Assembly: GCA_035315065.1 (NCBI GenBank)
Contig: DATFYM010000002.1
Location: 5,949 to 69,948 of the forward strand
From: Terriglobia bacterium
GTDB taxonomy: Bacteria > Acidobacteriota > Terriglobia > UBA7540
Length of the DNA stretch: 64,000 nucleotides
Direction of reading: 5' to 3'
The notes beneath the pieces were generated by a model. That model was not told the origin of the DNA. It did no database searches and worked only from the letters and a program-made list of their open reading frames with translations. Of this stretch, positions 1-64,000 are shown piece after piece. The first letter of the stretch is position 1. The number at the start of each line of letters is the position of its first letter. The position numbers were made by a program, and so were the translations under genes.

Positions 1-1
1 G

Positions 2-1849
2 GAGCCGCCGCCACCGCCGTCTACTCATCCTCTCGGCCCGGGTACCATGGAGGACGTAGATTTCGGCTTCTCATTCGGCGGCATCCCGGAGGAGCCGCAA
101 AATCCCTTCGACTTCTCGGGCTTCGGGAATCCGGCGCCGGTCGAGGGCATGATGCCGGCGCTCAAGGCGGGTGAAATCAAGGAAGAAACCATTACCCGCG
201 CTGTAGGGCGGATTCTCTTTGAGATGGACAAGTTCGGGTTCCTCGACGGCAAAGGCAAGCATAGCGTGACACCGATCGAGTCCGCCGGCAATGCTCCGAT
301 AGTGCGGAAGACCGGTGAAGATGCTGCCGTGCTGCTCAAGAACGAGGACGGCGCGCTACCGCTGAAGCCGGCTGATCTCGACTCGCTGGCCCTGATCGGC
401 CCCGGCGCCGGGCAGACCATCGCCATCGGCGAGCCGGGCGAGAAAGCTCTGGGCATCCCCGAGCGCCAGATCGGTACTCTTGAAGCCGTGCGAAAACTCG
501 CCCCCACTGCCAAGGTCACTTACGCCGTCGCCGACGACATGACCGGTACAGCGGTGCCCGCCGGCGTCCTCAGCCACGACGGCCAGCCGGGCCTCCTGCG
601 CACCGACGCCAAGACGAAGGCGACGCAGGTGGACCCGCAACTCAACTTCACCAAATCAAATCACCAGGCTCTGCCCGCCGGCGGCTCGTACACCTGGACC
701 GGTACTCTCAACGCGCCAAGCGCGGGCGACTACCTTATCTACCTGCAGATTCTCGGCACTTCCGGCGCTCTGAGCGTGGACGGAAAGCGCATTGTCAGCT
801 CCGGAAACCCGCTTGGCAACCTGCACGGCAACGTCATCAAGGCAGGCGAGCACAACGTGCTGCCTACCACCGACGGACTCGACAACATGCGCCACCGTCT
901 CAGTCTCACGGCCGGCCCGCACGCGCTCTCCGTCACCGCCAGGGCGGACACCTCAGGCGCCCCGGTGCAGATCCGTCTGAGCTGGGTGACTCGCGAGCAG
1001 CAGAAGGCCAACTACGACGCCGCCCTGACGGCAGCGAAAAACGCCAAGACCGTTGTGGTGTTTGTGTGGGGACGCGGCCGGCCCGACTTCGGATTGCCGG
1101 GCGATCAGGCGAAGCTCATCGACGACATCGCCGCGATCAACCCGAACACCATCGTGGTGATGAACCTCAGCCAGCCGGTGGCCATGCCCTGGCTCGACAA
1201 GGTCAAGGCAGTGTTCCAGATGTGGTACCCGGGTGACGAGGGTGGCTGGGCCACGGCTAATTTACTGCTCGGCAAAGTGAGCCCGGCCGGCCGGTTGCCG
1301 TTCACCTGGCCGAAGCGGTTGCAGGACGGTCCCGCCAACGATCCCTCCCATCCCGAGCGCTCGTCCAAAGGCGTTCAAGGCAAGACCACCTACGCCGAGG
1401 GCATCAACGTGGGCTATCGCTGGTTCGACCAGCAGAACATCGAGCCGCAGTTCCCCTTCGGCTTCGGCCTGTCGTATACGACATTCGAGTACTCGGGACT
1501 CAAGATTTCCCGTGCCGCAGACGGCGGGCTGGAGGTGAGCTTCACGCTGCGCAATGCCGGCAAAGTGACGAGCGACGAGGTGCCTCAGGTGTATCTGGGC
1601 GCCCCGAAGGAGCCGCCCGGCGGCGCGCAGTTTGCGGTAAAGGCGCTCGCGGCGTTCGACCGCGTCAGCGTCCCGGCCGGTCAGTCGAAGACCATCACAT
1701 TGCATCTGCCAAGGCGTCGGCTGGAATACTGGTCCACGGCCGATAATCGTTGGGACATTGCCGCCGGCAGCCGCATCCTTTACGTCGCTTCTTCTTCGCG
1801 TGACGTGCGCTTGCAGCATGACGTGAACATCGCTGGCGCGTCTCGGTAG
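2..1849 (+). CDS. Glycoside hydrolase family 3 beta-glucosidase, C-terminal ~615 aa (5' end outside window), with PA14-like insert
   Basis: Frame stays open back to nt 2. GH3 blocks RILFEMDKFGFLD, KLIDDIAAINPNTIVVMN, WYPGDEGG, FPFGFGLSYTTFEYS. Confidence 0.85.
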   Translation, partial: EPPPPPSTHPLGPGTMEDVDFGFSFGGIPEEPQNPFDFSGFGNPAPVEGMMPALKAGEIKEETITRAVGRILFEMDKFGFLDGKGKHSVTPIESAGNAPIVRKTGEDAAVLLKNEDGALPLKPADLDSLALIGPGAGQTIAIGEPGEKALGIPERQIGTLEAVRKLAPTAKVTYAVADDMTGTAVPAGVLSHDGQPGLLRTDAKTKATQVDPQLNFTKSNHQALPAGGSYTWTGTLNAPSAGDYLIYLQILGTSGALSVDGKRIVSSGNPLGNLHGNVIKAGEHNVLPTTDGLDNMRHRLSLTAGPHALSVTARADTSGAPVQIRLSWVTREQQKANYDAALTAAKNAKTVVVFVWGRGRPDFGLPGDQAKLIDDIAAINPNTIVVMNLSQPVAMPWLDKVKAVFQMWYPGDEGGWATANLLLGKVSPAGRLPFTWPKRLQDGPANDPSHPERSSKGVQGKTTYAEGINVGYRWFDQQNIEPQFPFGFGLSYTTFEYSGLKISRAADGGLEVSFTLRNAGKVTSDEVPQVYLGAPKEPPGGAQFAVKALAAFDRVSVPAGQSKTITLHLPRRRLEYWSTADNRWDIAAGSRILYVASSSRDVRLQHDVNIAGASR

Positions 1850-1874
1850 CAATGGACTTTTCCAAGAAGCGGTC

Positions 1875-4277
1875 ATGGCCGCGCAAGAAGCAGCACACGA
1901 CCTGTCGGTGGGCGGCCGGCGGGCTTCGAGGCCGCCTCGGGTGGCTCTCGCCCTCATCGGTTTCACGGCCATCATTGCGCAGATCGTGTTGATGCGAGAG
2001 CTGATCGTTGTCTTCTATGGCAACGAAATATCACTGGGCTTCATTCTAGCCAACTGGTTGCTCTGGACTGCCTTTGGCAGCGGCGCCTTGGGCCGCCTTG
2101 CCGGCAAAGTCCGCAACCCTCGCACGCTCATGGCCGGCTTGCAGGGTCTCATCGGGGTGGTACTTCCTGTCACCATTCTCGTCGTAAGAGCCAGCAAAAA
2201 CGCCTTTCAACCTACATCAGGCGAGATCCTTGGACCGGGCCCCATGTTTCTGACGTCCTTGGCGGTCCTCAGCGTGTTCTGCTCGGTCTCCGGGTTGCTT
2301 TTCGCCGCCGGCAGCCGCGCCTATGCTCGCGAGGCAGGGGCGTCGAGCATTGAGGCAACCAGTTCCGTGTACCTGCTGGAGGCGATAGGCTCCGGTGTGG
2401 GTGGCCTTCTGGCGAGCCTGGTTCTGATCCGCTACTTCGATGCTTTCGAAATAGCGTCGTTGGTCAGCATCCTGAACTTCGTGGCCGCGATTCTGATCGT
2501 CGAGGCGCCGCGGCTCCGACGCGCCCTCGTCGGAGGGCTTCTCGCAGTCTTCGCCTTTCTCGTTCTCCCCTTCCTCAACCGCCGACTCGAGAAGATGTCA
2601 CTGGCCTGGCTCTGGCGTGGCTTCCAGGTGGTGGCGATCCGCAACTCCATCTATGGCAATCTGGCCGTGGTTAAGACAGAAGGCACTCGCAGTCTCTTCG
2701 AAAATGGTCTGGTAGTCTTCAGCGTACCGAACCTCGAGTCGGCGGAGGAAGCTGTCCATTTCGCCCTGCTGCAACATCCCGCGCCGCGAAGCCTGCTGCT
2801 GATCGGCGGCGGCGTGAACGGAAGCCTCGCCCAGGCTCTCCAGCACTCGACCATCGAGCGCGTCGACTACGTTGAGCTTGATCCGGCGGTTCTGGATTTG
2901 GCCCGGCGCTACTTTCCGCAAGAATGGAGTCCGATCGGTTCCGATCCACGAGTGCACGCGCACCCCATCGACGGGCGCTTGTTTCTGAAGACGACGCGAG
3001 ACAGGTTCGACGTCATCATCCTCAACCTTCCCGATCCGGAGACTGCGCAGCTCAACCGATTCTATACCGACGAGTTCTTCCGGGAAGTGGCGGCCAAGCT
3101 GACCCCATCCGGAATCTTTTCGTTCCAGCTCCGAGCGGCGGAAGACTTTATCAGCCCCGAACTGGCGGACTTCCTGCGTTGCATCAAGAAGACGCTGAGC
3201 GAGGTCTTTCCGGAAGTGACCTTTATTCCCGGGGGTACCGTCCATTTCTTTGCCGCCCAGCGCCCCGCACTCCTCGCCACTGGTTCCCAGGACCTTTTGT
3301 CACGACTGCAAGCGCGGCATCTCCGCACCCGCTATGTTCGCGAGTATTACATTCCCTTCCGCATGATGCCGGACCGCATGGCCGATCTCGACCTGCAGAT
3401 CCGGCCACTCGCGGATACGCCCGTCAACCGCGATTTCACACCGGTAGCCTACTATTTCGATGTCGCCCTTTGGAGCCAGCGGTTCAATCACAGCTACCGT
3501 CAGGTGTTCCATTCCGCGGCGAGCGTGCGCTTCCGTTCCGTGATTGTCGCCGTGGGGTTGCTCCTGCTCGCGATCGCCGGAAGCCTTCGCTGGTTGGCGA
3601 AGAACGGTCAGCGATCCCGATCCAGTGCCGGCTTCTGCGTCGCCACCACCGGATTCACACTCATGGGCCTGGAGATGCTTTTGTTGCTGGGTTTCCAGGC
3701 CATCTACGGCTACGTTTACCACCAACTGGCCATCCTGATCGCTGCCTTCATGGTGGGAATGGCGGTGGGCAGTTGGTGGGCTAGGGGGGGGTCCAGTGGT
3801 GCCCCGAAGAGCGGCGCTAAGGGGCCGGACCCCGCTGGACCGAAACCGGGCGGCGCGGCAGGAAAACGGCAGGCAGTGTTGATCCTTGCCTGGCTGCAGA
3901 TCCTCGTCGCCGTCTCTCCGCTCCTGCTGTACGCATTGTTGGCCTGGTTCGCCGGGATCAGGACCGCGCTGGGACTGTGGGTGGTAAGCCAGATCGTGTT
4001 TCCCACCCTGGCCATCCTCTGCGGACTCCTGGGAGGATACCAGTTCCCGGTTGCCAGCCGGATGTTTTTCGTCAGCTCGCGGCAGGAGTCTAGCGGTCTA
4101 GGCTCGCTATATGCTCTGGACCTCCTGGGAGCCTGCCTCGGCGCGGTGCTCCTGAGCGTGTATTGGGTTCCCGTCTTCGGCTTCCTGAAGACCGCGTTGC
4201 TTAGTGCGGTGGTGAACCTGGCACCTGCCGGCCTTGCATATCTCTCGATGGGGGAACCCCCGGTTGATCGGGCATGA
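1875..4277 (+). CDS. Fused multi-TM (MFS-like) / spermidine synthase-like protein
   Basis: Hydrophobic helix blocks at both ends flank a SpeE-type core (LLLIGGGVNGS, VDYVELDPAV, FDVIILNLPDP, FYTDEFF). Confidence 0.75.
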   Translation: MAAQEAAHDLSVGGRRASRPPRVALALIGFTAIIAQIVLMRELIVVFYGNEISLGFILANWLLWTAFGSGALGRLAGKVRNPRTLMAGLQGLIGVVLPVTILVVRASKNAFQPTSGEILGPGPMFLTSLAVLSVFCSVSGLLFAAGSRAYAREAGASSIEATSSVYLLEAIGSGVGGLLASLVLIRYFDAFEIASLVSILNFVAAILIVEAPRLRRALVGGLLAVFAFLVLPFLNRRLEKMSLAWLWRGFQVVAIRNSIYGNLAVVKTEGTRSLFENGLVVFSVPNLESAEEAVHFALLQHPAPRSLLLIGGGVNGSLAQALQHSTIERVDYVELDPAVLDLARRYFPQEWSPIGSDPRVHAHPIDGRLFLKTTRDRFDVIILNLPDPETAQLNRFYTDEFFREVAAKLTPSGIFSFQLRAAEDFISPELADFLRCIKKTLSEVFPEVTFIPGGTVHFFAAQRPALLATGSQDLLSRLQARHLRTRYVREYYIPFRMMPDRMADLDLQIRPLADTPVNRDFTPVAYYFDVALWSQRFNHSYRQVFHSAASVRFRSVIVAVGLLLLAIAGSLRWLAKNGQRSRSSAGFCVATTGFTLMGLEMLLLLGFQAIYGYVYHQLAILIAAFMVGMAVGSWWARGGSSGAPKSGAKGPDPAGPKPGGAAGKRQAVLILAWLQILVAVSPLLLYALLAWFAGIRTALGLWVVSQIVFPTLAILCGLLGGYQFPVASRMFFVSSRQESSGLGSLYALDLLGACLGAVLLSVYWVPVFGFLKTALLSAVVNLAPAGLAYLSMGEPPVDRA

Positions 4278-5826
4278 CGGCATCGGGAGCGTGAGGCTGG
4301 CCGAAAACCAGGGCGGAGAACTGGAAAACATCCGTATCCTCGTTCTGCCAGCAGCGCCGCGGCAGTCCCGCCTTGACGCACGTCTGGTCGAGGAAGGTCG
4401 TCCGATCCCAGTGCTCCTCACTGGCGACCTGAGGCAAAAGCACCCCTTGCGATTCGCCCTCCCGCACGAGTAATCCATCATGGCCGACCTGGATTTGCTT
4501 CCAGTCCGTCACCCGGCGCAGCGGTGACAGGACCGAGATCTCGTATTCCAGCTCACCCAGTTCGGCAGCGGAGACCGGCGAAAAGCGCGGGTCTCGAACT
4601 GCCGCAAATGCCGCCACGTCGCGCACCGTCATACAGAGAGGTTTGAGGGGTGTGATGTAGCCGATACACCCGCGCAGCTCTCCTTTCTTCTTTAGCGTCA
4701 CGAAGGCGCCGCGGTCCCGCGTCAGAGCTTCGAGCCCCCCGGGCGAGCACTCATAGAGCTTGCCCTCGCGTACGGCGCTTTCCACGGACTTTTTCGCGAT
4801 CGTCATCAGCGCCTGCTCTTCCTTCACGTCCAGCCTGAACTCAGCGCCTTTCGAACCGCGTGACGCCGCCTCCTTGACGAACGCCTCCGCTCCGTAGCCG
4901 ACCACCCGACTCTTGTCGGGGGTGACGTCTCCCGAGTTGGCGTATTTGAGGATGATGGCGCGATTGGCTCCCAGGCGCTCGGCCGCGATCATCGCTGCCA
5001 CGATACCCCCTCCGCCGCAAGCCTCCCACACCCGCTGCTCGAAGTTGCCCGACATGTTGAAGTAGTCCCACTCTTCGATCGCTTTCAGCGTCTTGTGGTC
5101 GATGGTCTCCGCCTCGTCGTAGGGATGGTAATGCGACATATCGGAGCTGGCCACGATGAGGGTGTTAAAGTCGCCATCGGCGGTCGTCCCCTCCTTCTCG
5201 ATGAGCTTGGCCAGGCTCACGCCCAGCGCCCGCGAGGTGCCGTAGTCTTGTTCGCCCATCACCACCGGCACCAGCTTGAATTCGCCCAGCACGCGTTGCA
5301 GGAAGGGCAGTTCGTCCTCCAACGCATGTTCCCACCGGCCTTGAACCTCTCCATGTCCCTGGCCGGAGAACTTGATGAGCGGACTCATAGCCACCAGCTT
5401 GGCGGCAAAAGCCTTGTCGACCAGGACCTGGCCCAGCGGCGTAGCGTAGGCGTCGCCGTCATAGACTGAATTGAAGGGGAAGGCCTCATAGTGGCTGGGC
5501 GCTATCACCACCACGCGAGTGAACTTCCGTCCCCGCAGCAGAGCGTAGGAGTACGCCGCCACCGGACCGGAAAAGGGATAACCCGCGTGCGGCGCAACCA
5601 GCGCCACCAGCGGCCCCTTGAGTGCCGGCGCCGTTGCCTGAGCCAGAAAGTCGTCCACCATTTTGCCCAGTTCCTTCGGGTCGGCGGGATAGAAGCTCCC
5701 GGCAACTCCGGGCTGTCTTACCTTTGGTTTGTCAGCCGCTCTGGCATGGCCGCGCGGCAGCGAACAAGCCAACAACAGAAATAGGGAAGGAAAGTAGCGC
5801 CAATCTAGTTTCTTGGTCACGCTCAT
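4201..5826 (-). CDS. AmmeMemoRadiSam system protein B (Memo-like) fused to protein A (AMMECR1), with N-terminal signal-like leader
   Basis: Leader MSVTKKLDWRYFPSLFLLLACSLPRGHARA. Memo blocks PHAGYPFSGPVAAYSY, IAPSHY, SSDMSHY. AMMECR1 blocks GAFVTLKKKGELRGCIGYI, LLPQVA. Confidence 0.85.
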   Translation of the reverse strand: MSVTKKLDWRYFPSLFLLLACSLPRGHARAADKPKVRQPGVAGSFYPADPKELGKMVDDFLAQATAPALKGPLVALVAPHAGYPFSGPVAAYSYALLRGRKFTRVVVIAPSHYEAFPFNSVYDGDAYATPLGQVLVDKAFAAKLVAMSPLIKFSGQGHGEVQGRWEHALEDELPFLQRVLGEFKLVPVVMGEQDYGTSRALGVSLAKLIEKEGTTADGDFNTLIVASSDMSHYHPYDEAETIDHKTLKAIEEWDYFNMSGNFEQRVWEACGGGGIVAAMIAAERLGANRAIILKYANSGDVTPDKSRVVGYGAEAFVKEAASRGSKGAEFRLDVKEEQALMTIAKKSVESAVREGKLYECSPGGLEALTRDRGAFVTLKKKGELRGCIGYITPLKPLCMTVRDVAAFAAVRDPRFSPVSAAELGELEYEISVLSPLRRVTDWKQIQVGHDGLLVREGESQGVLLPQVASEEHWDRTTFLDQTCVKAGLPRRCWQNEDTDVFQFSALVFGQPHAPDAVMPDQPGVPPSRDMQGRQVPGSPPH

Positions 5827-5885
5827 AGTTCGTCCTCCCGAGAGTTCATGCTAAGGCGACGCTGAGGAAGGCGTGAAAAAATAAG

Positions 5886-5975
5886 AAGTTTCTCGCAAAG
5901 GCGCAAAGGCGCGCACAGTCGCAAAGAAGAAACCCTTTGCGTGCTTTGCGAACTTTGCGGCTTTGCGAGAAACTT
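5886..5975. repeat. Word-periodic palindrome, GCAAAG class
   Basis: AAGTTTCTCGCAAAGGCGCAAAG.. pairs with ..CTTTGCGGCTTTGCGAGAAACTT. A-run/T-run flanks. Lies between the radical SAM and Memo/AMMECR1 genes. Confidence 0.85.
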
Positions 5976-6148
5976 TTTGCTTTTCAACTTTCTTCACACG
6001 TTCTGAGGTCTCACCGTGCGTGAAGAGCCGCACCACCCATTTGTAAGCCAGGTCAGCCGGGTGTTTTTGCGCGCGTCCTATGGCCGAACGCTGTTCGGCC
6101 CTACGATTCTCCTTGCTGCCGACTGCCTTCTGCCTTCTGCCTACTTCT

Positions 6149-7414
6149 TCACGACCACAAGCCCGGAATCACCTGCTGGCAGTACTCGCACTTGCCTTTT
6201 CTCACGTGCATCTGGCCTACGGTGAACCCCTGGCGCTCCACCACGATACGGCGGCACTTGGGGCAGTAAGTGTTTTCCGCGGGGTGGCCGGGCACGTTAC
6301 CGATGTAAACGTAGTGGAGACCCTCGGCATCGGCGATGGCCTTGGCCCGTTCCAAGGTCTCCACCGGCGTCTCGGGAAGGTTGGTCAACAGATACTCGGG
6401 ATGGAAACGCGTGAAGTGCACGGGGACGTCAGGGCCCAAGTCGGACTTCACCCACCGTGCCATGGCCTTGAATTCCGCGTCTCCGTCGTTCAAGGTCGGG
6501 ATCACCAGGTACACGATCTCGGTCCACGTTCCCTGTTTCTTGATCGTCACCAGGGTGTCGAGCACGGGCTTCAACTCGCCGTTCACGACTTCTTTGTAGA
6601 ACTTCTCTGAAAATCCCTTCAGGTCTATCTTGATGGCGTCTACGGTCCGGCACCAGGTTTTCAGGGGATCTTGTTGGATGTACCCTCCGCTGATCACCAC
6701 GCTTTTGACGCCGACATTGTGTCCGGCCTCCGCCGCGTCCATCACATACTCGTAGAAGATCACGGGCTCGCTATAAGTGTAGGCGATCGACGGGCACTGG
6801 TACTGTTTCGCCAGCGACGCGAGATCGCGGGGCGGTACGTAGTTGCTCTTGACCTGCTCCGGCCGCACCTGGGAGATCTCCCAGTTCTGGCACATCTTGC
6901 AGTTGACGTTGCAGCCCGCCGTGGCGATGGAGAAGGCCATGGTACCGGGCTGGAAATGGAACAAGGGCTTCTTTTCAATGGGATCGACGTGCGCGGTCAC
7001 CACCCGTGAATGGACCAGGCTGTAGTATTTGCCCCCGCGGTTCTCCCGCGCGCCGCAGTAGCCCCGCTCGCGATCGTCGATCACGCACTCGCGCGGGCAA
7101 AGCTTGCACTTGGTCTTCTTGTACGCGAGCTTCTCGTAGAACTTCGCTTCGACGATGAATTGCGAATCGTCAGCCGCCGCCGTGCCCGTTGGGATGGGAC
7201 TTGTTGGGATGGGACTTGCCCCACCGCCGGAGGCAGGCCCGGAAAGAAGTCCTATCGGGATCGCGCTCGCCGACGCCAGCGCACAACCGGCCAGGCAGGG
7301 AAGCGCGGCGGCTTTCAGGAACGCCCTGCGATCAACCCCCGAGTTCTGATCCCAAGTCAGGAACCGGCGGTCGCCGATCTTCAACCCCTGCTTTTCGGTG
7401 GCTTCGTTCCTCAT
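6149..7414 (-). CDS. AmmeMemoRadiSam system radical SAM enzyme with twin-arginine/lipobox-type N-terminus
   Basis: CNVNCKMC (CxxxCxxC) cluster motif. N-terminus DRRAFLKAAALPCLAGCALASASA. Adjacent to the Memo/AMMECR1 gene. The ATG at 7414 lies inside a repeat element, and a TTG at 7384 is an alternative start. Confidence 0.85.
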   Translation of the reverse strand: MRNEATEKQGLKIGDRRFLTWDQNSGVDRRAFLKAAALPCLAGCALASASAIPIGLLSGPASGGGASPIPTSPIPTGTAAADDSQFIVEAKFYEKLAYKKTKCKLCPRECVIDDRERGYCGARENRGGKYYSLVHSRVVTAHVDPIEKKPLFHFQPGTMAFSIATAGCNVNCKMCQNWEISQVRPEQVKSNYVPPRDLASLAKQYQCPSIAYTYSEPVIFYEYVMDAAEAGHNVGVKSVVISGGYIQQDPLKTWCRTVDAIKIDLKGFSEKFYKEVVNGELKPVLDTLVTIKKQGTWTEIVYLVIPTLNDGDAEFKAMARWVKSDLGPDVPVHFTRFHPEYLLTNLPETPVETLERAKAIADAEGLHYVYIGNVPGHPAENTYCPKCRRIVVERQGFTVGQMHVRKGKCEYCQQVIPGLWS

Positions 7415-7500
7415 CTTTTCCTATCGACTTCCTTTATTTTCATACAAATCGGTGGCTTCGTTTTTCAAAAAGCTCTCAGCTTTCAGCTCTCAGCTGTCAG
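7396..7500 (+). repeat. Element A copy (two GGTGGCTTCGTT cores ~54 nt apart plus CAGC-word tail)
   Basis: CGGTGGCTTCGTTCC at 7396 and CAAATCGGTGGCTTCGTTTTTCAAAAAGCTCTCAGCTTTCAGC at 7445. Core 1 overlaps the first codons of the radical SAM ORF. Confidence 0.85.
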
Positions 7501-7810
7501 TTTTCAGTTCCAGCCCCTTTCCCGCTTGACTTTCCCTCGTTAATACCGCCCCTCCCGGGTTTTCCACCGTCCGTGCTCCCCGATCTGCGAGGCCGGTCAA
7601 TAGTAAGGACTGGTTGGCGATCCGAAAACGCCAAATGGGTTCGTATGGAAAACCCAACCCAAGATGTCCTTTGCTGCCAATACAGATTTGGGTTCGGTCC
7701 GATTTTTTCGCCTTTCTTTCCGGATTTCTCGATATATTTGCTGACGTCATGCATCCACTCTGTCCAGTACAACCTCGTTACTCTTATGGTAAAATAGGCG
7801 GAAAGAATAA

Positions 7811-7909
7811 GAGGTTTCTCGCAAAGCCGCAAAGTTTAGGAGGAGTCGCAAAGAAGCAACTTCTTCTCTTTGTTTGCATTGCGAACTTTGCGCCTTGGCG
7901 AGAAACTCC
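7811..7909. repeat. Word-periodic palindrome, GCAAAG class
   Basis: GAGGTTTCTCGCAAAGCCGCAAAG.. / ..CTTTGCGCCTTGGCGAGAAACTCC. Sister of the 5886 copy. Confidence 0.85.
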
Positions 7910-8044
7910 TTTGTTCTCCCCATTTCTTCACACCTTCTCAGTTTTCAGCCTTCAATCACCCAACCCCCACTTCTCACTCTCATTTCCAAGGTCAAGCCTG
8001 GGCGTTCTCTTTACCGAGAACTGATAACTGAGAACTGAAAACCC

Positions 8045-8150
8045 TCAAACGGTGGCTTCGTTCCTGACTCTTCCACAGGCCGATCCTTTGTTTTCAAGCA
8101 AATCGGTGGCTTCGTTTTTCAAAAGCTGTCGGCTTTCAGCCGTCAGTCAT
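8045..8150 (+). repeat. Element A copy
   Basis: AACGGTGGCTTCGTTCCTGACTCTTCCACAGGCCGATCCTTTGTTTTCAAGCAAATCGGTGGCTTCGTTTTTCAAAAGCTGTCGGCTTTCAGCC. About 30 nt past the ADOP stop. Confidence 0.9.
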
Positions 8151-8177
8151 CACCTTCCTCCCATTGATCGAGGGGCG

Positions 8178-10592
8178 CTATTCGGCACGCAGCGCCACCA
8201 TGGGATCCACGCAAGTGGCGCGGCGGGCTGGAATGAAAATGGCAAGCATGGCCACTGATCCGATCAGCAGCACGCTCACCAGAAAACTGAGCGGGCTCGG
8301 CCCGCCAGCCCCCGCCACGGCGGGAACCATCAGCGTGATCGCGTAAGCGGCCGTGAGTCCGACGGCCAAACCGGCCACCGCAATAACGGCCCCCTGGCGC
8401 AGGCAGAGCCAGAGTACATCCCGGCGTGGCGCTCCCAACGCCATGCGAATCCCTAGTTCCCGGCTGCGGGAACTGGCGGCATAGCTCGCGCTTCCGTAAA
8501 GTCCGACACAAGCGAGCACGACAGCTAGCGCACCCAACACGCCCAGGAGTACGCTGCCCGCGATTTCGACCTTGCGGGCAAGCCGCAGATGCTGTTTCAT
8601 CGTGCTCGCATTGACGAATTCGAGGTTCGGATGTGCCTTGTGCAACTCGCCGCGCACCAGACCCACCAGGGCTGAGGGCTCCCCGGCGGTTTCGACAACC
8701 AGCGTCATCTCGCCGAACGCTGAGCCGAGCGGTACAAATACACACTCCTGCGGCTGCTCATAAAAGCTCGAATACTTTCCATCCTCAACCACGGCCACAA
8801 CCTGCAAATTGTTGTAGCCTTCCGCTTGAATCCACCGCCCCACCACCTGGTTCGGCGGCGTGTTGGGCCACAACCGCCTCGCGGCGGTTTCATTCAGCGC
8901 GACAACCCTCGCGGCGTTCTTCGAAGCCGGCAGATCCTGCCGGACGAAGTCGCGCCCGGCCAGAACCCGAGTCCCCAGCGCGCCAAAGTAACCGGGGCCA
9001 ACGTAGATTTGGCCTACTGACCGCATGGAGTCGGGCGCGTTGCCTCCGGGTGAGGCAATCTTGAGAGAGAACATTCCGGTGTCGCCCAGCGGAACCGGAC
9101 CTGCATACGTGGCGCGTCGCGCACCGGGAAGGGCTCCAAGCTCTTCCGCGACTCCGCCCCAATTCGTGCGCTTCGAGAGGTCGAAGGAGACCACAAGAAC
9201 CAGCAGGAGTTTTCTGTCCACGTCCAAGCCGGGGTTCATTTTCAGCGCGCCGGAATAACTCAAGAGAAACCCGAAGGCGCCGGCAGCGAGAAGCTGCGCC
9301 ACCGCAATCTGGACGATGAGCAGGCCTTTCAGGACGGGCATGCGCCCTCGCGGTGGCGTAAATGCAGCGCTGGTAGCATTCAGGTCCGCGAGCACATTCC
9401 GCCGCGACGCCTGGATAGCAGGCCACGCCCCGAAAGCTATCCCCGTGGCCAGCGCGAGGAAGATGCTGTACAGCAGCACCCGCCGGTCGATGTGGATGCC
9501 GTAGTCCATCGGGATGATCAACGGACTCACGCGATTGAGCGCATAGATCAAGCAGGCAGCGAGCACCAGCCCGATCGCCACTCCGCCTATCGACAGCAAC
9601 ACGCTTTCGGTGAGGAACTGCCGAAAGATTCGCAGGCGGCTGGCGCCCAAGGCAGCGCGAATCGCGGTCTGTTGCCGCTGCCTGGCCGCGCGGGCGAGCA
9701 TCAGGTTGGCGATATTCGCACAGGCGATAAACAGCACCAGATTAACCAGCGACATCAAGATTGAACTGAAAAACAATCCCACCCGGGAGTTTTTCGTTGC
9801 TGCTTCCTCCAGATCGGCTTCGCAGTCATTGTCCGTGGCGGGATATTCCTGCCCGAGTTGCTGCGCAATCAGGTTCAACTCCGCCCGAGCTTGCGCGAAG
9901 GTGCTGCCCTGACGCAGGCGGCCCAGACTGTTCAAGTAACGCGCGTCACGCCGCATGTAATCCGCCTTCTCCAGGGCGGGCATCGAATCGAAGGTGATCC
10001 AAAGATCAACCGGGAACTGGAAGTCCAAGCCGCTAAACCCGGCGGGGGCGATTCCCACCACCGCGTACCCCTGGCCGTTGAGATAGATTGTGCTGCCGAC
10101 GAGGTCGGGCGCGCTGTTGAAGCTCCGCGTCCACAGGCGGTGGCTAATCACTATCTCCGGCACGCCGGCCTGATTCCCTCCCGTTGCTGGCGCGAAAAAC
10201 ACTCCAGCTCTGGGCTTTACGCCTAGCACGGAAAAGTAGTTCCGTGACACGTGGTTGACGGTGTGAACCTCGGCTTGGCCGTGAATTCTAATCAGACCGC
10301 CAGCGCGGTCCCACGCGATTAAGCCCGCTAGCGAACGCGAACGCCGCGCCAAGTCCGCGTAGTCCGGATAAGACATGCCTACTCCCTCATGGTGCCGGAC
10401 CATATAGACATAAACCAGTTCGTTCGGTCTCTCCACCGGCCATGGGTGCAACAGAACAGACGATACGACGCTGAACAAGGCGGAGTTTGGTCCCGTGCAG
10501 ATGGCCACCGATAACATGGCGGCGAGGGCAACAAAGGGATGCTGCCGAACCGTTCTCAGGGCGTGTCGGACATCCAAGAAGAGGCTACCCAT
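8178..10592 (-). CDS. ADOP/MacB-like ABC transporter permease (duplicated FtsX domains)
   Basis: 804 aa. Two FtsX-type modules (FIACANIANLMLARAARQRQQTAIRAALGASR..FLTES and RELGIRMALGAPRRD). C-terminus ARRATCVDPMVALRAE. Confidence 0.85.
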   Translation of the reverse strand: MGSLFLDVRHALRTVRQHPFVALAAMLSVAICTGPNSALFSVVSSVLLHPWPVERPNELVYVYMVRHHEGVGMSYPDYADLARRSRSLAGLIAWDRAGGLIRIHGQAEVHTVNHVSRNYFSVLGVKPRAGVFFAPATGGNQAGVPEIVISHRLWTRSFNSAPDLVGSTIYLNGQGYAVVGIAPAGFSGLDFQFPVDLWITFDSMPALEKADYMRRDARYLNSLGRLRQGSTFAQARAELNLIAQQLGQEYPATDNDCEADLEEAATKNSRVGLFFSSILMSLVNLVLFIACANIANLMLARAARQRQQTAIRAALGASRLRIFRQFLTESVLLSIGGVAIGLVLAACLIYALNRVSPLIIPMDYGIHIDRRVLLYSIFLALATGIAFGAWPAIQASRRNVLADLNATSAAFTPPRGRMPVLKGLLIVQIAVAQLLAAGAFGFLLSYSGALKMNPGLDVDRKLLLVLVVSFDLSKRTNWGGVAEELGALPGARRATYAGPVPLGDTGMFSLKIASPGGNAPDSMRSVGQIYVGPGYFGALGTRVLAGRDFVRQDLPASKNAARVVALNETAARRLWPNTPPNQVVGRWIQAEGYNNLQVVAVVEDGKYSSFYEQPQECVFVPLGSAFGEMTLVVETAGEPSALVGLVRGELHKAHPNLEFVNASTMKQHLRLARKVEIAGSVLLGVLGALAVVLACVGLYGSASYAASSRSRELGIRMALGAPRRDVLWLCLRQGAVIAVAGLAVGLTAAYAITLMVPAVAGAGGPSPLSFLVSVLLIGSVAMLAIFIPARRATCVDPMVALRAE

Positions 10593-10680
10593 GCTGCAAC
10601 CTCCCTAGCTGCTGGGCAACGACGCCGGGGCAGACTCGGTCTGATCTCCTCCGACATCATTTCAGTCAGGGACCACTTGC

Positions 10681-10760
10681 TTCAGACCTCCACCTTCTCA
10701 ATCAGATTAGGGTCATTCATCCCCAGCCGGTGCCGCGCATCGGCGGCGGTCGCGATGTAC
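10681..10760 (-). pseudogene. 3'-terminal remnant (~25 codons plus stop) of a DUF362-family gene
   Basis: Reverse strand reads YIATAADARHRLGMNDPNLIEKVEV*. The intact DUF362 gene at 16480 ends YIATAADARHRLGTNQPSQIEKVEV*. About 85% nt identity over ~80 nt, with no upstream ORF. Confidence 0.65.
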
Positions 10761-10964
10761 GATACTAAGACCCTTGTTTTTCATAAGCGTCGTGGCTTTC
10801 CGAGCCGCGCGGTTTCTGCCATCATAGCGTCTTCAATAGCACCGTGGCTCAAGTTGCCCCAAGAGGATTCTTCGCGTCACAATGCCAAAATCAATTCGTC
10901 AAGATCCCGGTGCGTCGCAGCCTGCTGCCCACTGCCGACTCCCGACCGGGCGACTGCCTTCCTC

Positions 10965-11050
10965 CTTACGGTGGCTTTGCTCTTCACTTCTCTCGATCGA
11001 CTTCCTTTGTTTTCAACGAAATCGGTGGCTTCGATTTTTCAAACTGCGAA
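10965..11050 (+). repeat. Element A copy (diverged core 1)
   Basis: TTACGGTGGCTTTGCTCTTCAC...CCTTTGTTTTCAACGAAATCGGTGGCTTCGATTTTTCAAAC. Confidence 0.8.
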
Positions 11051-11715
11051 CCGATCCCGCTAGCGCCGGGTTGCAACCGCAAGTCCTAGGTTCTGCATCA
11101 CCGCCGCCACCAGGAACCCGCCGAGGAGTATCCCGCCGGCAACTGCATACAGCCGGGCTGCCCGGGTTTGCGCCAGCCCCGCGCCGCCAATCGCGCCCGC
11201 GACGGTGAACTCGGCCAATTCACATGCCGCCCAAGCTGCCAACATGTCCCCGCCCAAGGGGAACATCGAGAAAAGCCCAACATTTCCAGCTACTGCGAAC
11301 ACAAGTCCAAACCCGGCGCCGAACCTGGCGCCGGATGCCGCACCACGGATGTCCAGGTGCCGCTCCAACCACAGCAGCAACGCCGTCAACAGCAGGAAAG
11401 ACCCGTAACCGAAAGGGATTCGCCGGAACATCAGCGCCGGCGGCAAGAACACCGGCCCGGGGTTGACGTAGTACCGCGACAGAAGACCGGCGTTGAACAG
11501 GAAGTCGACGCCGAGGAATGCGATCCACATCGCACCGGCGATGGCGACCATGCGTCCGATGGTCAGCCGCAGTTCAGTGTCATGTGCTGTCGTCGGGACG
11601 TTCATGCACTTCCCTCTGGTTTAAGAAGCTCTCAGCCGTCAGCCCTCAGCTTCCCGCCTTTTGCCTTTCTTTTCTCTTCCTGTCCGCCTGCTACTCGCGA
11701 CCGCTCAACGCCGGT
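11040..11715. repeat. Segmental duplication, copy 1 (181-aa gene plus flanks)
   Basis: Aligns base-for-base with 15240-15850 at offset 4200 (~93% identity), then with indels through the word-rich upstream flank. Confidence 0.9.
11060..11605 (-). CDS. Hypothetical polytopic membrane protein (181 aa), paralog 1
   Basis: 4-5 hydrophobic helices. About 93% identical to the ORF at 15260..15805. No family recognised. Confidence 0.6.
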   Translation of the reverse strand: MNVPTTAHDTELRLTIGRMVAIAGAMWIAFLGVDFLFNAGLLSRYYVNPGPVFLPPALMFRRIPFGYGSFLLLTALLLWLERHLDIRGAASGARFGAGFGLVFAVAGNVGLFSMFPLGGDMLAAWAACELAEFTVAGAIGGAGLAQTRAARLYAVAGGILLGGFLVAAVMQNLGLAVATRR

Positions 11716-11808
11716 TCCCAAAGATGTTCCGGCCCGCAGATGTCAGATATTTTCAGCTTGACTAGCGTCGGCCCTTAGCCCCCCACCTTTCCGTTTTTTC
11801 CTCTGTGA

Positions 11809-12065
11809 CAGGGCGCGACCGTTCGCATCAGATTGCACCTTGACATGAACCGCACGACTTGGCCCATTTTCCGAAAAGCCGCGCCATTCGCCTTCCGCCT
11901 TGGTGAACCTCGGAAATGGGTTCGTGTTGGGTTCGGTCCCGGGACACGATCTTGTGTTTTCAATAAGTCGGTGGCTTCGGTCCTGAAAAAATGATTACGT
12001 TTGATGCTCGACCAAGTGCTGGCCAGAGCAAATCGTCGTGCATGCTGATAATCACATATATAATG
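11809..12065 (+). repeat. Element B copy 1 (~260 nt)
   Basis: CAGGGCGCGACCGTTCGCATCAGATTG...AAATGGGTTCGTGTTGGGTTCGGTCCC...TTTTCAATAAGTCGGTGGCTTCGGTCCTGAAAAA...TGGCCAGAGCAAATCGTCG. Confidence 0.85.
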
Positions 12066-12164
12066 TAATATACCAACATGACAAATCCTGGTCCGGTCTC
12101 TAAACTCAGGTGGTTTATTGACGCACATTATGCTACCCCGAGAGCGATATGCCCGTTTGCGAAT

Positions 12165-12215
12165 CAACCAGCAAATCGGTGGATTCGTTTTTCGAAAAAC
12201 TCCCAGCTTTCAGCC
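12165..12215 (+). repeat. Element A half copy (core 2 only)
   Basis: CAGCAAATCGGTGGATTCGTTTTTCGAAAAACTCCCAGCTTTCAGCC. Confidence 0.75.
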
Positions 12216-12309
12216 GCCGCCCTATCAGCGCCTGCCCATTTGCCCTTTGCCCTTTGCCCTTTGCCATTTGCCTTCCTGCCCGCTGCCTACTGCCGACCGC
12301 TTTCCGCCC

Positions 12310-12425
12310 TCTAACGGTGGCTTCGTTCCTGACTTTTCCACCGCCCGATCCTTCGTTTTCAAGCAAATCGGTGGCTTCGTTTTTGAAAAGCTATCAGCTT
12401 TCAGCCGTCAGCCATCAGCTTCCTG
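12310..12425 (+). repeat. Element A copy
   Basis: TAACGGTGGCTTCGTTCCTGACTTTTCCACCGCCCGATCCTTCGTTTTCAAGCAAATCGGTGGCTTCGTTTTTGAAAAGCTATCAGCTTTCAGCCGTCAGCC. Confidence 0.9.
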
Positions 12426-12478
12426 CCATTTGCCTTTTGCCATTTGCCTTTTGCCTTTCTTTTCTCTTTCCTGTCGGC

Positions 12479-12737
12479 CAGGGCGCGGCCGTTCGCATCA
12501 GATTGAACCTGGACACGAACCACACGACTTGGCCCATTTTCCGAAAAGTCGCACCATTTGCCCTCCGCCTGGGTGAACTTCGGAAATGGGTTCGTAATGG
12601 GTTCGGTCCCGGGGCACGATCGTTTGTTTTCAATAAGTCGATGGCTTCGGTCCTGAAAAAAACGATTACGTTCTGCGCTCCACCAAGAACTGGCCAGAGC
12701 GAATCGTCGGGCATCTGGATGATCAAATATATGATTC
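12479..12737 (+). repeat. Element B copy 2 (~85-90% identical, offset ~670 nt, 1-nt indel)
   Basis: CAGGGCGCGGCCGTTCGCATCAGATTG...AAATGGGTTCGTAATGGGTTCGGTCCC...TTTTCAATAAGTCGATGGCTTCGGTCCTGAAAAAA. Confidence 0.85.
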
Positions 12738-13051
12738 AAGATAACTACCCTATCGTAGCTCCGCATCCGGCCGGTAAACTCCAGTTGTTTAAGTTATTTA
12801 TCAATAACTCTCATGATACCCTTCAACTAAACCGTCTGCCCGTGTATCATTCTCTGGCACAAGCTGCCGGATTCTCTCTCTACGGAGGTTTTTCCTGCCC
12901 ATCACCATCACTGCCAACTCTCAGTTGTCGGCCATCACCTTCTAGTCTTCCCGTGCCGCGCTACTGTCGGCGGGCCCTTTGCGTACCTACCGACTGCCTT
13001 CTGCCGACTGCCGACTGCTTCTTGACGACCCTCAACTCCTCTTGTCAACGG

Positions 13052-14014
13052 TTATTGCGACTTCCCTTTCGCATGTCCTTCTTCACGATAACGGAGAGCT
13101 TCAGCCGCGTCGCTTAACGGGTAGCGCCTGTCGATGACGGGTACAACTTTTCCGGCTTCAAGAAGACTTTTCAGAAAAACCAAATCCTTCGTGTTTATCT
13201 TCGCAATAAAGAAACGCATCTTCTTGCTCCCAATCCGTGATAGGAATGGTCCCAGTAACATAGCTTGAAAAACTCGACCCAAACCACCTCCGACCATGAC
13301 AAAAATTCCGTCCTGACTCAGCGCACGCCGGTAATCGAAAATCGAATGATGGGCGTTCACACCGAGAATGAGATCGTAACGCTGGCCACTTTGCGTGAAA
13401 TCTTCTCGAGTGTAATCAATGACATGGTCTGCGCCAAGCGATCGCGCCGTGTCCACATTCCTCGTACTGCACACGGCAGTGACCTCAGCCCCGAACGATT
13501 TGGCAATCTGGACCGCAAACGTACCCACACCACCAGACGCGCCATCAACCAGAACCTTTTGGCCTCGCTGAATCCGTCCCTTGTCACGAAGACCCTGGAG
13601 GGCGGTGATTGCCGCCACGGGTACAGCTGCGGCATCCTCGAACGATAGGTTGGCCGGCTTCAGCGCCAGTTTATCTTCAACCGCACACACATACTCGGCA
13701 AACCCTCCCACACCTTTTCCCCCGAACACCTCGTCGCCGGGCTGAAACTGTTTTACGTGTCTGCCAACCGCTTCAACTCGCCCCGCGATATCACAGCCTA
13801 TGACCTTGTATTTTGGTTTGAGCAGCCCCCCGATCATCGGGAGGAAGAACAACGGTCCTCTCATGGAGAAACTGTCAAGCGGATTTACAGATGCCGCGTA
13901 GATTTTTATCAGGACCTCGTTGTCCGCGGGGGTAGGTACTGCAATCTCGCTTAGCTGCAACACATCCGGCGGTCCGTATTGCGTGTGTACGATCGCTTTC
14001 ATAAAGTGCTTCAA
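13052..14014 (-). CDS. NAD(P)-dependent zinc-type alcohol dehydrogenase/quinone oxidoreductase family (MDR)
   Basis: MKAIVHTQYGPPDVLQL start region and nucleotide-binding block VDGASGGVGTFAVQIAKSFGAEV. The ATG at 14002 is an alternative start. Confidence 0.85.
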   Translation of the reverse strand: MKHFMKAIVHTQYGPPDVLQLSEIAVPTPADNEVLIKIYAASVNPLDSFSMRGPLFFLPMIGGLLKPKYKVIGCDIAGRVEAVGRHVKQFQPGDEVFGGKGVGGFAEYVCAVEDKLALKPANLSFEDAAAVPVAAITALQGLRDKGRIQRGQKVLVDGASGGVGTFAVQIAKSFGAEVTAVCSTRNVDTARSLGADHVIDYTREDFTQSGQRYDLILGVNAHHSIFDYRRALSQDGIFVMVGGGLGRVFQAMLLGPFLSRIGSKKMRFFIAKINTKDLVFLKSLLEAGKVVPVIDRRYPLSDAAEALRYREEGHAKGKSQ

Positions 14015-14127
14015 GAGTTCTCAGCTCTCGGCCGTCAGCCATCAGCTTCCCGCGCTGCCTTTTGACTTCCGGCGACTCCGTTCTGCCGACCATCGCCTGG
14101 AATGGCCCTCCGACCGTGATCCGTCCC

Positions 14128-14215
14128 CCAAATGGGTTCGTAATGGGTTCGGTCCCAAGTATCGCCTTTCGTTTTCAATAACTCAGTGGCTTCGGTCCTT
14201 CAAAATCGACTGATT
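14128..14215 (+). repeat. Element B partial copy
   Basis: CAAATGGGTTCGTAATGGGTTCGGTCCCAAG...TTTTCAATAACTCAGTGGCTTCGGTCCTTCAAAATCG. Confidence 0.75.
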
Positions 14216-14284
14216 CGCTTCCTTCTTGTCACAGCCTTGACACTGCCGAATGCCTTCTGCCTGCCGTCGGCTGCTTTCCGCGTT

Positions 14285-14400
14285 CTAACGGTGGCTTCGT
14301 TCCTGATTTCTCCAGAGCCCGATCCTTTGTTTTCTATCAAATCGGTGGCCTCTTTCTTCAAAAAGTTCCCGGCTTTCAGTTGTCAGCCATCGGTTTCCGA
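14285..14400 (+). repeat. Element A copy
   Basis: TAACGGTGGCTTCGTTCCTGATTTCTCCAGAGCCCGATCCTTTGTTTTCTATCAAATCGGTGGCCTCTTTCTTCAAAAAG. Just past the DUF4386 gene stop. Confidence 0.85.
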
Positions 14401-14409
14401 TGATTCCGT

Positions 14410-15093
14410 TCAAGGTTGCTTTGGTTCTGAAGCACTATTCATGCCTTTGACCAGAATCCACACCCCGATTGTAAATTCAAAGGGGACGTAGGGAAGGTAC
14501 AGGAAAAATGAAACTTGATGGCCAAACACAGCAAACAGTGTCCCTACCAGGCAAGGGAAAACTGCTATCAGACCCCAGAGAGACAGCGCACGGGGAACAA
14601 TTCTCGATTTGTCGAGCAGGTAATAAAAAAGGATCGCACCCAAACAAAAAGCCAACATACTCAGCGTAGCTCCAACAAAATCCATGGATTCCAACGCCAG
14701 GTTTCCTATCGTCTGCAAATAGGCAGGGTGTCCTGCGGTTACATATTCCTGACTTGTGCGAAGGAGAGAGAAAGAGGCTATTTTGCTGGTAGCAACCAGC
14801 GCCGCTTCTAAGACATAGAACCCCATGGCAACAAGAGCTACGGTTTCGTTCTGATTCCTCAGGGTTATAAAAAGAACGGCCCCTAAAAAGATGACGCCAA
14901 AGGCGGTGATCATATCAACCAAAATGTTTGCTCTCATCAGCCAGGCATTATTGGCAACCTTGATCATACTTTCACTTATATTTCCAGTCGGCGTCAATGC
15001 CAGTTTCAGAATCAGTCCACTGATCAAAGATGTAATCGCCTGAAGAAGAAATGCACCTCCCAAAACTCTTGAAGTACTGTTGACTGAATCCAT
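14410..15093 (-). CDS. DUF4386-like membrane protein
   Basis: About 6 TM helices. C-terminal pattern SRIVPRALSLWGLIAV..LPYVPFEFTIGVWILVKG resembles DUF4386 members (recalled, not searched). Confidence 0.6.
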   Translation of the reverse strand: MDSVNSTSRVLGGAFLLQAITSLISGLILKLALTPTGNISESMIKVANNAWLMRANILVDMITAFGVIFLGAVLFITLRNQNETVALVAMGFYVLEAALVATSKIASFSLLRTSQEYVTAGHPAYLQTIGNLALESMDFVGATLSMLAFCLGAILFYYLLDKSRIVPRALSLWGLIAVFPCLVGTLFAVFGHQVSFFLYLPYVPFEFTIGVWILVKGMNSASEPKQP

Positions 15094-15164
15094 TTCTTAT
15101 TCCCTGTTGTTTATTTCGATGACGCTGTCGATTGACTTCCGCCTACTGACGACTGCTTTCCGCC

Positions 15165-15250
15165 CTCTAAGGTGGCTTCGTTCCTGACTTTTCCAGAACC
15201 CGATCCTTTGTTTTCATGCAAATCGGTGGCTTCGTTTTTCAAATTGGGAA
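15165..15250 (+). repeat. Element A copy
   Basis: TAAGGTGGCTTCGTTCCTGACTTTTCCAGAACCCGATCCTTTGTTTTCATGCAAATCGGTGGCTTCGTTTTTCAAAT. Confidence 0.9.
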
Positions 15251-15935
15251 CTGATCCCGCTAGCGCCGGGTTGCGACCGCAAGTCCTGCGTTCTGCATCA
15301 CCGCCGCCACCAGGAAACCCCCGATTAGTATCCCGCCCGCGACCGCATACAGCCGGGTCGCTGGGGCCTGCGCCAGCCCCGCGCCGCCAATGCCGCCGGC
15401 GACGGTGAACTCGGCCCATTCACATGCCGCCCAAGCTGCCAACATGTCCCCGCCCAGCGGGAACATCGAGAACAGCCCAATGTTTCCAGCTACTGCGAAC
15501 ACAAGTCCAAACGCGGCGCCGAACCTGGCGCCCGCCGCCGCACCACGGATGCCCAGGTGCCGCTCCAACCACAGCAGCAACGCAGTCAACAGCAGAAAAG
15601 AACCGTAACCGAAAGGGATTCGCCGAAACATCAGCGCAGGCGGCAAGAACACCGGCCCGGGGTTGACGTAGTACCGCGACAGAAGACCGGCACTGAACAG
15701 GAAGTCTACACCGAGGAATGCGATCCACATCGCGCCGGCGATGGCGACCAGGCGTCCCATAGTCAGCCGCAGTTCATTGTCATGTGCTGTCGTCGGGACG
15801 TTCATGCACTTCCCTCTGGTTTAAGAAGCTCTCAGCTCTCAGCCATCAGCTATCAGCCATCAGCTTCCTGCCTTTTGCCTTTTGCCCTTTGCCTTTCTTT
15901 TCTCTTCCTGCCGACTACCTGCTGCCGACCGCTTT
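15240..15935. repeat. Segmental duplication, copy 2
   Basis: See copy 1. A direct repeat bracketing the oxidoreductase and DUF4386 genes. Confidence 0.9.
15260..15805 (-). CDS. Hypothetical polytopic membrane protein (181 aa), paralog 2
   Basis: Near-identical to 11060..11605, at an offset of exactly 4200 nt. Confidence 0.6.
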   Translation of the reverse strand: MNVPTTAHDNELRLTMGRLVAIAGAMWIAFLGVDFLFSAGLLSRYYVNPGPVFLPPALMFRRIPFGYGSFLLLTALLLWLERHLGIRGAAAGARFGAAFGLVFAVAGNIGLFSMFPLGGDMLAAWAACEWAEFTVAGGIGGAGLAQAPATRLYAVAGGILIGGFLVAAVMQNAGLAVATRR

Positions 15936-15939
15936 CCGC

Positions 15940-16045
15940 CCTGTAACGGTGGCTTCGTTCCTGACTTTTCCACAGCCCGATCCTTTGTTTTCATGCAAAT
16001 CGGTGGCTTCGTTTTTGGAAGCTCTCAGCTTTCAGCCATCAGTCT
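15940..16045 (+). repeat. Element A copy
   Basis: TAACGGTGGCTTCGTTCCTGACTTTTCCACAGCCCGATCCTTTGTTTTCATGCAAATCGGTGGCTTCGTTTTTGGAAGCTCTCAGCTTTCAGCC. Confidence 0.9.
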
Positions 16046-16264
16046 GCCCGCCACTTGCCGTCTGCCCATTGCCTTTTGCCTGTCTTGCTCCCTGCGACCC
16101 GCTTCTCCTGACTGACGAGAAAGAGAGGAAAGGGGGTGGCCATCTGCCCCAGGGCTTTCGCCCTGGGCTACATTATTTCGCCGCTCCGCGGCTTCCCCAC
16201 CTGCCTTCTGCCTCCTCTCGCCAGCGCGGCCTGTCGCCTGGACTGCCTGCCGGCTGCCACTGCC

Positions 16265-16385
16265 TCCTAACGGTGGCTTCGTTCCTGACTTTCCCACCGC
16301 CTGAGCCTTTGTTTTCTAGCAAATCGGTGGCTTCGTTTTTCAAAAAGCTTTTAGCTATCAGTCGTCAGCCATCAGCTTCCGGTCT
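16265..16385 (+). repeat. Element A copy
   Basis: TAACGGTGGCTTCGTTCCTGACTTTCCCACCGCCTGAGCCTTTGTTTTCTAGCAAATCGGTGGCTTCGTTTTTCAAAAAGC. About 100 nt past the DUF362 stop. Confidence 0.9.
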
Positions 16386-16444
16386 CACTGTGCCACTTGC
16401 GTTCCGGCTTGTCTGGGTCCGGAGCCCGACCGGAAACCGTCTTG

Positions 16445-16478
16445 CAATCGTCAACCGTAAATCGTAAATCGTCAATTC
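16445..16478. repeat. ATTGACG-word array (half palindrome) abutting the DUF362 stop
   Basis: CAATCGTCAACCGTAAATCGTAAATCGTCAATTC. The inverted partner lies at 17671 on the other side of the gene. Confidence 0.8.
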
Positions 16479-16479
16479 C

Positions 16480-17502
16480 TCACACCTCCACCTTCTCAAT
16501 CTGACTCGGCTGATTCGTCCCCAGCCGGTGCCGGGCATCGGCGGCCGTCGCGATGTACGTGGGCGCCCGTTTCTCGGCCTCCAGGGACTTCATGCCTTGC
16601 TCCGACCTTTTCTGTTCAATCAGCCGCCAACCGGTGTAGTCGAGAGCCACGGGGTCCTGGGCCACCAGCAATCCGTTAAAGGGCCAAGACCACTGAGGCA
16701 TGTAGGAAGGCCCGCCTTCGTATTGCGCGGTCGTGGCGTCACAGATGCTGAGCCGGATTTTCTGCCGAATCGGCGGCAGCATATTTACGTCGGCGATGTA
16801 GGGGTCGCCCACATCGAGGTGATACTTGTTGGGGTTGTGGATGGCGCCGAAGAGATTCTTGAGTGCCAGCGTTATGCCGGCGATTCCATGGTCCTTGAGC
16901 ACGGGCAGGTTGATGACCGCGTCGCAAGTACGAGTGAGGGTTCTCGACACCAAGCTGCCAACACTGCCGTAGATCGCGAGGTCCTGCTCGTAACCCGCGC
17001 TATCGTTGCCGATGTAGCGGATCCCTGACTGCTTCGATCCAGGCCGAAAGCCCGCGCTTTCCAGATCGCCGTCCAGCCGGTCCCACACCACGATGTCCTT
17101 GATGCCCGCCTGCTGGAGTCGCTCCGCGATCGCTTCCACCAGCATCACGTTGGTGGAGGCGGTGCCTCGTCCCGCCAGGCAGTTGACTTTCAGGCCTACC
17201 ACTTCGCCCGGCCGCACCAACTTCTTCCAAGCGGCTAAGGGAGAGTCGCAGTCATAGAAAGACTGCATGGCTCGATCCAGCAGTTTCAGGAGCCGTGCGG
17301 AGTCGACGCTCGCGCCTGACCCTCGCAGCGCCGCGTCCCGCGCCACCACGACTCTCGATTTAGTCTGTAGGGCGGCAGGTGCCGATCCCGCATGCGGGAC
17401 CGGCGCTACACCCAACGCGGCGCCAGCAATGCAGGTCCGCAGAAACTCGCGACGATTAGACCCACAAAAAATGGGCTTTAACTCCGAATTCTCCAGTGGC
17501 AT
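16480..17502 (-). CDS. DUF362 domain protein with twin-arginine leader
   Basis: MPLENSELKPIFCGSNRREFLRTCIAGAALGVA leader. Shares the block INLPVLKDHGIAGITLALKNLFG with the neighbouring paralog. Start trimmed to the ATG at 17502. Confidence 0.75.
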   Translation of the reverse strand: MPLENSELKPIFCGSNRREFLRTCIAGAALGVAPVPHAGSAPAALQTKSRVVVARDAALRGSGASVDSARLLKLLDRAMQSFYDCDSPLAAWKKLVRPGEVVGLKVNCLAGRGTASTNVMLVEAIAERLQQAGIKDIVVWDRLDGDLESAGFRPGSKQSGIRYIGNDSAGYEQDLAIYGSVGSLVSRTLTRTCDAVINLPVLKDHGIAGITLALKNLFGAIHNPNKYHLDVGDPYIADVNMLPPIRQKIRLSICDATTAQYEGGPSYMPQWSWPFNGLLVAQDPVALDYTGWRLIEQKRSEQGMKSLEAEKRAPTYIATAADARHRLGTNQPSQIEKVEV

Positions 17503-17670
17503 GGTTGCACCCGTCAGCCCAGATCGGTTAGCCAGGCACACGAATGCCCGACGCGATGCCCTAAAGTTAAACCCTTGACAAAAGTGCCGTCAGTATCACC
17601 GGTCACCCGTGCCTGTGACTAACGTCACTGCGGGTCAGGTCCTTAGTTGGATAAGTTCCAGATGGCCGTT

Positions 17671-17815
17671 AAGAATTGACGGTTGCAGATTGACGATTGG
17701 AAGAGGACCACCAATGACGATTGTCTGGGCCTATTGAAGGCCGCCGCGGCCTGCTTCTCTTTCTTTTTCAGTCGTCAATCGTAAATCTGTCCCGCCAGGC
17801 GGGATCAATTCTTCG
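17671..17815. repeat. Word-periodic palindrome, ATTGACG class
   Basis: AAGAATTGACGGTTGCAGATTGACGATTGG ... CAGTCGTCAATCGTAAATCTG ... GATCAATTCTT. Confidence 0.8.
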
Positions 17816-17905
17816 CCTTTGTCAGGAATTGGGTGTAACAGCACATTAGCCAGTCCGCACCCTGGGCCTTATATCCCGTTTACGGGGTTATTTCAGGGGC
17901 CATCT

Positions 17906-18907
17906 ATGGGCGCCAAAACCGATCTGCCGGGCCGTCGTCACGCTTTGCTTAAACTGGCGCGCTTGGGAGGATTGGGAGGGTTGGGAGCAGCTACCGCCGG
18001 TCTGGGTGTCTGGCTTAGCGCCCGCAGCAAGCAGCCCGAAGAGAACCCAGAGGAGAGCTTAGCTGCGAGCTTTGAACCCCGTCGAAACCTGCCGCCCGAT
18101 CCAAACCTGCCCGAGTTGGTGGTGGTGCAAGGCGAGGACCCGCGACTGCTGGTGCGCAGATCGCTCGAAGGACTGGGCGGCATAGGGCGGTTTGTCGTCC
18201 AGGGTGATGTGGTCCTGATCAAGCCGAACATCGCCTGGGACCGCACGCCGGAGCAGGCGGCCAACACCAATCCCCAGGTGGTGGCGGAGATGGTCCGACT
18301 CTGCCGGGAGGCCGGGGCGCGGAAGGTGATCGTCACTGACGTGAGTTGCAACGACCCCCGGCGCTGTTTCCGGCGCAGTGGCATCGCTGAGGCCGCGAGC
18401 GCCGAGGGCGCGGAAGTGGTCCTGCCCGAGGATCGGCACTTCAAGAGGGTCAACCTGCCAGGAAACCTCGGTTCGTGGCCCGTGCTGGAGCCCCTTCTCA
18501 CCGCCGATAAGGTGATCAACATCCCTGTCGCTAAACATCACAGCCTGACAGGCGTGACCCTGGGCATGAAGAACTGGATCGGCATCGTGGGCGGGCCTCG
18601 GGTTTGGCTGCACCAGGATATTCACACCAGTGTAGTCGACCTGGCCGAATTCGCGCGGCCGACGGTCACCATCATCGATGCCTATCGCGTCCTCGTGCGC
18701 AACGGCCCCACCGGCGGAAGCCTTTCCGACGTCGAGGTAAGGAAGACGTTGATTGCCGGCACCGACCCAGTAGCGCTGGACGCCTATGCCGCCAAGACCT
18801 ATTGGAACCTGGACCCGCGATCGCTGAGGTATCTGAAGATCGCCAGCGATCGTGGTCTGGGAAACATGAACTTCGAGCAAGTGAGGTCGCAAAAGGTGAC
18901 GCTGTGA
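17906..18907 (+). CDS. DUF362 domain protein with twin-arginine leader (paralog)
   Basis: MGAKTDLPGRRHALLKLARLGGLGG leader. Blocks VVLIKPNIAWD and INIPVAKHHSLTGVTLGMKNWIG. Start trimmed to the ATG at 17906. Confidence 0.75.
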   Translation: MGAKTDLPGRRHALLKLARLGGLGGLGAATAGLGVWLSARSKQPEENPEESLAASFEPRRNLPPDPNLPELVVVQGEDPRLLVRRSLEGLGGIGRFVVQGDVVLIKPNIAWDRTPEQAANTNPQVVAEMVRLCREAGARKVIVTDVSCNDPRRCFRRSGIAEAASAEGAEVVLPEDRHFKRVNLPGNLGSWPVLEPLLTADKVINIPVAKHHSLTGVTLGMKNWIGIVGGPRVWLHQDIHTSVVDLAEFARPTVTIIDAYRVLVRNGPTGGSLSDVEVRKTLIAGTDPVALDAYAAKTYWNLDPRSLRYLKIASDRGLGNMNFEQVRSQKVTL

Positions 18908-18960
18908 AGGAAGGGCCGCTTTTATGCGGAGCGACATAATTCGCTGCGGGAAAACTCCAT

Positions 18961-19147
18961 GGCTGTCATGCTGAACGCAGATTCCATGAGCCTTTGGCTC
19001 GCCACTGTGCATGAAAATGGCCTCGTTGGAGCAAGTCTTTTTTTTTCAGTACCGCCTTTGGCTATTTTCATGGCAGCGAAGCATCTCTCTTCTTGCCGGC
19101 TGAGGCAGCACAAGAGAGATTCTTCGCTACGCTTAGAATGACATGCC
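18961..19147. repeat. Degenerate palindrome of the GTCATTCTGAGCGAAGCGAAGAATC type
   Basis: GGCTGTCATGCTGAACGCAGATTCC ... GAGATTCTTCGCTACGCTTAGAATGACATGCC. Confidence 0.65.
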
Positions 19148-19202
19148 GACGCTTATCGCGAATGCATGTTGTTTTGTCGAAGTCGTCAATCAGCCGTCGT
19201 GA

Positions 19203-20933
19203 ATGGTAATGAGCCAATCGGACCTTCCCAAGCTGCGGCGCGCCTCACAGATTCTCTTCTTCGCTCTATTCCTGCTCCATCTGTTCGAGACCGAGTTCCG
19301 CGGCTCGCTCAAGGGCGTAACCGGCGACATCCGGTTGCCGATCCCTTACCCCGCCATCTTCCTCCTGTCGGACCCACTGGTCGCTATCTGCAACGCTCTC
19401 GCTTCCCGCGCCTTGTACCGGGGACTTCTTTGGAGTTTGACCATTTTGCTTCCCACTTTCTTCCTGGGACGATTCTTCTGCGGCTGGATTTGCCCGCTTG
19501 GCACACTGCATCACTTTTTCAGCCATCTCAAATCGGAGACAAAGCGTGGCCAGCGGCTGATCGAATCAAACCGCTATAAGAAGTGGCAGGCCACCAAGTA
19601 CTACATCCTCGCCGTGCTTCTGGTGTCGAGCCTCTTCGGGGTGATGATGCCAGCCCTGATGGACCCCATTTCCTTCCTGATTCGGTCACTGACGGTGTCC
19701 GTCCTGCCCGGACTGAATCTGGCCTTTAACGCCGTGCTGGATTCTCTCTATCAGACCAACAGCGGCGTGCTGGGGTTCATCGCCCATGCCTTGCAGTTTT
19801 TGCTGAACGCGACCCTGCTCAGCTTCAAGCAGCCGCATTTCAGGCAGGGATTCTTCCTGGGATTAATTCTGATCACGCTGCTCGCTCTGAATCTGCGCGT
19901 AACTCGCTTCTGGTGCCGCGCCCTGTGCCCGTTGGGGGCCCTGCTGGGTCTGGTGTCACGGTGGTCGATTCTGGGGATGGAGAAATGTGCGAGCGATTGT
20001 GACGATTGCCAGCGCTGCCTGTTGCATTGCCAGGGTGGCGATGACCCCATGCCAGGCGTGCCGTGGCGCAAGGCGGAATGTCACCTCTGTTTCAACTGCG
20101 TCGGCGACTGCCCGAAGAGCGGCGTCAAATTCAAGTTCTTCCCGGAGCTTGGTAGGGGCGAGCGGCGCTCGATCAATCCCAACGCTGACGCGGGGCCGAA
20201 CGCCGTTCGGCCGTACCAGACCACACTGATCGGTCCTCAGTTGCATCGGCGTAAGCTCCTCGCTTCGGTGGCGGCGGGCGCGGCCTTGCTCCCGATGTTT
20301 CGGAGCACCACCGCCTTCGGCGTTGAGCGCAGCCCTAGCCTCATCCGTCCGCCGGGGTCGCTGGACGAATCAGACTTTCTCGCTCGTTGCATCCGCTGCG
20401 GCGAGTGCATGAAGGTCTGCCCTAACAACGCCCTGCATCCGACGTTGACTGAAGCTGGATTCGAGGGCATTTGGAGTCCGGTGCTGGTGCCGCGCGTCGG
20501 CTACTGCGAGCCGAGTTGCACGCTGTGCGGCCAAGTGTGCCCCACCGGCGCCATCTGGGAGATCACGCAGGCAGAAAAGGCGTGGCTTCCAGCGGCCAGC
20601 CGACCAGACGCCAAGCCTGCTAAGCCTATTCGGCTCGGAACCGCATTCTACGATCAGGGCCGCTGCCTGCCGTGGTCGATGGCCACCGAGTGCATCGTCT
20701 GCGAAGAGTGGTGCCCTACCTCTCCCAAAGCGATTTATCTGGTTGCGGCGGTGGTGGTCGACGCTCAGGGCAAGGTGAAGCAGGTCCGCCAACCCCATGT
20801 CGATCCCAACCGCTGCGTAGGATGCGGTGCCTGCGAGTTCGCGTGTCCGGTGAAGGATCGTGCTGCCGTATACGTCACGAGCATTGGTGAGAGCCGCTCG
20901 CGGACACACCAGATCCTGCTTCAGAAGGTGTGA
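19203..20933 (+). CDS. Membrane-bound polyferredoxin, NapH/MauN-like N-half fused to NapG/MauM-like 4x[4Fe-4S] C-half
   Basis: FFCGWICPLG and FWCRALCPLG membrane motifs. Cys clusters CDDCQRCLLHC and CHLCFNCVGDCP. Internal RRKLLASVAAGAALL segment. CIRCGECMKVCP, CTLCGQVCPTG, CIVCEEWCPTS, CVGCGACEFACP. Confidence 0.8.
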   Translation: MVMSQSDLPKLRRASQILFFALFLLHLFETEFRGSLKGVTGDIRLPIPYPAIFLLSDPLVAICNALASRALYRGLLWSLTILLPTFFLGRFFCGWICPLGTLHHFFSHLKSETKRGQRLIESNRYKKWQATKYYILAVLLVSSLFGVMMPALMDPISFLIRSLTVSVLPGLNLAFNAVLDSLYQTNSGVLGFIAHALQFLLNATLLSFKQPHFRQGFFLGLILITLLALNLRVTRFWCRALCPLGALLGLVSRWSILGMEKCASDCDDCQRCLLHCQGGDDPMPGVPWRKAECHLCFNCVGDCPKSGVKFKFFPELGRGERRSINPNADAGPNAVRPYQTTLIGPQLHRRKLLASVAAGAALLPMFRSTTAFGVERSPSLIRPPGSLDESDFLARCIRCGECMKVCPNNALHPTLTEAGFEGIWSPVLVPRVGYCEPSCTLCGQVCPTGAIWEITQAEKAWLPAASRPDAKPAKPIRLGTAFYDQGRCLPWSMATECIVCEEWCPTSPKAIYLVAAVVVDAQGKVKQVRQPHVDPNRCVGCGACEFACPVKDRAAVYVTSIGESRSRTHQILLQKV

Positions 20934-20939
20934 AGACTA

Positions 20940-21044
20940 AACACAGAGGCACCGAGACACAGAGAAGAGAAAGAGAATCACATGGACATGTCGCTTGGTT
21001 TCCGACGTTCCCCATTTTTCTCTGTGCCTCCGTGTCTCTGTGTT
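20940..21044. repeat. Word-periodic palindrome, CACAGAG class
   Basis: AACACAGAGGCACCGAGACACAGAGAAGAGAAA / TTTTTCTCTGTGCCTCCGTGTCTCTGTGTT. The right arm lies inside the tracked lipoprotein ORF. Confidence 0.85.
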
Positions 21045-21530
21045 GGAAGCTCCCTCGCAATCCTTACGCTGAGTCTTTCCCTGGCGTGTGGCTCGAAATC
21101 CAGCTCCAAGCCCGCAACGTATTTCCCCGAGTCCAATGAGGCGCCTGGCTGGAGCAAGTCCGGCGAGACCCGAACCTTTCCTGCCGACCGGCTCTGGGAA
21201 TACATCGACGGCGACGCCGACAAGTACGTTCAGGCCGGCGTGCAGCAGACTCTGACCACCGACTACCGCTACGGCGACAAGATCGAAGCAGTGGCGGACG
21301 TGTATGTGATGGCCACGGCCGACGGAGCCGAAAAGGCCTTTGAATCGCAGGCGACGACGGGGAGCCAATCCGTGCCGCTGGGCGATGCGGCGCGGCTTTA
21401 CAAAGGAAGCCTGACGCTACGCAAGAATCGCTATTTTGTGCGTCTGGTGGCTTACGAAGATTTGCCGGAAGCACCACAGGCGCTGGTCGCCTTGGGGCGC
21501 GCCATCGCGGGCAAGCTAGACCAAAAATGA
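20982..21530 (+). CDS. Hypothetical lipoprotein (possibly DUF6599-like)
   Basis: Leader ending LSLSLACGS (lipobox). Start uncertain because codons 11-21 are the right arm of a palindrome. Family call is from memory only. Confidence 0.55.
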   Translation: MDMSLGFRRSPFFSVPPCLCVGSSLAILTLSLSLACGSKSSSKPATYFPESNEAPGWSKSGETRTFPADRLWEYIDGDADKYVQAGVQQTLTTDYRYGDKIEAVADVYVMATADGAEKAFESQATTGSQSVPLGDAARLYKGSLTLRKNRYFVRLVAYEDLPEAPQALVALGRAIAGKLDQK

Positions 21531-21654
21531 GCCCTCACAGCTCCCAGACCTTACGTTGTTCACATAAGAGGTTTGAGGAGATTGTTCACGAGACTTGTTC
21601 CCGAGAGACCCCCTCAGCCGGCCCGCCCCGGCTGGAGAAAGCGCCGGTTGCGGT

Positions 21655-21732
21655 CCACCCTCTCCCCCAAAGGGGGCAAGGGTAGTAAATCCAGATTATT
21701 GCTCCCCTCGCCCCCTTGGGGGAGAGGGTCGG
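21655..21732. repeat. Palindrome CCACCCTCTCCCCCAAAGGGGG / CCCCCTTGGGGGAGAGGGTCGG
   Basis: Read directly in the 420-nt gap upstream of coaD. Confidence 0.8.
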
Positions 21733-22023
21733 GGATGGGACGAGGCTGACTTAGATGAGGGTTCGCTCCTAACGGAGCTCGCCCTCCATGAGCTATAAGG
21801 GGGTCGAATTGGACACAGTCAGCATAAGCGAACAGTGTTGCTCCTACGCCCCAGACTTAGACTAGTCCGCCGCTGCATCCGCGATCAATCACCCTAAACG
21901 AACCGGGCAACTGCCTTCGAGCCGAACCCAATCCAACCCCCCAACCCCTTCTTGGGTTTACAACTCCTCAAGGGAAAAGCTAGAATGACGGATTCGGAGT
22001 CGGCTTTCGACGGCAACGGACCT

Positions 22024-22518
22024 ATGCCTGAGATCCTCGCCATTTATCCAGGGTCGTTTGACCCGATGACCAACGGCCACCTCGACCTGATCGAGCGCGG
22101 CTGCCGGCTGTTTGACCGGCTGATTGTGGCGGTGCTGACCAACCTCGATAAGGAGCCGTTCTTCACCGTCGCCGAACGGGTGGAGATGCTCGCGGCCGTG
22201 ACCAGCAAAATGGAAAACGTCTCGGTGGACACCTTCAGCGGCTTGCTGGTGGACTATGCGAGATACAAGCGGGCGGAGGTGATCCTGCGGGGCGTGCGCG
22301 CTTTCTCGGACTACGAGTACGAGTTGCAAATGGCGTTGATGAACCGCAAGCTGGAGCCGAAGGTGGAGACGGTTTTCCTGATGCCGCAGGAAGAGTACAG
22401 CTATCTCAGTTCGCGGATGGTAAGGGAAATCTTCAAGTTGGGCGGACCCGTGAAGGGCTTGGTACCGCCCCTGGTAGAAGAGTGGCTGCATCGGAAAGCC
22501 TTTCCCCAAGTTTCATAA
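22024..22518 (+). CDS. coaD: Phosphopantetheine adenylyltransferase
   Basis: YPGSFDPMTNGHLDLIERG motif. Start trimmed to MPEILAIYPG. In-frame ATG at 21985 and the track's alternative (non-ATG) start at 21952 are also possible. Confidence 0.9.
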   Translation: MPEILAIYPGSFDPMTNGHLDLIERGCRLFDRLIVAVLTNLDKEPFFTVAERVEMLAAVTSKMENVSVDTFSGLLVDYARYKRAEVILRGVRAFSDYEYELQMALMNRKLEPKVETVFLMPQEEYSYLSSRMVREIFKLGGPVKGLVPPLVEEWLHRKAFPQVS

Positions 22519-22533
22519 GGGTCGTCCAGAAGA

Positions 22534-23706
22534 ATGCATTTCTCCCAGAGCGTTTCTCGCATTTCGATTTCCTCCACCGCGGCGGTGGTGCAGAAGGCGG
22601 CCAAGCTCAAAGCCGACGGCGTCAGCGTGGTGGACTTTGGCGCCGGCGAGCCGGACTTTCCAACGCCTGACAACATCAAGCGCGCCGCCGTCGAGGCTCT
22701 GAACGAGAACTTCACCAAGTACACGCCCACCGGCGGCACGCGTGAGTTGCGGCAAGCGTTGGTGGAACGGCACGCCGCCGATTTCGGATCGAACTACCAC
22801 CCCGAAGAGTGCCTGGTGACCCCGGGCGGCAAGATGGCCATCTTCGAGGCGGTCGCGGCGGTGATCAACGATGGCGACGAAGTGATCCTGCCCGTCCCCT
22901 ACTGGGTATCGTACCTGGATATGGTTCATTACGCGGGCGGCAAGGTGGTGCTGCTCGAAACCGACGAGCACGACAATTTTGCCGTCCGCGCCCAGGCAAT
23001 CGAGCGGCTCATCACTTCCAGAACCAACCTCATCATTCTTAACTCGCCCAGTAATCCCGCGGGCACCGTGATTCCCGCCCGGGAGATGGAGCAGATCCTG
23101 GCGCTGGCTGTGGAGCGGAACTTGCTGCTGATGACGGACGAGTGCTACTGCCATTTCCTCTATGACGGGCGCCAGCGGTTTTCTCTCGGATCGTCGCACA
23201 ACCGGGAGCACCTGATCGTGGTGGGATCGCTCTCCAAGACTTATGCCATGACGGGTTGGCGCGTCGGCTTCGCGCTCGGCTCGGCGCCCCTGCTTGCGAA
23301 TATGCTGAAGCTGCAGAGTCACTCGACCTCCAATCCCAATTCGATCGCCCAAAAAGCGGCGGTCGAGGCAGTGCGAGGGCCACAGGACTCGGTGGCTCGG
23401 ATGCTGGCCGAGTACAACTGGCGGCGCGACCTGATCGTCTCCGGGCTACGTGCCATCCGCGGCGTCCAGTGCGCAATGCCGGAGGGCGCGTTCTACGTTT
23501 ATCCCAACGTCCGCTCGTACCTGCAAGGAAACGGCTTGGGCGAAACGACGGCCCTGGCCGAGAGGCTCCTGGACGAGGCGCACGTGGCCGTGGTGCCGGG
23601 TCCCGCCTTTGGAACCCACGAGCATTTGCGGATTTCGTACGCGACTTCGCGCGAACAGATCGAGGAGGGATTGCGTCGGTTGAAGGACTTCTTCGCCCGA
23701 ATGTAG
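22534..23706 (+). CDS. Pyridoxal-phosphate-dependent aminotransferase (aspartate aminotransferase class I)
   Basis: GSLSKTYAMTGWRVGF PLP-lysine block. NSPSNPAG. 390 aa. Confidence 0.85.
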   Translation: MHFSQSVSRISISSTAAVVQKAAKLKADGVSVVDFGAGEPDFPTPDNIKRAAVEALNENFTKYTPTGGTRELRQALVERHAADFGSNYHPEECLVTPGGKMAIFEAVAAVINDGDEVILPVPYWVSYLDMVHYAGGKVVLLETDEHDNFAVRAQAIERLITSRTNLIILNSPSNPAGTVIPAREMEQILALAVERNLLLMTDECYCHFLYDGRQRFSLGSSHNREHLIVVGSLSKTYAMTGWRVGFALGSAPLLANMLKLQSHSTSNPNSIAQKAAVEAVRGPQDSVARMLAEYNWRRDLIVSGLRAIRGVQCAMPEGAFYVYPNVRSYLQGNGLGETTALAERLLDEAHVAVVPGPAFGTHEHLRISYATSREQIEEGLRRLKDFFARM

Positions 23707-23770
23707 GAATTGACGATTGCCGATTGGTCCCGGAGTGAAGCGAAGGCTAGACGATTGGAAGAGAAGAAAT

Positions 23771-23877
23771 GAATCCACAGATTACGCAGATTTCACAGAC
23801 CGATGATGATAAGGGAAGAAAAGCGCGTTGTTCTTTTCTTGTCCTATATCTGTGTAATCTGCGAAATCTGTGGATTG
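23771..23877. repeat. Word-periodic palindrome, AATCCACAGATTACGCAGAT class
   Basis: GAATCCACAGATTACGCAGATTTCACAGA / TCTGTGTAATCTGCGAAATCTGTGGATTG. Confidence 0.9.
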
Positions 23878-23899
23878 CCTTCCGCTCACCAGCCAAGCT

Positions 23900-25018
23900 A
23901 TGACGAAACTCGATGTTCCCCTCCAGCTCGCTCCTGCATTCCAGCCCAAAATCTGGGGCCGGCGTGATCTCGCGCCGCTCTATCAGCGGCCAGGGATGTC
24001 TCGAAGGCGGCGCCGCGCCGATGAGGGTGTTGCCGTTGCGCCTGCGATCGCGACCATGGAACGCATCGGCGAGGCGTGGCTCACGGGTGACGAGGCGCGC
24101 TTCATGAACGGCCCGGTTTCCGGGCTAACCCTCGGCGAAGTTTCCCGGCAATACGGCGCGGAGCTGCACGGCGAGTCCTGGAAGGGCGATCGCTTTCCTG
24201 TCCTGGCGAAATTCATTTACACCAGCGACTGGCTCTCGGTGCAGGTCCACCCCGATGACGCGTACGCCGCCGTGCACGACCCCGGCAACGTCGGCAAGTG
24301 CGAGGGGTGGTACATCCTCAAGGCGGACCGTGGCGCGAGCTTCCTCCTGGGGCTGAAGCCGAAAACCAGCATCGAGGCTCTGCGGGCCGCGTGTGAGCGC
24401 GGGCTCTCGAAGAAACTGCTCCGGCTGTTTCACCCCAAGGCCAACGAGGCGGTTTTCGTGCCGCCGGGTACGGTCCACGCCCTCGGGCCCGGCCTTGTCC
24501 TTTTTGAAGCGGAGCAGAACTCAGATCTCACTTATCGCCTGGATGATTTCGGCCGGCTGGGACTCGACGGCAAGCCTCGGCCTCTGCACCTCAAGAAGGG
24601 AATGGAAGTGGCCCGCCTTGACTCTCCGGCCCACCGCGCTTTGCCGCAGGTGGTGCTGAGCGAGCCTTATGGGTCGCGCCGGTTGGTCGTGGCCTGCCGT
24701 ACCTTCGCAGTGGAAGAGTTGACGTTGCGGAAAGCGGCGTCGTTTGCCGGGTCGGCGGTGCGCGTCGAAGCCCTGGCGGTGGTGGCGGGCGACGGTCGCG
24801 TCGAAACCGGCGCCGGATGGCTGGGTTATCGCACGGGCGAAACGTGGCTGATTCCGCCCGCCACCACAAGCTACCGGTTGGTTCCGCGGGTGCCGACGCG
24901 GTTGCTGAAATTCTACGTGCCCGACCTCGCCCGCGATTTCGTTCAGCCGCTGACGGCGCGGCGTGGCGGCGCCGCGAAACTTAGCAAAATCGTCTTTCTT
25001 ACGGATCAAGAAAAATGA
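23900..25018 (+). CDS. Type I phosphomannose isomerase-like protein
   Basis: LSVQVHPDD and PPGTVHALGPG cupin motifs. Start trimmed to the ATG at 23900 because upstream codons are a palindrome arm. Confidence 0.75.
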   Translation: MTKLDVPLQLAPAFQPKIWGRRDLAPLYQRPGMSRRRRRADEGVAVAPAIATMERIGEAWLTGDEARFMNGPVSGLTLGEVSRQYGAELHGESWKGDRFPVLAKFIYTSDWLSVQVHPDDAYAAVHDPGNVGKCEGWYILKADRGASFLLGLKPKTSIEALRAACERGLSKKLLRLFHPKANEAVFVPPGTVHALGPGLVLFEAEQNSDLTYRLDDFGRLGLDGKPRPLHLKKGMEVARLDSPAHRALPQVVLSEPYGSRRLVVACRTFAVEELTLRKAASFAGSAVRVEALAVVAGDGRVETGAGWLGYRTGETWLIPPATTSYRLVPRVPTRLLKFYVPDLARDFVQPLTARRGGAAKLSKIVFLTDQEK

Positions 25019-25118
25019 ATCCGCAGATTACGCAGATTTCACCGAGTAAGAGCTCAACGACTTAAAGCGGCGCTCGATCGTTCTTGAAATCTGTGGAATC
25101 CGTGCAATCTGTGGATTC
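25017..25118. repeat. Word-periodic palindrome, AATCCACAGATTACGCAGAT class
   Basis: GAATCCGCAGATTACGCAGATTTCA / TGAAATCTGTGGAATCCGTGCAATCTGTGGATTC. Starts inside the stop codon of the isomerase gene. Confidence 0.9.
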
Positions 25119-25130
25119 CCTCTTCTCTTT

Positions 25131-26219
25131 ATGTCGTCACCTGTAGACCACGCTTACGCGGTGATTATGGCGGGCGGGAGCGGTACCCGCTTCTGGCCGC
25201 TGAGTCGGCGCAAGCGTCCAAAGCAGTTGCTCGAACTGTACGGCAGCGGCTCGTTGCTGGAGCAGACCGTCGAGCGGATTCGCAGCTTGATTCCACCCGA
25301 GCGTGTCTACGTCTTCACCAGCGACGCGGTCCGCAGAGAAGTGGTTCGGCGGTTGCCGGGAGTGCCCACGGAGCAGATTGTGGCGGAACCGGCCTCGCGG
25401 AACACCGCCCCGACCATTGGGTTGGCCGCGAACGAAATCCTGCGCCGCGACCCGGGCGGAATCATGGTGGTGTTGCCGTCCGACCACGTGATTGGCAAGC
25501 CGGCGGAGTTCCATCGGGTGCTGCGCGCGGCGTGCCGGTTTGGCGCGGTAGAGGGTCGCTCTGTCCTGATCGGGCTGAAGCCCACGCGCGCGGAAACGGG
25601 CTACGGTTACATCCGCCTGGGACCGCTGGCGACGCGACTGCGCGGTCAGGACCTCTACGAAGCCAGGCAGTTTACCGAGAAGCCCGATGCCGCGACCGCG
25701 AAGCAGTATGTGGACTCGGGAGAGTATCTGTGGAACGGCGGGATGTTCGTGTGGCGAGCCTCCACGCTGCTGCGAAATCTTGCGGCGTGCAAACCGGAAA
25801 TGGCGCAAGGTCTGGCTGAAATCGCGGCTCGCGGCGGCGCCGGCAACTCCCGGGCGATGAAGGAACTTTATCCGAAGGTGGAGAAGGTTTCCATCGACTA
25901 CGCAGTGGTGGAGAGAATCACTGATGTCTTTGTGGTCGCGGCCGACATGGGCTGGAGCGACGTAGGAAGCTGGGCCGAAGCCTACGAGCTGAACGCGAAG
26001 GACGCCGCCGGAAACGTGGCACCCAGCGGAAGTTTGTGCCTCAACTCATCCGGCAACCTGATCCGGGTGGAAGGCAAGCTGGTGGTGACGGTGGGCGTGG
26101 ACGACTTGGTGGTCGTCGAAACGCCTGACGCGTTGCTGGTCTGCCGCCGTCAGCGCTCCCAGGAGGTCGGCAAGGCGGTGCAGGAGTTGGAGCGCCGAGG
26201 TCGGGGTGATCTTCTGTAG
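25131..26219 (+). CDS. Mannose-1-phosphate guanylyltransferase
   Basis: MAGGSGTRFWPLSR nucleotidyltransferase motif. 362 aa. Confidence 0.85.
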   Translation: MSSPVDHAYAVIMAGGSGTRFWPLSRRKRPKQLLELYGSGSLLEQTVERIRSLIPPERVYVFTSDAVRREVVRRLPGVPTEQIVAEPASRNTAPTIGLAANEILRRDPGGIMVVLPSDHVIGKPAEFHRVLRAACRFGAVEGRSVLIGLKPTRAETGYGYIRLGPLATRLRGQDLYEARQFTEKPDAATAKQYVDSGEYLWNGGMFVWRASTLLRNLAACKPEMAQGLAEIAARGGAGNSRAMKELYPKVEKVSIDYAVVERITDVFVVAADMGWSDVGSWAEAYELNAKDAAGNVAPSGSLCLNSSGNLIRVEGKLVVTVGVDDLVVVETPDALLVCRRQRSQEVGKAVQELERRGRGDLL

Positions 26220-26228
26220 CGAGTGAAG

Positions 26229-26378
26229 GTAGACAGTAGACGGTAGACTGTAGACGGGGAAGACGGAGCGTCGCGGGTTGGCTCCTTGCCTTTTGTCTAA
26301 CTGTCCCTCTGCCAGGGTGCGCAACTTGTGGCGGGCGTACCGTCTTCCCCGTCTACGGTCTACTGTCTACTGTCTACC
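26229..26378. repeat. Word-periodic palindrome, GTAGAC class
   Basis: GGTAGACAGTAGACGGTAGACTGTAGACGGGGAAGACGG / CCGTCTTCCCCGTCTACGGTCTACTGTCTACTGTCTACC. Loop is ~72 nt. Confidence 0.9.
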
Positions 26379-26381
26379 AAT

Positions 26382-27779
26382 ATGGACACGATCAAGTTCG
26401 GTACCGATGGATGGCGAGGCGTCATCGCTGACGACTTCACGTTTGCCAACATTGAGCGCGTGGCGGCGGCGATGGCGGCCTACGTCAAGACGGAGGGTGA
26501 GCCGGAGCGTGGCCTCATTGTCGGTTACGACACCAGGTTCCTCTCCGCAGAGGCCGCCGACTTGGTGGCGCAGGTGGTGGCAGGAGCCGGAATTCAGGTG
26601 ACGCTCGCCGACCGACCCACGCCGACACCCGCCGTCAGCTATGCGGTGGTGGCGCGGAAAGCTGCGGGCGGCATCATGGTGACGGCCAGTCACAATCCCT
26701 ACAAGTGGAATGGCATCAAGTTCAAGGCATCCTACGGCGGATCGGCAGCGCCCTCCATCATGCGCCGCATCGAGGAACACCTCGACCAGTCCGAGCCGGG
26801 CCGGACAAAGCGCGGCATTTCCGTCGACGATCTCGTCACCCCGTATCTCGCGCGTCTCCGTGAGTTGGTCCACCTCGATCGCGTCGCGTCCTCGGGCCGC
26901 CGCCTGGTGATCGACCCCATGTACGGCGCCGGACGCGGGGTCATCGCCCGGCTCTTCCAGCCGGCGGGCGTTCCGTTCTGTGAGATTCACGGCGAGCACA
27001 ACCCCCTTTTCCCGGGACTGAATCCCGAGCCCATCGAGCCGCATGTGAAAGAATTGCGCCGGGTGGTTACTAGTGGGGGCTATGATGCTGGTCTGGCGAC
27101 CGATGGCGACGCGGACCGCGTCGGCGCCATCGACCGCGCCGGCGGCTTCATTGATTCGCACAAGATTTTTTGCATTCTGCTCAAGCACCTCGTGGAAGAC
27201 CTGGGACTGGGCGGCGAAGTGGTGAAAACCTTCTCCACCACCCGGATGGTGGACAAGATGGCCGCCAAGTACGGCCTGCCGGTCCATCTGACGCCTATCG
27301 GCTTCAAGTACATCTGCGAGCTCATGCTCACCCACGACGTTTTGATCGGCGGCGAGGAGAGCGGTGGCATCGGGATCAAGGGGCACTTGCCCGAGCGCGA
27401 CGGATTGCTGAACTCCCTGCTTTTGGCCGAGGTGATGGCGGATCGAGGCAAGACGCTGGGCGAACTGGTGGGGGAGCTGAGCGCGGAGTTCGGGCCGCAC
27501 GAGTATGGCCGCATCGACCTTGAGGTCCGGCACGAGGCCATGGCCCGTCTGCTGGCGCGCGTGAGGCATCACACGTTCAAGCAGGTGGCGGGATCGCTGA
27601 TTACCAGCACCGAGAGTCTGGATGGATTCAAGATGAGCTTCGGCGACGACGCGTGGCTGCTGGTGCGGCCCTCGGGAACGGAGAACATGCTGCGGCTGTA
27701 CGCCGAGGCACCGACGCGGGAGCAAGTGAACGCGCTGCTGGAGGAGATGTCGGCGCTTGCACACGATTGCGAAGGGTGA
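26382..27779 (+). CDS. Phosphoglucomutase/phosphomannomutase
   Basis: TASHNPYKWNGIKF (active-site Ser), ATDGDADR, GEESGG. Start trimmed to MDTIKFGTDGWRG. Confidence 0.9.
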   Translation: MDTIKFGTDGWRGVIADDFTFANIERVAAAMAAYVKTEGEPERGLIVGYDTRFLSAEAADLVAQVVAGAGIQVTLADRPTPTPAVSYAVVARKAAGGIMVTASHNPYKWNGIKFKASYGGSAAPSIMRRIEEHLDQSEPGRTKRGISVDDLVTPYLARLRELVHLDRVASSGRRLVIDPMYGAGRGVIARLFQPAGVPFCEIHGEHNPLFPGLNPEPIEPHVKELRRVVTSGGYDAGLATDGDADRVGAIDRAGGFIDSHKIFCILLKHLVEDLGLGGEVVKTFSTTRMVDKMAAKYGLPVHLTPIGFKYICELMLTHDVLIGGEESGGIGIKGHLPERDGLLNSLLLAEVMADRGKTLGELVGELSAEFGPHEYGRIDLEVRHEAMARLLARVRHHTFKQVAGSLITSTESLDGFKMSFGDDAWLLVRPSGTENMLRLYAEAPTREQVNALLEEMSALAHDCEG

Positions 27780-27789
27780 TCAAGAGACA

Positions 27790-27988
27790 GAATCCACAGA
27801 TTACGCAGATTTCACGGATTACAAAAAGAGGAGTCAGGAGACAGGAGTCAGGAGTCAGCATGAAAGACCCATCTTCGTTCTCTTTCCTGTTACCTATCCC
27901 ATCTTCGTTCTCTTTCCCGTCTTAAGTTTGTCTCTTGTCTCCTGACTCCCTTTTTGTAATCCGTGGAATCTGCGTAATCTGTCGATTC
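27790..27988. repeat. Composite two-class palindrome (CACAGATTACGCAGAT plus AGTCAGGAG words) with a 20-nt direct repeat in the loop
   Basis: About 69-nt left arm and ~59-nt right arm. The loop carries CCCATCTTCGTTCTCTTTCC twice (27868, 27898). Confidence 0.9.
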
Positions 27989-28409
27989 ACTCTTCTTGTT
28001 TCGCTACGGCCAGGCTCTTCCGGATGCCGTCGAGAACGCCGTTGACAAACTCCACCGACTCGTCGCCCGAAAACCGTCGCGCGATTTCGAGCGCTTCGTC
28101 GATAACCACGGCCGGCGGCGTTTCCGGGTGGTGCAACAGTTCGTACAGGGCCAGGCGCAGCAGGTTGCGGTCCACGGCGGCCATCCGCTCCAGGCGCCAG
28201 TTCGCGGCCTGGTCGCCGATCAAACGATCGAGCGACGGGATATCGGCCAGGGTCCCCTCAAACAGCTCCCGAGCGAAAGATAGCACTTCGGGATCGGCCT
28301 TTTGGGCGCGGAGGAAAGTGGAAAGGACGTGCTCCGGCGTGTGCTTTCCCAGTTCGCACTGGAAGAGCATTTGCAACGCGAGTTCCCGAGATTTTCGACG
28401 AGAAGCCAT
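27987..28409 (-). CDS. nusB: Transcription antitermination factor NusB
   Basis: MASRRKSRELALQMLFQ start. About 140 aa. The upstream 51 codons of the tracked ORF are a palindrome arm. Confidence 0.85.
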   Translation of the reverse strand: MASRRKSRELALQMLFQCELGKHTPEHVLSTFLRAQKADPEVLSFARELFEGTLADIPSLDRLIGDQAANWRLERMAAVDRNLLRLALYELLHHPETPPAVVIDEALEIARRFSGDESVEFVNGVLDGIRKSLAVAKQEE

Positions 28410-28411
28410 AG

Positions 28412-28557
28412 GAAGAAAGTCGAGAGTCGAAAGTCGAAAGTTCAAAGTCGAAAACAGCGAACGGTTTTCTTGTCCGTGAACGACGAATGATTGAACGGAA
28501 GTCGAGAGAGGGAGGTTCGCAACTTTCGACTTTCGACTCTCAACTTTCGACTTCTTC
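28412..28557. repeat. Word-periodic palindrome, AGTCGAAAG class
   Basis: GAAGAAAGTCGAGAGTCGAAAGTCGAAAGTTCAAAGTCGAAAAC / GCAACTTTCGACTTTCGACTCTCAACTTTCGACTTCTTC. Fills the crotonase-nusB gap exactly. Confidence 0.9.
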
Positions 28558-28558
28558 G

Positions 28559-29341
28559 TCACTTGCCAACAAACTTCGCCGGCCGTTTTTCCAAGAATGC
28601 GCGCGTGCCTTCCTTCATATCCGCCGTCGTGCAGCAGAGGCCGAACAGGGTAGCTTCCAGAAACTCGCCCTCTTCCTGGGTCATCTCCATTCCGTGGTTG
28701 ATGGCTTCCATAGAGAATCTCACCGCTAGCGGGCCGTTCGCCATGATCTTCCGTGCCAGAGCTTCGGCGGTGGCGATCAGGTCTTTCTGCGGCACCACTT
28801 GGTTCACCAACCCGATTCGATAAGCCTCCTGAGCGTTAATCGGCTCCCCGCTCAGGATCAGTTCCATGGCGCGGCATTTGCCGACCAGGCGGGAAAGGCG
28901 CTGCGTGCCGGCGTAGCCGGGGATGATGCCCAGCTTCACTTCCGGCTGACCCAGCCGCGCGTTGTCGCTCGCGATTCGCAGCGTACACGCCATGGCAAGC
29001 TCGCAGCCGCCGCCCAGCGCGTAGCCGTTGATGGCGGCGATCACCGGTTTGCCGAGGTTCTCGATCAAGTCAAGCACTCGCTGGCCGCGCGTCGAAGTTT
29101 CCTTGCCCTCCACCGGCGTCTGCACCGCCAGTTCGTTAATGTCGGCGCCGGCGACGAAGGCCTTTTCTCCTGATCCGGTCAGGATCACCGCGCGTACTTC
29201 GTCGTCCTTCTGAATATCTTCGAAGCAGGCACGCAGGTCCTGCATGACTTTGTGGTTGAGAGCGTTCAGTTTCTCGGGCCGATTCACCGTCACGGCGCCG
29301 ATCCCGTCACGTTTCTCGTAGAGCAAAGTTTCGAAGGACAT
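28559..29341 (-). CDS. Enoyl-CoA hydratase (crotonase family)
   Basis: AFVAGADINEL and AAINGYALGGGCELAMAC. Start trimmed to MSFETLLYEKRDGIG. Confidence 0.85.
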   Translation of the reverse strand: MSFETLLYEKRDGIGAVTVNRPEKLNALNHKVMQDLRACFEDIQKDDEVRAVILTGSGEKAFVAGADINELAVQTPVEGKETSTRGQRVLDLIENLGKPVIAAINGYALGGGCELAMACTLRIASDNARLGQPEVKLGIIPGYAGTQRLSRLVGKCRAMELILSGEPINAQEAYRIGLVNQVVPQKDLIATAEALARKIMANGPLAVRFSMEAINHGMEMTQEEGEFLEATLFGLCCTTADMKEGTRAFLEKRPAKFVGK

Positions 29342-29390
29342 GTTGGACTCCTCGGGACAGACACTGGTCGGGTGCACAGCATAAGAGTGG

Positions 29391-29500
29391 GAAGAATCCA
29401 CAGATTACGCAGATTACACAGAAGCAGGACACGATCTCTCGCTGGAATACGGCCGTTCCCGTCTTCTAATCCGTGCAATCTGCGAAATCTGTGGATTGTC
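29391..29500. repeat. Word-periodic palindrome, AATCCACAGATTACGCAGAT class
   Basis: GAAGAATCCACAGATTACGCAGATTACACAGAAG / CTTCTAATCCGTGCAATCTGCGAAATCTGTGGATTGTC. Confidence 0.9.
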
Positions 29501-29534
29501 CTCTCTTCTGTCGCGCACCCGCGCTGGTCTTACT

Positions 29535-30425
29535 TCACCTTTCCAGCATCCGGTTGGGCTTCGGATTCTTGGGCTCAGCGTAATCGTAGAAGCCCTTGCC
29601 GCTCTTTCGGCCGTACATGCCGGCTGTCACCATTCGCTTCAGCAGCGGTGGCGGCGCGAAGCGCGTTTCGCGATACTCGTTGAACAGGATCTCGGCAATG
29701 TAGTACGTCGTTTCAATACCGACGAAATCGAGCAGAGTCAGCGGTCCCATCGGGTGATTGCAGCCAAGCTTCATGGCGTTGTCGATGTCCTCGATGGTGC
29801 CGAAGCCTTCCTCGAGGGCGCGAACCGCGTCGAGCAAGTACGGGACCAGCAGCCGGTTGACGATGAAGCCGGCGCGGTCGGAGGTGAGGATGGGGGTCTT
29901 CCCAACTTGGCGCGCGTAAGCGAGTGCTGTCGCGATGACCGCGGGGTCCGTGACTACGGTCTTCACTACTTCCACCAGCGTCATCAGCGGCACGGGGTTG
30001 AAAAAGTGCATGCCGATGAACTGCGGCCCGCGCTTGGTGGCGGTCATCATTTCGGTAATCGAAAGCGACGAAGTGTTGCTGGCGAAGGTGGCCTCGGGCT
30101 TCACGATCTTGTCGAGCGCGCCGTAAAGCTCGCGCTTCTGGCCGAGGTTCTCGATGATGGCTTCGATCACCAGGTCACAATCGGCAAAGTCCGCCAGTTC
30201 CGTCGTCGGCTTCAAGCGGCCGAGGGTCGCGGCTCTCTGGTCCGCGGTGATGGTTCCTTTGTCGACAAACTTGGCCAGGGATCTCTCGATGAACGACATT
30301 CCTTTACCCAGCAACTCGGGCGTCACTTCCCGCACTACGGTGGGAAAGCCTGCCATGGCGGCTACCTGGGCGATCCCTGAGCCCATCAGACCGCACCCCA
30401 CCACGCCTACGTGACGAATCGCCAT
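29535..30425 (-). CDS. 3-hydroxyacyl/3-hydroxybutyryl-CoA dehydrogenase
   Basis: VGVVGCGLMGSGIAQV Rossmann motif. GMHFFNPVPLM. Confidence 0.9.
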   Translation of the reverse strand: MAIRHVGVVGCGLMGSGIAQVAAMAGFPTVVREVTPELLGKGMSFIERSLAKFVDKGTITADQRAATLGRLKPTTELADFADCDLVIEAIIENLGQKRELYGALDKIVKPEATFASNTSSLSITEMMTATKRGPQFIGMHFFNPVPLMTLVEVVKTVVTDPAVIATALAYARQVGKTPILTSDRAGFIVNRLLVPYLLDAVRALEEGFGTIEDIDNAMKLGCNHPMGPLTLLDFVGIETTYYIAEILFNEYRETRFAPPPLLKRMVTAGMYGRKSGKGFYDYAEPKNPKPNRMLER

Positions 30426-30478
30426 ACCTTGGACTCCTTATTCTCAAACTGAGGAATGCAGTGGTTTGAAATCGTCCC

Positions 30479-30573
30479 CGGCATGTCATTCTGAGCGAAG
30501 CGAAGAATCTCTCTTTCCATTTTGAAATGAAGACGAAGAGCGATTCGTCGCTTTGCTCAGAATGACATGCGGG
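30479..30573. repeat. Palindrome GTCATTCTGAGCGAAGCGAAGAATC / GATTCGTCGCTTTGCTCAGAATGAC
   Basis: Read directly upstream of lepA. Confidence 0.85.
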
Positions 30574-30666
30574 CGAAACTTGGGCGGTACCGAATCGCCG
30601 CTCAAATTGACAGCATACGCGGGTTTTGTTAGATTTTCAAAGGTAATGAAGAGGTCGTCATTTGGC

Positions 30667-30780
30667 CTGGGAGCGCGGGCGTCCCGCCCGCTCTTGCCCG
30701 CAGCTTCCAGTAACGCCATTAAGAATGAAGTAGGTCTCCGACGGCGGAAAACAAGAGCGGGCGGGACGCCCGCGCTCCAG
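30667..30780. repeat. Palindrome CTGGGAGCGCGGGCGTCCCGCCCGCTCTTG / CAAGAGCGGGCGGGACGCCCGCGCTCCAG
   Basis: About 29-nt near-perfect arms with a ~55-nt loop, just upstream of the lepA start. Confidence 0.85.
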
Positions 30781-30806
30781 TCCTTCCGAGCTCCTGTGCA
30801 GACAAC

Positions 30807-32609
<1,803 letters not shown>

Positions 32610-32633
32610 GCCGGATAGCAAGGTGGCGAAATC

Positions 32634-33623
32634 ATGGACGATCCGAATCTTCAAACGCCGGTGACGCCCGGTGAAAGCGCTGCGGCGCCAGTTGATGCTG
32701 ACCGTGGCGGGCCCGTTCCCAGCCCTGGGCGTTCCGGGATCGAGGTGATCTTTCTAGGACCCAACGGCATTCGCGCCGGTTGGCGGCTGCTAATCTATTT
32801 CATCATCGCCGTTGTCGTTGGCGTCGTCTTGAGTCTCACAGCTAGACTGCTTGGGGTTCGGCCCACCAAAGGGTTCAGCCCAAGTATAGCGATCCTCGGC
32901 GAAGGTCTGCCTTTCTGTGCTCTGCTCACGGCGGCGGCGGTGATGGCTCGCATCGAGCGGCGCTCATTTGCTGACTACGCCTTGCCCGGACGAGGCGCAT
33001 TTGGAGCCAGGTTCTGGCAGGGAGTTGCGTGGGGCTTCGTTGCCCTTACCGCCCTGCTTCTCCTGATCCGCGCCGACCACGGATTCTCGTTCGGAAGTAT
33101 GGCCTTGCACGGACGACCGCTCGCTTACTACGCCGTCCTCTGGGGCGTAGCGTTCTTACTGGTCGGTTTCTTCGAGGAGTTCTTGTTTCGTGGTTACGCG
33201 CTCTATACCCTCACCACCGGCATGGGTTTCTGGCCGTCAGCGCTTTTGCTCTCGGCAGCATTTGGCGCGGTACACCTTGGCAATGCGGGCGAATCGTGGA
33301 TCGGTGGCGCGGCCGCTGGCCTCATCGGACTCTTCTTCTGTTTCACGGTGCGGCGCACCGGCAGCCTGTGGTTTGCCATCGGGCTGCACGCCATGTGGGA
33401 CTACTCGGAGAGCTTCATTTACTCGGTGCCTGATAGCGGAGCTATGGTCACCGGCCACCTCCTCAATTCTTCCTTCCACGGCCCCGTCTGGCTCACCGGC
33501 GGCTCGGTGGGACCGGAAGGAAGCTGGCTGGTGTTTGCGGTCATCGCCGCGATGTTCGTTGCCTTCGATCGATTGTACCGCAACGTGAAATTTCCGTTGC
33601 CATCGCCCCAAGGCCTAAAATGA
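32634..33623 (+). CDS. CPBP family intramembrane glutamic endopeptidase (CAAX protease-like)
   Basis: EEFLFRGY and GLHAMWD motifs in a polytopic membrane protein. Confidence 0.8.
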   Translation: MDDPNLQTPVTPGESAAAPVDADRGGPVPSPGRSGIEVIFLGPNGIRAGWRLLIYFIIAVVVGVVLSLTARLLGVRPTKGFSPSIAILGEGLPFCALLTAAAVMARIERRSFADYALPGRGAFGARFWQGVAWGFVALTALLLLIRADHGFSFGSMALHGRPLAYYAVLWGVAFLLVGFFEEFLFRGYALYTLTTGMGFWPSALLLSAAFGAVHLGNAGESWIGGAAAGLIGLFFCFTVRRTGSLWFAIGLHAMWDYSESFIYSVPDSGAMVTGHLLNSSFHGPVWLTGGSVGPEGSWLVFAVIAAMFVAFDRLYRNVKFPLPSPQGLK

Positions 33624-33706
33624 AGCTCCTTCTTGCAACGCACGACTGACAACCGACGACGGACGTAGAAATTCCGTCGAGGTACAGAATCGCCTGGGGG
33701 TAGGTC

Positions 33707-34189
33707 ATGGAACTTAAAATCATTACCATCCAAAAACCCGCCGACATGAATTTCATTCTTGGCCAGTCACACTTCATCAAGACAGTCGAGGACCTCTACG
33801 AGGCCATCGTCCAGACGGTGCCCGGCATGAAGTTCGGCATCGGCTTCTGCGAATCGTCGGGACCGGGGCTGGTCCGGTATGCCGGCAACGACGCCCGGCT
33901 TATCGAGTTGGCGCAGCGGAACGCCCTGGCGCTTTCCTGTGGCCACTCGTTCATCGTCTTCATGGAGGGTGGATTTCCCATCAACATTCTGAACACCATC
34001 AAGAACGTGCCCGAGGTCTGCCGGGTGTTTTGCGCGACGGCCAACCCCGTGGAAGTGATCGTGGCCGAGACCGAGCAGGGCCGGGGAATTCTGGGCGTGA
34101 TCGACGGTGTGAAGACGAAAGGGATCGAGACCGAGGCCGATATCAAGGTCCGCAAGGAATTCTTGCGCAAGATCGGGTATAAACTGTAA
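33707..34189 (+). CDS. Adenosine-specific kinase family protein
   Basis: Full-length resemblance to the small conserved family ([53 protein letters not shown]). Recalled, not searched. Confidence 0.7.
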
Positions 34190-34201
34190 AAAACTGTAAC
34201 T

Positions 34202-34317
34202 AAAATCAGAAGTCAGAAATTAGAAAGCAGAAATCAGAACGAAGACCGTCTTCTTTCTGATTTCTACTTTCTGATTTCTGATTTGACTTCTGATTCTACT
34301 TTCTGGTTTCTGATTCG
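34202..34317. repeat. Word-periodic palindrome, ATCAGAAG/AGTCAGAA class
   Basis: AAAATCAGAAGTCAGAAATTAGAAAGCAGAAATCAGAACGAAGAC / GTCTTCTTTCTGATTTCTACTTTCTGATTTCTGATTTGACTTCTGATT. Confidence 0.9.
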
Positions 34318-34319
34318 TT

Positions 34320-34883
34320 ATGGTCCTGATCATCGACAACTACGATTCGTTTACCTACAACCTGGTTCAGTACCTGGGCGAGTTGGGCGCATCGATCGAG
34401 GTGCGGCGCAACGACCAGGTGACGGTCGACGAAATCGAGCGCATGGCGCCGGAGCGCATCGTGATCTCGCCCGGCCCCAAGACCCCGAGCGACGCGGGTA
34501 TCTGCCTCGATGTAATCCAAAGGCTCTCCGGACAAGTTCCCATCCTCGGTGTTTGTCTCGGCCACCAGGCGATTGGCCAGGCCTTCGGCGGCAAGGTGGT
34601 GCGCGCGCCCGAGATCATGCACGGCAAAACCAGCCAGATCGCGCACGACGGCAAGACTGTCTTTTCCGGGTTGCCCAACCCTTTCCCGGCCACACGCTAC
34701 CATTCCTTGATCGTCGAGCGCACCCGCCTGCCCGATTGCCTGGAGATCTCCGCCACCTCGCCGGACGGCCTCATCATGGGACTGCGCCACAAACAAATGA
34801 AGGTGGAAGGCGTGCAATTCCATCCCGAGAGCGTGCTCACCGGCGCGGGAAAAGAGTTGCTGGCGAACTTCTTGAGGCTATGA
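34320..34883 (+). CDS. Anthranilate/aminodeoxychorismate synthase glutamine amidotransferase component II
   Basis: [12 protein letters not shown] (catalytic Cys) and GVQFHPES. 187 aa. Confidence 0.9.
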
Positions 34884-34895
34884 TGGGAAAGTTCG

Positions 34896-34984
34896 CACCA
34901 GTCAGCGATCAGCAATCAGTAAGAAGGACGGGTTCGATAAAAGGCGGCCTGCTGATGGCTGAGGGCTGACGGCTGATTCCTTCC
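34896..34984. repeat. Word-periodic palindrome, ATCAGC class, between convergent genes
   Basis: CACCAGTCAGCGATCAGCAATCAGTAAGAAGG / CCTGCTGATGGCTGAGGGCTGACGGCTGATTCCTTCC. Confidence 0.8.
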
Positions 34985-35008
34985 ATAAGCAATCGGCAGG
35001 ACAGCGCG

Positions 35009-35428
35009 TCAGTCTTGGCCGATGGCCAGCACGAAGTACTGCGCCGGGCCGGTTCCCAGGTTGCGAACGCCATGTTCGTCGTTCGAGGAGACGAACGCCA
35101 CCGAGCCCGGGCCGAGGCGCGAAGACCTACCGGCGATGGTCACCTCCAGCGCCCCTTCGCGTACAAAGAACATCTCTTCATGCATGTGGTGGTGGGGCGG
35201 GTGCGGTATCGCTCCGGGTGCCAGGCTGGTCTCGTGCAGCTCGATGTGGCAGCCAGCGTGGGTCATGCCGTCGAGAACGGCACGGAAGGCGTTACCGCCC
35301 GATGTTCGCACGGGGAGTTCCTCGAAGCGATACGCCTTCGAGATCAAGCTCGGACCTTCGGCTGCATGGCCCGTCGCAGCCACCAAAGCCGGCACTAACA
35401 AACATGCATCGCGGCGCGATATTTCCAT
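35009..35428 (-). CDS. Cupin domain protein with signal-like N-terminus
   Basis: HPPHHHMHEEMFFVREG cupin motif. MEISRRDACLLVPALVAATGHAAEG leader. Start trimmed to the ATG at 35428. Confidence 0.7.
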   Translation of the reverse strand: MEISRRDACLLVPALVAATGHAAEGPSLISKAYRFEELPVRTSGGNAFRAVLDGMTHAGCHIELHETSLAPGAIPHPPHHHMHEEMFFVREGALEVTIAGRSSRLGPGSVAFVSSNDEHGVRNLGTGPAQYFVLAIGQD

Positions 35429-35513
35429 GGAGCCTCCCGATGAGAAGCAGTGCGGCCGCTGTGGAATGCCCTCCAACAGAAAGGCAACAGGAGTTAGGGA
35501 CTAGCCTTAGCCC

Positions 35514-36026
35514 CTAGCCCTTACTTGAGTCAGCAATCGAAACAACAAGTGCGACGGCGTCGGCGCGAACGGCCTCACCGTGCCCGACTGCGTCCATGCC
35601 TTCGCCAGTCTTAGCCTTAACGCTCACCTGGTCGGGTCGAATTCCCAAGGCTGCCGCGAGCTTTTCTTGCATCTGCGGAATGTAAGGCGCGAGCTTGGGT
35701 CGCTCGATTCCTACCGTGGAATCGATATTGACGATGGCATAGCCGGCGGCGGCGAGAAGCTTCGCCACCTCGCGCAGGAACCGGAGGCTCGAGGCATCCC
35801 GCCACTTCGGCGACCGGTTGGGAAAGTGCCGGCCGATGTCGCCCATCCCGGCGGCGCCGAGCAGAGCGTCACAGATAGCATGCGCCAGCGCGTCGCCATC
35901 CGAATGCCCCTCGGGGCCTTTTTCGAACCGAATGTCGACGCCGCCTAAGATCAGCTTCCGGCCAGCGACGAGGCGATGTACGTCGTTGCCGGAACCGATT
36001 CGGTATGCGCCCTGCGTTGGTTTCAT
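35514..36026 (-). CDS. ispF: 2-C-methyl-D-erythritol 2,4-cyclodiphosphate synthase
   Basis: IGSGNDVHRL and HSDGDALAHAICDALLGA. Confidence 0.95.
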   Translation of the reverse strand: MKPTQGAYRIGSGNDVHRLVAGRKLILGGVDIRFEKGPEGHSDGDALAHAICDALLGAAGMGDIGRHFPNRSPKWRDASSLRFLREVAKLLAAAGYAIVNIDSTVGIERPKLAPYIPQMQEKLAAALGIRPDQVSVKAKTGEGMDAVGHGEAVRADAVALVVSIADSSKG

Positions 36027-36736
36027 GCGGGCAAGTGACCAGTCGCCTTTTCTGCTCGCTCCTGCGCGATGTAGAGCCTCGCCAGCGGAAGGTCCGTGGG
36101 CTTGGTGATTTTGATGTTGCGGTCGGAGCCCATCAACACCGTCACTTGGTGTCCCAGCCTCTCTACCAGGCTCGACTCATCGGTTCCATTGAAGCCATCC
36201 TCGACGGCGCGGTTGATAGCTTCGCGGAGCAGGTCCGCGCGAAACGCCTGCGGGGTCTGCGCCAGAACGATGCGCTCGCGCGGCAGCGTGCCCAGAATGG
36301 TGCGCTGCTGCACCTGCTTAACGGTATCCACGCTGGGGACGCCCAGAATCACCGCGCCCTGGCTGCGGGCCGCTTCCACCACCCGGCGGATGATATCTAC
36401 GTCCACGAAAGGCCGCACGGCGTCGTGGACCACCACCACTTCCGTGGCCGGCGGCGCCTGAGCCAAAGCACGCGCCACCGTTTCCTGTCGCGTCGCGCCG
36501 CCCGTCACCAGGCGCACCGTCTTGCCGAACCCCTCGCGGTCGATATCGCTTTGAGCGCGCTCCCGGTCCTCGTCGCGGAGCGCCAGCAGAACCTCGTCGA
36601 TCACGTCGCACGCCGCAAACTTGCGCAACGTGTAGATAAAGATCGGCACGCCCTCCAGGGAGAGAAACTGCTTGGGGGTGTCGGTCCCCATCCGGACACC
36701 CAGGCCGGCGGCGGGAATGATGGCAAGCACACTCAT
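36023..36736 (-). CDS. ispD: 2-C-methyl-D-erythritol 4-phosphate cytidylyltransferase
   Basis: AIIPAAGLGVRMG and VVVHDAVRPF. 4-nt overlap with ispF. Confidence 0.9.
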   Translation of the reverse strand: MSVLAIIPAAGLGVRMGTDTPKQFLSLEGVPIFIYTLRKFAACDVIDEVLLALRDEDRERAQSDIDREGFGKTVRLVTGGATRQETVARALAQAPPATEVVVVHDAVRPFVDVDIIRRVVEAARSQGAVILGVPSVDTVKQVQQRTILGTLPRERIVLAQTPQAFRADLLREAINRAVEDGFNGTDESSLVERLGHQVTVLMGSDRNIKITKPTDLPLARLYIAQERAEKATGHLPA

Positions 36737-36737
36737 T

Positions 36738-36877
36738 TTATTGGTTCATTGATCCATTGGTTCATTGCGCCATGGAAGGAACTGAGTCATTGAGCACTTG
36801 GTCGTTGAACGCACCCAGGTGACTTGGGGAGCGCTCTTTCCAATGGCCCAATGACTCAATGGCTCAATGACTCAATT
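36738..36877. repeat. Word-periodic palindrome, CATTGAG/CATTGG class
   Basis: TTATTGGTTCATTGATCCATTGGTTCATTGCGCCATGG ... CCAATGGCCCAATGACTCAATGGCTCAATGACTCAAT. Confidence 0.8.
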
Positions 36878-36880
36878 CTT

Positions 36881-37909
36881 CTACACCTTGCCGACCGGCT
36901 CTGCTGCGTCGACACGCGACCGGTCGTCGAACTTGCCAAAGATCATCCTGCCGGCCGTAGTTTGCAGGACGCTGGTGACGGCGATGTCTATGGTCTTGGA
37001 GATCATCTTGCGAGCGTTATCCACCACCACCATGGTACCGTCGTCAAGGTAAGCCACGCCCTGGTTGTATTCCTTGCCTTCCTTGAGGATAAACACGCGC
37101 ATGGCCTCGCCCGGAAGCACAGCGGGCTTCAAGGCGTTAGCCAGCTCGTTTACATTGAGCACCGGGACGCCCTGGAGTTGCGCCACCTTGTTCAGGTTGA
37201 AGTCGTTGGTGACGATCTTGCCCTCGTACACCTTGGCCAGCTCGATCAGCTTCAGATCGACGGCGCGCACCTGAGGGAAGTCGTCCTCCACGATCTGCAC
37301 TTTAGGGCCCGTCATCTTCTGTATGCGCTGCAGGATGTCGAGCCCCCGGCGCCCGCGGTTGCGCTTGAGTGAGTCCGACGAATCGGCAATGAGCTGCAGC
37401 TCGCGCAGGACGAACTGGGGGATCACCAGTACTCCCTCTACGAAGCCGGTTTCGCAGACATCGGCGATGCGACCGTCGATGATGACGCTGGTATCCAGGA
37501 TCTTATACGGGTTTTTCTGCTGCCGTTCGCCCGTGAACAGACCGCCCAGCGCCGCCAGGTTTAACATCTCGCCCTTATTGGCCCCCAGGGTCAAACCGAC
37601 GTAGGCCATGAAGATGAGCAAGCTCACATGGAAAAAGGACAGTGAGGCGCGGTCGATAGACGTGAAGTTGAGCAGGTGGCTGATCATCAGTGCGCCCAGA
37701 ATACCGAGAATCGAACCGACGGCGGCGCCAATCAGCCGCTTGAGGCTCGTCTTCTCCAGGCGCAGTTCGAACATAACGAAGAGAATGCCCACGGCCGTCC
37801 CCAACAGCGCGGAGTATAAATGCGAAAGCTGGAAAGGCCGGAGGTGGTAGGAAGCGGTCGCAAGAATAACAACGACGAGCAGTCTTACGATGATGAATTC
37901 CCACGACAT
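36881..37909 (-). CDS. PIN/TRAM domain membrane protein (YacL-like)
   Basis: Four N-terminal TM helices, PIN block ILDTSVIIDGRIADV, C-terminal TRAM-like region. Confidence 0.8.
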   Translation of the reverse strand: MSWEFIIVRLLVVVILATASYHLRPFQLSHLYSALLGTAVGILFVMFELRLEKTSLKRLIGAAVGSILGILGALMISHLLNFTSIDRASLSFFHVSLLIFMAYVGLTLGANKGEMLNLAALGGLFTGERQQKNPYKILDTSVIIDGRIADVCETGFVEGVLVIPQFVLRELQLIADSSDSLKRNRGRRGLDILQRIQKMTGPKVQIVEDDFPQVRAVDLKLIELAKVYEGKIVTNDFNLNKVAQLQGVPVLNVNELANALKPAVLPGEAMRVFILKEGKEYNQGVAYLDDGTMVVVDNARKMISKTIDIAVTSVLQTTAGRMIFGKFDDRSRVDAAEPVGKV

Positions 37910-37999
37910 TGACGATCGACCTTCTTTCCGGGGTGTGGCTACCTCGCATGAACCCCCCTCGGGGCTGACTGAGCCTCCGTTGGGCTGAGTATAACACCG

Positions 38000-38125
38000 A
38001 AGAAGTCGAGAGTCGAAAGTTGAAAGTCGAAAGTAAAGAACCCCTCTTCTCTCGACTTCCCTTCACCACTTGAGGTTTCGGGGTTCGGTACTTTCGACTT
38101 TCAACTCTCCACTTTCGACTTCTTC
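38000..38125. repeat. Word-periodic palindrome, AGTCGAAAG class
   Basis: GAAGAAGTCGAGAGTCGAAAGTTGAAAGTCGAAAGT / ACTTTCGACTTTCAACTCTCCACTTTCGACTTCTTC. The right arm overlaps the last codons of the CDS at 38101. Confidence 0.9.
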
Positions 38126-38889
38126 TGACCCCAACGTGGCGGTCGCTTCTCAAGAAAGGCGTTGATCCCTTCGGCGGCATCCGCCGTCGACATCAGCCCG
38201 TCCAGGTACAACCTTTCGAGATGGGGGAGGTCTTCAACGAGTGCGCGCTGAATGGCGAGTCGAGCTGCACGACAGGCGTAACTGAGCGAGGAAGATGAGC
38301 GCGGAAGAAAGTCGGCATGCAGCCAGTGGTCGAGGGCGTCCTCCAGGCCTGCCTTCACCACTCGCGCCACCAGTCCTTGCCGGGCCGCGTCCAAGCCGCT
38401 GATCGATTCGCCGGTGAGAAGGAGGTGCGACGCAATGGCCTGAGTTGTCCGCACGGGTAGCAGGGCTGAAGCCGCCGGAGCGAAGACCCCAAGTTTGATC
38501 TCCGGGCACCCGAACTGCGCTGTTTCTTCGGCAACGACCAGATCACAGGCCAGCACCAGTTCGAATCCGCCGCCCAGGCATCGTCCTCGGACCGCCGCGA
38601 TCACCGGCGCCGGTGTCTCGGTAACGCGTCTCAGCAACCCGTGCAAGGCCGCCAGTGCGTCGGGAATGTGCTCGCAACGGTGCTCTTCGATGCTGGAGCC
38701 GAAACTGAAGTTCGGCCCTTCGGCGCCAAGGACCACAGCATTCAGTTCGCGCCCGGCGCAAAGTGCGAAGGCGGCGTCGAGTTCCGCCATCATTGGGCGA
38801 TCGAGGATGTTCGCCTTCGGTACCGCCAGGGCGACGCGCGCGACGCGGTCTCGATGGGAGAAGTCCAGCCGGACCTTTTGGAAGTTCAT
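38101..38889 (-). CDS. Enoyl-CoA hydratase/isomerase family protein
   Basis: AAVRGRCLGGGFELVLACD. The last 8 codons (KKSKVES*) run into a palindrome arm. ATG at 38889 preferred over TTG at 38901. Confidence 0.8.
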   Translation of the reverse strand: MNFQKVRLDFSHRDRVARVALAVPKANILDRPMMAELDAAFALCAGRELNAVVLGAEGPNFSFGSSIEEHRCEHIPDALAALHGLLRRVTETPAPVIAAVRGRCLGGGFELVLACDLVVAEETAQFGCPEIKLGVFAPAASALLPVRTTQAIASHLLLTGESISGLDAARQGLVARVVKAGLEDALDHWLHADFLPRSSSSLSYACRAARLAIQRALVEDLPHLERLYLDGLMSTADAAEGINAFLEKRPPRWGQKKSKVES

Positions 38890-39463
38890 GAAAACTCTCA
38901 AATCTCAGCTATTAGCTGGCAGCCTCGACTGAACTCTTCAACCATCGACATTTGACCTTAGCTCTTTTCCAGTCTCCTGATCGTATGGTCATCTCCGGCC
39001 TACTGATTCTAAGAGACTTCTCCGCCTTGCTGGGTTTGAGGCGCCTCCGACCTTTGCAGGCTAATTCTGCCAGTCGCAGGGGGGGCACCGACAGGCCTGA
39101 AAGTCCCTGCAACCAATGGAAACCAATGGCGATACCTGCTACGGGTTCGTTGGCGGTTTCTCCAATCTTCCATCCGCCGCCGCACTTCCTAGAGCAGAGC
39201 CCTGTACCCTATACGTTGTCCCCTGTATCGACCCTAGGACTGGATTGCCTGTTTCTAGCCTACTCTATCGGCGGGAAAAGTCAAGCAAAAAGTTGGGGCC
39301 GCCCTACCCCGATTGTCAGCAGTGACTATTACGCACATCAGCAAAGGCGATTACCTTCTGCCACGTGTTAACCAACCGGCCCCTCGCGGCGTAATAGTGG
39401 TGTAAAGCGGAATGCCTGCTGTTCAGGGCAACGCATCAACTCTCAAGCGAGAGGGGAAACACC

Positions 39464-40393
39464 ATGAAAAAGAGACCTTCGACGCTGTGGTTCACGACGG
39501 CGCTTCTGGCAGCGCTGATGTCGGCGTTGGCCGCAACGCTCGGCGCCCGCCAGTCTTCGCCGGCTCCGGCGGCCACGCCCGCGTCATCCAAGCAGTCCAG
39601 GGCCACCAGGAGTGCGCAGGCGCAGGAACCGGCCCGGCCGCCGCTCGCCAGTAACCCGCAAGATCCGGAAACAATGGAGATCACCAAGCGCGACCTCAAT
39701 AATCTCTTGCGCCGCTATCCTCAAGCCAACGCCACCCTTCGCCTCGACCAGTCGCTCGTCGCCGACCAGGAATACCTGGACCATTACCCTGACCTCCGAG
39801 ATTTCCTCAAGGCGCATCCCGAGGTGGTGGCTAACCCAAGTGCCTTTATCGAGAGCAGCTTTAGAGTCGATTCGCAACAAGGAGGTGACCCCGTGTTTCT
39901 CCGATTTATGAATGATCTTTGGCCGTTTTTGGTTTTTCTGGTAGTGACGGCCGCGCTGCTCTGGATCCTCAAGGTGATTCTGGAAAACCGCCGCTGGGGC
40001 AAAATGGCGAAAGTCCAATCGGAGGCCCACGCCAAGCTGCTGGAGAAATTCGCCACTAACCAGGAGTTGCTGGCCTATATGCAGACGGAAGCGGGCAAGC
40101 GGTTCCTGGAGTCGGCACCCATCCCTGTTGATCTGGAACAAAGGCCGCGCATGAGCGCGCCGTTTGGGCGTATCCTCTGGTCGGTGCAGTTAGGGTTTAT
40201 ACTGGCGCTGGCAGGATTGGGATTGATCTACGTGCGCGGTTACGCGCCCGATGTCGCCGAGGAGTTGCTGGTGTTCGGCACTCTGGCCCTGACGCTGGGA
40301 TTGGGTTTTGTTCTTTCGGCGCTCGTCTCCTTTGGGCTCTCCAAGCACCTGGGGCTGCTGACCAACGCGCCCGTGAAATCATTGAGTGATTGA
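39464..40393 (+). CDS. Hypothetical membrane protein with signal peptide
   Basis: MKKRPSTLWFTTALLAALMSALAATLGA leader and 3-4 later TM helices. Upstream of the ECF sigma gene. No family recognised. Confidence 0.55.
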   Translation: MKKRPSTLWFTTALLAALMSALAATLGARQSSPAPAATPASSKQSRATRSAQAQEPARPPLASNPQDPETMEITKRDLNNLLRRYPQANATLRLDQSLVADQEYLDHYPDLRDFLKAHPEVVANPSAFIESSFRVDSQQGGDPVFLRFMNDLWPFLVFLVVTAALLWILKVILENRRWGKMAKVQSEAHAKLLEKFATNQELLAYMQTEAGKRFLESAPIPVDLEQRPRMSAPFGRILWSVQLGFILALAGLGLIYVRGYAPDVAEELLVFGTLALTLGLGFVLSALVSFGLSKHLGLLTNAPVKSLSD

Positions 40394-40528
40394 GCCATTG
40401 GAGAATTGAGTTATTGGGTGATTGCAACATTGAAGTATATTGGGCCATGAGTTGTTGAGCCATTGAAAACAAGAAAGAACAACCTACTTCTTCAATGGCG
40501 CAATGACCGATGGCTCAATGACTCAATT
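40378..40528. repeat. Word-periodic palindrome, CATTGAG class
   Basis: TCATTGAGTGATTGAGCCATTGGAGAATTGAGTTATTGGGTGATTG ... CTTCAATGGCGCAATGACCGATGGCTCAATGACTCAATTC. Confidence 0.8.
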
Positions 40529-40539
40529 CAAGGAAAATC

Positions 40540-41244
40540 ATGCGGGAAATCGCCATCACCGAAATCGGGCAGGCGCAGGCGGGCGCGGCGGAGTCCGAAG
40601 AGACCTTTCACATGGACGAGGAGAGCTTCCGGGGGTTCTACGAGCGCACGGCCCGTTCCCTGTGGGCTTACCTTTCCCGCGCCTCCGGCGACCCGTCCCT
40701 GGCCGACGATCTGCTTCAGGACACCTACTATCGCTTCCTGCGCGCCGCCTTGCCGGAAACCACTGAGGCCCATCGCAAGAACTATCTTTTTCGCATCGCT
40801 ACCAATCTGCTTCGCGACCACTGGCGGCGGCACAAACCCACGGAGCCCCTCACGTCGCCGGAATCGGGGTCTGAACCCGGCTCGGAATCGGAGCAAGGAA
40901 GGGACTTCGAGGCGGCCGACCGCGCCGCCGATCAAATCCAGCAACAGTCGGACTTGGGTCGCGCGCTCAATTACCTCAAGCCGCGCGAGCGCGAGATGTT
41001 GTGGATGGCTTACGTCGAGGGCTTCAGCCACAAGGAGATCGCCGACACGGTGGGTTTGAAAGCGGGCAGTATCCGCCTGCTGCTGTTCCGCGCGCGGCAC
41101 AAGCTGGCGGGGTTGTTGAAGAGGAGTAAGGAAACGGAAGCCAGAAGCCAGAAGTCAGAAGTTAGAATGAAGAGCGGAATAGGGGATATTCTGGCTCCTG
41201 ACTTCTGTCTCCTGTCTCCTTTTGTCGGGAAGGTGGAGTCATGA
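40540..41244 (+). CDS. ECF-type RNA polymerase sigma-70 factor with repeat-derived C-terminal tail
   Basis: Region 2 YLFRIATNLLRDHWRR. Region 4 REMLWMAYVEGFSHKEIADTVGLKAGSIRLLLFRARHKL. Stop overlaps the next ATG (ATGA). Confidence 0.85.
   Translation: MREIAITEIGQAQAGAAESEETFHMDEESFRGFYERTARSLWAYLSRASGDPSLADDLLQDTYYRFLRAALPETTEAHRKNYLFRIATNLLRDHWRRHKPTEPLTSPESGSEPGSESEQGRDFEAADRAADQIQQQSDLGRALNYLKPREREMLWMAYVEGFSHKEIADTVGLKAGSIRLLLFRARHKLAGLLKRSKETEARSQKSEVRMKSGIGDILAPDFCLLSPFVGKVES
41135..41219. repeat. Word-periodic palindrome, AGTCAGAAG class, inside the 3' end of the sigma-factor ORF
   Basis: GGAAGCCAGAAGCCAGAAGTCAGAAGTTAGAAT / ATTCTGGCTCCTGACTTCTGTCTCCTGTCTCC. Confidence 0.85.
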
Positions 41245-41753
41245 ACGTACCCTACTGCGAGCGCGAAACCGAACTGGTGGAGGCGATGACGTCGGGACGC
41301 TGGCCTGACGCCTGCGGCGACGACTTGCGTCGCCACGTGGCGGCCTGCGCGGTGTGCGCGGACGCAGTCCTGGTGGCGCGAGCCCTCGAACTGGAGAGCG
41401 CGCAGGCCAAAGCTGAAATGGCGCTGCCAACGGCCGGCTTGGTCTGGTGGAAAGCTCAGATGCGCGCCCGGCGCGAGGCGGCCGATCAGGCTGCCCAACC
41501 CATTGCCATCGTCGAAGGCCTGGCTTGGGTCAGCGGGGTGCTGTGCCTTGTGGGCACGGCGATCTGGCAACGGAGGTGGATTGAGGAATGGCTGGGCTGG
41601 TTTGCCCAAATCACGCAGTTCAGCCATTTCGCGTGGAGCAGCCTTTGGTCCCAGGGGCTCCGAACGGGACCGTGGAGCCTCACCTTGATGATGGTTTTGG
41701 GCGCCGGCCTTCTGGTGAGTGCGCTGGTTTATGCGGTGCTCGCGGATCGATAG
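41241..41753 (+). CDS. Anti-sigma factor (zf-HC2-like), membrane-anchored
   Basis: H-x3-C-x2-C block HVAACAVCAD plus later TM helices. Translationally coupled to the sigma gene. Confidence 0.7.
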   Translation: MNVPYCERETELVEAMTSGRWPDACGDDLRRHVAACAVCADAVLVARALELESAQAKAEMALPTAGLVWWKAQMRARREAADQAAQPIAIVEGLAWVSGVLCLVGTAIWQRRWIEEWLGWFAQITQFSHFAWSSLWSQGLRTGPWSLTLMMVLGAGLLVSALVYAVLADR

Positions 41754-41833
41754 AGCAGTGGCGAGTGACTCTGATTTCTTGAACTCTCTCACCCCCTCTT
41801 TCATCAGCATCGTTACAGACCGCCGGTCGACCA

Positions 41834-44473
41834 CTACTCGGCGCGCAACGCCATCAGCGGGTCGGTATTAGCCGCCCGGCGCGCAGGGACGAAGCCCGCC
41901 ACCACACCCACCGCCACCAGCAGCGCGCCGGCGGCAACATAGGTGATGGGATCGGTGGTGGTAACGCCGTAGAGCAAGCTGGTCATCATGCGAACCAGCA
42001 GCAGCGAGGCGCCGGCCCCCAACGCCAGTCCGGTGAGCACGAGGCGAAGGCTCTGGCCCAGCACCAGTCCGATGATATTGAGCCGGGAAGCTCCCAGCGC
42101 CATTCGCACTCCCATTTCATACGTCCGCTGGGTAGTAGAGTAGGAAATCACTCCGTAGGTGCCAATGGCCGCGAGCAGCAGCGCACAGGCGGCAAAGCTG
42201 ATGAAGAGCCACATCAGGGACCGGGGCTGGGACGTGGAGTCCTTCATCACGTCCTCCAGGGTGCGCACCTCACCCACTGGGATATTGGGATTCAGATCGC
42301 GCACCAGGCCGCGAATTTGGTTGGCCACCTGGGCCACCTGGGCCGGGTCCGATCCCGTCCGCACCATTAAGTTCATGGTGGCCGGCAGTTGCTCCGTCAG
42401 GTCCACCGCCTGAGGATAGGGCAGGTACAAGGTCCCCTGTAGCCAGTCGGGAAGGTCGCTTGCCAGGCTGTAGAGTCTCACGTCGCCCACCACGCCCACC
42501 ACCGTTCGCCACTGCTGGTCCCAAACCGCCCGGATCTTTTTGCCGATGGGATTCTCGCCGGACCAGTAGCGGCGGGCCGTGGATGCACTCACTATCACCA
42601 CGGAAGCGGACTTCTCGCCGTCGACTTCAGTGAACGCCCGTCCGGCGAGGATGGGAATGTGCAAGATCCGGAAGGCGCCCGGGGTGACGGCTTCCGCCCA
42701 GAGGAGGGGCGCGATGTTTTGCGCCGCATCCCGGGAATGCCCTTCCACCTCCACCGGGAGGGACGGCGCTACGCCGCTCAAGGGGATGGCATTGGCGGCA
42801 GCCACGTCCGAGACTCCGTTGATTCCCCGCGCGCGCATCAGCAGTTGATTGTAGAGGGCGACGCAGGCGGCACGCTCCCGGCAGAGGGAGAGGTCCGGCG
42901 ACACCTGGACCGCGACGAGTTGGGTGGGGCTGAAGCCAGGGTCCACTTGTGTCATGCGCCAGAGGCTTCGGGTGAGGAGTCCGGCGGCAACCGCCAGCAC
43001 CACGGCCAAGGCCACCTCGGCGGTGATAATCGAGCCACGCAAGCGGGCTCCCGCCGTGCCGGTGGCGCGCTGTCCGCCCGACTTGATGGTCTCAAGGAGA
43101 TTCAGCCTTGAGGTGCTCCAAGCTGGAGCCAGGCCGGCGGCGACGCCGGTGAGAAGGGTCAACACGGCCATAAACGCCAGCACGCGCCAGTCGATGCCCA
43201 CCTGGGCCAGGCGGGGAGTGCCGGCGGGGAGGGAGGCTTTCAATACAGCCAACGCTCCCCACGCCAGCCACAGACCCAGGAGGCCGCCGATCAAAGCCAG
43301 CGCCACGCTTTAGGTGAGAGGTTGGCGCAGCAGCCGGCCACGCGCCGCACCCAGCGCCGACCGCAGACCAATCTCCTTGCGGCGGGCGGTGGCGCGGGAA
43401 AGCAAAAGACTGGCCACGTTGGCGCAGGCAATCAGCAGGATCATTCCCACCGCCGCCGCCAGCACCAGTAACTTGGTGCGGACATCGCTTACCAGATCCT
43501 CCTGCAACGGGCGCACGGTGGCATCCTAATTCCAGTAGCGGCCCATGGGAAACGAAAACAAGGTGATGATGTGCGAGACGAGCGGGTGCAACTCATTGCG
43601 GGCTTGTGCCAGGGTCGCGCCTGGACGCAACCTTGCCACTACCGGCATGAAGCCCTTGCCCCAATAGTCCTCCGCGTCGTTGGGGTCAAGGTGAAGGGGA
43701 ATCCAGAGTTGCACTTCGGAGGAAGGAAAGAGAAAGCCGGGCGGCATCACCCCCACGATCTGCCTGCCCACGCCCTCCACGCTGATAATGCGTCCCAGGA
43801 CGCCCGGGGCACCGGCGAACCGCTGCCGCCACAGAGCGTCGCTGATGATGGCCACGCGGTCCTCGCCCGGACGGTCCTGGCCGGCGGAGAACGTGTTCCC
43901 TATCTCCGCTTCCACTCCCAGCAAGGAGAAAAAGTTCGCCGAGACGGTGCTCCCACGCATTCGCTGCGCCTCGCCCGCAATTACCACATTGAGTTCGGCG
44001 GGCCCTCCGACGCCGGCGACCTCCATGGTCCGACTCTCCTGCTGCAACGCGACGCCTGCACTTTTGGGGTAATAACCCGTCACGTGCACCAATCGGTCCG
44101 GATGCGCGTAAGGGAGGGGCTGCAAGAGGACGCCGTTCACAATGCTGAACATCGCGGCGTTGCCACCGATTCCCAGAGCGAGAGAAAGCGCCGCCACGGC
44201 GGTGAATCCTGCATTCTTCCGCAAGGTGCGAAAACCGTAGCGCAAGTCCTGCCAGAATTGCTCCAGCCACATCCACCCCCACGCTTCGCGGACCTCTTCC
44301 TTCACCAGGGCCGTGCTGCCGAAAGCGCGCCGGGCGGCATGGCGGGCTTCGCCGGCAGGGACACCGGTCTGCTGCTGTTCCTCGGTTTCGAGATCAAGGT
44401 CGGTGCCGACCTCTCTCTCCAGGTCCTCTTCCCGGGCCTGCCGTCTCTCGCGCCATCGGCTCCAAATGCTCAT
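41834..44473 (-). pseudogene. ADOP/MacB-like permease interrupted by two in-frame stops (TAG 43526-43528, TAA 43310-43312)
   Basis: Three tracked ORFs (43526..44731, 43310..43516, 41834..43306) share one frame and together align collinearly with the intact 804-aa paralog. The TAA replaces the Glu of the conserved FLTES block (RQPLT*SVALA). Confidence 0.8.
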
Positions 44474-44497
44474 TTGTGCGTCCTCCGTCAAGAAATC

Positions 44498-44590
44498 GGG
44501 AGTAGGGAGCAGGGAGTAGGGAGTAGGGAAAGAAGGAATAAGGCAAAGGCCTGATCTTTCCCTACTCCCTACTCCCCACTCCCTACTCCC
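44498..44590. repeat. Word-periodic palindrome, GTAGGGA class, between padR and the ADOP gene
   Basis: GGGAGTAGGGAGCAGGGAGTAGGGAGTAGGGAAAG / CTTTCCCTACTCCCTACTCCCCACTCCCTACTCCC. Confidence 0.9.
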
Positions 44591-44592
44591 TA

Positions 44593-44949
44593 TTAAGCGG
44601 GCCGCATCACCCGCGCGATAGCGCCCACCAGTTGATTCCACTTCGACGCTTCCGCGGCCAACTGTTTCCTCCCCGCCGGGGTCAAGCGGTAGTACTTGAA
44701 TTGCCGGTTCCGATCCTTGGCCATCTCCCACTTCGCCGCCACCAAGCCCTTCCGCTCCAGGCGATGCAAGGCCGGATAAAGCGACCCGTGCTCGATGCGT
44801 AGTACTTCGTCTGTCGTGCTCTGGATGTGCCTGGCGATCTGGTGGCCATGGGCGGGGCCGAATACGAGCGTGCGCAGGATGAGCATATCCAGCGTGCCTT
44901 GCAACAACTCCGTACGGCCGGAAGTGTCTTTGCTCATGATGGTAGACAT
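44593..44949 (-). CDS. PadR family transcriptional regulator
   Basis: GTLDMLILRTLVFGPAHGHQIARHI and GSLYPALHRLERKGLV. Directly upstream of the ADOP gene. The ATG at 44937 is an alternative start. Confidence 0.9.
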   Translation of the reverse strand: MSTIMSKDTSGRTELLQGTLDMLILRTLVFGPAHGHQIARHIQSTTDEVLRIEHGSLYPALHRLERKGLVAAKWEMAKDRNRQFKYYRLTPAGRKQLAAEASKWNQLVGAIARVMRPA

Positions 44950-44957
44950 TCTACCAT
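44939..44957. promoter_or_regulatory. Perfect 8-3-8 palindrome ATGGTAGA-CAT-TCTACCAT at the padR start; candidate PadR operator
   Basis: Read directly. Centred on the first in-frame ATG of padR. An extra GGTAGAC half-site lies ~25 nt further upstream. Confidence 0.5.
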
Positions 44958-45343
44958 AAGAAGCTCAAGCAGGGTAGACGTCCTTCCCTCGAAATCGTTA
45001 GCACACGGCGTGGGGTCTACCTGCGATCTGCGAACGGCAGTCGAAAATCGGCAATGAGGAGTGGGTCCGGAAACTCTGCGGCTTGGGGCTTGGGGCGATT
45101 GAGCGAATGATTCCGGCAGACGTCGAGCTACAGTCGATGGGCTGCGTGGCGTTGTTCTGTGGCTCCGCTCTCGGGCCGCTCAGAACGAACGGCAAAGTTC
45201 GAACAGCACAAACTCTGCGCTGCCCTCCGCAACCATAATCTACCGATAATTTGAGGGAAGAGATCACGCTGCCGCTTTCGCCTGGCCTGCCGCAACCATG
45301 GTTCGAGATTGACACTGATGCATTAACGCACTAAAATGATTTT

Positions 45344-45613
45344 ATGCGTACTACAATCGAGCTTCGAGATGATCTGTACCGGGCGCTCAAGGCCCGTGCC
45401 GGGCTGAATGGCGTTACACTGGGGCACTTGGTTCAACGATTGATTGAGCAGGGCCTTCGCTCGTCGACGGACGCGACGACCGCAGCGAAGAGGCAAGGTC
45501 CCCCTCCGGTGATCGTTCCTCCCCGCGGACTGCTCATTCCCGCCATATCGCGGGCGGAACTGACCCGCATGGAAGAGGAAGAAGAGGAAGCAAAGCATGC
45601 GCGACTTGCTTGA
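45344..45613 (+). CDS. vapB: Type II antitoxin, VapB-like
   Basis: MRTTIELRDDLYRALKARAG N-terminus. 17-nt overlap with the PIN toxin ORF. Confidence 0.7.
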   Translation: MRTTIELRDDLYRALKARAGLNGVTLGHLVQRLIEQGLRSSTDATTAAKRQGPPPVIVPPRGLLIPAISRAELTRMEEEEEEAKHARLA

Positions 45614-46026
45614 TGCCAGTGTTTGGCTTCCTTTGAGTGCGCCCGATCATGCGCACTATCTCCGAGCGCGGCGGTACTGGGATGATGAAGCCGCGAGCGA
45701 GCTTGCGTTTTGCCGAATAACTGCGCTAGCTCTGCTGCGTCTGCTGACGAACCCCAGGATCCTTGGCGAGGCGGCCCTGAATGGCGGTGCGGCTTGGCGT
45801 GCGCTTGAGACCTGGCTCGCGCTGCCGAAAATCACTCTGCTCGGGGAGCCGGCCGGCTTGGACGAATTACTGAGGCAAATGGGCCGGGCAGCTTGACCTG
45901 CGCGCTGGAGAGTGGACCGACGCGTATCTTGCCGCCTTCGCGGCGGCGAGTAACTGCCGTCTGGTTGCCTTTGACGGAGACTTTCATCGTTACCCAGGGA
46001 TCGAGTTCCTGCACTTGCGGCCCTAA
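45597..46026 (+). pseudogene. vapC: PIN-domain toxin VapC, split by a 1-nt frameshift near 45870-45895
   Basis: Frame 0 gives MRDLLDASVWL..FCRITALALLRLLTNPRI and stops at 45896. Frame +1 continues ..WTDAYLAAFAAASNCRLVAFDGDFHRYPGI to 46026. Catalytic acidic residues are split between the frames. Confidence 0.7.
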
Positions 46027-46061
46027 CTTCACAATCATTCTTCTTTCTTATAATTAGAGGC

Positions 46062-46143
46062 GGGTCGAAAGCTAAAAGTCGAAAGCAGAAGCCGGGCGTT
46101 CTTGGCTTTCGACTTCTCGACTTTCGACCTTCAACTCTTTTTT
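46062..46143 (+). terminator. Word palindrome (GTCGAAAG words) followed by a T-run; likely terminator after vapBC
   Basis: Arms GGGTCGAAAGCTAAAAGTCGAAAGCAGAAGCC / GGCTTTCGACTTCTCGACTTTCGACC, then CTCTTTTTT. Confidence 0.6.
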
Positions 46144-46354
46144 CCCCGGACTTTCAACTCTTGTCGGAAGTGTCTCACTTCATGTAGCTTGTGACCAGAT
46201 TTCAGGGGCGCGAGTTTCGAGATTGTGATGCCTGACCGTACCATTGTGACGTAAGTCACTGCGCGGGCGCTGGCGCGCGGCTTACGCTCGCTCTGAAGTC
46301 GAAGGGGTTCCCACATTCCCGATAGTTGGGGCTACGGACGCATCGGATGGAGGC

Positions 46355-49300
46355 ATGGACATGGCTAGGACTAAAGTGACGATCGATGGAAACGAGGCGG
46401 CGGCCTCGGTAGCATACAAAATCAATGAAGTGATCGCGATTTACCCGATCACGCCCTCGTCGCCAATGGGCGAGTGGGCGGACCAGTGGGCTTCGGAAGG
46501 CAAGCCGAACCTCTGGGGCGCCGTCCCCAAGGTGGTGGAGATGCAGAGCGAAGGCGGAGCTGCCGGCGCGCTCCACGGGGCTTTGCAGACGGGATCGCTG
46601 GCCACCACGTTTACCTCCTCTCAAGGCCTGCTGCTGATGATTCCCAACATGTTCAAGATCGCCGGCGAGCTGACCGCGGCGGTGATCCACGTGGCGGCTC
46701 GGACGCTGGCCACCCACGCCCTCTCGATCTTTGGCGATCACAGCGATGTCATGGCCACCCGCGCTACCGGCTTCGCCCAAGTCGCCTCGAACTCGGTGCA
46801 GGAGGTGATCGACTTTGCGTTGATGGCGCAGGCGGCGTCGCTCGAGGCGCGCGTCCCCTTCCTCCATTTCTTCGATGGCTTTCGCACCTCGCACGAGGTG
46901 GCCAAGGTGGAGCAACTCGATCCCGAAGTGATTCGTGCCTTGATCGACGAGAACCTGGTCCGGGCCCATCGTGCCCGCGGCCTATCGCCGGACCACCCGG
47001 TGCTTCGCGGCACCGCCCAGAACCCCGACGTCTATTTCCAGGCGCGGGAGGCCGTAAACCCGTACTACCTGGCGTGCCCGACCATCGTCGAGAACGTGAT
47101 GGACAAATTCGCCGACCTCACGGGGCGCCGCTACCATCTCTTTAATTACGTCGGAGCGCCAGACGCCGAGCGTGTGGTGGTGCTGATGGGCTCGGGCGCG
47201 GAGGCGGCCCAGGAAACCGCCGAAGCACTGGTGGCGCGCGAACAGCGGGTGGGCGTGCTGAAGGTCCACCTTTATCGCCCCTTCTCCGTGGAGCACTTCA
47301 TTCGGGCCCTGCCGCAGACCGTGAAGACCATCGCCGTCCTCGACCGCACCAAGGAACCGGGCGCCGTTGGCGAGCCGCTCTACGTCGATGTAATCGCGGC
47401 ACTTACCGAGGCAATGGGAGCCGGCAAGGTTCCATTCCGCACCATGCCGCGCGTGATCGGAGGACGATACGGACTCTCCTCCAAGGAATTTACTCCGGCC
47501 ATGATCAAGGCGGTTTTCGACGAGATGCTGAAGCCAAACCCCAAGAACCATTTCACGGTCGGCATCCACGACGACGTCACCCACACCAGCCTCGATTACG
47601 ACGAGGGCTTCTCCACTGAGGACGCCCAAACGGTGCGCGCCATCTTCTACGGGCTGGGGGCCGACGGCACGGTGGGCGCCAACAAGAATTCGGTCAAGAT
47701 CATCGGTGAGGACACGGAAAACTACGCGCAGGGTTATTTTGTCTACGACTCGAAGAAGTCCGGAGCGGTCACCATCTCCCATTTGCGCTTCGGCCCACGG
47801 CCCATCCACTCGACCTACCTCATCAGCCGCGCCAGCTTTGTGGCCTGCCACCAGTTCAACTTCCTGGAGCGCTTCGACATGCTGAAGGCGGCGGAGCCGG
47901 GCGCCACCTTCCTGCTCAACAGCCCCTACGGGCCGGAAGAGGTGTGGGAACACCTGCCGCGCGCCATGCAGGACCACATCGTGCGCAAGAAGATCCGTTT
48001 CTTTGTCATCGACGCCGTCCAAGTAGCACGCGATGCAGCGATGGGCGGCCGTATCAACACCGTCATGCAGACCTGCTTCTTCGCCATCAGCGGCGTGCTG
48101 CCGCGCGACGAGGCCATCGCGGCCATCAAGCATTCCATCGAAAAAACGTACGGCAAGCGTGGCGAGGCCGTGGTCCAGAAGAACTTTGCGGCGGTCGATG
48201 CGGCGCTCGGCCACCTGCACGAGGTCAAGGTTCCGGCGCGGGCCACCAGCACGTTCGACATCGCCCCGCCGGTGTCGGCGGCGGCCCCCGCGTTCGTGCA
48301 GAGCGTCACGGCGCGGATCATCGCCGGCGAAGGCGACTCGCTGCCGGTCAGCGCCCTGCCCCCCGACGGCACCTTCCCCACCGCTACCGCGCAGTGGGAG
48401 AAGCGCAACATCGCACTGGAGATCCCAGTGTGGGACGAGGACTTGTGCATCCAGTGCGGCAAATGCGTGATGGTTTGTCCGCACTCGGTGATCCGCGCCA
48501 AAATCTACGAGTCGGCCGCGCTCGCCGGCGCCCCATCCACCTTCAAGTCCACCGCGGCGCGCTGGAAGGACTTCAAGGAGATGCGCTATACGCTCCAGGT
48601 GGCGCCCGAAGATTGCACGGGTTGCACCCTTTGCGTGGAAGTCTGCCCCGCCAAGAGCAAGAGCGAGGTGAAGCACAAGGCCATCAATATGGCGCCTCAG
48701 CCACCGCTGCGTCAGCCGGAGCGCGAGAACTGGGAGTTCTTCCTGCGCCTATCGGAACCGGACCGCGAGAAGCTGAGCCTTGGCTTGGTGAAGGATGCCC
48801 AGTTGCTTCAGCCGCTGTTCGAGTTCTCCGGCGCCTGCGCGGGTTGCGGCGAGACGCCCTACCTCTCGCTGCTGACACGGCTCTTTGGCGACCGCACCGT
48901 AATTGCCAACACGACGGGCTGTTCATCGATCTATGGCGGCAACCTGCCCACTACCCCTTACACCGTGGACCGCGACGGCCGCGGCCCGGCGTGGTCCAAT
49001 TCGCTGTTCGAAGATAACGCCGAGTTCGGCATGGGCATGCGTCTGGCGATCGACAAGCAGGCGGACTACGCGCGTCTGCTGCTGGTGCGGGTCTCGGCCT
49101 TGGTCGGGAGCGAACTGGTGGAAGCAATCCTCACGGCCGATCAGTCGTCGCCGGAGGGCATCGCGGCGCAGCGCGAGCGCGTACAGACGCTCAAGCAGAA
49201 GCTGAGCATCTTCGAGACGCTCGATGCGCGCGACCTGCTGGCCGTGGCGGACGCGCTGGTGAAGAAGAGCGTCTGGATTGTGGGCGGCGATGGCTGGGCT

Positions 49301-49936
49301 TACGACATCGGCTACGGCGGTCTCGACCACGTCCTCGCCTCCGGCGCCAACGTCAACATCCTGGTGCTCGATACGGAGGTCTATTCGAATACCGGCGGGC
49401 AGATGTCCAAGGCGACGCCGCTCGGCGCGGTGGCCAAGTTCGCCGCCGGGGGCAAGAGGCGGCCCAAGAAGGACCTCGGCATGATGGCCATGACCTACGG
49501 CAACGTCTACGTGGCGCAGGTGGCCATGGGCGGCAGTGATACCCAGACCCTCAAAGCTTTCTGGGAGGCCGAGTCGTATGACGGGACGTCGCTGATCATC
49601 GCTTACAGCCACTGCATCGCTCACGGTTACGATATGATGTACGGCATCGATCAGCAGAAGGCGGCGGTTTTGTCGGGCCACTGGCCCCTTTTCCGATTTC
49701 ACCCCGGACTCGCCAAGGAAGGGAAAAACCCGCTACAGCTCGATTCCCGGGCGCCGTCGATACCGCTGGAGAAGTACATCTACAACGAAACGCGCTACAC
49801 GATGCTGGCGCACAGCGATCCGCAAGAAGCAAAGGAACTACTGAAGGAAGCGCAGGAGAACGTCAACGAGCGCTGGCGGCTCTATGAGAACTGGGCGAAG
49901 ATGGGCGCGCCTGAACTGGTGAAAGGGACGAAGTGA
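46355..49936 (+). CDS. nifJ: Pyruvate:ferredoxin (flavodoxin) oxidoreductase, single-polypeptide type
   Basis: 1193 aa. CIQCGKCVMVCPH and CTGCTLCVEVCP ferredoxin motifs. TPP block GGDGWAYDIGYGGLDHV. Confidence 0.95.
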   Translation: MDMARTKVTIDGNEAAASVAYKINEVIAIYPITPSSPMGEWADQWASEGKPNLWGAVPKVVEMQSEGGAAGALHGALQTGSLATTFTSSQGLLLMIPNMFKIAGELTAAVIHVAARTLATHALSIFGDHSDVMATRATGFAQVASNSVQEVIDFALMAQAASLEARVPFLHFFDGFRTSHEVAKVEQLDPEVIRALIDENLVRAHRARGLSPDHPVLRGTAQNPDVYFQAREAVNPYYLACPTIVENVMDKFADLTGRRYHLFNYVGAPDAERVVVLMGSGAEAAQETAEALVAREQRVGVLKVHLYRPFSVEHFIRALPQTVKTIAVLDRTKEPGAVGEPLYVDVIAALTEAMGAGKVPFRTMPRVIGGRYGLSSKEFTPAMIKAVFDEMLKPNPKNHFTVGIHDDVTHTSLDYDEGFSTEDAQTVRAIFYGLGADGTVGANKNSVKIIGEDTENYAQGYFVYDSKKSGAVTISHLRFGPRPIHSTYLISRASFVACHQFNFLERFDMLKAAEPGATFLLNSPYGPEEVWEHLPRAMQDHIVRKKIRFFVIDAVQVARDAAMGGRINTVMQTCFFAISGVLPRDEAIAAIKHSIEKTYGKRGEAVVQKNFAAVDAALGHLHEVKVPARATSTFDIAPPVSAAAPAFVQSVTARIIAGEGDSLPVSALPPDGTFPTATAQWEKRNIALEIPVWDEDLCIQCGKCVMVCPHSVIRAKIYESAALAGAPSTFKSTAARWKDFKEMRYTLQVAPEDCTGCTLCVEVCPAKSKSEVKHKAINMAPQPPLRQPERENWEFFLRLSEPDREKLSLGLVKDAQLLQPLFEFSGACAGCGETPYLSLLTRLFGDRTVIANTTGCSSIYGGNLPTTPYTVDRDGRGPAWSNSLFEDNAEFGMGMRLAIDKQADYARLLLVRVSALVGSELVEAILTADQSSPEGIAAQRERVQTLKQKLSIFETLDARDLLAVADALVKKSVWIVGGDGWAYDIGYGGLDHVLASGANVNILVLDTEVYSNTGGQMSKATPLGAVAKFAAGGKRRPKKDLGMMAMTYGNVYVAQVAMGGSDTQTLKAFWEAESYDGTSLIIAYSHCIAHGYDMMYGIDQQKAAVLSGHWPLFRFHPGLAKEGKNPLQLDSRAPSIPLEKYIYNETRYTMLAHSDPQEAKELLKEAQENVNERWRLYENWAKMGAPELVKGTK

Positions 49937-49937
49937 A

Positions 49938-50025
49938 GGTCATTGAGTCATTGGGTGATCGGGTGACTGAGTGTTGCAAGAAGGGTTCTTGCGAGTTTCG
50001 AGTTTCGACTTTCGACTTTCGATGA
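49938..50025. repeat. Juxtaposed word arrays (CATTGAG class then TTTCGAC class) around a short hairpin
   Basis: GGTCATTGAGTCATTGGGTGATCGGGTGACTGAGTG, then TTGCAAGAAGGGTTCTTGCGA, then GTTTCGAGTTTCGACTTTCGACTTTCGATG. Confidence 0.8.
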
Positions 50026-50036
50026 GGAGTTGAGCC

Positions 50037-51050
50037 ATGATTGACCTGAAGACCACCTACCTCGGTCTGGACCTGAAAAACCCGCTGGTGGCGTCGCCCT
50101 CACCGCTGTGTGAGGAGATCAGCAACATCCGCCAAATGGAGGACGCGGGCGCGGCTGCCGTGGTGCTGCACTCGCTCTTTGAGGAGCAGATCACGCTCGA
50201 GAGTTCCCAGCTTGACGACAGCCTGGAGGCGGGCGCCGAGAGCTTTGCCGAGTCCCTGAGCTACTTCCCGGACATGACCAGCTACAACCTTGGTCCGGAG
50301 GGTTACCTCGAGCACGTCCGCAAGGCCAAAGCGGCGGTGGACATTCCCGTCATCGCTAGCCTCAACGGCGTTTCCACCGAAGGCTGGATCAAGTACGCCA
50401 AGAAGATCGAAGAGGCCGGGGCCGATGCACTAGAGCTCAACATCTATTATCTGCCTACCGACCCGGACATGACCGCGGCCGAAGTCGAGCAGGTCTATTA
50501 CGACTTGGTCGCCGAGGTCAAGACTCGGCTCCGAATTCCGCTGGCGGTCAAGATCGGCCCCTATTTCAGCTCCATGGGCAACGCCGCGCAGCGCCTGGAT
50601 GAATCGGGCGCCGACGCGCTGGTGCTCTTCAACCGTTTCTACCAGCCCGATTTCGATCTGGAGAACCTCGAAGTGGTGCCTAACCTCATTTTGAGCACTC
50701 CGCACGAACTGCTGTTGCGCCTTCACTGGGTGGCCATCATCTATGGGCATATTCGCGCCGATTTGGCGTTGACTGGCGGCGTCTATACCGCCGCAGACGT
50801 GCTGAAGTCCATGATGGCGGGGGCGCGTGTGGCCATGATGACCTCGGCCTTGTTGAGGTATGGCATCCCGCACCTGGAGATGGTGCGCCGTGACCTGGTG
50901 GAGTGGATGGAGAAGCACGAGTACGAGTCCATCCACCAGATGCAGGGCAGCATGGCGCACAAATCCGTCGCCGATCCTTCCGCGTTCGGCCGCGCCAACT
51001 ATATGAAGATGCTCAGTTCCTATACGCCGCGAGCCGTCAGCAAAAAGTAG
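50037..51050 (+). CDS. Dihydroorotate dehydrogenase-like TIM-barrel protein
   Basis: DHOD class 1-like pattern ([11 protein letters not shown].., ELNIY.., [11 protein letters not shown]). Directly downstream of PFOR. Confidence 0.7.
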
Positions 51051-51104
51051 GGAACAGGGAATAGGCAACCGCCGCGTCCTCTTGTCTCCTATTCCCTGTT
51101 CCCT
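51050..51104. terminator. Palindrome GGGAACAGGGAATAGG / CCTATTCCCTGTTCCC between convergent genes
   Basis: 16-nt perfect arms between the DHOD-like stop (51050) and the rapZ stop (51113). Confidence 0.6.
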
Positions 51105-51112
51105 TTTCCCTC

Positions 51113-51994
51113 TTACGACCGTCCGATGTCGCGGTGAATGAGCTTCGTCTTATAGCCCTCACTCGCTAGCGCTGCGCTCACCCGTTCTGCCAACCCCACG
51201 GATCGGTGGCGCCCACCTGTGCAACCAAACCCGATAGTGAGATAGCTCTTTCCCTCGCGGAGGTAATGCGGCAGGAGGAAAAGCAAAAGGCTCATGACCC
51301 GGCTCACAAATTCTTTGGTCTGAGGGTAGGAATCCATGAAGCGCCGGACTGCCTGGTCCCGCCCTGTCTTATCTTTGAGCCTCGGCGCGTAGTTGGGGTT
51401 GGGAAGAAAGCGCACGTCGAAAACAAGGTCCGCGTCCGAAGGTACGCCAAAACGAAACCCGAACGAGAGGACGCTGAGCAGCATGTTTCTGCGCTCCCTG
51501 GCGCCACCGAAGCGAAGCTGAATGGTGTCGCGCAACTCGTGAACGTTCATCCGCGTGGTTTCGATGACCACGTCCGCAAGCTGCCGCATGGGCCTTAACA
51601 GCTTGCGCTCCTGGCGCAGGACCTCCTGTACCGGGATGTCGCGCCCCAGCGGATGAGGGCGGCGAGTCTCATCGAAACGGCGGACCAGCGCTTTGTCGGA
51701 AGCCTCGAGATACACCAGCGAGAGGTTCCGACTACGCACGAGTTCGCGATACAAGGCAGGAAACTGGTTCAGCGCTTTTCCCTCGCGGACATCAACTACC
51801 ATCGCGGCGCGCTCGATCCGGCTACCCGCCTGGCTCGACAACTCCACAAACTTCGGGATGAGGTCCACCGGGAGATTGTCCACGCAGTAGAACCCCAGGT
51901 CCTCAAAGGCCTTCAGGACTGAGCCTTTACCCGACCCGCTCATCCCGGTGATGAGCACGAATTGCCGCAGGGACTTTTTGGGAGTCGGCGTCAT
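51113..51994 (-). CDS. rapZ: RNase adapter protein RapZ
   Basis: ITGMSGSGKGS P-loop and GCTGGRHRSV. Start trimmed to the ATG at 51994. Confidence 0.9.
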   Translation of the reverse strand: MTPTPKKSLRQFVLITGMSGSGKGSVLKAFEDLGFYCVDNLPVDLIPKFVELSSQAGSRIERAAMVVDVREGKALNQFPALYRELVRSRNLSLVYLEASDKALVRRFDETRRPHPLGRDIPVQEVLRQERKLLRPMRQLADVVIETTRMNVHELRDTIQLRFGGARERRNMLLSVLSFGFRFGVPSDADLVFDVRFLPNPNYAPRLKDKTGRDQAVRRFMDSYPQTKEFVSRVMSLLLFLLPHYLREGKSYLTIGFGCTGGRHRSVGLAERVSAALASEGYKTKLIHRDIGRS

Positions 51995-51996
51995 AA

Positions 51997-52058
51997 AAAG
52001 GGAACAGGGACGATGCTTTCTGTTCCCTGTTCCCTGTTCCCTATAACCTGTTCCCTTT
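51997..52058. repeat. Word-periodic palindrome, CAGGGAA class
   Basis: AAAGGGAACAGGGACG / CTGTTCCCTGTTCCCTGTTCCCTATAACCTGTTCCCTTT, between hpf and rapZ. Confidence 0.85.
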
Positions 52059-52084
52059 CCATTCGTCACTCGTTACCGGGCTTC

Positions 52085-52624
52085 TCACTTTTCACTGTCC
52101 GGTTCGATCAGGCCCAGATTCCCGTCGTGGCGGCGGTAGAGCACGTTCACGCGCTCGGTCTCGAAATTACGGAACACCACGACACCGTTGCGGATGCCAT
52201 CCAGGGCGTCGATGGCCTCCTCCACGGTGAGCGGTTTGATGGCGATGCGTTCCGTCTCGAGAACCCGGTGCTCCTCGTGATCCGTGCCGGTTCGCAACAC
52301 GTTAAGCAAGATGGCCGAAGTCGGGTCGGGTCGCCGCTTGCGCGTGCGCTTCCTCTCCATCAGGCGCACCGCTTGGCGCTCGATCTTGTCAATGGCCCCA
52401 TTGATGGCGCTGAGGGCTTCGTTGGTTTGCTCGACGGCCATCAGCGTGTGATCGCGAACTGTGACCCCAACCTCAGCGATCCGGCGGTGCTTTTCGGCCG
52501 TCAGAATCAGCTTGACGTCAAATTGGCCGCGCAGGACGCGCGTGAGCTTGCGCAGGCGGTCTTCAGTATACCGCCGCAGGTCCGCGGTGATCTCCGTTTG
52601 TCGACCCGTGAAATCGAGACGCAT
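52085..52624 (-). CDS. hpf: Ribosome hibernation promoting factor (long form)
   Basis: MRLDFTGRQTEIT start and C-terminal dimerisation-type domain. Located between rpoN and rapZ. Confidence 0.85.
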   Translation of the reverse strand: MRLDFTGRQTEITADLRRYTEDRLRKLTRVLRGQFDVKLILTAEKHRRIAEVGVTVRDHTLMAVEQTNEALSAINGAIDKIERQAVRLMERKRTRKRRPDPTSAILLNVLRTGTDHEEHRVLETERIAIKPLTVEEAIDALDGIRNGVVVFRNFETERVNVLYRRHDGNLGLIEPDSEK

Positions 52625-52676
52625 GGGTGACCTCCTCGAATTGTTGGTACACGGGAAATGTGAAGGAAGGTTTCTC

Positions 52677-54149
52677 TCAAGCCTTTACCCGGCGCTGGTG
52701 AGTACTGGGAATTCGCATGTCCTCGCGGTACTTGGCCACCGTTCGACGCGTGACAACGATCCCCTGTTCTCGCAGACGATCGGCAATATGTTCGTCGGTC
52801 AAGGGATTGCCGGGGTCCTCCTCCTCGATCATTTTCTTCACCAGGCGCTTCAAGTTGATCAGCGAAGTGGACCCGCCCGAGGGTCCCTGAACCGCCTCGG
52901 AGAAAAAGTAACGCAACTCGTAAACACCCTGGGGTGTGTAAGCGTACTTGTTGGCGACAGCGCGGCTCACCGTGGAAGGATGAACGCCGACCTCCTCCGC
53001 CACTTCCTTGATCATCATCGGCTTGAGATAATCGATGCCCCGGTCCAAAAAGTCCCGCTGCCGCCGCAGAATGACCTCGCAGACCCGGATGATGGTCTGC
53101 TTGCGTTGCTCGATGTTCTTGATGAGCTGGATGGCGGAAATGAAGCGCTCCTTCACATAGTTGCGAACTTCGCGGCTCTCAGAGGCGTTCTGTAACATGC
53201 GCCGGTAGCGGTGGCTCAGCCGCAACTGGGGAAGCCCGTCCTCGTTCATCCGTATCTTGTACTCGCTTCCGTCCTTTTCGAAGACCACGTCAGGCTCAAT
53301 CAGGCGCGCCTGGGTGTTGTTGTAGCGTTGCCCCGGCCGCGGATCCAGCTTCTTGATCAGCTCCACCGCCCGCTCTACCAGGGGCACCGGCCGGTCCAGC
53401 GCCCGCGCGATTTCCCGATACTGTTTGTTTTGGAGCTGCTTCAGGTGGTCGGTGACGATCTTGGATGCCAAGTGGTTTTCCGGCGCCAGGGTTTGAAGCT
53501 GAATCAGCAGGCATTCGCTGAGATCGCGGGCCGCTACGCCCACCGGGTCGAGGTGCTGGATCATCTTCAACGCTTCCTCAACATCCTCCAGCCGGTGCCC
53601 GCCGGTCTGGGAGATTTCCTCCAGGGTAGCGGTGAGATAACCGTCCTCATTGAGGTTGCCAATGATGGAAACGCCCGCCTCGTAGACTTCCCGCGAGGTA
53701 TTGGAAAGCCGGAGCTGCCATTCCAGGTGGTCTGCCAGCGAGGGACTCTCGCTGAGAAAATTCTCGAAGGAGGGCTTTTCGATCTGCTCCGCTTCCTCCG
53801 CGGCGGGTGACTTGAAGCCCGGGTCAAGGTAATCGTTGAAGAACGACCCGAAATCGACCTCGGCGAAAGCGTCCTGGCCGTTTCCCTCGTTGGCGGCCTG
53901 GATCTCCCGATCAGCCGGAGGTTCAGGCGTCTTTTCCACCTCCAGTTTCTGATCCTCCTGCTCGATGGTCGGGACTTCCTCCGACAACTCCTCGAGGACA
54001 GGGTTCTCTACCATCTCCTGATTGATCATCTCGCGCAACTCGAGCTTGTTGAGCACGAGGACACTGACCATTTGCACGAGACTCGGCGTCAGAATCTGCT
54101 TCTGCGCCACCTTGAGGCTCAAACCGAGTCTTGGTTGTGAATTTCCCAT
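52677..54149 (-). CDS. rpoN: RNA polymerase sigma-54 factor
   Basis: RpoN box TRRTVAKYRE. N-terminal LKVAQKQILTPSL. Start trimmed to the ATG at 54149. Confidence 0.95.
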   Translation of the reverse strand: MGNSQPRLGLSLKVAQKQILTPSLVQMVSVLVLNKLELREMINQEMVENPVLEELSEEVPTIEQEDQKLEVEKTPEPPADREIQAANEGNGQDAFAEVDFGSFFNDYLDPGFKSPAAEEAEQIEKPSFENFLSESPSLADHLEWQLRLSNTSREVYEAGVSIIGNLNEDGYLTATLEEISQTGGHRLEDVEEALKMIQHLDPVGVAARDLSECLLIQLQTLAPENHLASKIVTDHLKQLQNKQYREIARALDRPVPLVERAVELIKKLDPRPGQRYNNTQARLIEPDVVFEKDGSEYKIRMNEDGLPQLRLSHRYRRMLQNASESREVRNYVKERFISAIQLIKNIEQRKQTIIRVCEVILRRQRDFLDRGIDYLKPMMIKEVAEEVGVHPSTVSRAVANKYAYTPQGVYELRYFFSEAVQGPSGGSTSLINLKRLVKKMIEEEDPGNPLTDEHIADRLREQGIVVTRRTVAKYREDMRIPSTHQRRVKA

Positions 54150-54158
54150 AAGAACAGA

Positions 54159-54349
54159 GAAGAAAGGAGACAGGAGACAGAACACAGGAGTCAGAATGAA
54201 AAAGAGCGCCTACTCTTAACTTCCACTTCCTCGCCGTTCTGGCGCCCGACGCCACTTCTGAACCCGAATCCTGAATTCCTTCTTCCTCTTATTCTGACTC
54301 CTGACTTCTGGCTCCTGACTCCTCCTCTTGACTCCTGACTCCTTCTTCA
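54159..54349. repeat. Word-periodic palindrome, AGTCAGGAG class, between lptB and rpoN
   Basis: GAAGAAAGGAGACAGGAGACAGAACACAGGAGTCAGAATG ... CTTATTCTGACTCCTGACTTCTGGCTCCTGACTCCTCCTCTTGACTCCTGACTCCTTCTTC. Confidence 0.9.
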
Positions 54350-55075
54350 GATCATCAGCCGGAAATTATCGCCAAGGTAGATCTTCTTCACCTCCGCGTC
54401 GTTACCCAACTCCTCCGGCGTGCCGGCCCTGAAGATCCGCCCGTTGTTGATTATATAGGCCCTATCGGTCACCTGCAAAGTTTCTCGCACATTGTGGTCC
54501 GTCAGGAGGATGCCAATTCCCGAACCTTTAAGTTGGAGGATGATCTTCTGGATGTCGATCACGGTGAGCGGGTCAATTCCAGAAAACGGTTCATCGAGAA
54601 GAATAAACGATGGCGAAATCACCAGCGAACGAGCGATCTCAACCCGGCGCCGCTCCCCTCCCGAGAGAAGGTACCCGTAACTTCGGCGAACCTGCTGCAA
54701 GCCTAGGTCCTCAATCAGTTCCTCCAAGCGCTCGCGCCGTCGGTTGGCGGTGAAAGGCAGGGTTTCGAGCACCGCCAGGATGTTCTCTTCCACCGTCAGC
54801 TTGCGGAAAATGGAGGGCTCTTGCGGGAGGTAACTGATGCCGTTGCGCGCACGGAGATACATCGGGAAACTGGTGATGTCAACGCCGTCGAGAAGTACCC
54901 GCCCTGAATCCGGGTTGGTGAGTCCCACCACCATATAGAACGTGGTGGTCTTACCGGCGCCGTTCGGTCCCAGCAGTCCAACTACTTCACCCTGACCGAT
55001 CCTGAGGTTAATATCGTCGACTACTTTACGACCTTTGAAGGATTTGTTGAGGTCGACGGTGGAAAGAATCTGCAT
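54347..55075 (-). CDS. lptB: LPS export ABC transporter ATP-binding protein
   Basis: [16 protein letters not shown] and [15 protein letters not shown]. Immediately upstream of rpoN. Confidence 0.9.
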
Positions 55076-55081
55076 GGCCGT

Positions 55082-57931
55082 TCATTGCGACACGCGATGC
55101 TTAGTGAGGGTGGGCGATTGATCACCTCCGTCCACATAGAGGCTATCATCGTGAATGAAGAAAGTCAAACGCTTGCCCGTAGTGAGCCCCCTTTGCTCGT
55201 CGTACACGATGGGTGGACCTCCCGTCAGCGTCACTTTACCCGTTGCCGCTAGATATTCGACGTGATCTCCCGTAGCCCGCCGCCCGGGCTCCTCCACGGT
55301 GACGTGCTCATCCGCCAGCACGTGATCGACCTCCGAACCCTCGTTCCCGGGCCCACTCTTCCCGCCGGCGGTCTTTGTAAAATAAACGTCCATCTTGTCA
55401 GCCTTCAAAGTCGTCTGCTCGGTCCGAAGCTCCACATGACCCCGGTAACTGGCCTTTTGGTCCTCGTCGAAATAGGTCAAACTGTCGGCGCGGATCGCGA
55501 CCGGCGCTGTCTTCGAGACCACCCGATCCTTGGATGCAACCGAAGCGGCTGGCGACGCTCGGGAGGCGGGTGGCGACGACGACCGAGCTAGACTCGACGT
55601 CAGCACTTGGCTCCCCGAGTTGAGCCGGCGCGTAACCCCGTCGTAGTCCAGGGAGGAGGACTCGATGAGATCGTGGTCGTGCCACGCCCTCACGTGACCC
55701 TGATAGTGAACCAACTGGCTGCGCCGCTCCACAACGACCTGGTCCGCCAGCACGTTGGTGGCGCTGGCGAGAGCGCTGGCGCTGGCGACCGGGGGGCCGG
55801 CGACGCCGGCATTTCCCTTAGTCGGCTGCCCCTTCTCGGTGATCGGTGCCGGGCTTTGGAAATGGGTTGATTGGACCTTGCCCAGCCCTTCGCCAGTCTC
55901 GGTATCCAGGTGCCACAAGATCCGATCGGCAGCCATGCGGGTTGCGGCGTCCCAGAGCCGAGGCTGGCCGCTCAACGTCAAAACCTGAGACTCCGCAGAG
56001 TACTGTGCCTTGGCCGCAGAACTCTCACGCTCGCCGTTGCTATAGCGGAAATTGCCCGATTGTTCCAAGCTGCGGAGATCGCCGCTGGAAGCGTCAAAGA
56101 CGGCAGCCAAGCGGTCGGAAAAGCTCTCCTCAATCACCAAGGGCGCCAACGGCGCCGGCGGCCGCGGTGGCGCGCCGGCTGGAGACCGCCCGACGCCGGG
56201 CGCGGGGCTGGGCGTGTAGACAATGTGGGTTCCTTTGATCCCATCGAGAGTTCGCAACCGGTTTTGTTCATTGAAGGCCATGAGAAACTGGCCGGCGGTG
56301 ATCACCTGCTCGCCCCGCTTGGCATCCTCGGAGTTCAGCACGAGTTTGCCGGCCCCGACTGTCTGCGCCTCTCTCAGGCTGCGGCCGTCGGGTCTAAAGC
56401 CGAAGAGCATCTCGGACGCCGTCAAGGTCTCCGTCTTCACCGGCGGTCGTGCAGCAGCGGGAGGCGGAAGGCGGTGGGCAGGAGGCAGAAGGCAGAAGGC
56501 AGAAGGCAGAAGGCCGCTGCCAACCGCTTCTTGCTGACCGCTCTCTACCCTCTGCTGGCTGCCAACTGTCGGCTGCCAACTGACTTCTGCCGAAAGCTGA
56601 CTGCTTTCTGCCCTCTGCCGACTGCCAACTGCCGACTGCCGACTGCCGACCGCCTCGTCACTGGCCACAGACCTGAATATGAACCTGACGTTCCCGGAGG
56701 CGTCCGCTTTCGCGGGCTCGGGATGATGTCCGGCCGAGAAGATAACGTCGAGTTGCTGTGCCTCAAAATCGCTCGGCTCGCCCGGCCGTCCCTGGGGCAG
56801 TGACTCGCCCTCGACGCCGTCCTCTGCAACCAAATGACGAATCTCGGCGGTGGCCGGATTAAAGTCCGCCACCAGGCGGGGCGTTCTGCCGGTGAGCACG
56901 CTGGACGTTGAATCGCTCGAGAAATGAACGTCGCCTTCCAGGATAGCCTGCGTCGGGCGATTCTGGCCGTCCAGAAGAACCGTTCCGCCGGCGCCCGCCA
57001 ACTTCCACCCACTCTGGCTGAGCTCGACGGGGCCATCCAGCGTCAAGTCGTTGGATTCCTTCTTGTAAAGCAAATGGCTGGCAACCAATCGGGTGATCCC
57101 GGGTTCAGCCACGGCATTCGTAGCGCCGGGCTTTAGCCCGGCATCTTCAGCAGCACTTTCGGTGGCTGCCGGCCTTAGTCCGGCATGTGCCGCCCCTTCG
57201 CTGCGCTCAGGGCGGGCTCTAAAGGGCGTCGCTACAGGTGTAGTCTCCGTGCGGAGGTCCATCGCCACGTCTTTCTTCAGCTCCAGCCAGCCATCGCGGG
57301 TGGCATAGGTCATGCCCACCGCCGAGCCAGACGCCGGACCAATGCGAAACCGTACCGGCGCGTCCGTTATCGCCAAAGACTTCTCCTGATCGAAGTGAAC
57401 TCCCGAGGTCTCAAGGAACACCGGTTGTTGCCCGTGCAGGCTTCTCCCTGGCAAAAGACCTGGCCGGGCGTTCAGTTCAATCTCCACCTTGCCCGGGCTG
57501 GTGAAATCGCCGGAATGCGAGCTGTATTCGGCGCGCTGGGTGCGAAGCGTGTCATGACGAGTACCGGTCTTCCCGTAGATTTCCACATACACTTGTTCGA
57601 GGACGCTCGCCCCACCCGCGTTGAGGGCTTGCGTACGCGCCGCCTGGATCTTGAAGACCTGCCGGCCTCCGATTGAGCGGGTGAAGGTGAAACCGGAAGC
57701 CTGCTGGTCGACATTACTTGGTAACTCTACCGACGCGGGAGGCTTGCTTTCCGGGCGCGCCTTCTTCGCGATGTAGACCGCAACGATTGTCACGATGGTG
57801 ACAGCCAGCGCACCCAACACCATCAGGGTGATCCAGCGTTTGCGGCGCTGGGCCGCCGGGCCGATGACTGGTCTTCCCGAGTTGACTGTCGCGCCTTCCG
57901 TCGAGAGGGCCGCTTTATCCATTGAGGACAT
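55082..57931 (-). CDS. 949-aa LptC/LptA (OstA)-like periplasmic bridge protein with N-terminal TM anchor and repeat-derived inserts
   Basis: Occupies the lptC-lptA slot upstream of lptB. Single TM WITLMVLGALAVTIVTIVAVYI. Family assignment rests mainly on synteny and OstA-like beta-rich segments. Confidence 0.6.
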   Translation of the reverse strand: MSSMDKAALSTEGATVNSGRPVIGPAAQRRKRWITLMVLGALAVTIVTIVAVYIAKKARPESKPPASVELPSNVDQQASGFTFTRSIGGRQVFKIQAARTQALNAGGASVLEQVYVEIYGKTGTRHDTLRTQRAEYSSHSGDFTSPGKVEIELNARPGLLPGRSLHGQQPVFLETSGVHFDQEKSLAITDAPVRFRIGPASGSAVGMTYATRDGWLELKKDVAMDLRTETTPVATPFRARPERSEGAAHAGLRPAATESAAEDAGLKPGATNAVAEPGITRLVASHLLYKKESNDLTLDGPVELSQSGWKLAGAGGTVLLDGQNRPTQAILEGDVHFSSDSTSSVLTGRTPRLVADFNPATAEIRHLVAEDGVEGESLPQGRPGEPSDFEAQQLDVIFSAGHHPEPAKADASGNVRFIFRSVASDEAVGSRQSAVGSRQRAESSQLSAEVSWQPTVGSQQRVESGQQEAVGSGLLPSAFCLLPPAHRLPPPAAARPPVKTETLTASEMLFGFRPDGRSLREAQTVGAGKLVLNSEDAKRGEQVITAGQFLMAFNEQNRLRTLDGIKGTHIVYTPSPAPGVGRSPAGAPPRPPAPLAPLVIEESFSDRLAAVFDASSGDLRSLEQSGNFRYSNGERESSAAKAQYSAESQVLTLSGQPRLWDAATRMAADRILWHLDTETGEGLGKVQSTHFQSPAPITEKGQPTKGNAGVAGPPVASASALASATNVLADQVVVERRSQLVHYQGHVRAWHDHDLIESSSLDYDGVTRRLNSGSQVLTSSLARSSSPPASRASPAASVASKDRVVSKTAPVAIRADSLTYFDEDQKASYRGHVELRTEQTTLKADKMDVYFTKTAGGKSGPGNEGSEVDHVLADEHVTVEEPGRRATGDHVEYLAATGKVTLTGGPPIVYDEQRGLTTGKRLTFFIHDDSLYVDGGDQSPTLTKHRVSQ
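56478..56650. repeat. Word-periodic palindrome-like element (GGCAGAA / CTGCCGA words) embedded in frame in the 949-aa Lpt-like ORF
   Basis: GCAGGAGGCAGAAGGCAGAAGGCAGAAGGCAGAAGGCC ... CTGCCCTCTGCCGACTGCCAACTGCCGACTGCCGACTGCCG. The same words occur intergenically at 6110-6145 and 12985-13020. Confidence 0.8.
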
Positions 57932-57941
57932 CCGTGATTCA

Positions 57942-58012
57942 GAGCAGTCGAAGAGTCGAAGGTTGAAGGTCGAAAAGCTGAAGAGCCCTACTCTTCAACA
58001 TTCGACTTCTTC
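57942..58012. repeat. Word-periodic palindrome, AGTCGAAG class, between recJ and the Lpt-like ORF
   Basis: GAGCAGTCGAAGAGTCGAAGGTTGAAGGTCGAAAAGCTGAAGAG / CTCTTCAACATTCGACTTCTTC. Confidence 0.85.
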
Positions 58013-59830
58013 TTACTGCACTCGAAAGTCCTTGAGCACGAGTTGTAGCGACGCCAGCCCCTGGTAGACATTCTCGTCCAGGGTGAATGCCGCCGCAAGC
58101 TCGTGCCCCTCCGTCAATCCCGCCAAGGCGGGACCTTGATCCGCTAAGCCCCACCCCAGAGCATCGAACGAGTTCGATCCGACCGCACTGGCAGCGCCGG
58201 CCGGTCTGGTTGCACTGGCCGCACTGCCCCCACTATATTGAGCCAGTCTTAGTTTTAGATGCCGTTCTTTGAGGATGCGGGGCGGCGAAACCAGCCGGAG
58301 TCCGTCGGCCACGAAGACCGGCGTCGGATTGCCGAAGCCGTAGGGTTCGAGCAGGTTGAGGGCGGCATACAGATCGCGATTGAGATCGGCGAAGCTCACC
58401 CGGGCATCGACGCGCTGGGTCGGCTCAAGATCCTCGGGCGAGAGGACGGCACGAGCGTGACTTTCCAGGGCGGCCTCAAGCTCGGGAATGCGGTCGGCGG
58501 CCAGAGTGAAGCCGGCGGCCTGAGCGTGCCCGCCGTAACGCTGAAGCAGCCGGTCGGCGCTGGCGAGGGCATCGAGCAGGTGGAACCCCCGAATCGACCT
58601 CCCGGACCCCTGGCCGACCCCGTTCTCGACGCCGATCACCACCGCCGGCCGGTTGGTGCGCTCGACCACGCGCTGCGCCACGATTCCGATGACGCCGCGA
58701 TGCCAACCCTCTCCCGCGAACACCATGAAGTAACGCGAGGCCCTCTCCGGCTCCTGCTCCAGGCGCGCCAGAATCTCTTTAACGATGTGCTCTTCCACTT
58801 GCTGACGCTCGGTGTTCAGGCGGTCGAGCCGCTCGGCAATGGCGCAGGCTTTCGCCGCGTCCGGCGTGGTGAAGAGTTCGATCACGTCGCGCGCGTCCTC
58901 CATGCGTCCGGCGGCATTGAGGCGCGGCGCGATTCGGAACCCGACGTCGCCCGCCGTCACGGGCCGGTTGCCGAGGCCGGAGACCTCCAGCAGTGCCCGC
59001 AGGCCGGGATGGGCCCGCCTGGCGGGGTCCGAAAGGCTTGCGAGCCCCAACCGGGTGATGACGCGGTTCTCACCCACCAGCGGCACTACGTCAGCAATGG
59101 TGCCGATGGCGACGATCTTGAGATAGGACTCGAGAAGGCGCGGCGAGGGCCCCGCTCCTGCCTGTTCCCTGTTCCCTGTTCCCTGCTCCCTCAAGAGCGC
59201 CTGCGCCAGCTTGAACGCCACTCCCACGCCGGCGAGGTTTTTCTCCGGATACGCGCAGTCGGGACGCTTCGGATTCAGGATGGCGCACGCCGGAGGCAGG
59301 CGGCTAGCCCCGCCTGGGCCCGGCAAGTGGTGATCGGTGACGATGCAGTCGACACCCAGGTCGCGGGCGCGGGCGATCACCTCGTGCTCGCGGATGCCCG
59401 TATCAACGCTCAGCACCACGCGGTAACCGTCGGCGGCCGCTCGCTCCACCACCGGCACCCGCATGCCGTAGCCGTCGGTCAGCCGGTGGGGAACGTAGGT
59501 GTCGACGCTCGCGCCCATCGACCGCAGCACGGTGAGCAGCACCACCACCGACATGGTGCCGTCGACGTCATAGTCGCCGTAGATCAGGATCTTCTCGTGC
59601 GCCGCCACGGCTCGCCGCAGCCGCTCCACCGCCTTGCCCATGTCGGCCATGCGGAAGGGATCGTGGAGGTGGTCCAGGCGCGGATGGAGGAAGCGATCGG
59701 CAGCCGCGGGATCCTCCAATCCGCGCGCCGCCAGCAAGCCGGCCACCAGCGGCGGAATGGCTAGTTCTCTAGTTAACCGGGCCGCCGCTCCCGCCCGCGC
59801 GGGGTCGGCTTGGGGAAGCAGCCAGCGCAT
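58013..59830 (-). CDS. recJ: Single-stranded-DNA-specific exonuclease RecJ
   Basis: DHH motifs DYDVDGTMS and VTDHHLPG, plus GGHAQAAG. Start trimmed to MRWLLPQADP. Confidence 0.9.
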   Translation of the reverse strand: MRWLLPQADPARAGAAARLTRELAIPPLVAGLLAARGLEDPAAADRFLHPRLDHLHDPFRMADMGKAVERLRRAVAAHEKILIYGDYDVDGTMSVVVLLTVLRSMGASVDTYVPHRLTDGYGMRVPVVERAAADGYRVVLSVDTGIREHEVIARARDLGVDCIVTDHHLPGPGGASRLPPACAILNPKRPDCAYPEKNLAGVGVAFKLAQALLREQGTGNREQAGAGPSPRLLESYLKIVAIGTIADVVPLVGENRVITRLGLASLSDPARRAHPGLRALLEVSGLGNRPVTAGDVGFRIAPRLNAAGRMEDARDVIELFTTPDAAKACAIAERLDRLNTERQQVEEHIVKEILARLEQEPERASRYFMVFAGEGWHRGVIGIVAQRVVERTNRPAVVIGVENGVGQGSGRSIRGFHLLDALASADRLLQRYGGHAQAAGFTLAADRIPELEAALESHARAVLSPEDLEPTQRVDARVSFADLNRDLYAALNLLEPYGFGNPTPVFVADGLRLVSPPRILKERHLKLRLAQYSGGSAASATRPAGAASAVGSNSFDALGWGLADQGPALAGLTEGHELAAAFTLDENVYQGLASLQLVLKDFRVQ

Positions 59831-59868
59831 GTGTTCATTGTATCGCGAGCGAGGCCCCAGCAGGTCAG

Positions 59869-59933
59869 AAGAATTGACGATTGACGATTGCAAGACAAGA
59901 AATGAATCCGCACATTTCGCAGATTACACAGAT
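59869..59933. repeat. Two adjacent half-arrays (ATTGACG class, CACAGATTACGCAGAT class) upstream of recJ
   Basis: GAAGAATTGACGATTGACGATTGCAAG and GAATCCGCACATTTCGCAGATTACACAGAT. Only a weak partner lies near 60030-60058. Confidence 0.7.
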
Positions 59934-60918
59934 AGTGGATAATAAGACGTACGGCGTGCTTTTCCTTCCTATCTTGAGGCTGCAAAGTCAGCCTGATCGG
60001 TTGAATCTATTTCTTCTCTTGCCATCGTCGATCGTCGACCTGCAATCGGCAATTACTCTCTCCGTTTTGCGCTTGACTACCAAAAGCCAGCAACCCCCTC
60101 TTGTCTAACCACCTTCTGTTTCATAGAGACAGTGGATCATTCACTAGATCCTCCAGGTGTTCAGTCACCGAAAACTGATGACCCAAAACTGCTAATCACT
60201 TATTTTCAATCACATGGCGGCTTCACGCTGAATAAGCGTCTTGTTTTCATAGATATACTGGCCTTTTGGGTTCGGTCCTGAAAACCTAAGCCAAGATCTA
60301 CTTTGTTTTCAATACAAATTGGGTTCGGTCCTTGCATTTTCGATAGATAACCCGACTCTCAGACTGCCATCGGCGGCAAACTCCGACCTTCCCCTGCCCG
60401 CCGCCATCCGAGGTCATGCTTATGAGTATCCGCCCCTTTCCAACGCGAATCGGCAACCGAGAGAGTGGGAGGGCCGCCGCATCATAATTCATTGAATCTA
60501 TGCAAGATCTCTGTTTCCTTCCGGTCTCGCCCGATTCTCTCCCAGCAGCAGTTGGCCCGCACGGACTCCTCCGGCTCGCCCATCAGCTTGCTGGCCGCCC
60601 GCTGTTTTCTGCCCTCCTGCGGATTGGGATGGCACTTGGCTGGCGACGCTTCCGAACAACGGATTCCTATTTGCAAACGATCCTGTCACCTCTTGCCTTC
60701 GACTTTCGGTGCTCGCCGGTATGTTCGGGCGGCCTATTAGCCTTATTGGAATACCCCATGAGTAATAGACTCCTGCGTGCGAACCGATGTGGCCGAACCA
60801 TATAGGACGAGCTTACCGCAGGATTATAGGAAAGTCAACTCCCCTTTTTATACGATAGTCTTCCAAGTGAGGTTTCGCCCAACTTGGTGTAAACTGGCCC
60901 CCGGGCACCGACGACATC

Positions 60919-61707
60919 ATGACAGAGACTTCGACCTCTCAAACCTACAAGCTGCTCGCGCGGTACTACGACGATTTTTTCACCTTTCACTTGGAATGGT
61001 ACCGCCAAGCCCGGCGACGGTTGCTGAGTGAGATCCTTCCGCAGGTACGCGCGGCCTGCGACCTCGCTTGCGGCACCGGAACCACGGCACTGGAGTTGGC
61101 GCAGCCTGGGATCAAGGTCTTTGGCGTCGATCTCTCGCCTACCATGTGCCGCCTCGCGCGCAGCAAGGTGCGCCGCGCGAGTCGGGAAGGTCGAGATGGC
61201 GCCGATGTCACCATCATCCCCGGCGACATGCGGACGTTTCGGCTTCCGGAGCGCGTCGATCTCATCACCTGCGAATTCGACGCCTTGAATCACGTACCGC
61301 GCAAGTCCGACTTGGCGCGAGTGGCCGGCGCCGTCGCGCGGGCATTGCGTCCAGGCGGAACCTTCTATTTCGACGTCAACAACCGCCTCGCCTTCCAAAC
61401 GATCTGGCCTGGGAACGCCTGGTTCGAAAAACCCGGGGTGGTGATGGTGATGCGGGGCGCTTATGACGAGCGTCGCGACAAGGGCCGGACCGATGCCGAG
61501 TGGTTCATTCGCGAGAAGGGCGGCTGGCGGCGATTTCACGAGCGCGTCGAGGAAGTAGCCTGGGCGCGGGCAGAGGTCCTTCAGACCTTACGCGCAACGG
61601 GCTTCCACCGCATTCGCGCCTACGACGCGAACGCCTTCTTCCACGGCAATCCTCGGTTTCACCCCGGTTGCCGCACGTTCTATGTGGCCCAAAGGCAAGT
61701 CGCCTAG
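60919..61707 (+). CDS. Class I SAM-dependent methyltransferase
   Basis: DLACGTGTTALELA motif I. 262 aa. Confidence 0.8.
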   Translation: MTETSTSQTYKLLARYYDDFFTFHLEWYRQARRRLLSEILPQVRAACDLACGTGTTALELAQPGIKVFGVDLSPTMCRLARSKVRRASREGRDGADVTIIPGDMRTFRLPERVDLITCEFDALNHVPRKSDLARVAGAVARALRPGGTFYFDVNNRLAFQTIWPGNAWFEKPGVVMVMRGAYDERRDKGRTDAEWFIREKGGWRRFHERVEEVAWARAEVLQTLRATGFHRIRAYDANAFFHGNPRFHPGCRTFYVAQRQVA

Positions 61708-61784
61708 TGGCAAGATATCGCCAACTGAGTGCAGCGTTGGGAAGCCCGCAATCGGTGCTACGCCTCACATAAATGATACTGTTC

Positions 61785-64000
61785 TTAGCAAGTTAAAGTG
61801 TCCTTCCCGCTGCGACGCTGCATCATGACGTATGCCACCATCGCCAGCAGCGCCGTGCCCAGCATCAGCCAGGCGGACGGCTCCGGAGTCGGGGCTGTGC
61901 CGTTGATGTCCAGCGTTACCGAGCCGTTGCCGTAGTTATAATCCAGCGTGCAGGTGGCGCAGCCGAAGCCATTGAAGGTGTCGCTGGCGAAGACACCGGC
62001 AAGGTTTCCCGCTTCCGCTGTCAGGAACGTAAAGGTTTCTCCGGCCGACGGCGTGAAGCCGAAGTCGAAGGTAACGTTGCCATCGAGCGACCCCGCACCG
62101 AGCACGTCGAGCACGCTGAGGCTGTTCAGCGCATTGATGTCGATAGTCAGCGTCCCGCTCGGGCCCTGCGTATAGCTTCCGTTGATGACCAGCTTACCGG
62201 GGACACCCGGGGCAGACGCCGGCTCCACGCTCCCACCACTGTTGTTCACGTTTCCATTGATCCTGCCCGCGCCCAACAACGAGCCGCCCTGAAGGCTGAC
62301 GCCGCCTCCCGCGGTCAGCGTGCCGTTCACCGTGGTGCTGCCGCCGGTCTGAGTGTAGGTGCCCGGCTGCTGGACCGCCGGGAGGTTCACGGTTTCGTTC
62401 ACGCCGATGGATACCGTCCCGGTGTTGGTGAACGACCCCGCGGTGAGCGTGTCGCCGCTGCCGGAGAGAGTCACCGTACCGCCGTTAATAAACGCAACGG
62501 CCGTCATCAGGGTGCCGTTGGTGCCGCTCATCGTCACGGATGCGCCCGGATTGTTATTGAAGTTGGTGGCGACGGTGACTTGGTCGGAATCGGCCGTCAG
62601 GCTCAGCGAACCGCCGCTGTTGTTGTTGAAGTCGCCCAAGTCAGTCAGGCTGTCGCCGTTGCCGCTGAGCGTGATGGGGCCCGAGTTGTCAAAGTCAGCG
62701 GTCAAGGAGTTATTCGACCCTCCCAGATTGATCGTGCCGTTGTTGGTAAACTTTCCCGTCACCGAGATGCTGCCGTTGGTGCCGTTCATCGCCACCAGGG
62801 CGTTGGCATCGTTGGTGAAGGTTCCACCCACCGTCAGACTGTCGTGGTCCCCGTTCAGTTGTACTGCGGGAAGCAGGGTGCCCCCGACACCGCCAGCACC
62901 GTTAACGAAGTTGTCGGCGACCCTCACGCTGCCATCGGCGGCGCTAATGTTAAGAGTACCGCCGTTGTTAACGAAGTTCCCGGCGACCCTCACGCTGCCA
63001 TCAGCAGCTCTGATGTTAAGACTGAGACTACCGCCGTTGTTAACGAAATTGCCGGCGACCCTCACGCTGCCATCAGCGGCGCCGATGTTAAGAGCACCGC
63101 CGTTGTTGTTGAGATCGCCCGTGTCGATGAGCGTCTGGTTGTTGGCGAGCAGTTCGATGGCGCCCGTGTTCGTCAGGTCGGCGGTCAGCGATTCGCCCAC
63201 TCCTTCCAGCAAGATGTTGCCGCTGTTGGTCAGCGTGCCGGCGGTGGTGAAGTCGTCGCCGTTTCCGGTCATCTCAATGAGGTTTTCGTTCGAGGAATTA
63301 CCCGTGACCATCAAGCTCTGCGCAGCACTGGCGCCGTTCGTCTCCGTCACCCCACTGTTGTCGAAGTTCCCGGTCACCGTCAAGCTGGTGGGAGCGCCGC
63401 TAAGGTTGGTAAGAACCAATTCGCCCGAGTTGCTGAAGCTGCCAACTCCGGGTGTAAAGGACTCGTTGTAGCTCACGAGTTGAACGAACCCGGCGTTGGT
63501 GGTCAGCCCTGCCAGGGCGTCAACACCGCCGCCCGGGGTGACGAGGCCGCCCGGCCTGAGAGTGACGTCCACTCCGCTGTCGATGGTGCTGATGCCGTTC
63601 GCCGGTGCCGTGTACTGGAAAAGGCCGGCAACGTCGTAAGTCCCGCCGCCCGACAGCTCCCCGGTATTACTCAGGTTGCTCCACGTATCAATGGTGAAGG
63701 TGTTCCCGTTGCCGCCAATCGTAATGGTACCCCCGTTCGTGAGCGATCCCGTCACCGAGATGCTGCCGCTGGTGCCGTTCATCTTCAGCGTGCCGGTGTT
63801 CGTCAGGTTTTCGGCCACGGTCACCTTATCGGTAAACCCGCTCAGGAAGAGCAAGCCGCCGTTGTTATTGAGATCGCCCGTGACAGTCAGAGTTTCACTG
63901 TTGCCGATGAGGCCGATGCTGCCCGTGTTGTTTAGATCGGGCCGATCGTCCGTGGGCGGCGCCGCGCTCAGAGAGTCTCCGGGACCGCTGAGGGTGATGG
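61785..64000 (-). CDS. PEP-CTERM-anchored repetitive beta-helix/adhesin-like protein (5' end outside window)
   Basis: C-terminus PTPEPSAWLMLGTALLAMVAYVMMQRR. Gly/Asn/Thr-rich repeats (GNFVNNGG, LTNTG). Reading frame stays open from 63855 to nt 64000. Confidence 0.8.
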   Translation of the reverse strand, partial: ITLSGPGDSLSAAPPTDDRPDLNNTGSIGLIGNSETLTVTGDLNNNGGLLFLSGFTDKVTVAENLTNTGTLKMNGTSGSISVTGSLTNGGTITIGGNGNTFTIDTWSNLSNTGELSGGGTYDVAGLFQYTAPANGISTIDSGVDVTLRPGGLVTPGGGVDALAGLTTNAGFVQLVSYNESFTPGVGSFSNSGELVLTNLSGAPTSLTVTGNFDNSGVTETNGASAAQSLMVTGNSSNENLIEMTGNGDDFTTAGTLTNSGNILLEGVGESLTADLTNTGAIELLANNQTLIDTGDLNNNGGALNIGAADGSVRVAGNFVNNGGSLSLNIRAADGSVRVAGNFVNNGGTLNISAADGSVRVADNFVNGAGGVGGTLLPAVQLNGDHDSLTVGGTFTNDANALVAMNGTNGSISVTGKFTNNGTINLGGSNNSLTADFDNSGPITLSGNGDSLTDLGDFNNNSGGSLSLTADSDQVTVATNFNNNPGASVTMSGTNGTLMTAVAFINGGTVTLSGSGDTLTAGSFTNTGTVSIGVNETVNLPAVQQPGTYTQTGGSTTVNGTLTAGGGVSLQGGSLLGAGRINGNVNNSGGSVEPASAPGVPGKLVINGSYTQGPSGTLTIDINALNSLSVLDVLGAGSLDGNVTFDFGFTPSAGETFTFLTAEAGNLAGVFASDTFNGFGCATCTLDYNYGNGSVTLDINGTAPTPEPSAWLMLGTALLAMVAYVMMQRRSGKDTLTC
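62901..63104. repeat. Three near-identical tandem units (66/72/66 nt) inside the PEP-CTERM gene
   Basis: GTTAACGAAGTT..GGCGACCCTCACGCTGCCATC..GATGTTAAGA..ACCGCCGTT x3. Encodes (A)ADGSVRVAGNFVNNGG(S/T)L(N/S) three times. Confidence 0.9.

Follow-up and report, generated by a model that had tools for sequence, protein, structure and literature searches.

The polyferredoxin (PFD) and the DUF6599 lipoprotein encoded in this stretch of DNA from a soil acidobacterium probably constitute a membrane-anchored, outward-facing electron hub for Tat-exported client enzymes, the set of which can change. In the window (the whole stretch of 64,000 nucleotides that was analysed), the open reading frames of positions 16480-21530 were found where the preliminary description had placed them, together with all the motifs quoted there: (i) ORFs A and B, two divergently oriented DUF362 genes; (ii) ORF C, PFD; and (iii) ORF D, the DUF6599 lipoprotein. 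Judged from sequence, an outward-facing electron-transfer module is the best reading, since the gene set, the twin-arginine (RR) leaders, the internal RR pair of PFD, its architecture (of the type described by Tooke et al., 2017) and the lipobox Cys are all conserved. The outward-facing system initially proposed thus stands, while its "quinol-linked" part is an analogy with NapGH. The module limits of 16480-21530 were, in any case, too narrow: half of the ancestral cluster (a radical SAM enzyme, a Memo-AMMECR1 fusion and an MFS/spermidine-synthase-like protein, at 1875-7414) had been missed.

Architecture of the polyferredoxin

PFD (19203..20933, plus strand, 576 aa) is a fused NapH-NapG-type polytopic polyferredoxin, with two Fer4_5 (NapH-type) matches and 4Fe-4S dicluster matches in Pfam; its domain architecture, motif conservation and gene association can be established directly from sequence. 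In NCBIfam, residues 11-191 align to NapH (E 3.5e-24; score 85, cutoff 234) and residues 347-559 to NapG (E 5.5e-26; score 91, cutoff 269), so that the NapH-NapG-like fusion initially described is borne out, though with both scores far under the equivalog cutoffs.

Throughout, leaders were judged by motif rules written for this analysis, and topology was derived from hydropathy. Four TM helices are predicted in PFD (about residues 14-32, 70-93, 133-153, and 216-234), and the NapH topology fits both its hydropathy and its positive-inside pattern. A CxxxCP motif lies immediately C-terminal to TM2 and to TM4, two more 4-Cys motifs are predicted on the cytoplasmic side, and a canonical CxxCxxCxxxCP motif lies at residue 293 in the NapH half. 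The NapH part is followed by RR349-350, a weak fifth TM segment (TMD5) and the NapG-like domain; the internal twin-arginine motif and the putatively Tat-dependent TMD5 (RRKLLASVAAGAALLPMF) occupy 20247..20300 (plus strand), and R367 comes next. Hessa-scale sums are +5.9 for TMD5, -0.03 for TM3 and +1.3 for TM4. This segment is read as Tat-dependent because low hydrophobicity and C-terminal positive charge are the marks of a Tat-dependent TMD5 given by Tooke et al. (2017; PMC5449189). The NapG-like half (20301..20933, plus strand), predicted to be periplasmic, contains four 4-Cys motifs with 16 invariant Cys. These had been described as four CxxCxxCxxxCP motifs; all four are present, but only two (residues 396 and 538) follow the strict pattern, the other two being CxxxCxxCxxxCP (435) and Cx8CxxCxxxCP (488). 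Altogether, 28 Cys (seven clusters of four) and the internal RR pair are invariant in 81/81 PFD sequences.

Fused polyferredoxins of this kind are already known: Tooke et al. (2017, eLife; PMC5449189) describe a dual Sec/Tat-targeted polytopic polyferredoxin of the delta proteobacterium MLMS-1 (Q1NSB0), in which reporters fused after TMD5 were exported in an RR- and Tat-dependent manner. Export of the corresponding part of PFD through Tat would follow by analogy, the reporter evidence in the literature coming from that one homologue only. PFD is likened to Q1NSB0 by the published description, and the shared features, all of them invariant here, are: (i) a NapH-NapG fusion with five TMDs; (ii) an RR pair directly before a weakly hydrophobic TMD5, followed by positive charge; and (iii) seven [4Fe-4S] motifs, three of them cytoplasmic and four extracytoplasmic. 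That work deals with membrane insertion rather than with physiological role or partner proteins; the present analysis adds DUF6599 as a constant partner (or fusion), as well as the clients exported by Tat. The same source names MsrPQ as another system with split and fused architectures. MsrPQ-type pairs follow the same logic, in that a cofactor enzyme exported by Tat receives electrons from a polytopic redox protein in the membrane, but the cofactors differ (heme b and Moco there, Fe-S clusters in PFD), and the families are unrelated.

The closest characterised relative is NapGH of E. coli and Wolinella succinogenes, which serves as quinol dehydrogenase in periplasmic nitrate reductase systems and feeds a periplasmic enzyme system (PMC5449189). 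Like PFD, it pairs a membrane part (NapH), which has two CxxxCP motifs and Fe-S clusters on the cytoplasmic side, with a Tat-exported part that has four clusters (NapG). As NapG and NapH give the best NCBIfam alignments, PFD could be taken for the usual NapGH accessory pair, or for a NosR/RdhC-type protein, that serves some known respiratory enzyme, with DUF362 and DUF6599 as unrelated neighbours. This reading is highly improbable and effectively refuted: the scores are low; neither the subset of window ORFs that was profile-scanned nor the recurrent neighbour clusters contained napA/B/C, nos or rdh genes; and the neighbours are kept in 65-70 of 80 loci despite shuffled order and different flanks, with DUF6599-PFD fusions among them. 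PFD also differs from NapGH in being one polypeptide, in having an extra lipoprotein subunit and in its clients (DUF362 proteins, a radical SAM enzyme and AKR-Fe-S proteins).

The lipoprotein partner and the conserved neighbourhood

The DUF6599 lipoprotein (ORF D, 20982-21530, plus strand, 182 aa) matches Pfam DUF6599 with 62 bits (cutoff 27). Its lipobox Cys is residue 36 (nt 21087-21089) and is kept in at least 90% of 37 homologues, which agrees with the lipoprotein assignment made at the outset. Among the same 37 homologues, the mature protein has no conserved Cys or His; DUF6599 is, therefore, probably a docking or substrate-binding subunit and not a redox centre. Its structure model (pLDDT 86.6) gives weak fold matches to extracytoplasmic TiME/PknH-type domains (E >= 1.4e-3).

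Gene association was counted in 80 species-level genomes, mostly Acidobacteriota, with flanks fetched up to 10 kb. DUF6599 adjoins PFD in 61 of them and is fused to its C-terminus in 9 (e.g., database proteins P0065, P0091, P0109, and P0112); being adjacent or fused in 70/80, it is the tightest and constant partner of PFD. A DUF362 gene lies within 10 kb of PFD in 65/80 genomes (within 3 kb in 62), a recurrence which shows that the association goes beyond chance; gene orders are shuffled in at least three kinds among the 80 loci, and the flanks are unrelated. The adjacency of DUF362, NapGH-like protein and lipoprotein is, hence, a conserved trait, as was the expectation. Nevertheless, DUF362 is not an obligate partner, since 15/80 loci have none in the fetched flanks. 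In 17 loci, an AKR-like protein with a 4Fe-4S motif and a Tat (RR) leader is encoded after DUF6599; some of these lack DUF362 and some have it too. The idea that the DUF362 proteins are the catalytic subunits of the system is, consequently, not established: DUF6599 is the tighter partner, and some loci have a different Tat-leader protein.

DUF362 proteins and the exported AmmeMemoRadiSam operon

Both ORF A (16480-17541, minus strand, 353 aa) and ORF B (17819-18907, plus strand, 362 aa) are DUF362 proteins in a profile search (83 bits against a Pfam cutoff of 24, and 185 bits, respectively). At only 25% identity, they are old paralogs. Both have twin-arginine leaders, and their true starts are likely internal: M14 (nt 17502) in DUF362-A, with the RR at leader residue 17 within the canonical motif SNRREFLRT; and M30 (nt 17906) in DUF362-B, which is the start of database protein P0121 and puts the RR of its Tat-type leader (MGAKTDLPGRRHALLKLARLGGLGGLGAATAGLGVWLSA) at residue 10. 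The RR leader is kept in 56/56 B-type and 40/41 A-type homologues, in line with the leaders first noticed in the window. No Fe-S motif is present in the DUF362 proteins here.

The predicted fold of DUF362-B (pLDDT 83) is that of LarA (lactate racemase): the top 19 Foldseek PDB matches of the model all belong to the LarA superfamily of nickel-pincer enzymes (E 1.6e-6 to 1.8e-4), and DUF362 and LarA share one Pfam clan (PMC11770544). A conserved H-x9-K…H motif in DUF362-B has the spacing of the catalytic His174 and cofactor-tethering Lys184 of LarA (DUF2088), with a further conserved His 14 residues downstream instead of the 16 for the Ni ligand His200, but the profile alignment of H212/K222/H236 with LarA H174/K184/H200 is non-significant (E 0.6 and 0.12). 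In addition, DUF362-B has no significant sequence match to LarA and no match to the Pfam LarA family, no equivalent of LarA His108 is evident in it, and its mature domain is shorter (about 280 aa versus about 420 aa). While LarA proteins are redox-neutral cytoplasmic racemases, DUF362-B carries a Tat leader and its gene adjoins that of an electron-transfer protein. A set of polar residues is common to the A- and B-type (K106, N108, D145, K210, H212, K222, N223, H235/236, D258, D287, and D292) and looks like an active or cofactor site rather than a scaffold.

Enzymes of the LarA superfamily abstract a hydride from 2-hydroxy acids (PDB titles; PMC11770544), and fusions of DUF362 with dockerins and carbohydrate-binding modules, known from other organisms (PMC5742341), suggest extracellular carbohydrate-related substrates; a GH3 glycosidase is also encoded at window positions 47-1849. 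The same complex might, then, run in reverse, with the LarA-fold DUF362 proteins as periplasmic dehydrogenases that perform hydride-type chemistry on hydroxy acids or sugars, and the NapG-like domain collecting their electrons and passing them inward to the quinone pool as an electron-input branch of respiration. This option is judged unlikely, for electron supply better fits the other clients (an electron-consuming radical SAM enzyme and the AKR-like ferredoxin protein), NapGH sends electrons outward, and the PFD cluster contains no conserved substrate transporter or catabolic genes.

The part of the ancestral cluster that lies apart in the window comprises: (i) an AmmeMemoRadiSam-system radical SAM enzyme (6149..7414, minus strand; TIGR04337, 378.7 bits, cutoff 220); (ii) a Memo-AMMECR1 fusion, i.e., AmmeMemoRadiSam proteins B and A (4201..5826, minus strand; TIGR04336, 248 bits, and TIGR04335, 178 bits, both over cutoff and with Pfam matches too); and (iii) a fused membrane/spermidine-synthase-like protein of ~800 aa (1875..4277, plus strand; Pfam Spermine_synth; NCBIfam MFS_SpdSyn, 57 bits, cutoff 40), with, from hydropathy, ~6 TM helices, a 320-aa soluble domain and ~7 further TM helices, which recurs with the cluster in 25/80 loci. 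All three AmmeMemoRadiSam families match above curated cutoffs and are genetically linked as usual. In contrast to the usual system, the radical SAM enzyme has ~90 extra N-terminal residues (the model match begins only at residue 91) including a canonical Tat leader (VDRRAFLKAAALPCLAGCALASA), in which the RR is followed by 26 uncharged residues and which is kept in homologues at related loci. Most TIGR04337 representatives are leaderless proteins of about 330-350 aa; a Tat-like leader is seen in 26 of the best 150. The Memo-AMMECR1 fusion, again unlike the usual system, has an N-terminal hydrophobic signal peptide of Sec type, kept in homologues, and the operon includes DUF362-A and, in many genomes, PFD and DUF6599. 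Outside the cytoplasm, a radical SAM enzyme would have to be supplied with SAM and with a donor of very low potential, for which we know of no precedent.

Gene order indicates that DUF362-A is ancestrally the first gene of this exported AmmeMemoRadiSam operon: the A-type gene adjoins the radical SAM gene, upstream and on the same strand, in 24/24 loci with such an enzyme, and both genes are contiguous in relatives L001 and L007. In this window, ~9 kb of inserted DNA (7415-16479), much of it repeat-rich, part them, and this disruption makes co-expression of the operon here uncertain. One edge of a 5.8-kb repeat-rich insertion inside these ~9 kb is a duplicate of the 3' end of DUF362-A (10682..10780, minus strand): its nt 10685-10780 align with the final 27 positions of the A-type DUF362 profile (E 8e-9), and 10682-10761 form an 80-nt direct repeat with 16480-16559 (89% identical). 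The fragment at 10.7 kb, previously taken for the decayed end of a third DUF362 gene, is real, but this identity to A's own 3' end rules out an independent gene; it is a rearrangement scar.

The constant position of DUF362-A, its lack of an Fe-S motif, its divergence from B and the independent occurrence of both types (25 loci with B only, 8 with A only) would also agree with a different division of labour: DUF362-A as an accessory, scaffold or cofactor carrier of the exported AmmeMemoRadiSam pathway, PFD serving chiefly to reduce the cluster of the radical SAM enzyme, and the diverged paralog DUF362-B having a role of its own. Such an arrangement seems rather improbable, because 16/40 A-type-containing loci have no strong radical SAM match in the fetched flanks (among them the compact PFD-DUF6599-A-B loci L024, L032, L044, and L084) and the conserved polar constellation of both types resembles an active or cofactor site.

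Proposed electron hub

In the favoured model of PFD and DUF6599 as a hub, electrons would enter on the cytoplasmic side or from the quinone pool and be delivered at the membrane's outer face. Sec would insert the NapH-like half, with four TM helices and three [4Fe-4S] clusters at the cytoplasmic face, and the internal RR pair and weakly hydrophobic fifth helix would then pass the NapG-like half, already folded and containing four clusters, to Tat, so that it comes to rest in the periplasm, tethered to the membrane. DUF6599, lipid-anchored on the same face, would dock to this half (to whose C-terminus it is fused in some species). The clients in this genome would be the two LarA-fold DUF362 proteins and, from the ancestral operon split here, the Tat-leader radical SAM enzyme and the secreted Memo-AMMECR1. 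Export signals are present on all clients: RR leaders on DUF362-A and -B, the radical SAM enzyme and the AKR-like 4Fe-4S protein, and a Sec-type signal on Memo-AMMECR1.

From these data we infer a physical complex, its donor and the direction of electron flow, as well as the DUF362 cofactor and the substrate: flow would be outward, reducing periplasmic clients, and the substrate would be an extracytoplasmic or envelope molecule. Since the NapH and NapG scores are far under the equivalog cutoffs, quinol oxidation by PFD is an analogy with NapGH, and a cytoplasmic low-potential carrier could equally be the donor. The need of DUF362 for electrons is an assumption, as these proteins lack both an Fe-S motif and a demonstrated redox cofactor. 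In general terms, the conserved genes probably allow the cell to carry out redox reactions, perhaps even of the radical-SAM type, on the outer side of its membrane.

The four-gene set and its polyferredoxin

The four genes that the preliminary description had grouped into a quinol-linked periplasmic redox module are all present, in exact agreement with the ORF list of the window: (i) A (16480-17541, minus strand; 353 aa) and (ii) B (17819-18907, plus strand; 362 aa), two DUF362 paralogs with 25% identity to each other; (iii) PFD, a fused polyferredoxin of the NapH-NapG type (19203-20933, plus strand; 576 aa); and (iv) D, a DUF6599 lipoprotein (20982-21530, plus strand; 182 aa). Both paralogs match the DUF362 profile (Pfam PF04015) above its gathering score of 24, A with 83 bits over profile positions 1-199 of 200 and B with 185 bits over positions 1-200 of 200. 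D matches Pfam PF20244 (62 bits, cutoff 27), and PFD combines two NapH-type Fer4_5 matches (69 bits, cutoff 22) with several 4Fe-4S dicluster matches. Database proteins identical to B and D, from a Terriglobia MAG, are named "DUF362 domain-containing protein" and "DUF6599 family protein", respectively. A scan of 16300-21800 for promoters and terminators gave nothing exceeding shuffled expectation, and Rfam gave no riboswitch close to the cluster.

Tat leaders were recognized by rules of our own, namely an N-terminal S/T-R-R-x-F-L-K-like motif and at least 13 uncharged residues. The annotated database start of B is M30 of the ORF and, with starts corrected to M14 (A) and M30 (B), the RR pair is found at leader positions 17 and 10, respectively. 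The predicted leaders are NRREFL followed by 25 uncharged residues in A, and GRRHAL followed by 20 in B.

NapGH-type proteins are electron donors of the periplasmic nitrate reductase. The earlier comparison of PFD with NapH and NapG holds as far as alignment is concerned, with residues 11-191 aligning to NapH and residues 347-559 to NapG in NCBIfam, but all scores stay below the curated cutoffs: 85 against 234 for NF007013, 91 against 269 for NF007012, 77 against 213 for TIGR02163 and 58 against 179 for TIGR00397. As the scores are far below the equivalog cutoffs of NapH (85/234) and NapG (91/269), PFD is NapGH-like and not a Nap component. No linkage to napA, napB or napC was found among the profile-scanned ORFs of the window or the recurrent neighbours in 80 related loci; on scores and gene context, the idea of PFD as an accessory protein of a classical Nap, Nos or Rdh enzyme was rejected.

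In its published account, Q1NSB0, which belongs to MLMS-1, a delta proteobacterium, is a "polytopic polyferredoxin", i.e., a NapH and NapG fusion with five TMDs, three cytoplasmic and four extracytoplasmic [4Fe-4S] clusters, and a conserved RR directly before a weakly hydrophobic TMD5 which is then followed by positive charges; reporters fused after TMD5 of this protein were exported in E. coli in an RR- and Tat-dependent manner (Tooke et al., eLife 2017, PMC5449189). Compared with that description, the PFD of the window carries every sequence feature described for the class and is, by these features, a new member of the dual Sec/Tat-inserted polyferredoxins.

Hydropathy peaks of PFD mark four TM helices (14-32, 70-93, 133-153 and 216-234), with a CxxxCP motif immediately after TM2 (C93/C97) and after TM4 (C238/C242), and the loops richest in Lys and Arg (8 and 14) face what in NapH is the cytoplasmic side. 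RR349-350 precedes LLASVAAGAALLPMF, after which comes Arg (R367); in a simple Hessa-scale sum, TMD5 reaches +5.9 versus -0.03 for TM3 and +1.3 for TM4. When the window protein is aligned with its relatives from 80 genomes, both CxxxCP motifs are invariant in 81/81 sequences, and so are the two Arg of the RR motif and 28 Cys (7 x 4), of which 12 precede this motif and 16 follow it. Hence, there are seven [4Fe-4S] motifs, of which three are predicted to be cytoplasmic and four extracytoplasmic.

Gene neighbourhoods and partners of the polyferredoxin

When GTDB was scanned with one genome for each species, there were at least 544 confirmed loci encoding a PFD relative with the diagnostic peptides VCPTGAIW or EWCPTSPK, mostly in soil and peat Acidobacteriota. 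The best 80 of these loci (60-72% identity), a sample that says little on distant phyla, were taken with 10-kb flanks; nearly all belong to Acidobacteriota, with a few carrying the label Verrucomicrobiia, Binatia, Limnocylindrales or Ca. Zhuqueibacter. They are mostly MAG contigs, and the absence of a gene within 10 kb does not equal its absence from the genome. Since longest-ORF calling in GC-rich DNA was misled by shadow ORFs, profiles of A, B and D built from the window proteins were searched against all stop-to-stop ORFs of the 80 loci.

The co-occurrence of the genes, on which the earlier proposal depended, is confirmed in these neighbourhoods. DUF6599 adjoins PFD in 61/80 loci and is fused to its C-terminus in another 9/80, and such fusions also occur among database proteins (P0065, P0091, P0109, P0112). 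DUF362 is encoded within 10 kb of PFD in 65/80 loci (within 3 kb in 62/80): both types in 32, only the type resembling B in 25 and only the type resembling A in 8. Of the B-type homologues 56/56, and of those of A-type 40/41, have a leader with RR, which makes 96/97 DUF362 proteins. Gene order varies: (i) the divergent A|B-PFD-D order of the window (L001, L007); (ii) PFD-D-A-B (L024, L032, L044, L084); and (iii) PFD-B-D (L043, L052, L073). Flanking genes are not the same even in a relative with 89% identity (L087/L088). An association that outlasts the shuffling of gene order, taken with the occurrence of gene fusions, is strong evidence for a functional link.

Two further subtypes were observed in these loci. 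A second, longer DUF6599-like subtype (ORFs of ~300-360 aa, 100-128 bits to our profile) follows DUF362-B, not PFD (L023, L030, L042, L043, L052, L064, L073, L083, L085), and a third, low-scoring DUF362 subtype was detected in L019, L022, L030 and L042.

DUF6599 proteins have a lipobox (in D, LSLSLAC36GS, with a hydrophobic stretch before the Cys) whose Cys is kept in at least 90% of 37 homologues; apart from it, no Cys or His is conserved. The structural model of DUF6599 (pLDDT 86.6) is an alpha/beta sandwich with matches to the extracytoplasmic TiME, PknH-sensor and TP0453 domains, so weak (E >= 1.4e-3) that no function was drawn from them, and a PDB sequence search with the DUF6599 profile gave nothing meaningful. 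We read DUF6599 as a docking or ligand-binding subunit.

The 15/80 loci without DUF362 retain PFD-DUF6599. In 17 loci, some with and some without DUF362, DUF6599 is followed by a ~405-aa aldo/keto reductase (AKR)-like protein with a C-terminal 4Fe-4S dicluster domain (L008, L009, L013-L018, L020, L021, L028, L029, L035, L036, L039, L049, L069); a related version in L023 has a clear aldo/keto-reductase domain. These proteins carry RR leaders (e.g., IGRREFIVTSAGALAAGLG and GRREFIVTSAGALAAGLG) and the AKR-like protein seems to act as another, alternative Tat-exported client of PFD-DUF6599, a client being a Tat-leader enzyme proposed to be served by this pair. Because the pair persists where DUF362 is missing while the Tat-leader proteins vary, PFD and DUF6599 form the constant core. 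A constant core with a variable Tat-leader set is the pattern to be expected if an electron hub serves periplasmic clients that can be exchanged.

The NapG-like half of PFD, DUF6599 and the clients would assemble into a complex on the membrane's outer face, with electrons flowing outward, as in NapGH, from either quinol or a cytoplasmic low-potential carrier via the NapH clusters. In the main rival explanation the direction is reversed, and the DUF362 proteins would be dehydrogenases that feed the quinone pool. As regards possible donors, genes for a pyruvate:ferredoxin oxidoreductase (PFOR, 1193 aa) and a DHODH-like protein are located directly upstream of PFD in 8-9 DUF362-less loci (L004, L009, L010, L015, L018, L021, L028, L037, L039); in the window, the same pair is found at 46355-51050 (plus strand), 25 kb from PFD. 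This pair may be a cytoplasmic source of low-potential electrons, or it may reflect clade-specific synteny only, perhaps of a single clade.

Regarding the nature of the DUF362 client, a DUF362-B model built from 41 sequences (pLDDT 83, pTM 0.80; leader of low confidence) was compared with the PDB by Foldseek, and the top 19 matches all belong to the LarA superfamily (E 1.6e-6 to 1.8e-4), including lactate racemase, malate racemase and LarA-like nickel-pincer enzymes. With TM-scores of 0.38-0.47 (normalised to the query), the model indicates a LarA fold for DUF362-B, in agreement with the placing of DUF362 and DUF2088 in one Pfam clan (PMC11770544). Only the fold comparison is informative here: at E <= 0.01 Pfam gives DUF362 alone, and PDB sequence searches with DUF362-B and the DUF362 profile returned nothing meaningful and did not reach LarA.

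Residues conserved in both DUF362 types (B numbering from M30) are K106, N108, D145, N205, P207, K210, H212, K222, N223, G226, H235/236, D258, G267, P268, D287, P288, D292 and W300. The DUF362-B segment KHH212SLTGVTLGMK222NWIGIVGGPRVWLH236 can be set beside ESH174FFAGFSGGRK184SVLPGIASYKTIMANH200 of L. plantarum LarA: the H212-x9-K222 spacing equals that of H174-x9-K184, whereas H236 lies 14 residues after K222 versus 16 in LarA, and for His108 of LarA no equivalent was found in DUF362. In LarA, His108 and His174 are catalytic, Lys184 tethers the cofactor and His200 is the Ni ligand. The same H/K/H register was obtained twice by hhalign with LarA segments retrieved by a PDB query with a made-up consensus bait. 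The register is consistent but the alignments are non-significant (E 0.6 and 0.12); consequently, that DUF362 may keep the cofactor-tethering Lys and the metal-binding His of LarA is a lead, not a result. No larB, larC or larE is evident among the profile-scanned ORFs of the window. An Fe-S motif is absent from both DUF362 types, and either another cofactor acquired in the cytoplasm or export as a folded complex would account for their Tat leaders.

AmmeMemoRadiSam genes and the interrupted operon

The four-gene set is only part of the cluster, since three further genes at 1875-7414 had been overlooked: (i) a fused membrane/spermidine-synthase-like (SpdSyn-like) protein (1875-4277, plus strand), with a soluble domain of 320 aa set among ~13 TM helices; (ii) a Memo-AMMECR1 fusion (4201-5826, minus strand; TIGR04336 248, cutoff 26; TIGR04335 178, cutoff 99); and (iii) the AmmeMemoRadiSam radical SAM enzyme (6149-7414, minus strand; TIGR04337 378.7 bits, cutoff 220). 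All three families of the AmmeMemoRadiSam system are thus above their curated cutoffs, in genes that adjoin at 4201-7414.

In the closest relatives, L001 (78%) and L007 (72%), the AmmeMemoRadiSam genes are contiguous with A, in the order SpdSyn-like (plus), then Memo-AMMECR1, radical SAM and DUF362-A (all minus), and then DUF362-B, PFD and DUF6599 (all plus). Many other genomes have PFD-DUF6599-DUF362A-radicalSAM-Memo/AMMECR1 on one strand; in one of them (L041), the A and radical SAM ORFs are 4 nt apart. The SpdSyn-like gene, placed between those for Memo-AMMECR1 and DUF362-B, is present in 25/80 loci, and the radical SAM, Memo-AMMECR1 and SpdSyn-like genes occur together in 22 loci. Wherever there is a strong radical SAM match (24/24 loci), an A-type DUF362 on the same strand directly adjoins it. 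A second rival explanation concerns this very gene, as DUF362-A would then be an accessory in the radical SAM pathway.

Preceding the family model are ~90 residues of the radical SAM protein, including a canonical Tat leader (VDRRAFLKAAALPCLAGCALASA) predicted from DRRAFL and the 26 uncharged residues that follow. Its homologues at related loci (including L001, L007, L041 and L067) have DRRxFLK-type leaders, and every Memo-AMMECR1 fusion carries a hydrophobic signal at its N-terminus. The Tat leader of the former and the signal peptide of the latter imply, as predicted features, an exported radical SAM system. When 1.84 billion cluster representatives were searched with the radical SAM enzyme as query, 1507 proteins matched at E <= 1e-30; among the best 150 of them, most are 330-350 aa long and devoid of the extension, and 26 diverse ones (37-62% identity) carry RRxFL and at least 13 uncharged residues. 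With 26 leaders in those best 150, the leader-bearing proteins constitute a broad minority of the family.

In the window, ~9 kb of inserted DNA (7415-16479) now part A from the radical SAM gene, and all cluster genes are still full-length. The inserted DNA encodes a MacB-like permease (8178-10592, minus strand), a zinc-type dehydrogenase and a DUF4386 protein. This permease is one of several of the MacB/FtsX type with periplasmic core domains in the window, also encoded at 41834-44731 (minus strand); the type is common in Acidobacteria. At 10.7 kb, where the decayed end of a third DUF362 gene had been suspected, nt 10685-10780 (minus strand) correspond to the final 27 positions in the A-type DUF362 profile (E 8e-9). 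Actually, this fragment is a duplicated 3' end of A, i.e., an 80-nt direct repeat (10682-10761) with 89% identity to 16480-16559, and an independent third DUF362 gene was rejected. The repeat brackets a 5.8-kb portion of the insertion.

Within that portion, a repeat family of ~80-120 nt is present in 5-6 copies at 10968-16394 (e.g., 12267-12388, 14241-14362, 15122-15243, 15899-16020 and 16223-16344) together with runs of 14-nt spacing (AGCCATCAGC...TTTGCC...); these repeats give rise to ORFs that are long but spurious, in which peptide strings (e.g., SVASFLK) recur, and may be a miniature mobile or REP-like element. A 181-aa hydrophobic membrane ORF (GC3 0.74) occurs in two minus-strand copies (11060-11605 and 15260-15805), with 90% nucleotide identity between segments 11035-11334 and 15235-15534; it has neither a Pfam match nor a homologue in the 80 related loci. 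A single copy of Acido-Lenti-1 RNA (RF01687; 16148-16193, plus strand; Rfam 55.8 bits, gathering score 37) lies in the insertion with the repeats, a short way downstream of the stop of DUF362-A.

The 89% relative has another insertion, a 454-aa gene of unknown kind, at the same A|radical-SAM junction, as well as a 23S_rRNA_IVP-family (four-helix-bundle) gene and a 44-aa ORF, both at 7903-8645 of L087/L088, inserted between the divergent DUF362-A and DUF362-B. As different insertions have entered the same junction in both genomes, this junction is insertion-prone and looks like an insertion hot spot.

Proposed pathway and significance

The architecture of the Sec/Tat dual-inserted class is established for PFD at the level of its sequence, and comparative genomics shows that PFD genes travel with those for DUF6599 and Tat-leader proteins. 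A joint reading of the whole cluster, which we consider tentative and rather doubtful, is that it encodes a complete extracytoplasmic radical-SAM pathway powered by the transmembrane PFD. In such a pathway, (i) the exported radical SAM enzyme and the secreted Memo-AMMECR1 protein would act in the periplasm, their substrate being extracellular or part of the envelope; (ii) PFD would give the low-potential electrons for SAM cleavage; (iii) the LarA-fold DUF362 would bear a cofactor that is assembled in the cytoplasm, be it organometallic (nickel-pincer-like) or another; and (iv) the fused MFS/SpdSyn-like protein would, at the outer face, either supply or make use of SAM or a derivative of it. 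We know of no earlier case of radical SAM chemistry outside the cytoplasm and, if the export reading holds, it would challenge the assumption that such chemistry is confined to that compartment.

The PFD class is already known. The DUF6599 partnership, the DUF362 client set and the exported AmmeMemoRadiSam operon are apparently new, as far as the accessible parts of the literature go: no account could be found of (i) the PFD-DUF6599 partnership, fusions included; (ii) the Tat-exported, LarA-fold DUF362 client set of PFD; or (iii) an exported AmmeMemoRadiSam operon. Likewise, the search found no functional study of DUF362 (PF04015, COG2006), DUF6599 or AmmeMemoRadiSam. A study by Burroughs et al. 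in 2019 (J Biol Chem) reportedly extends the Memo-AMMECR1-radical SAM genome contexts; it may overlap partly with the present findings, and may mention exported versions or the neighbours described here.

To our knowledge, the fused, dual Sec/Tat-inserted polyferredoxin has so far been described only as a membrane-insertion curiosity. Its physiological context is now that of a conserved core in a widely distributed gene set (544 species-level genomes at least, identified by the diagnostic peptides), whose clients are all uncharacterised proteins of predicted export. Three proposals become testable: (i) DUF362 as a LarA-fold, Tat-exported partner of the polyferredoxin; (ii) DUF6599 as a polyferredoxin subunit; and (iii) AmmeMemoRadiSam, in its exported form, as dependent on a dedicated electron supply. 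If true, the extracytoplasmic radical-SAM pathway would be the first functional handle on the orphan families DUF362, DUF6599 and AmmeMemoRadiSam. Acidobacteriota are abundant and poorly understood soil bacteria, and a conserved envelope redox system therefore matters for their ecology.
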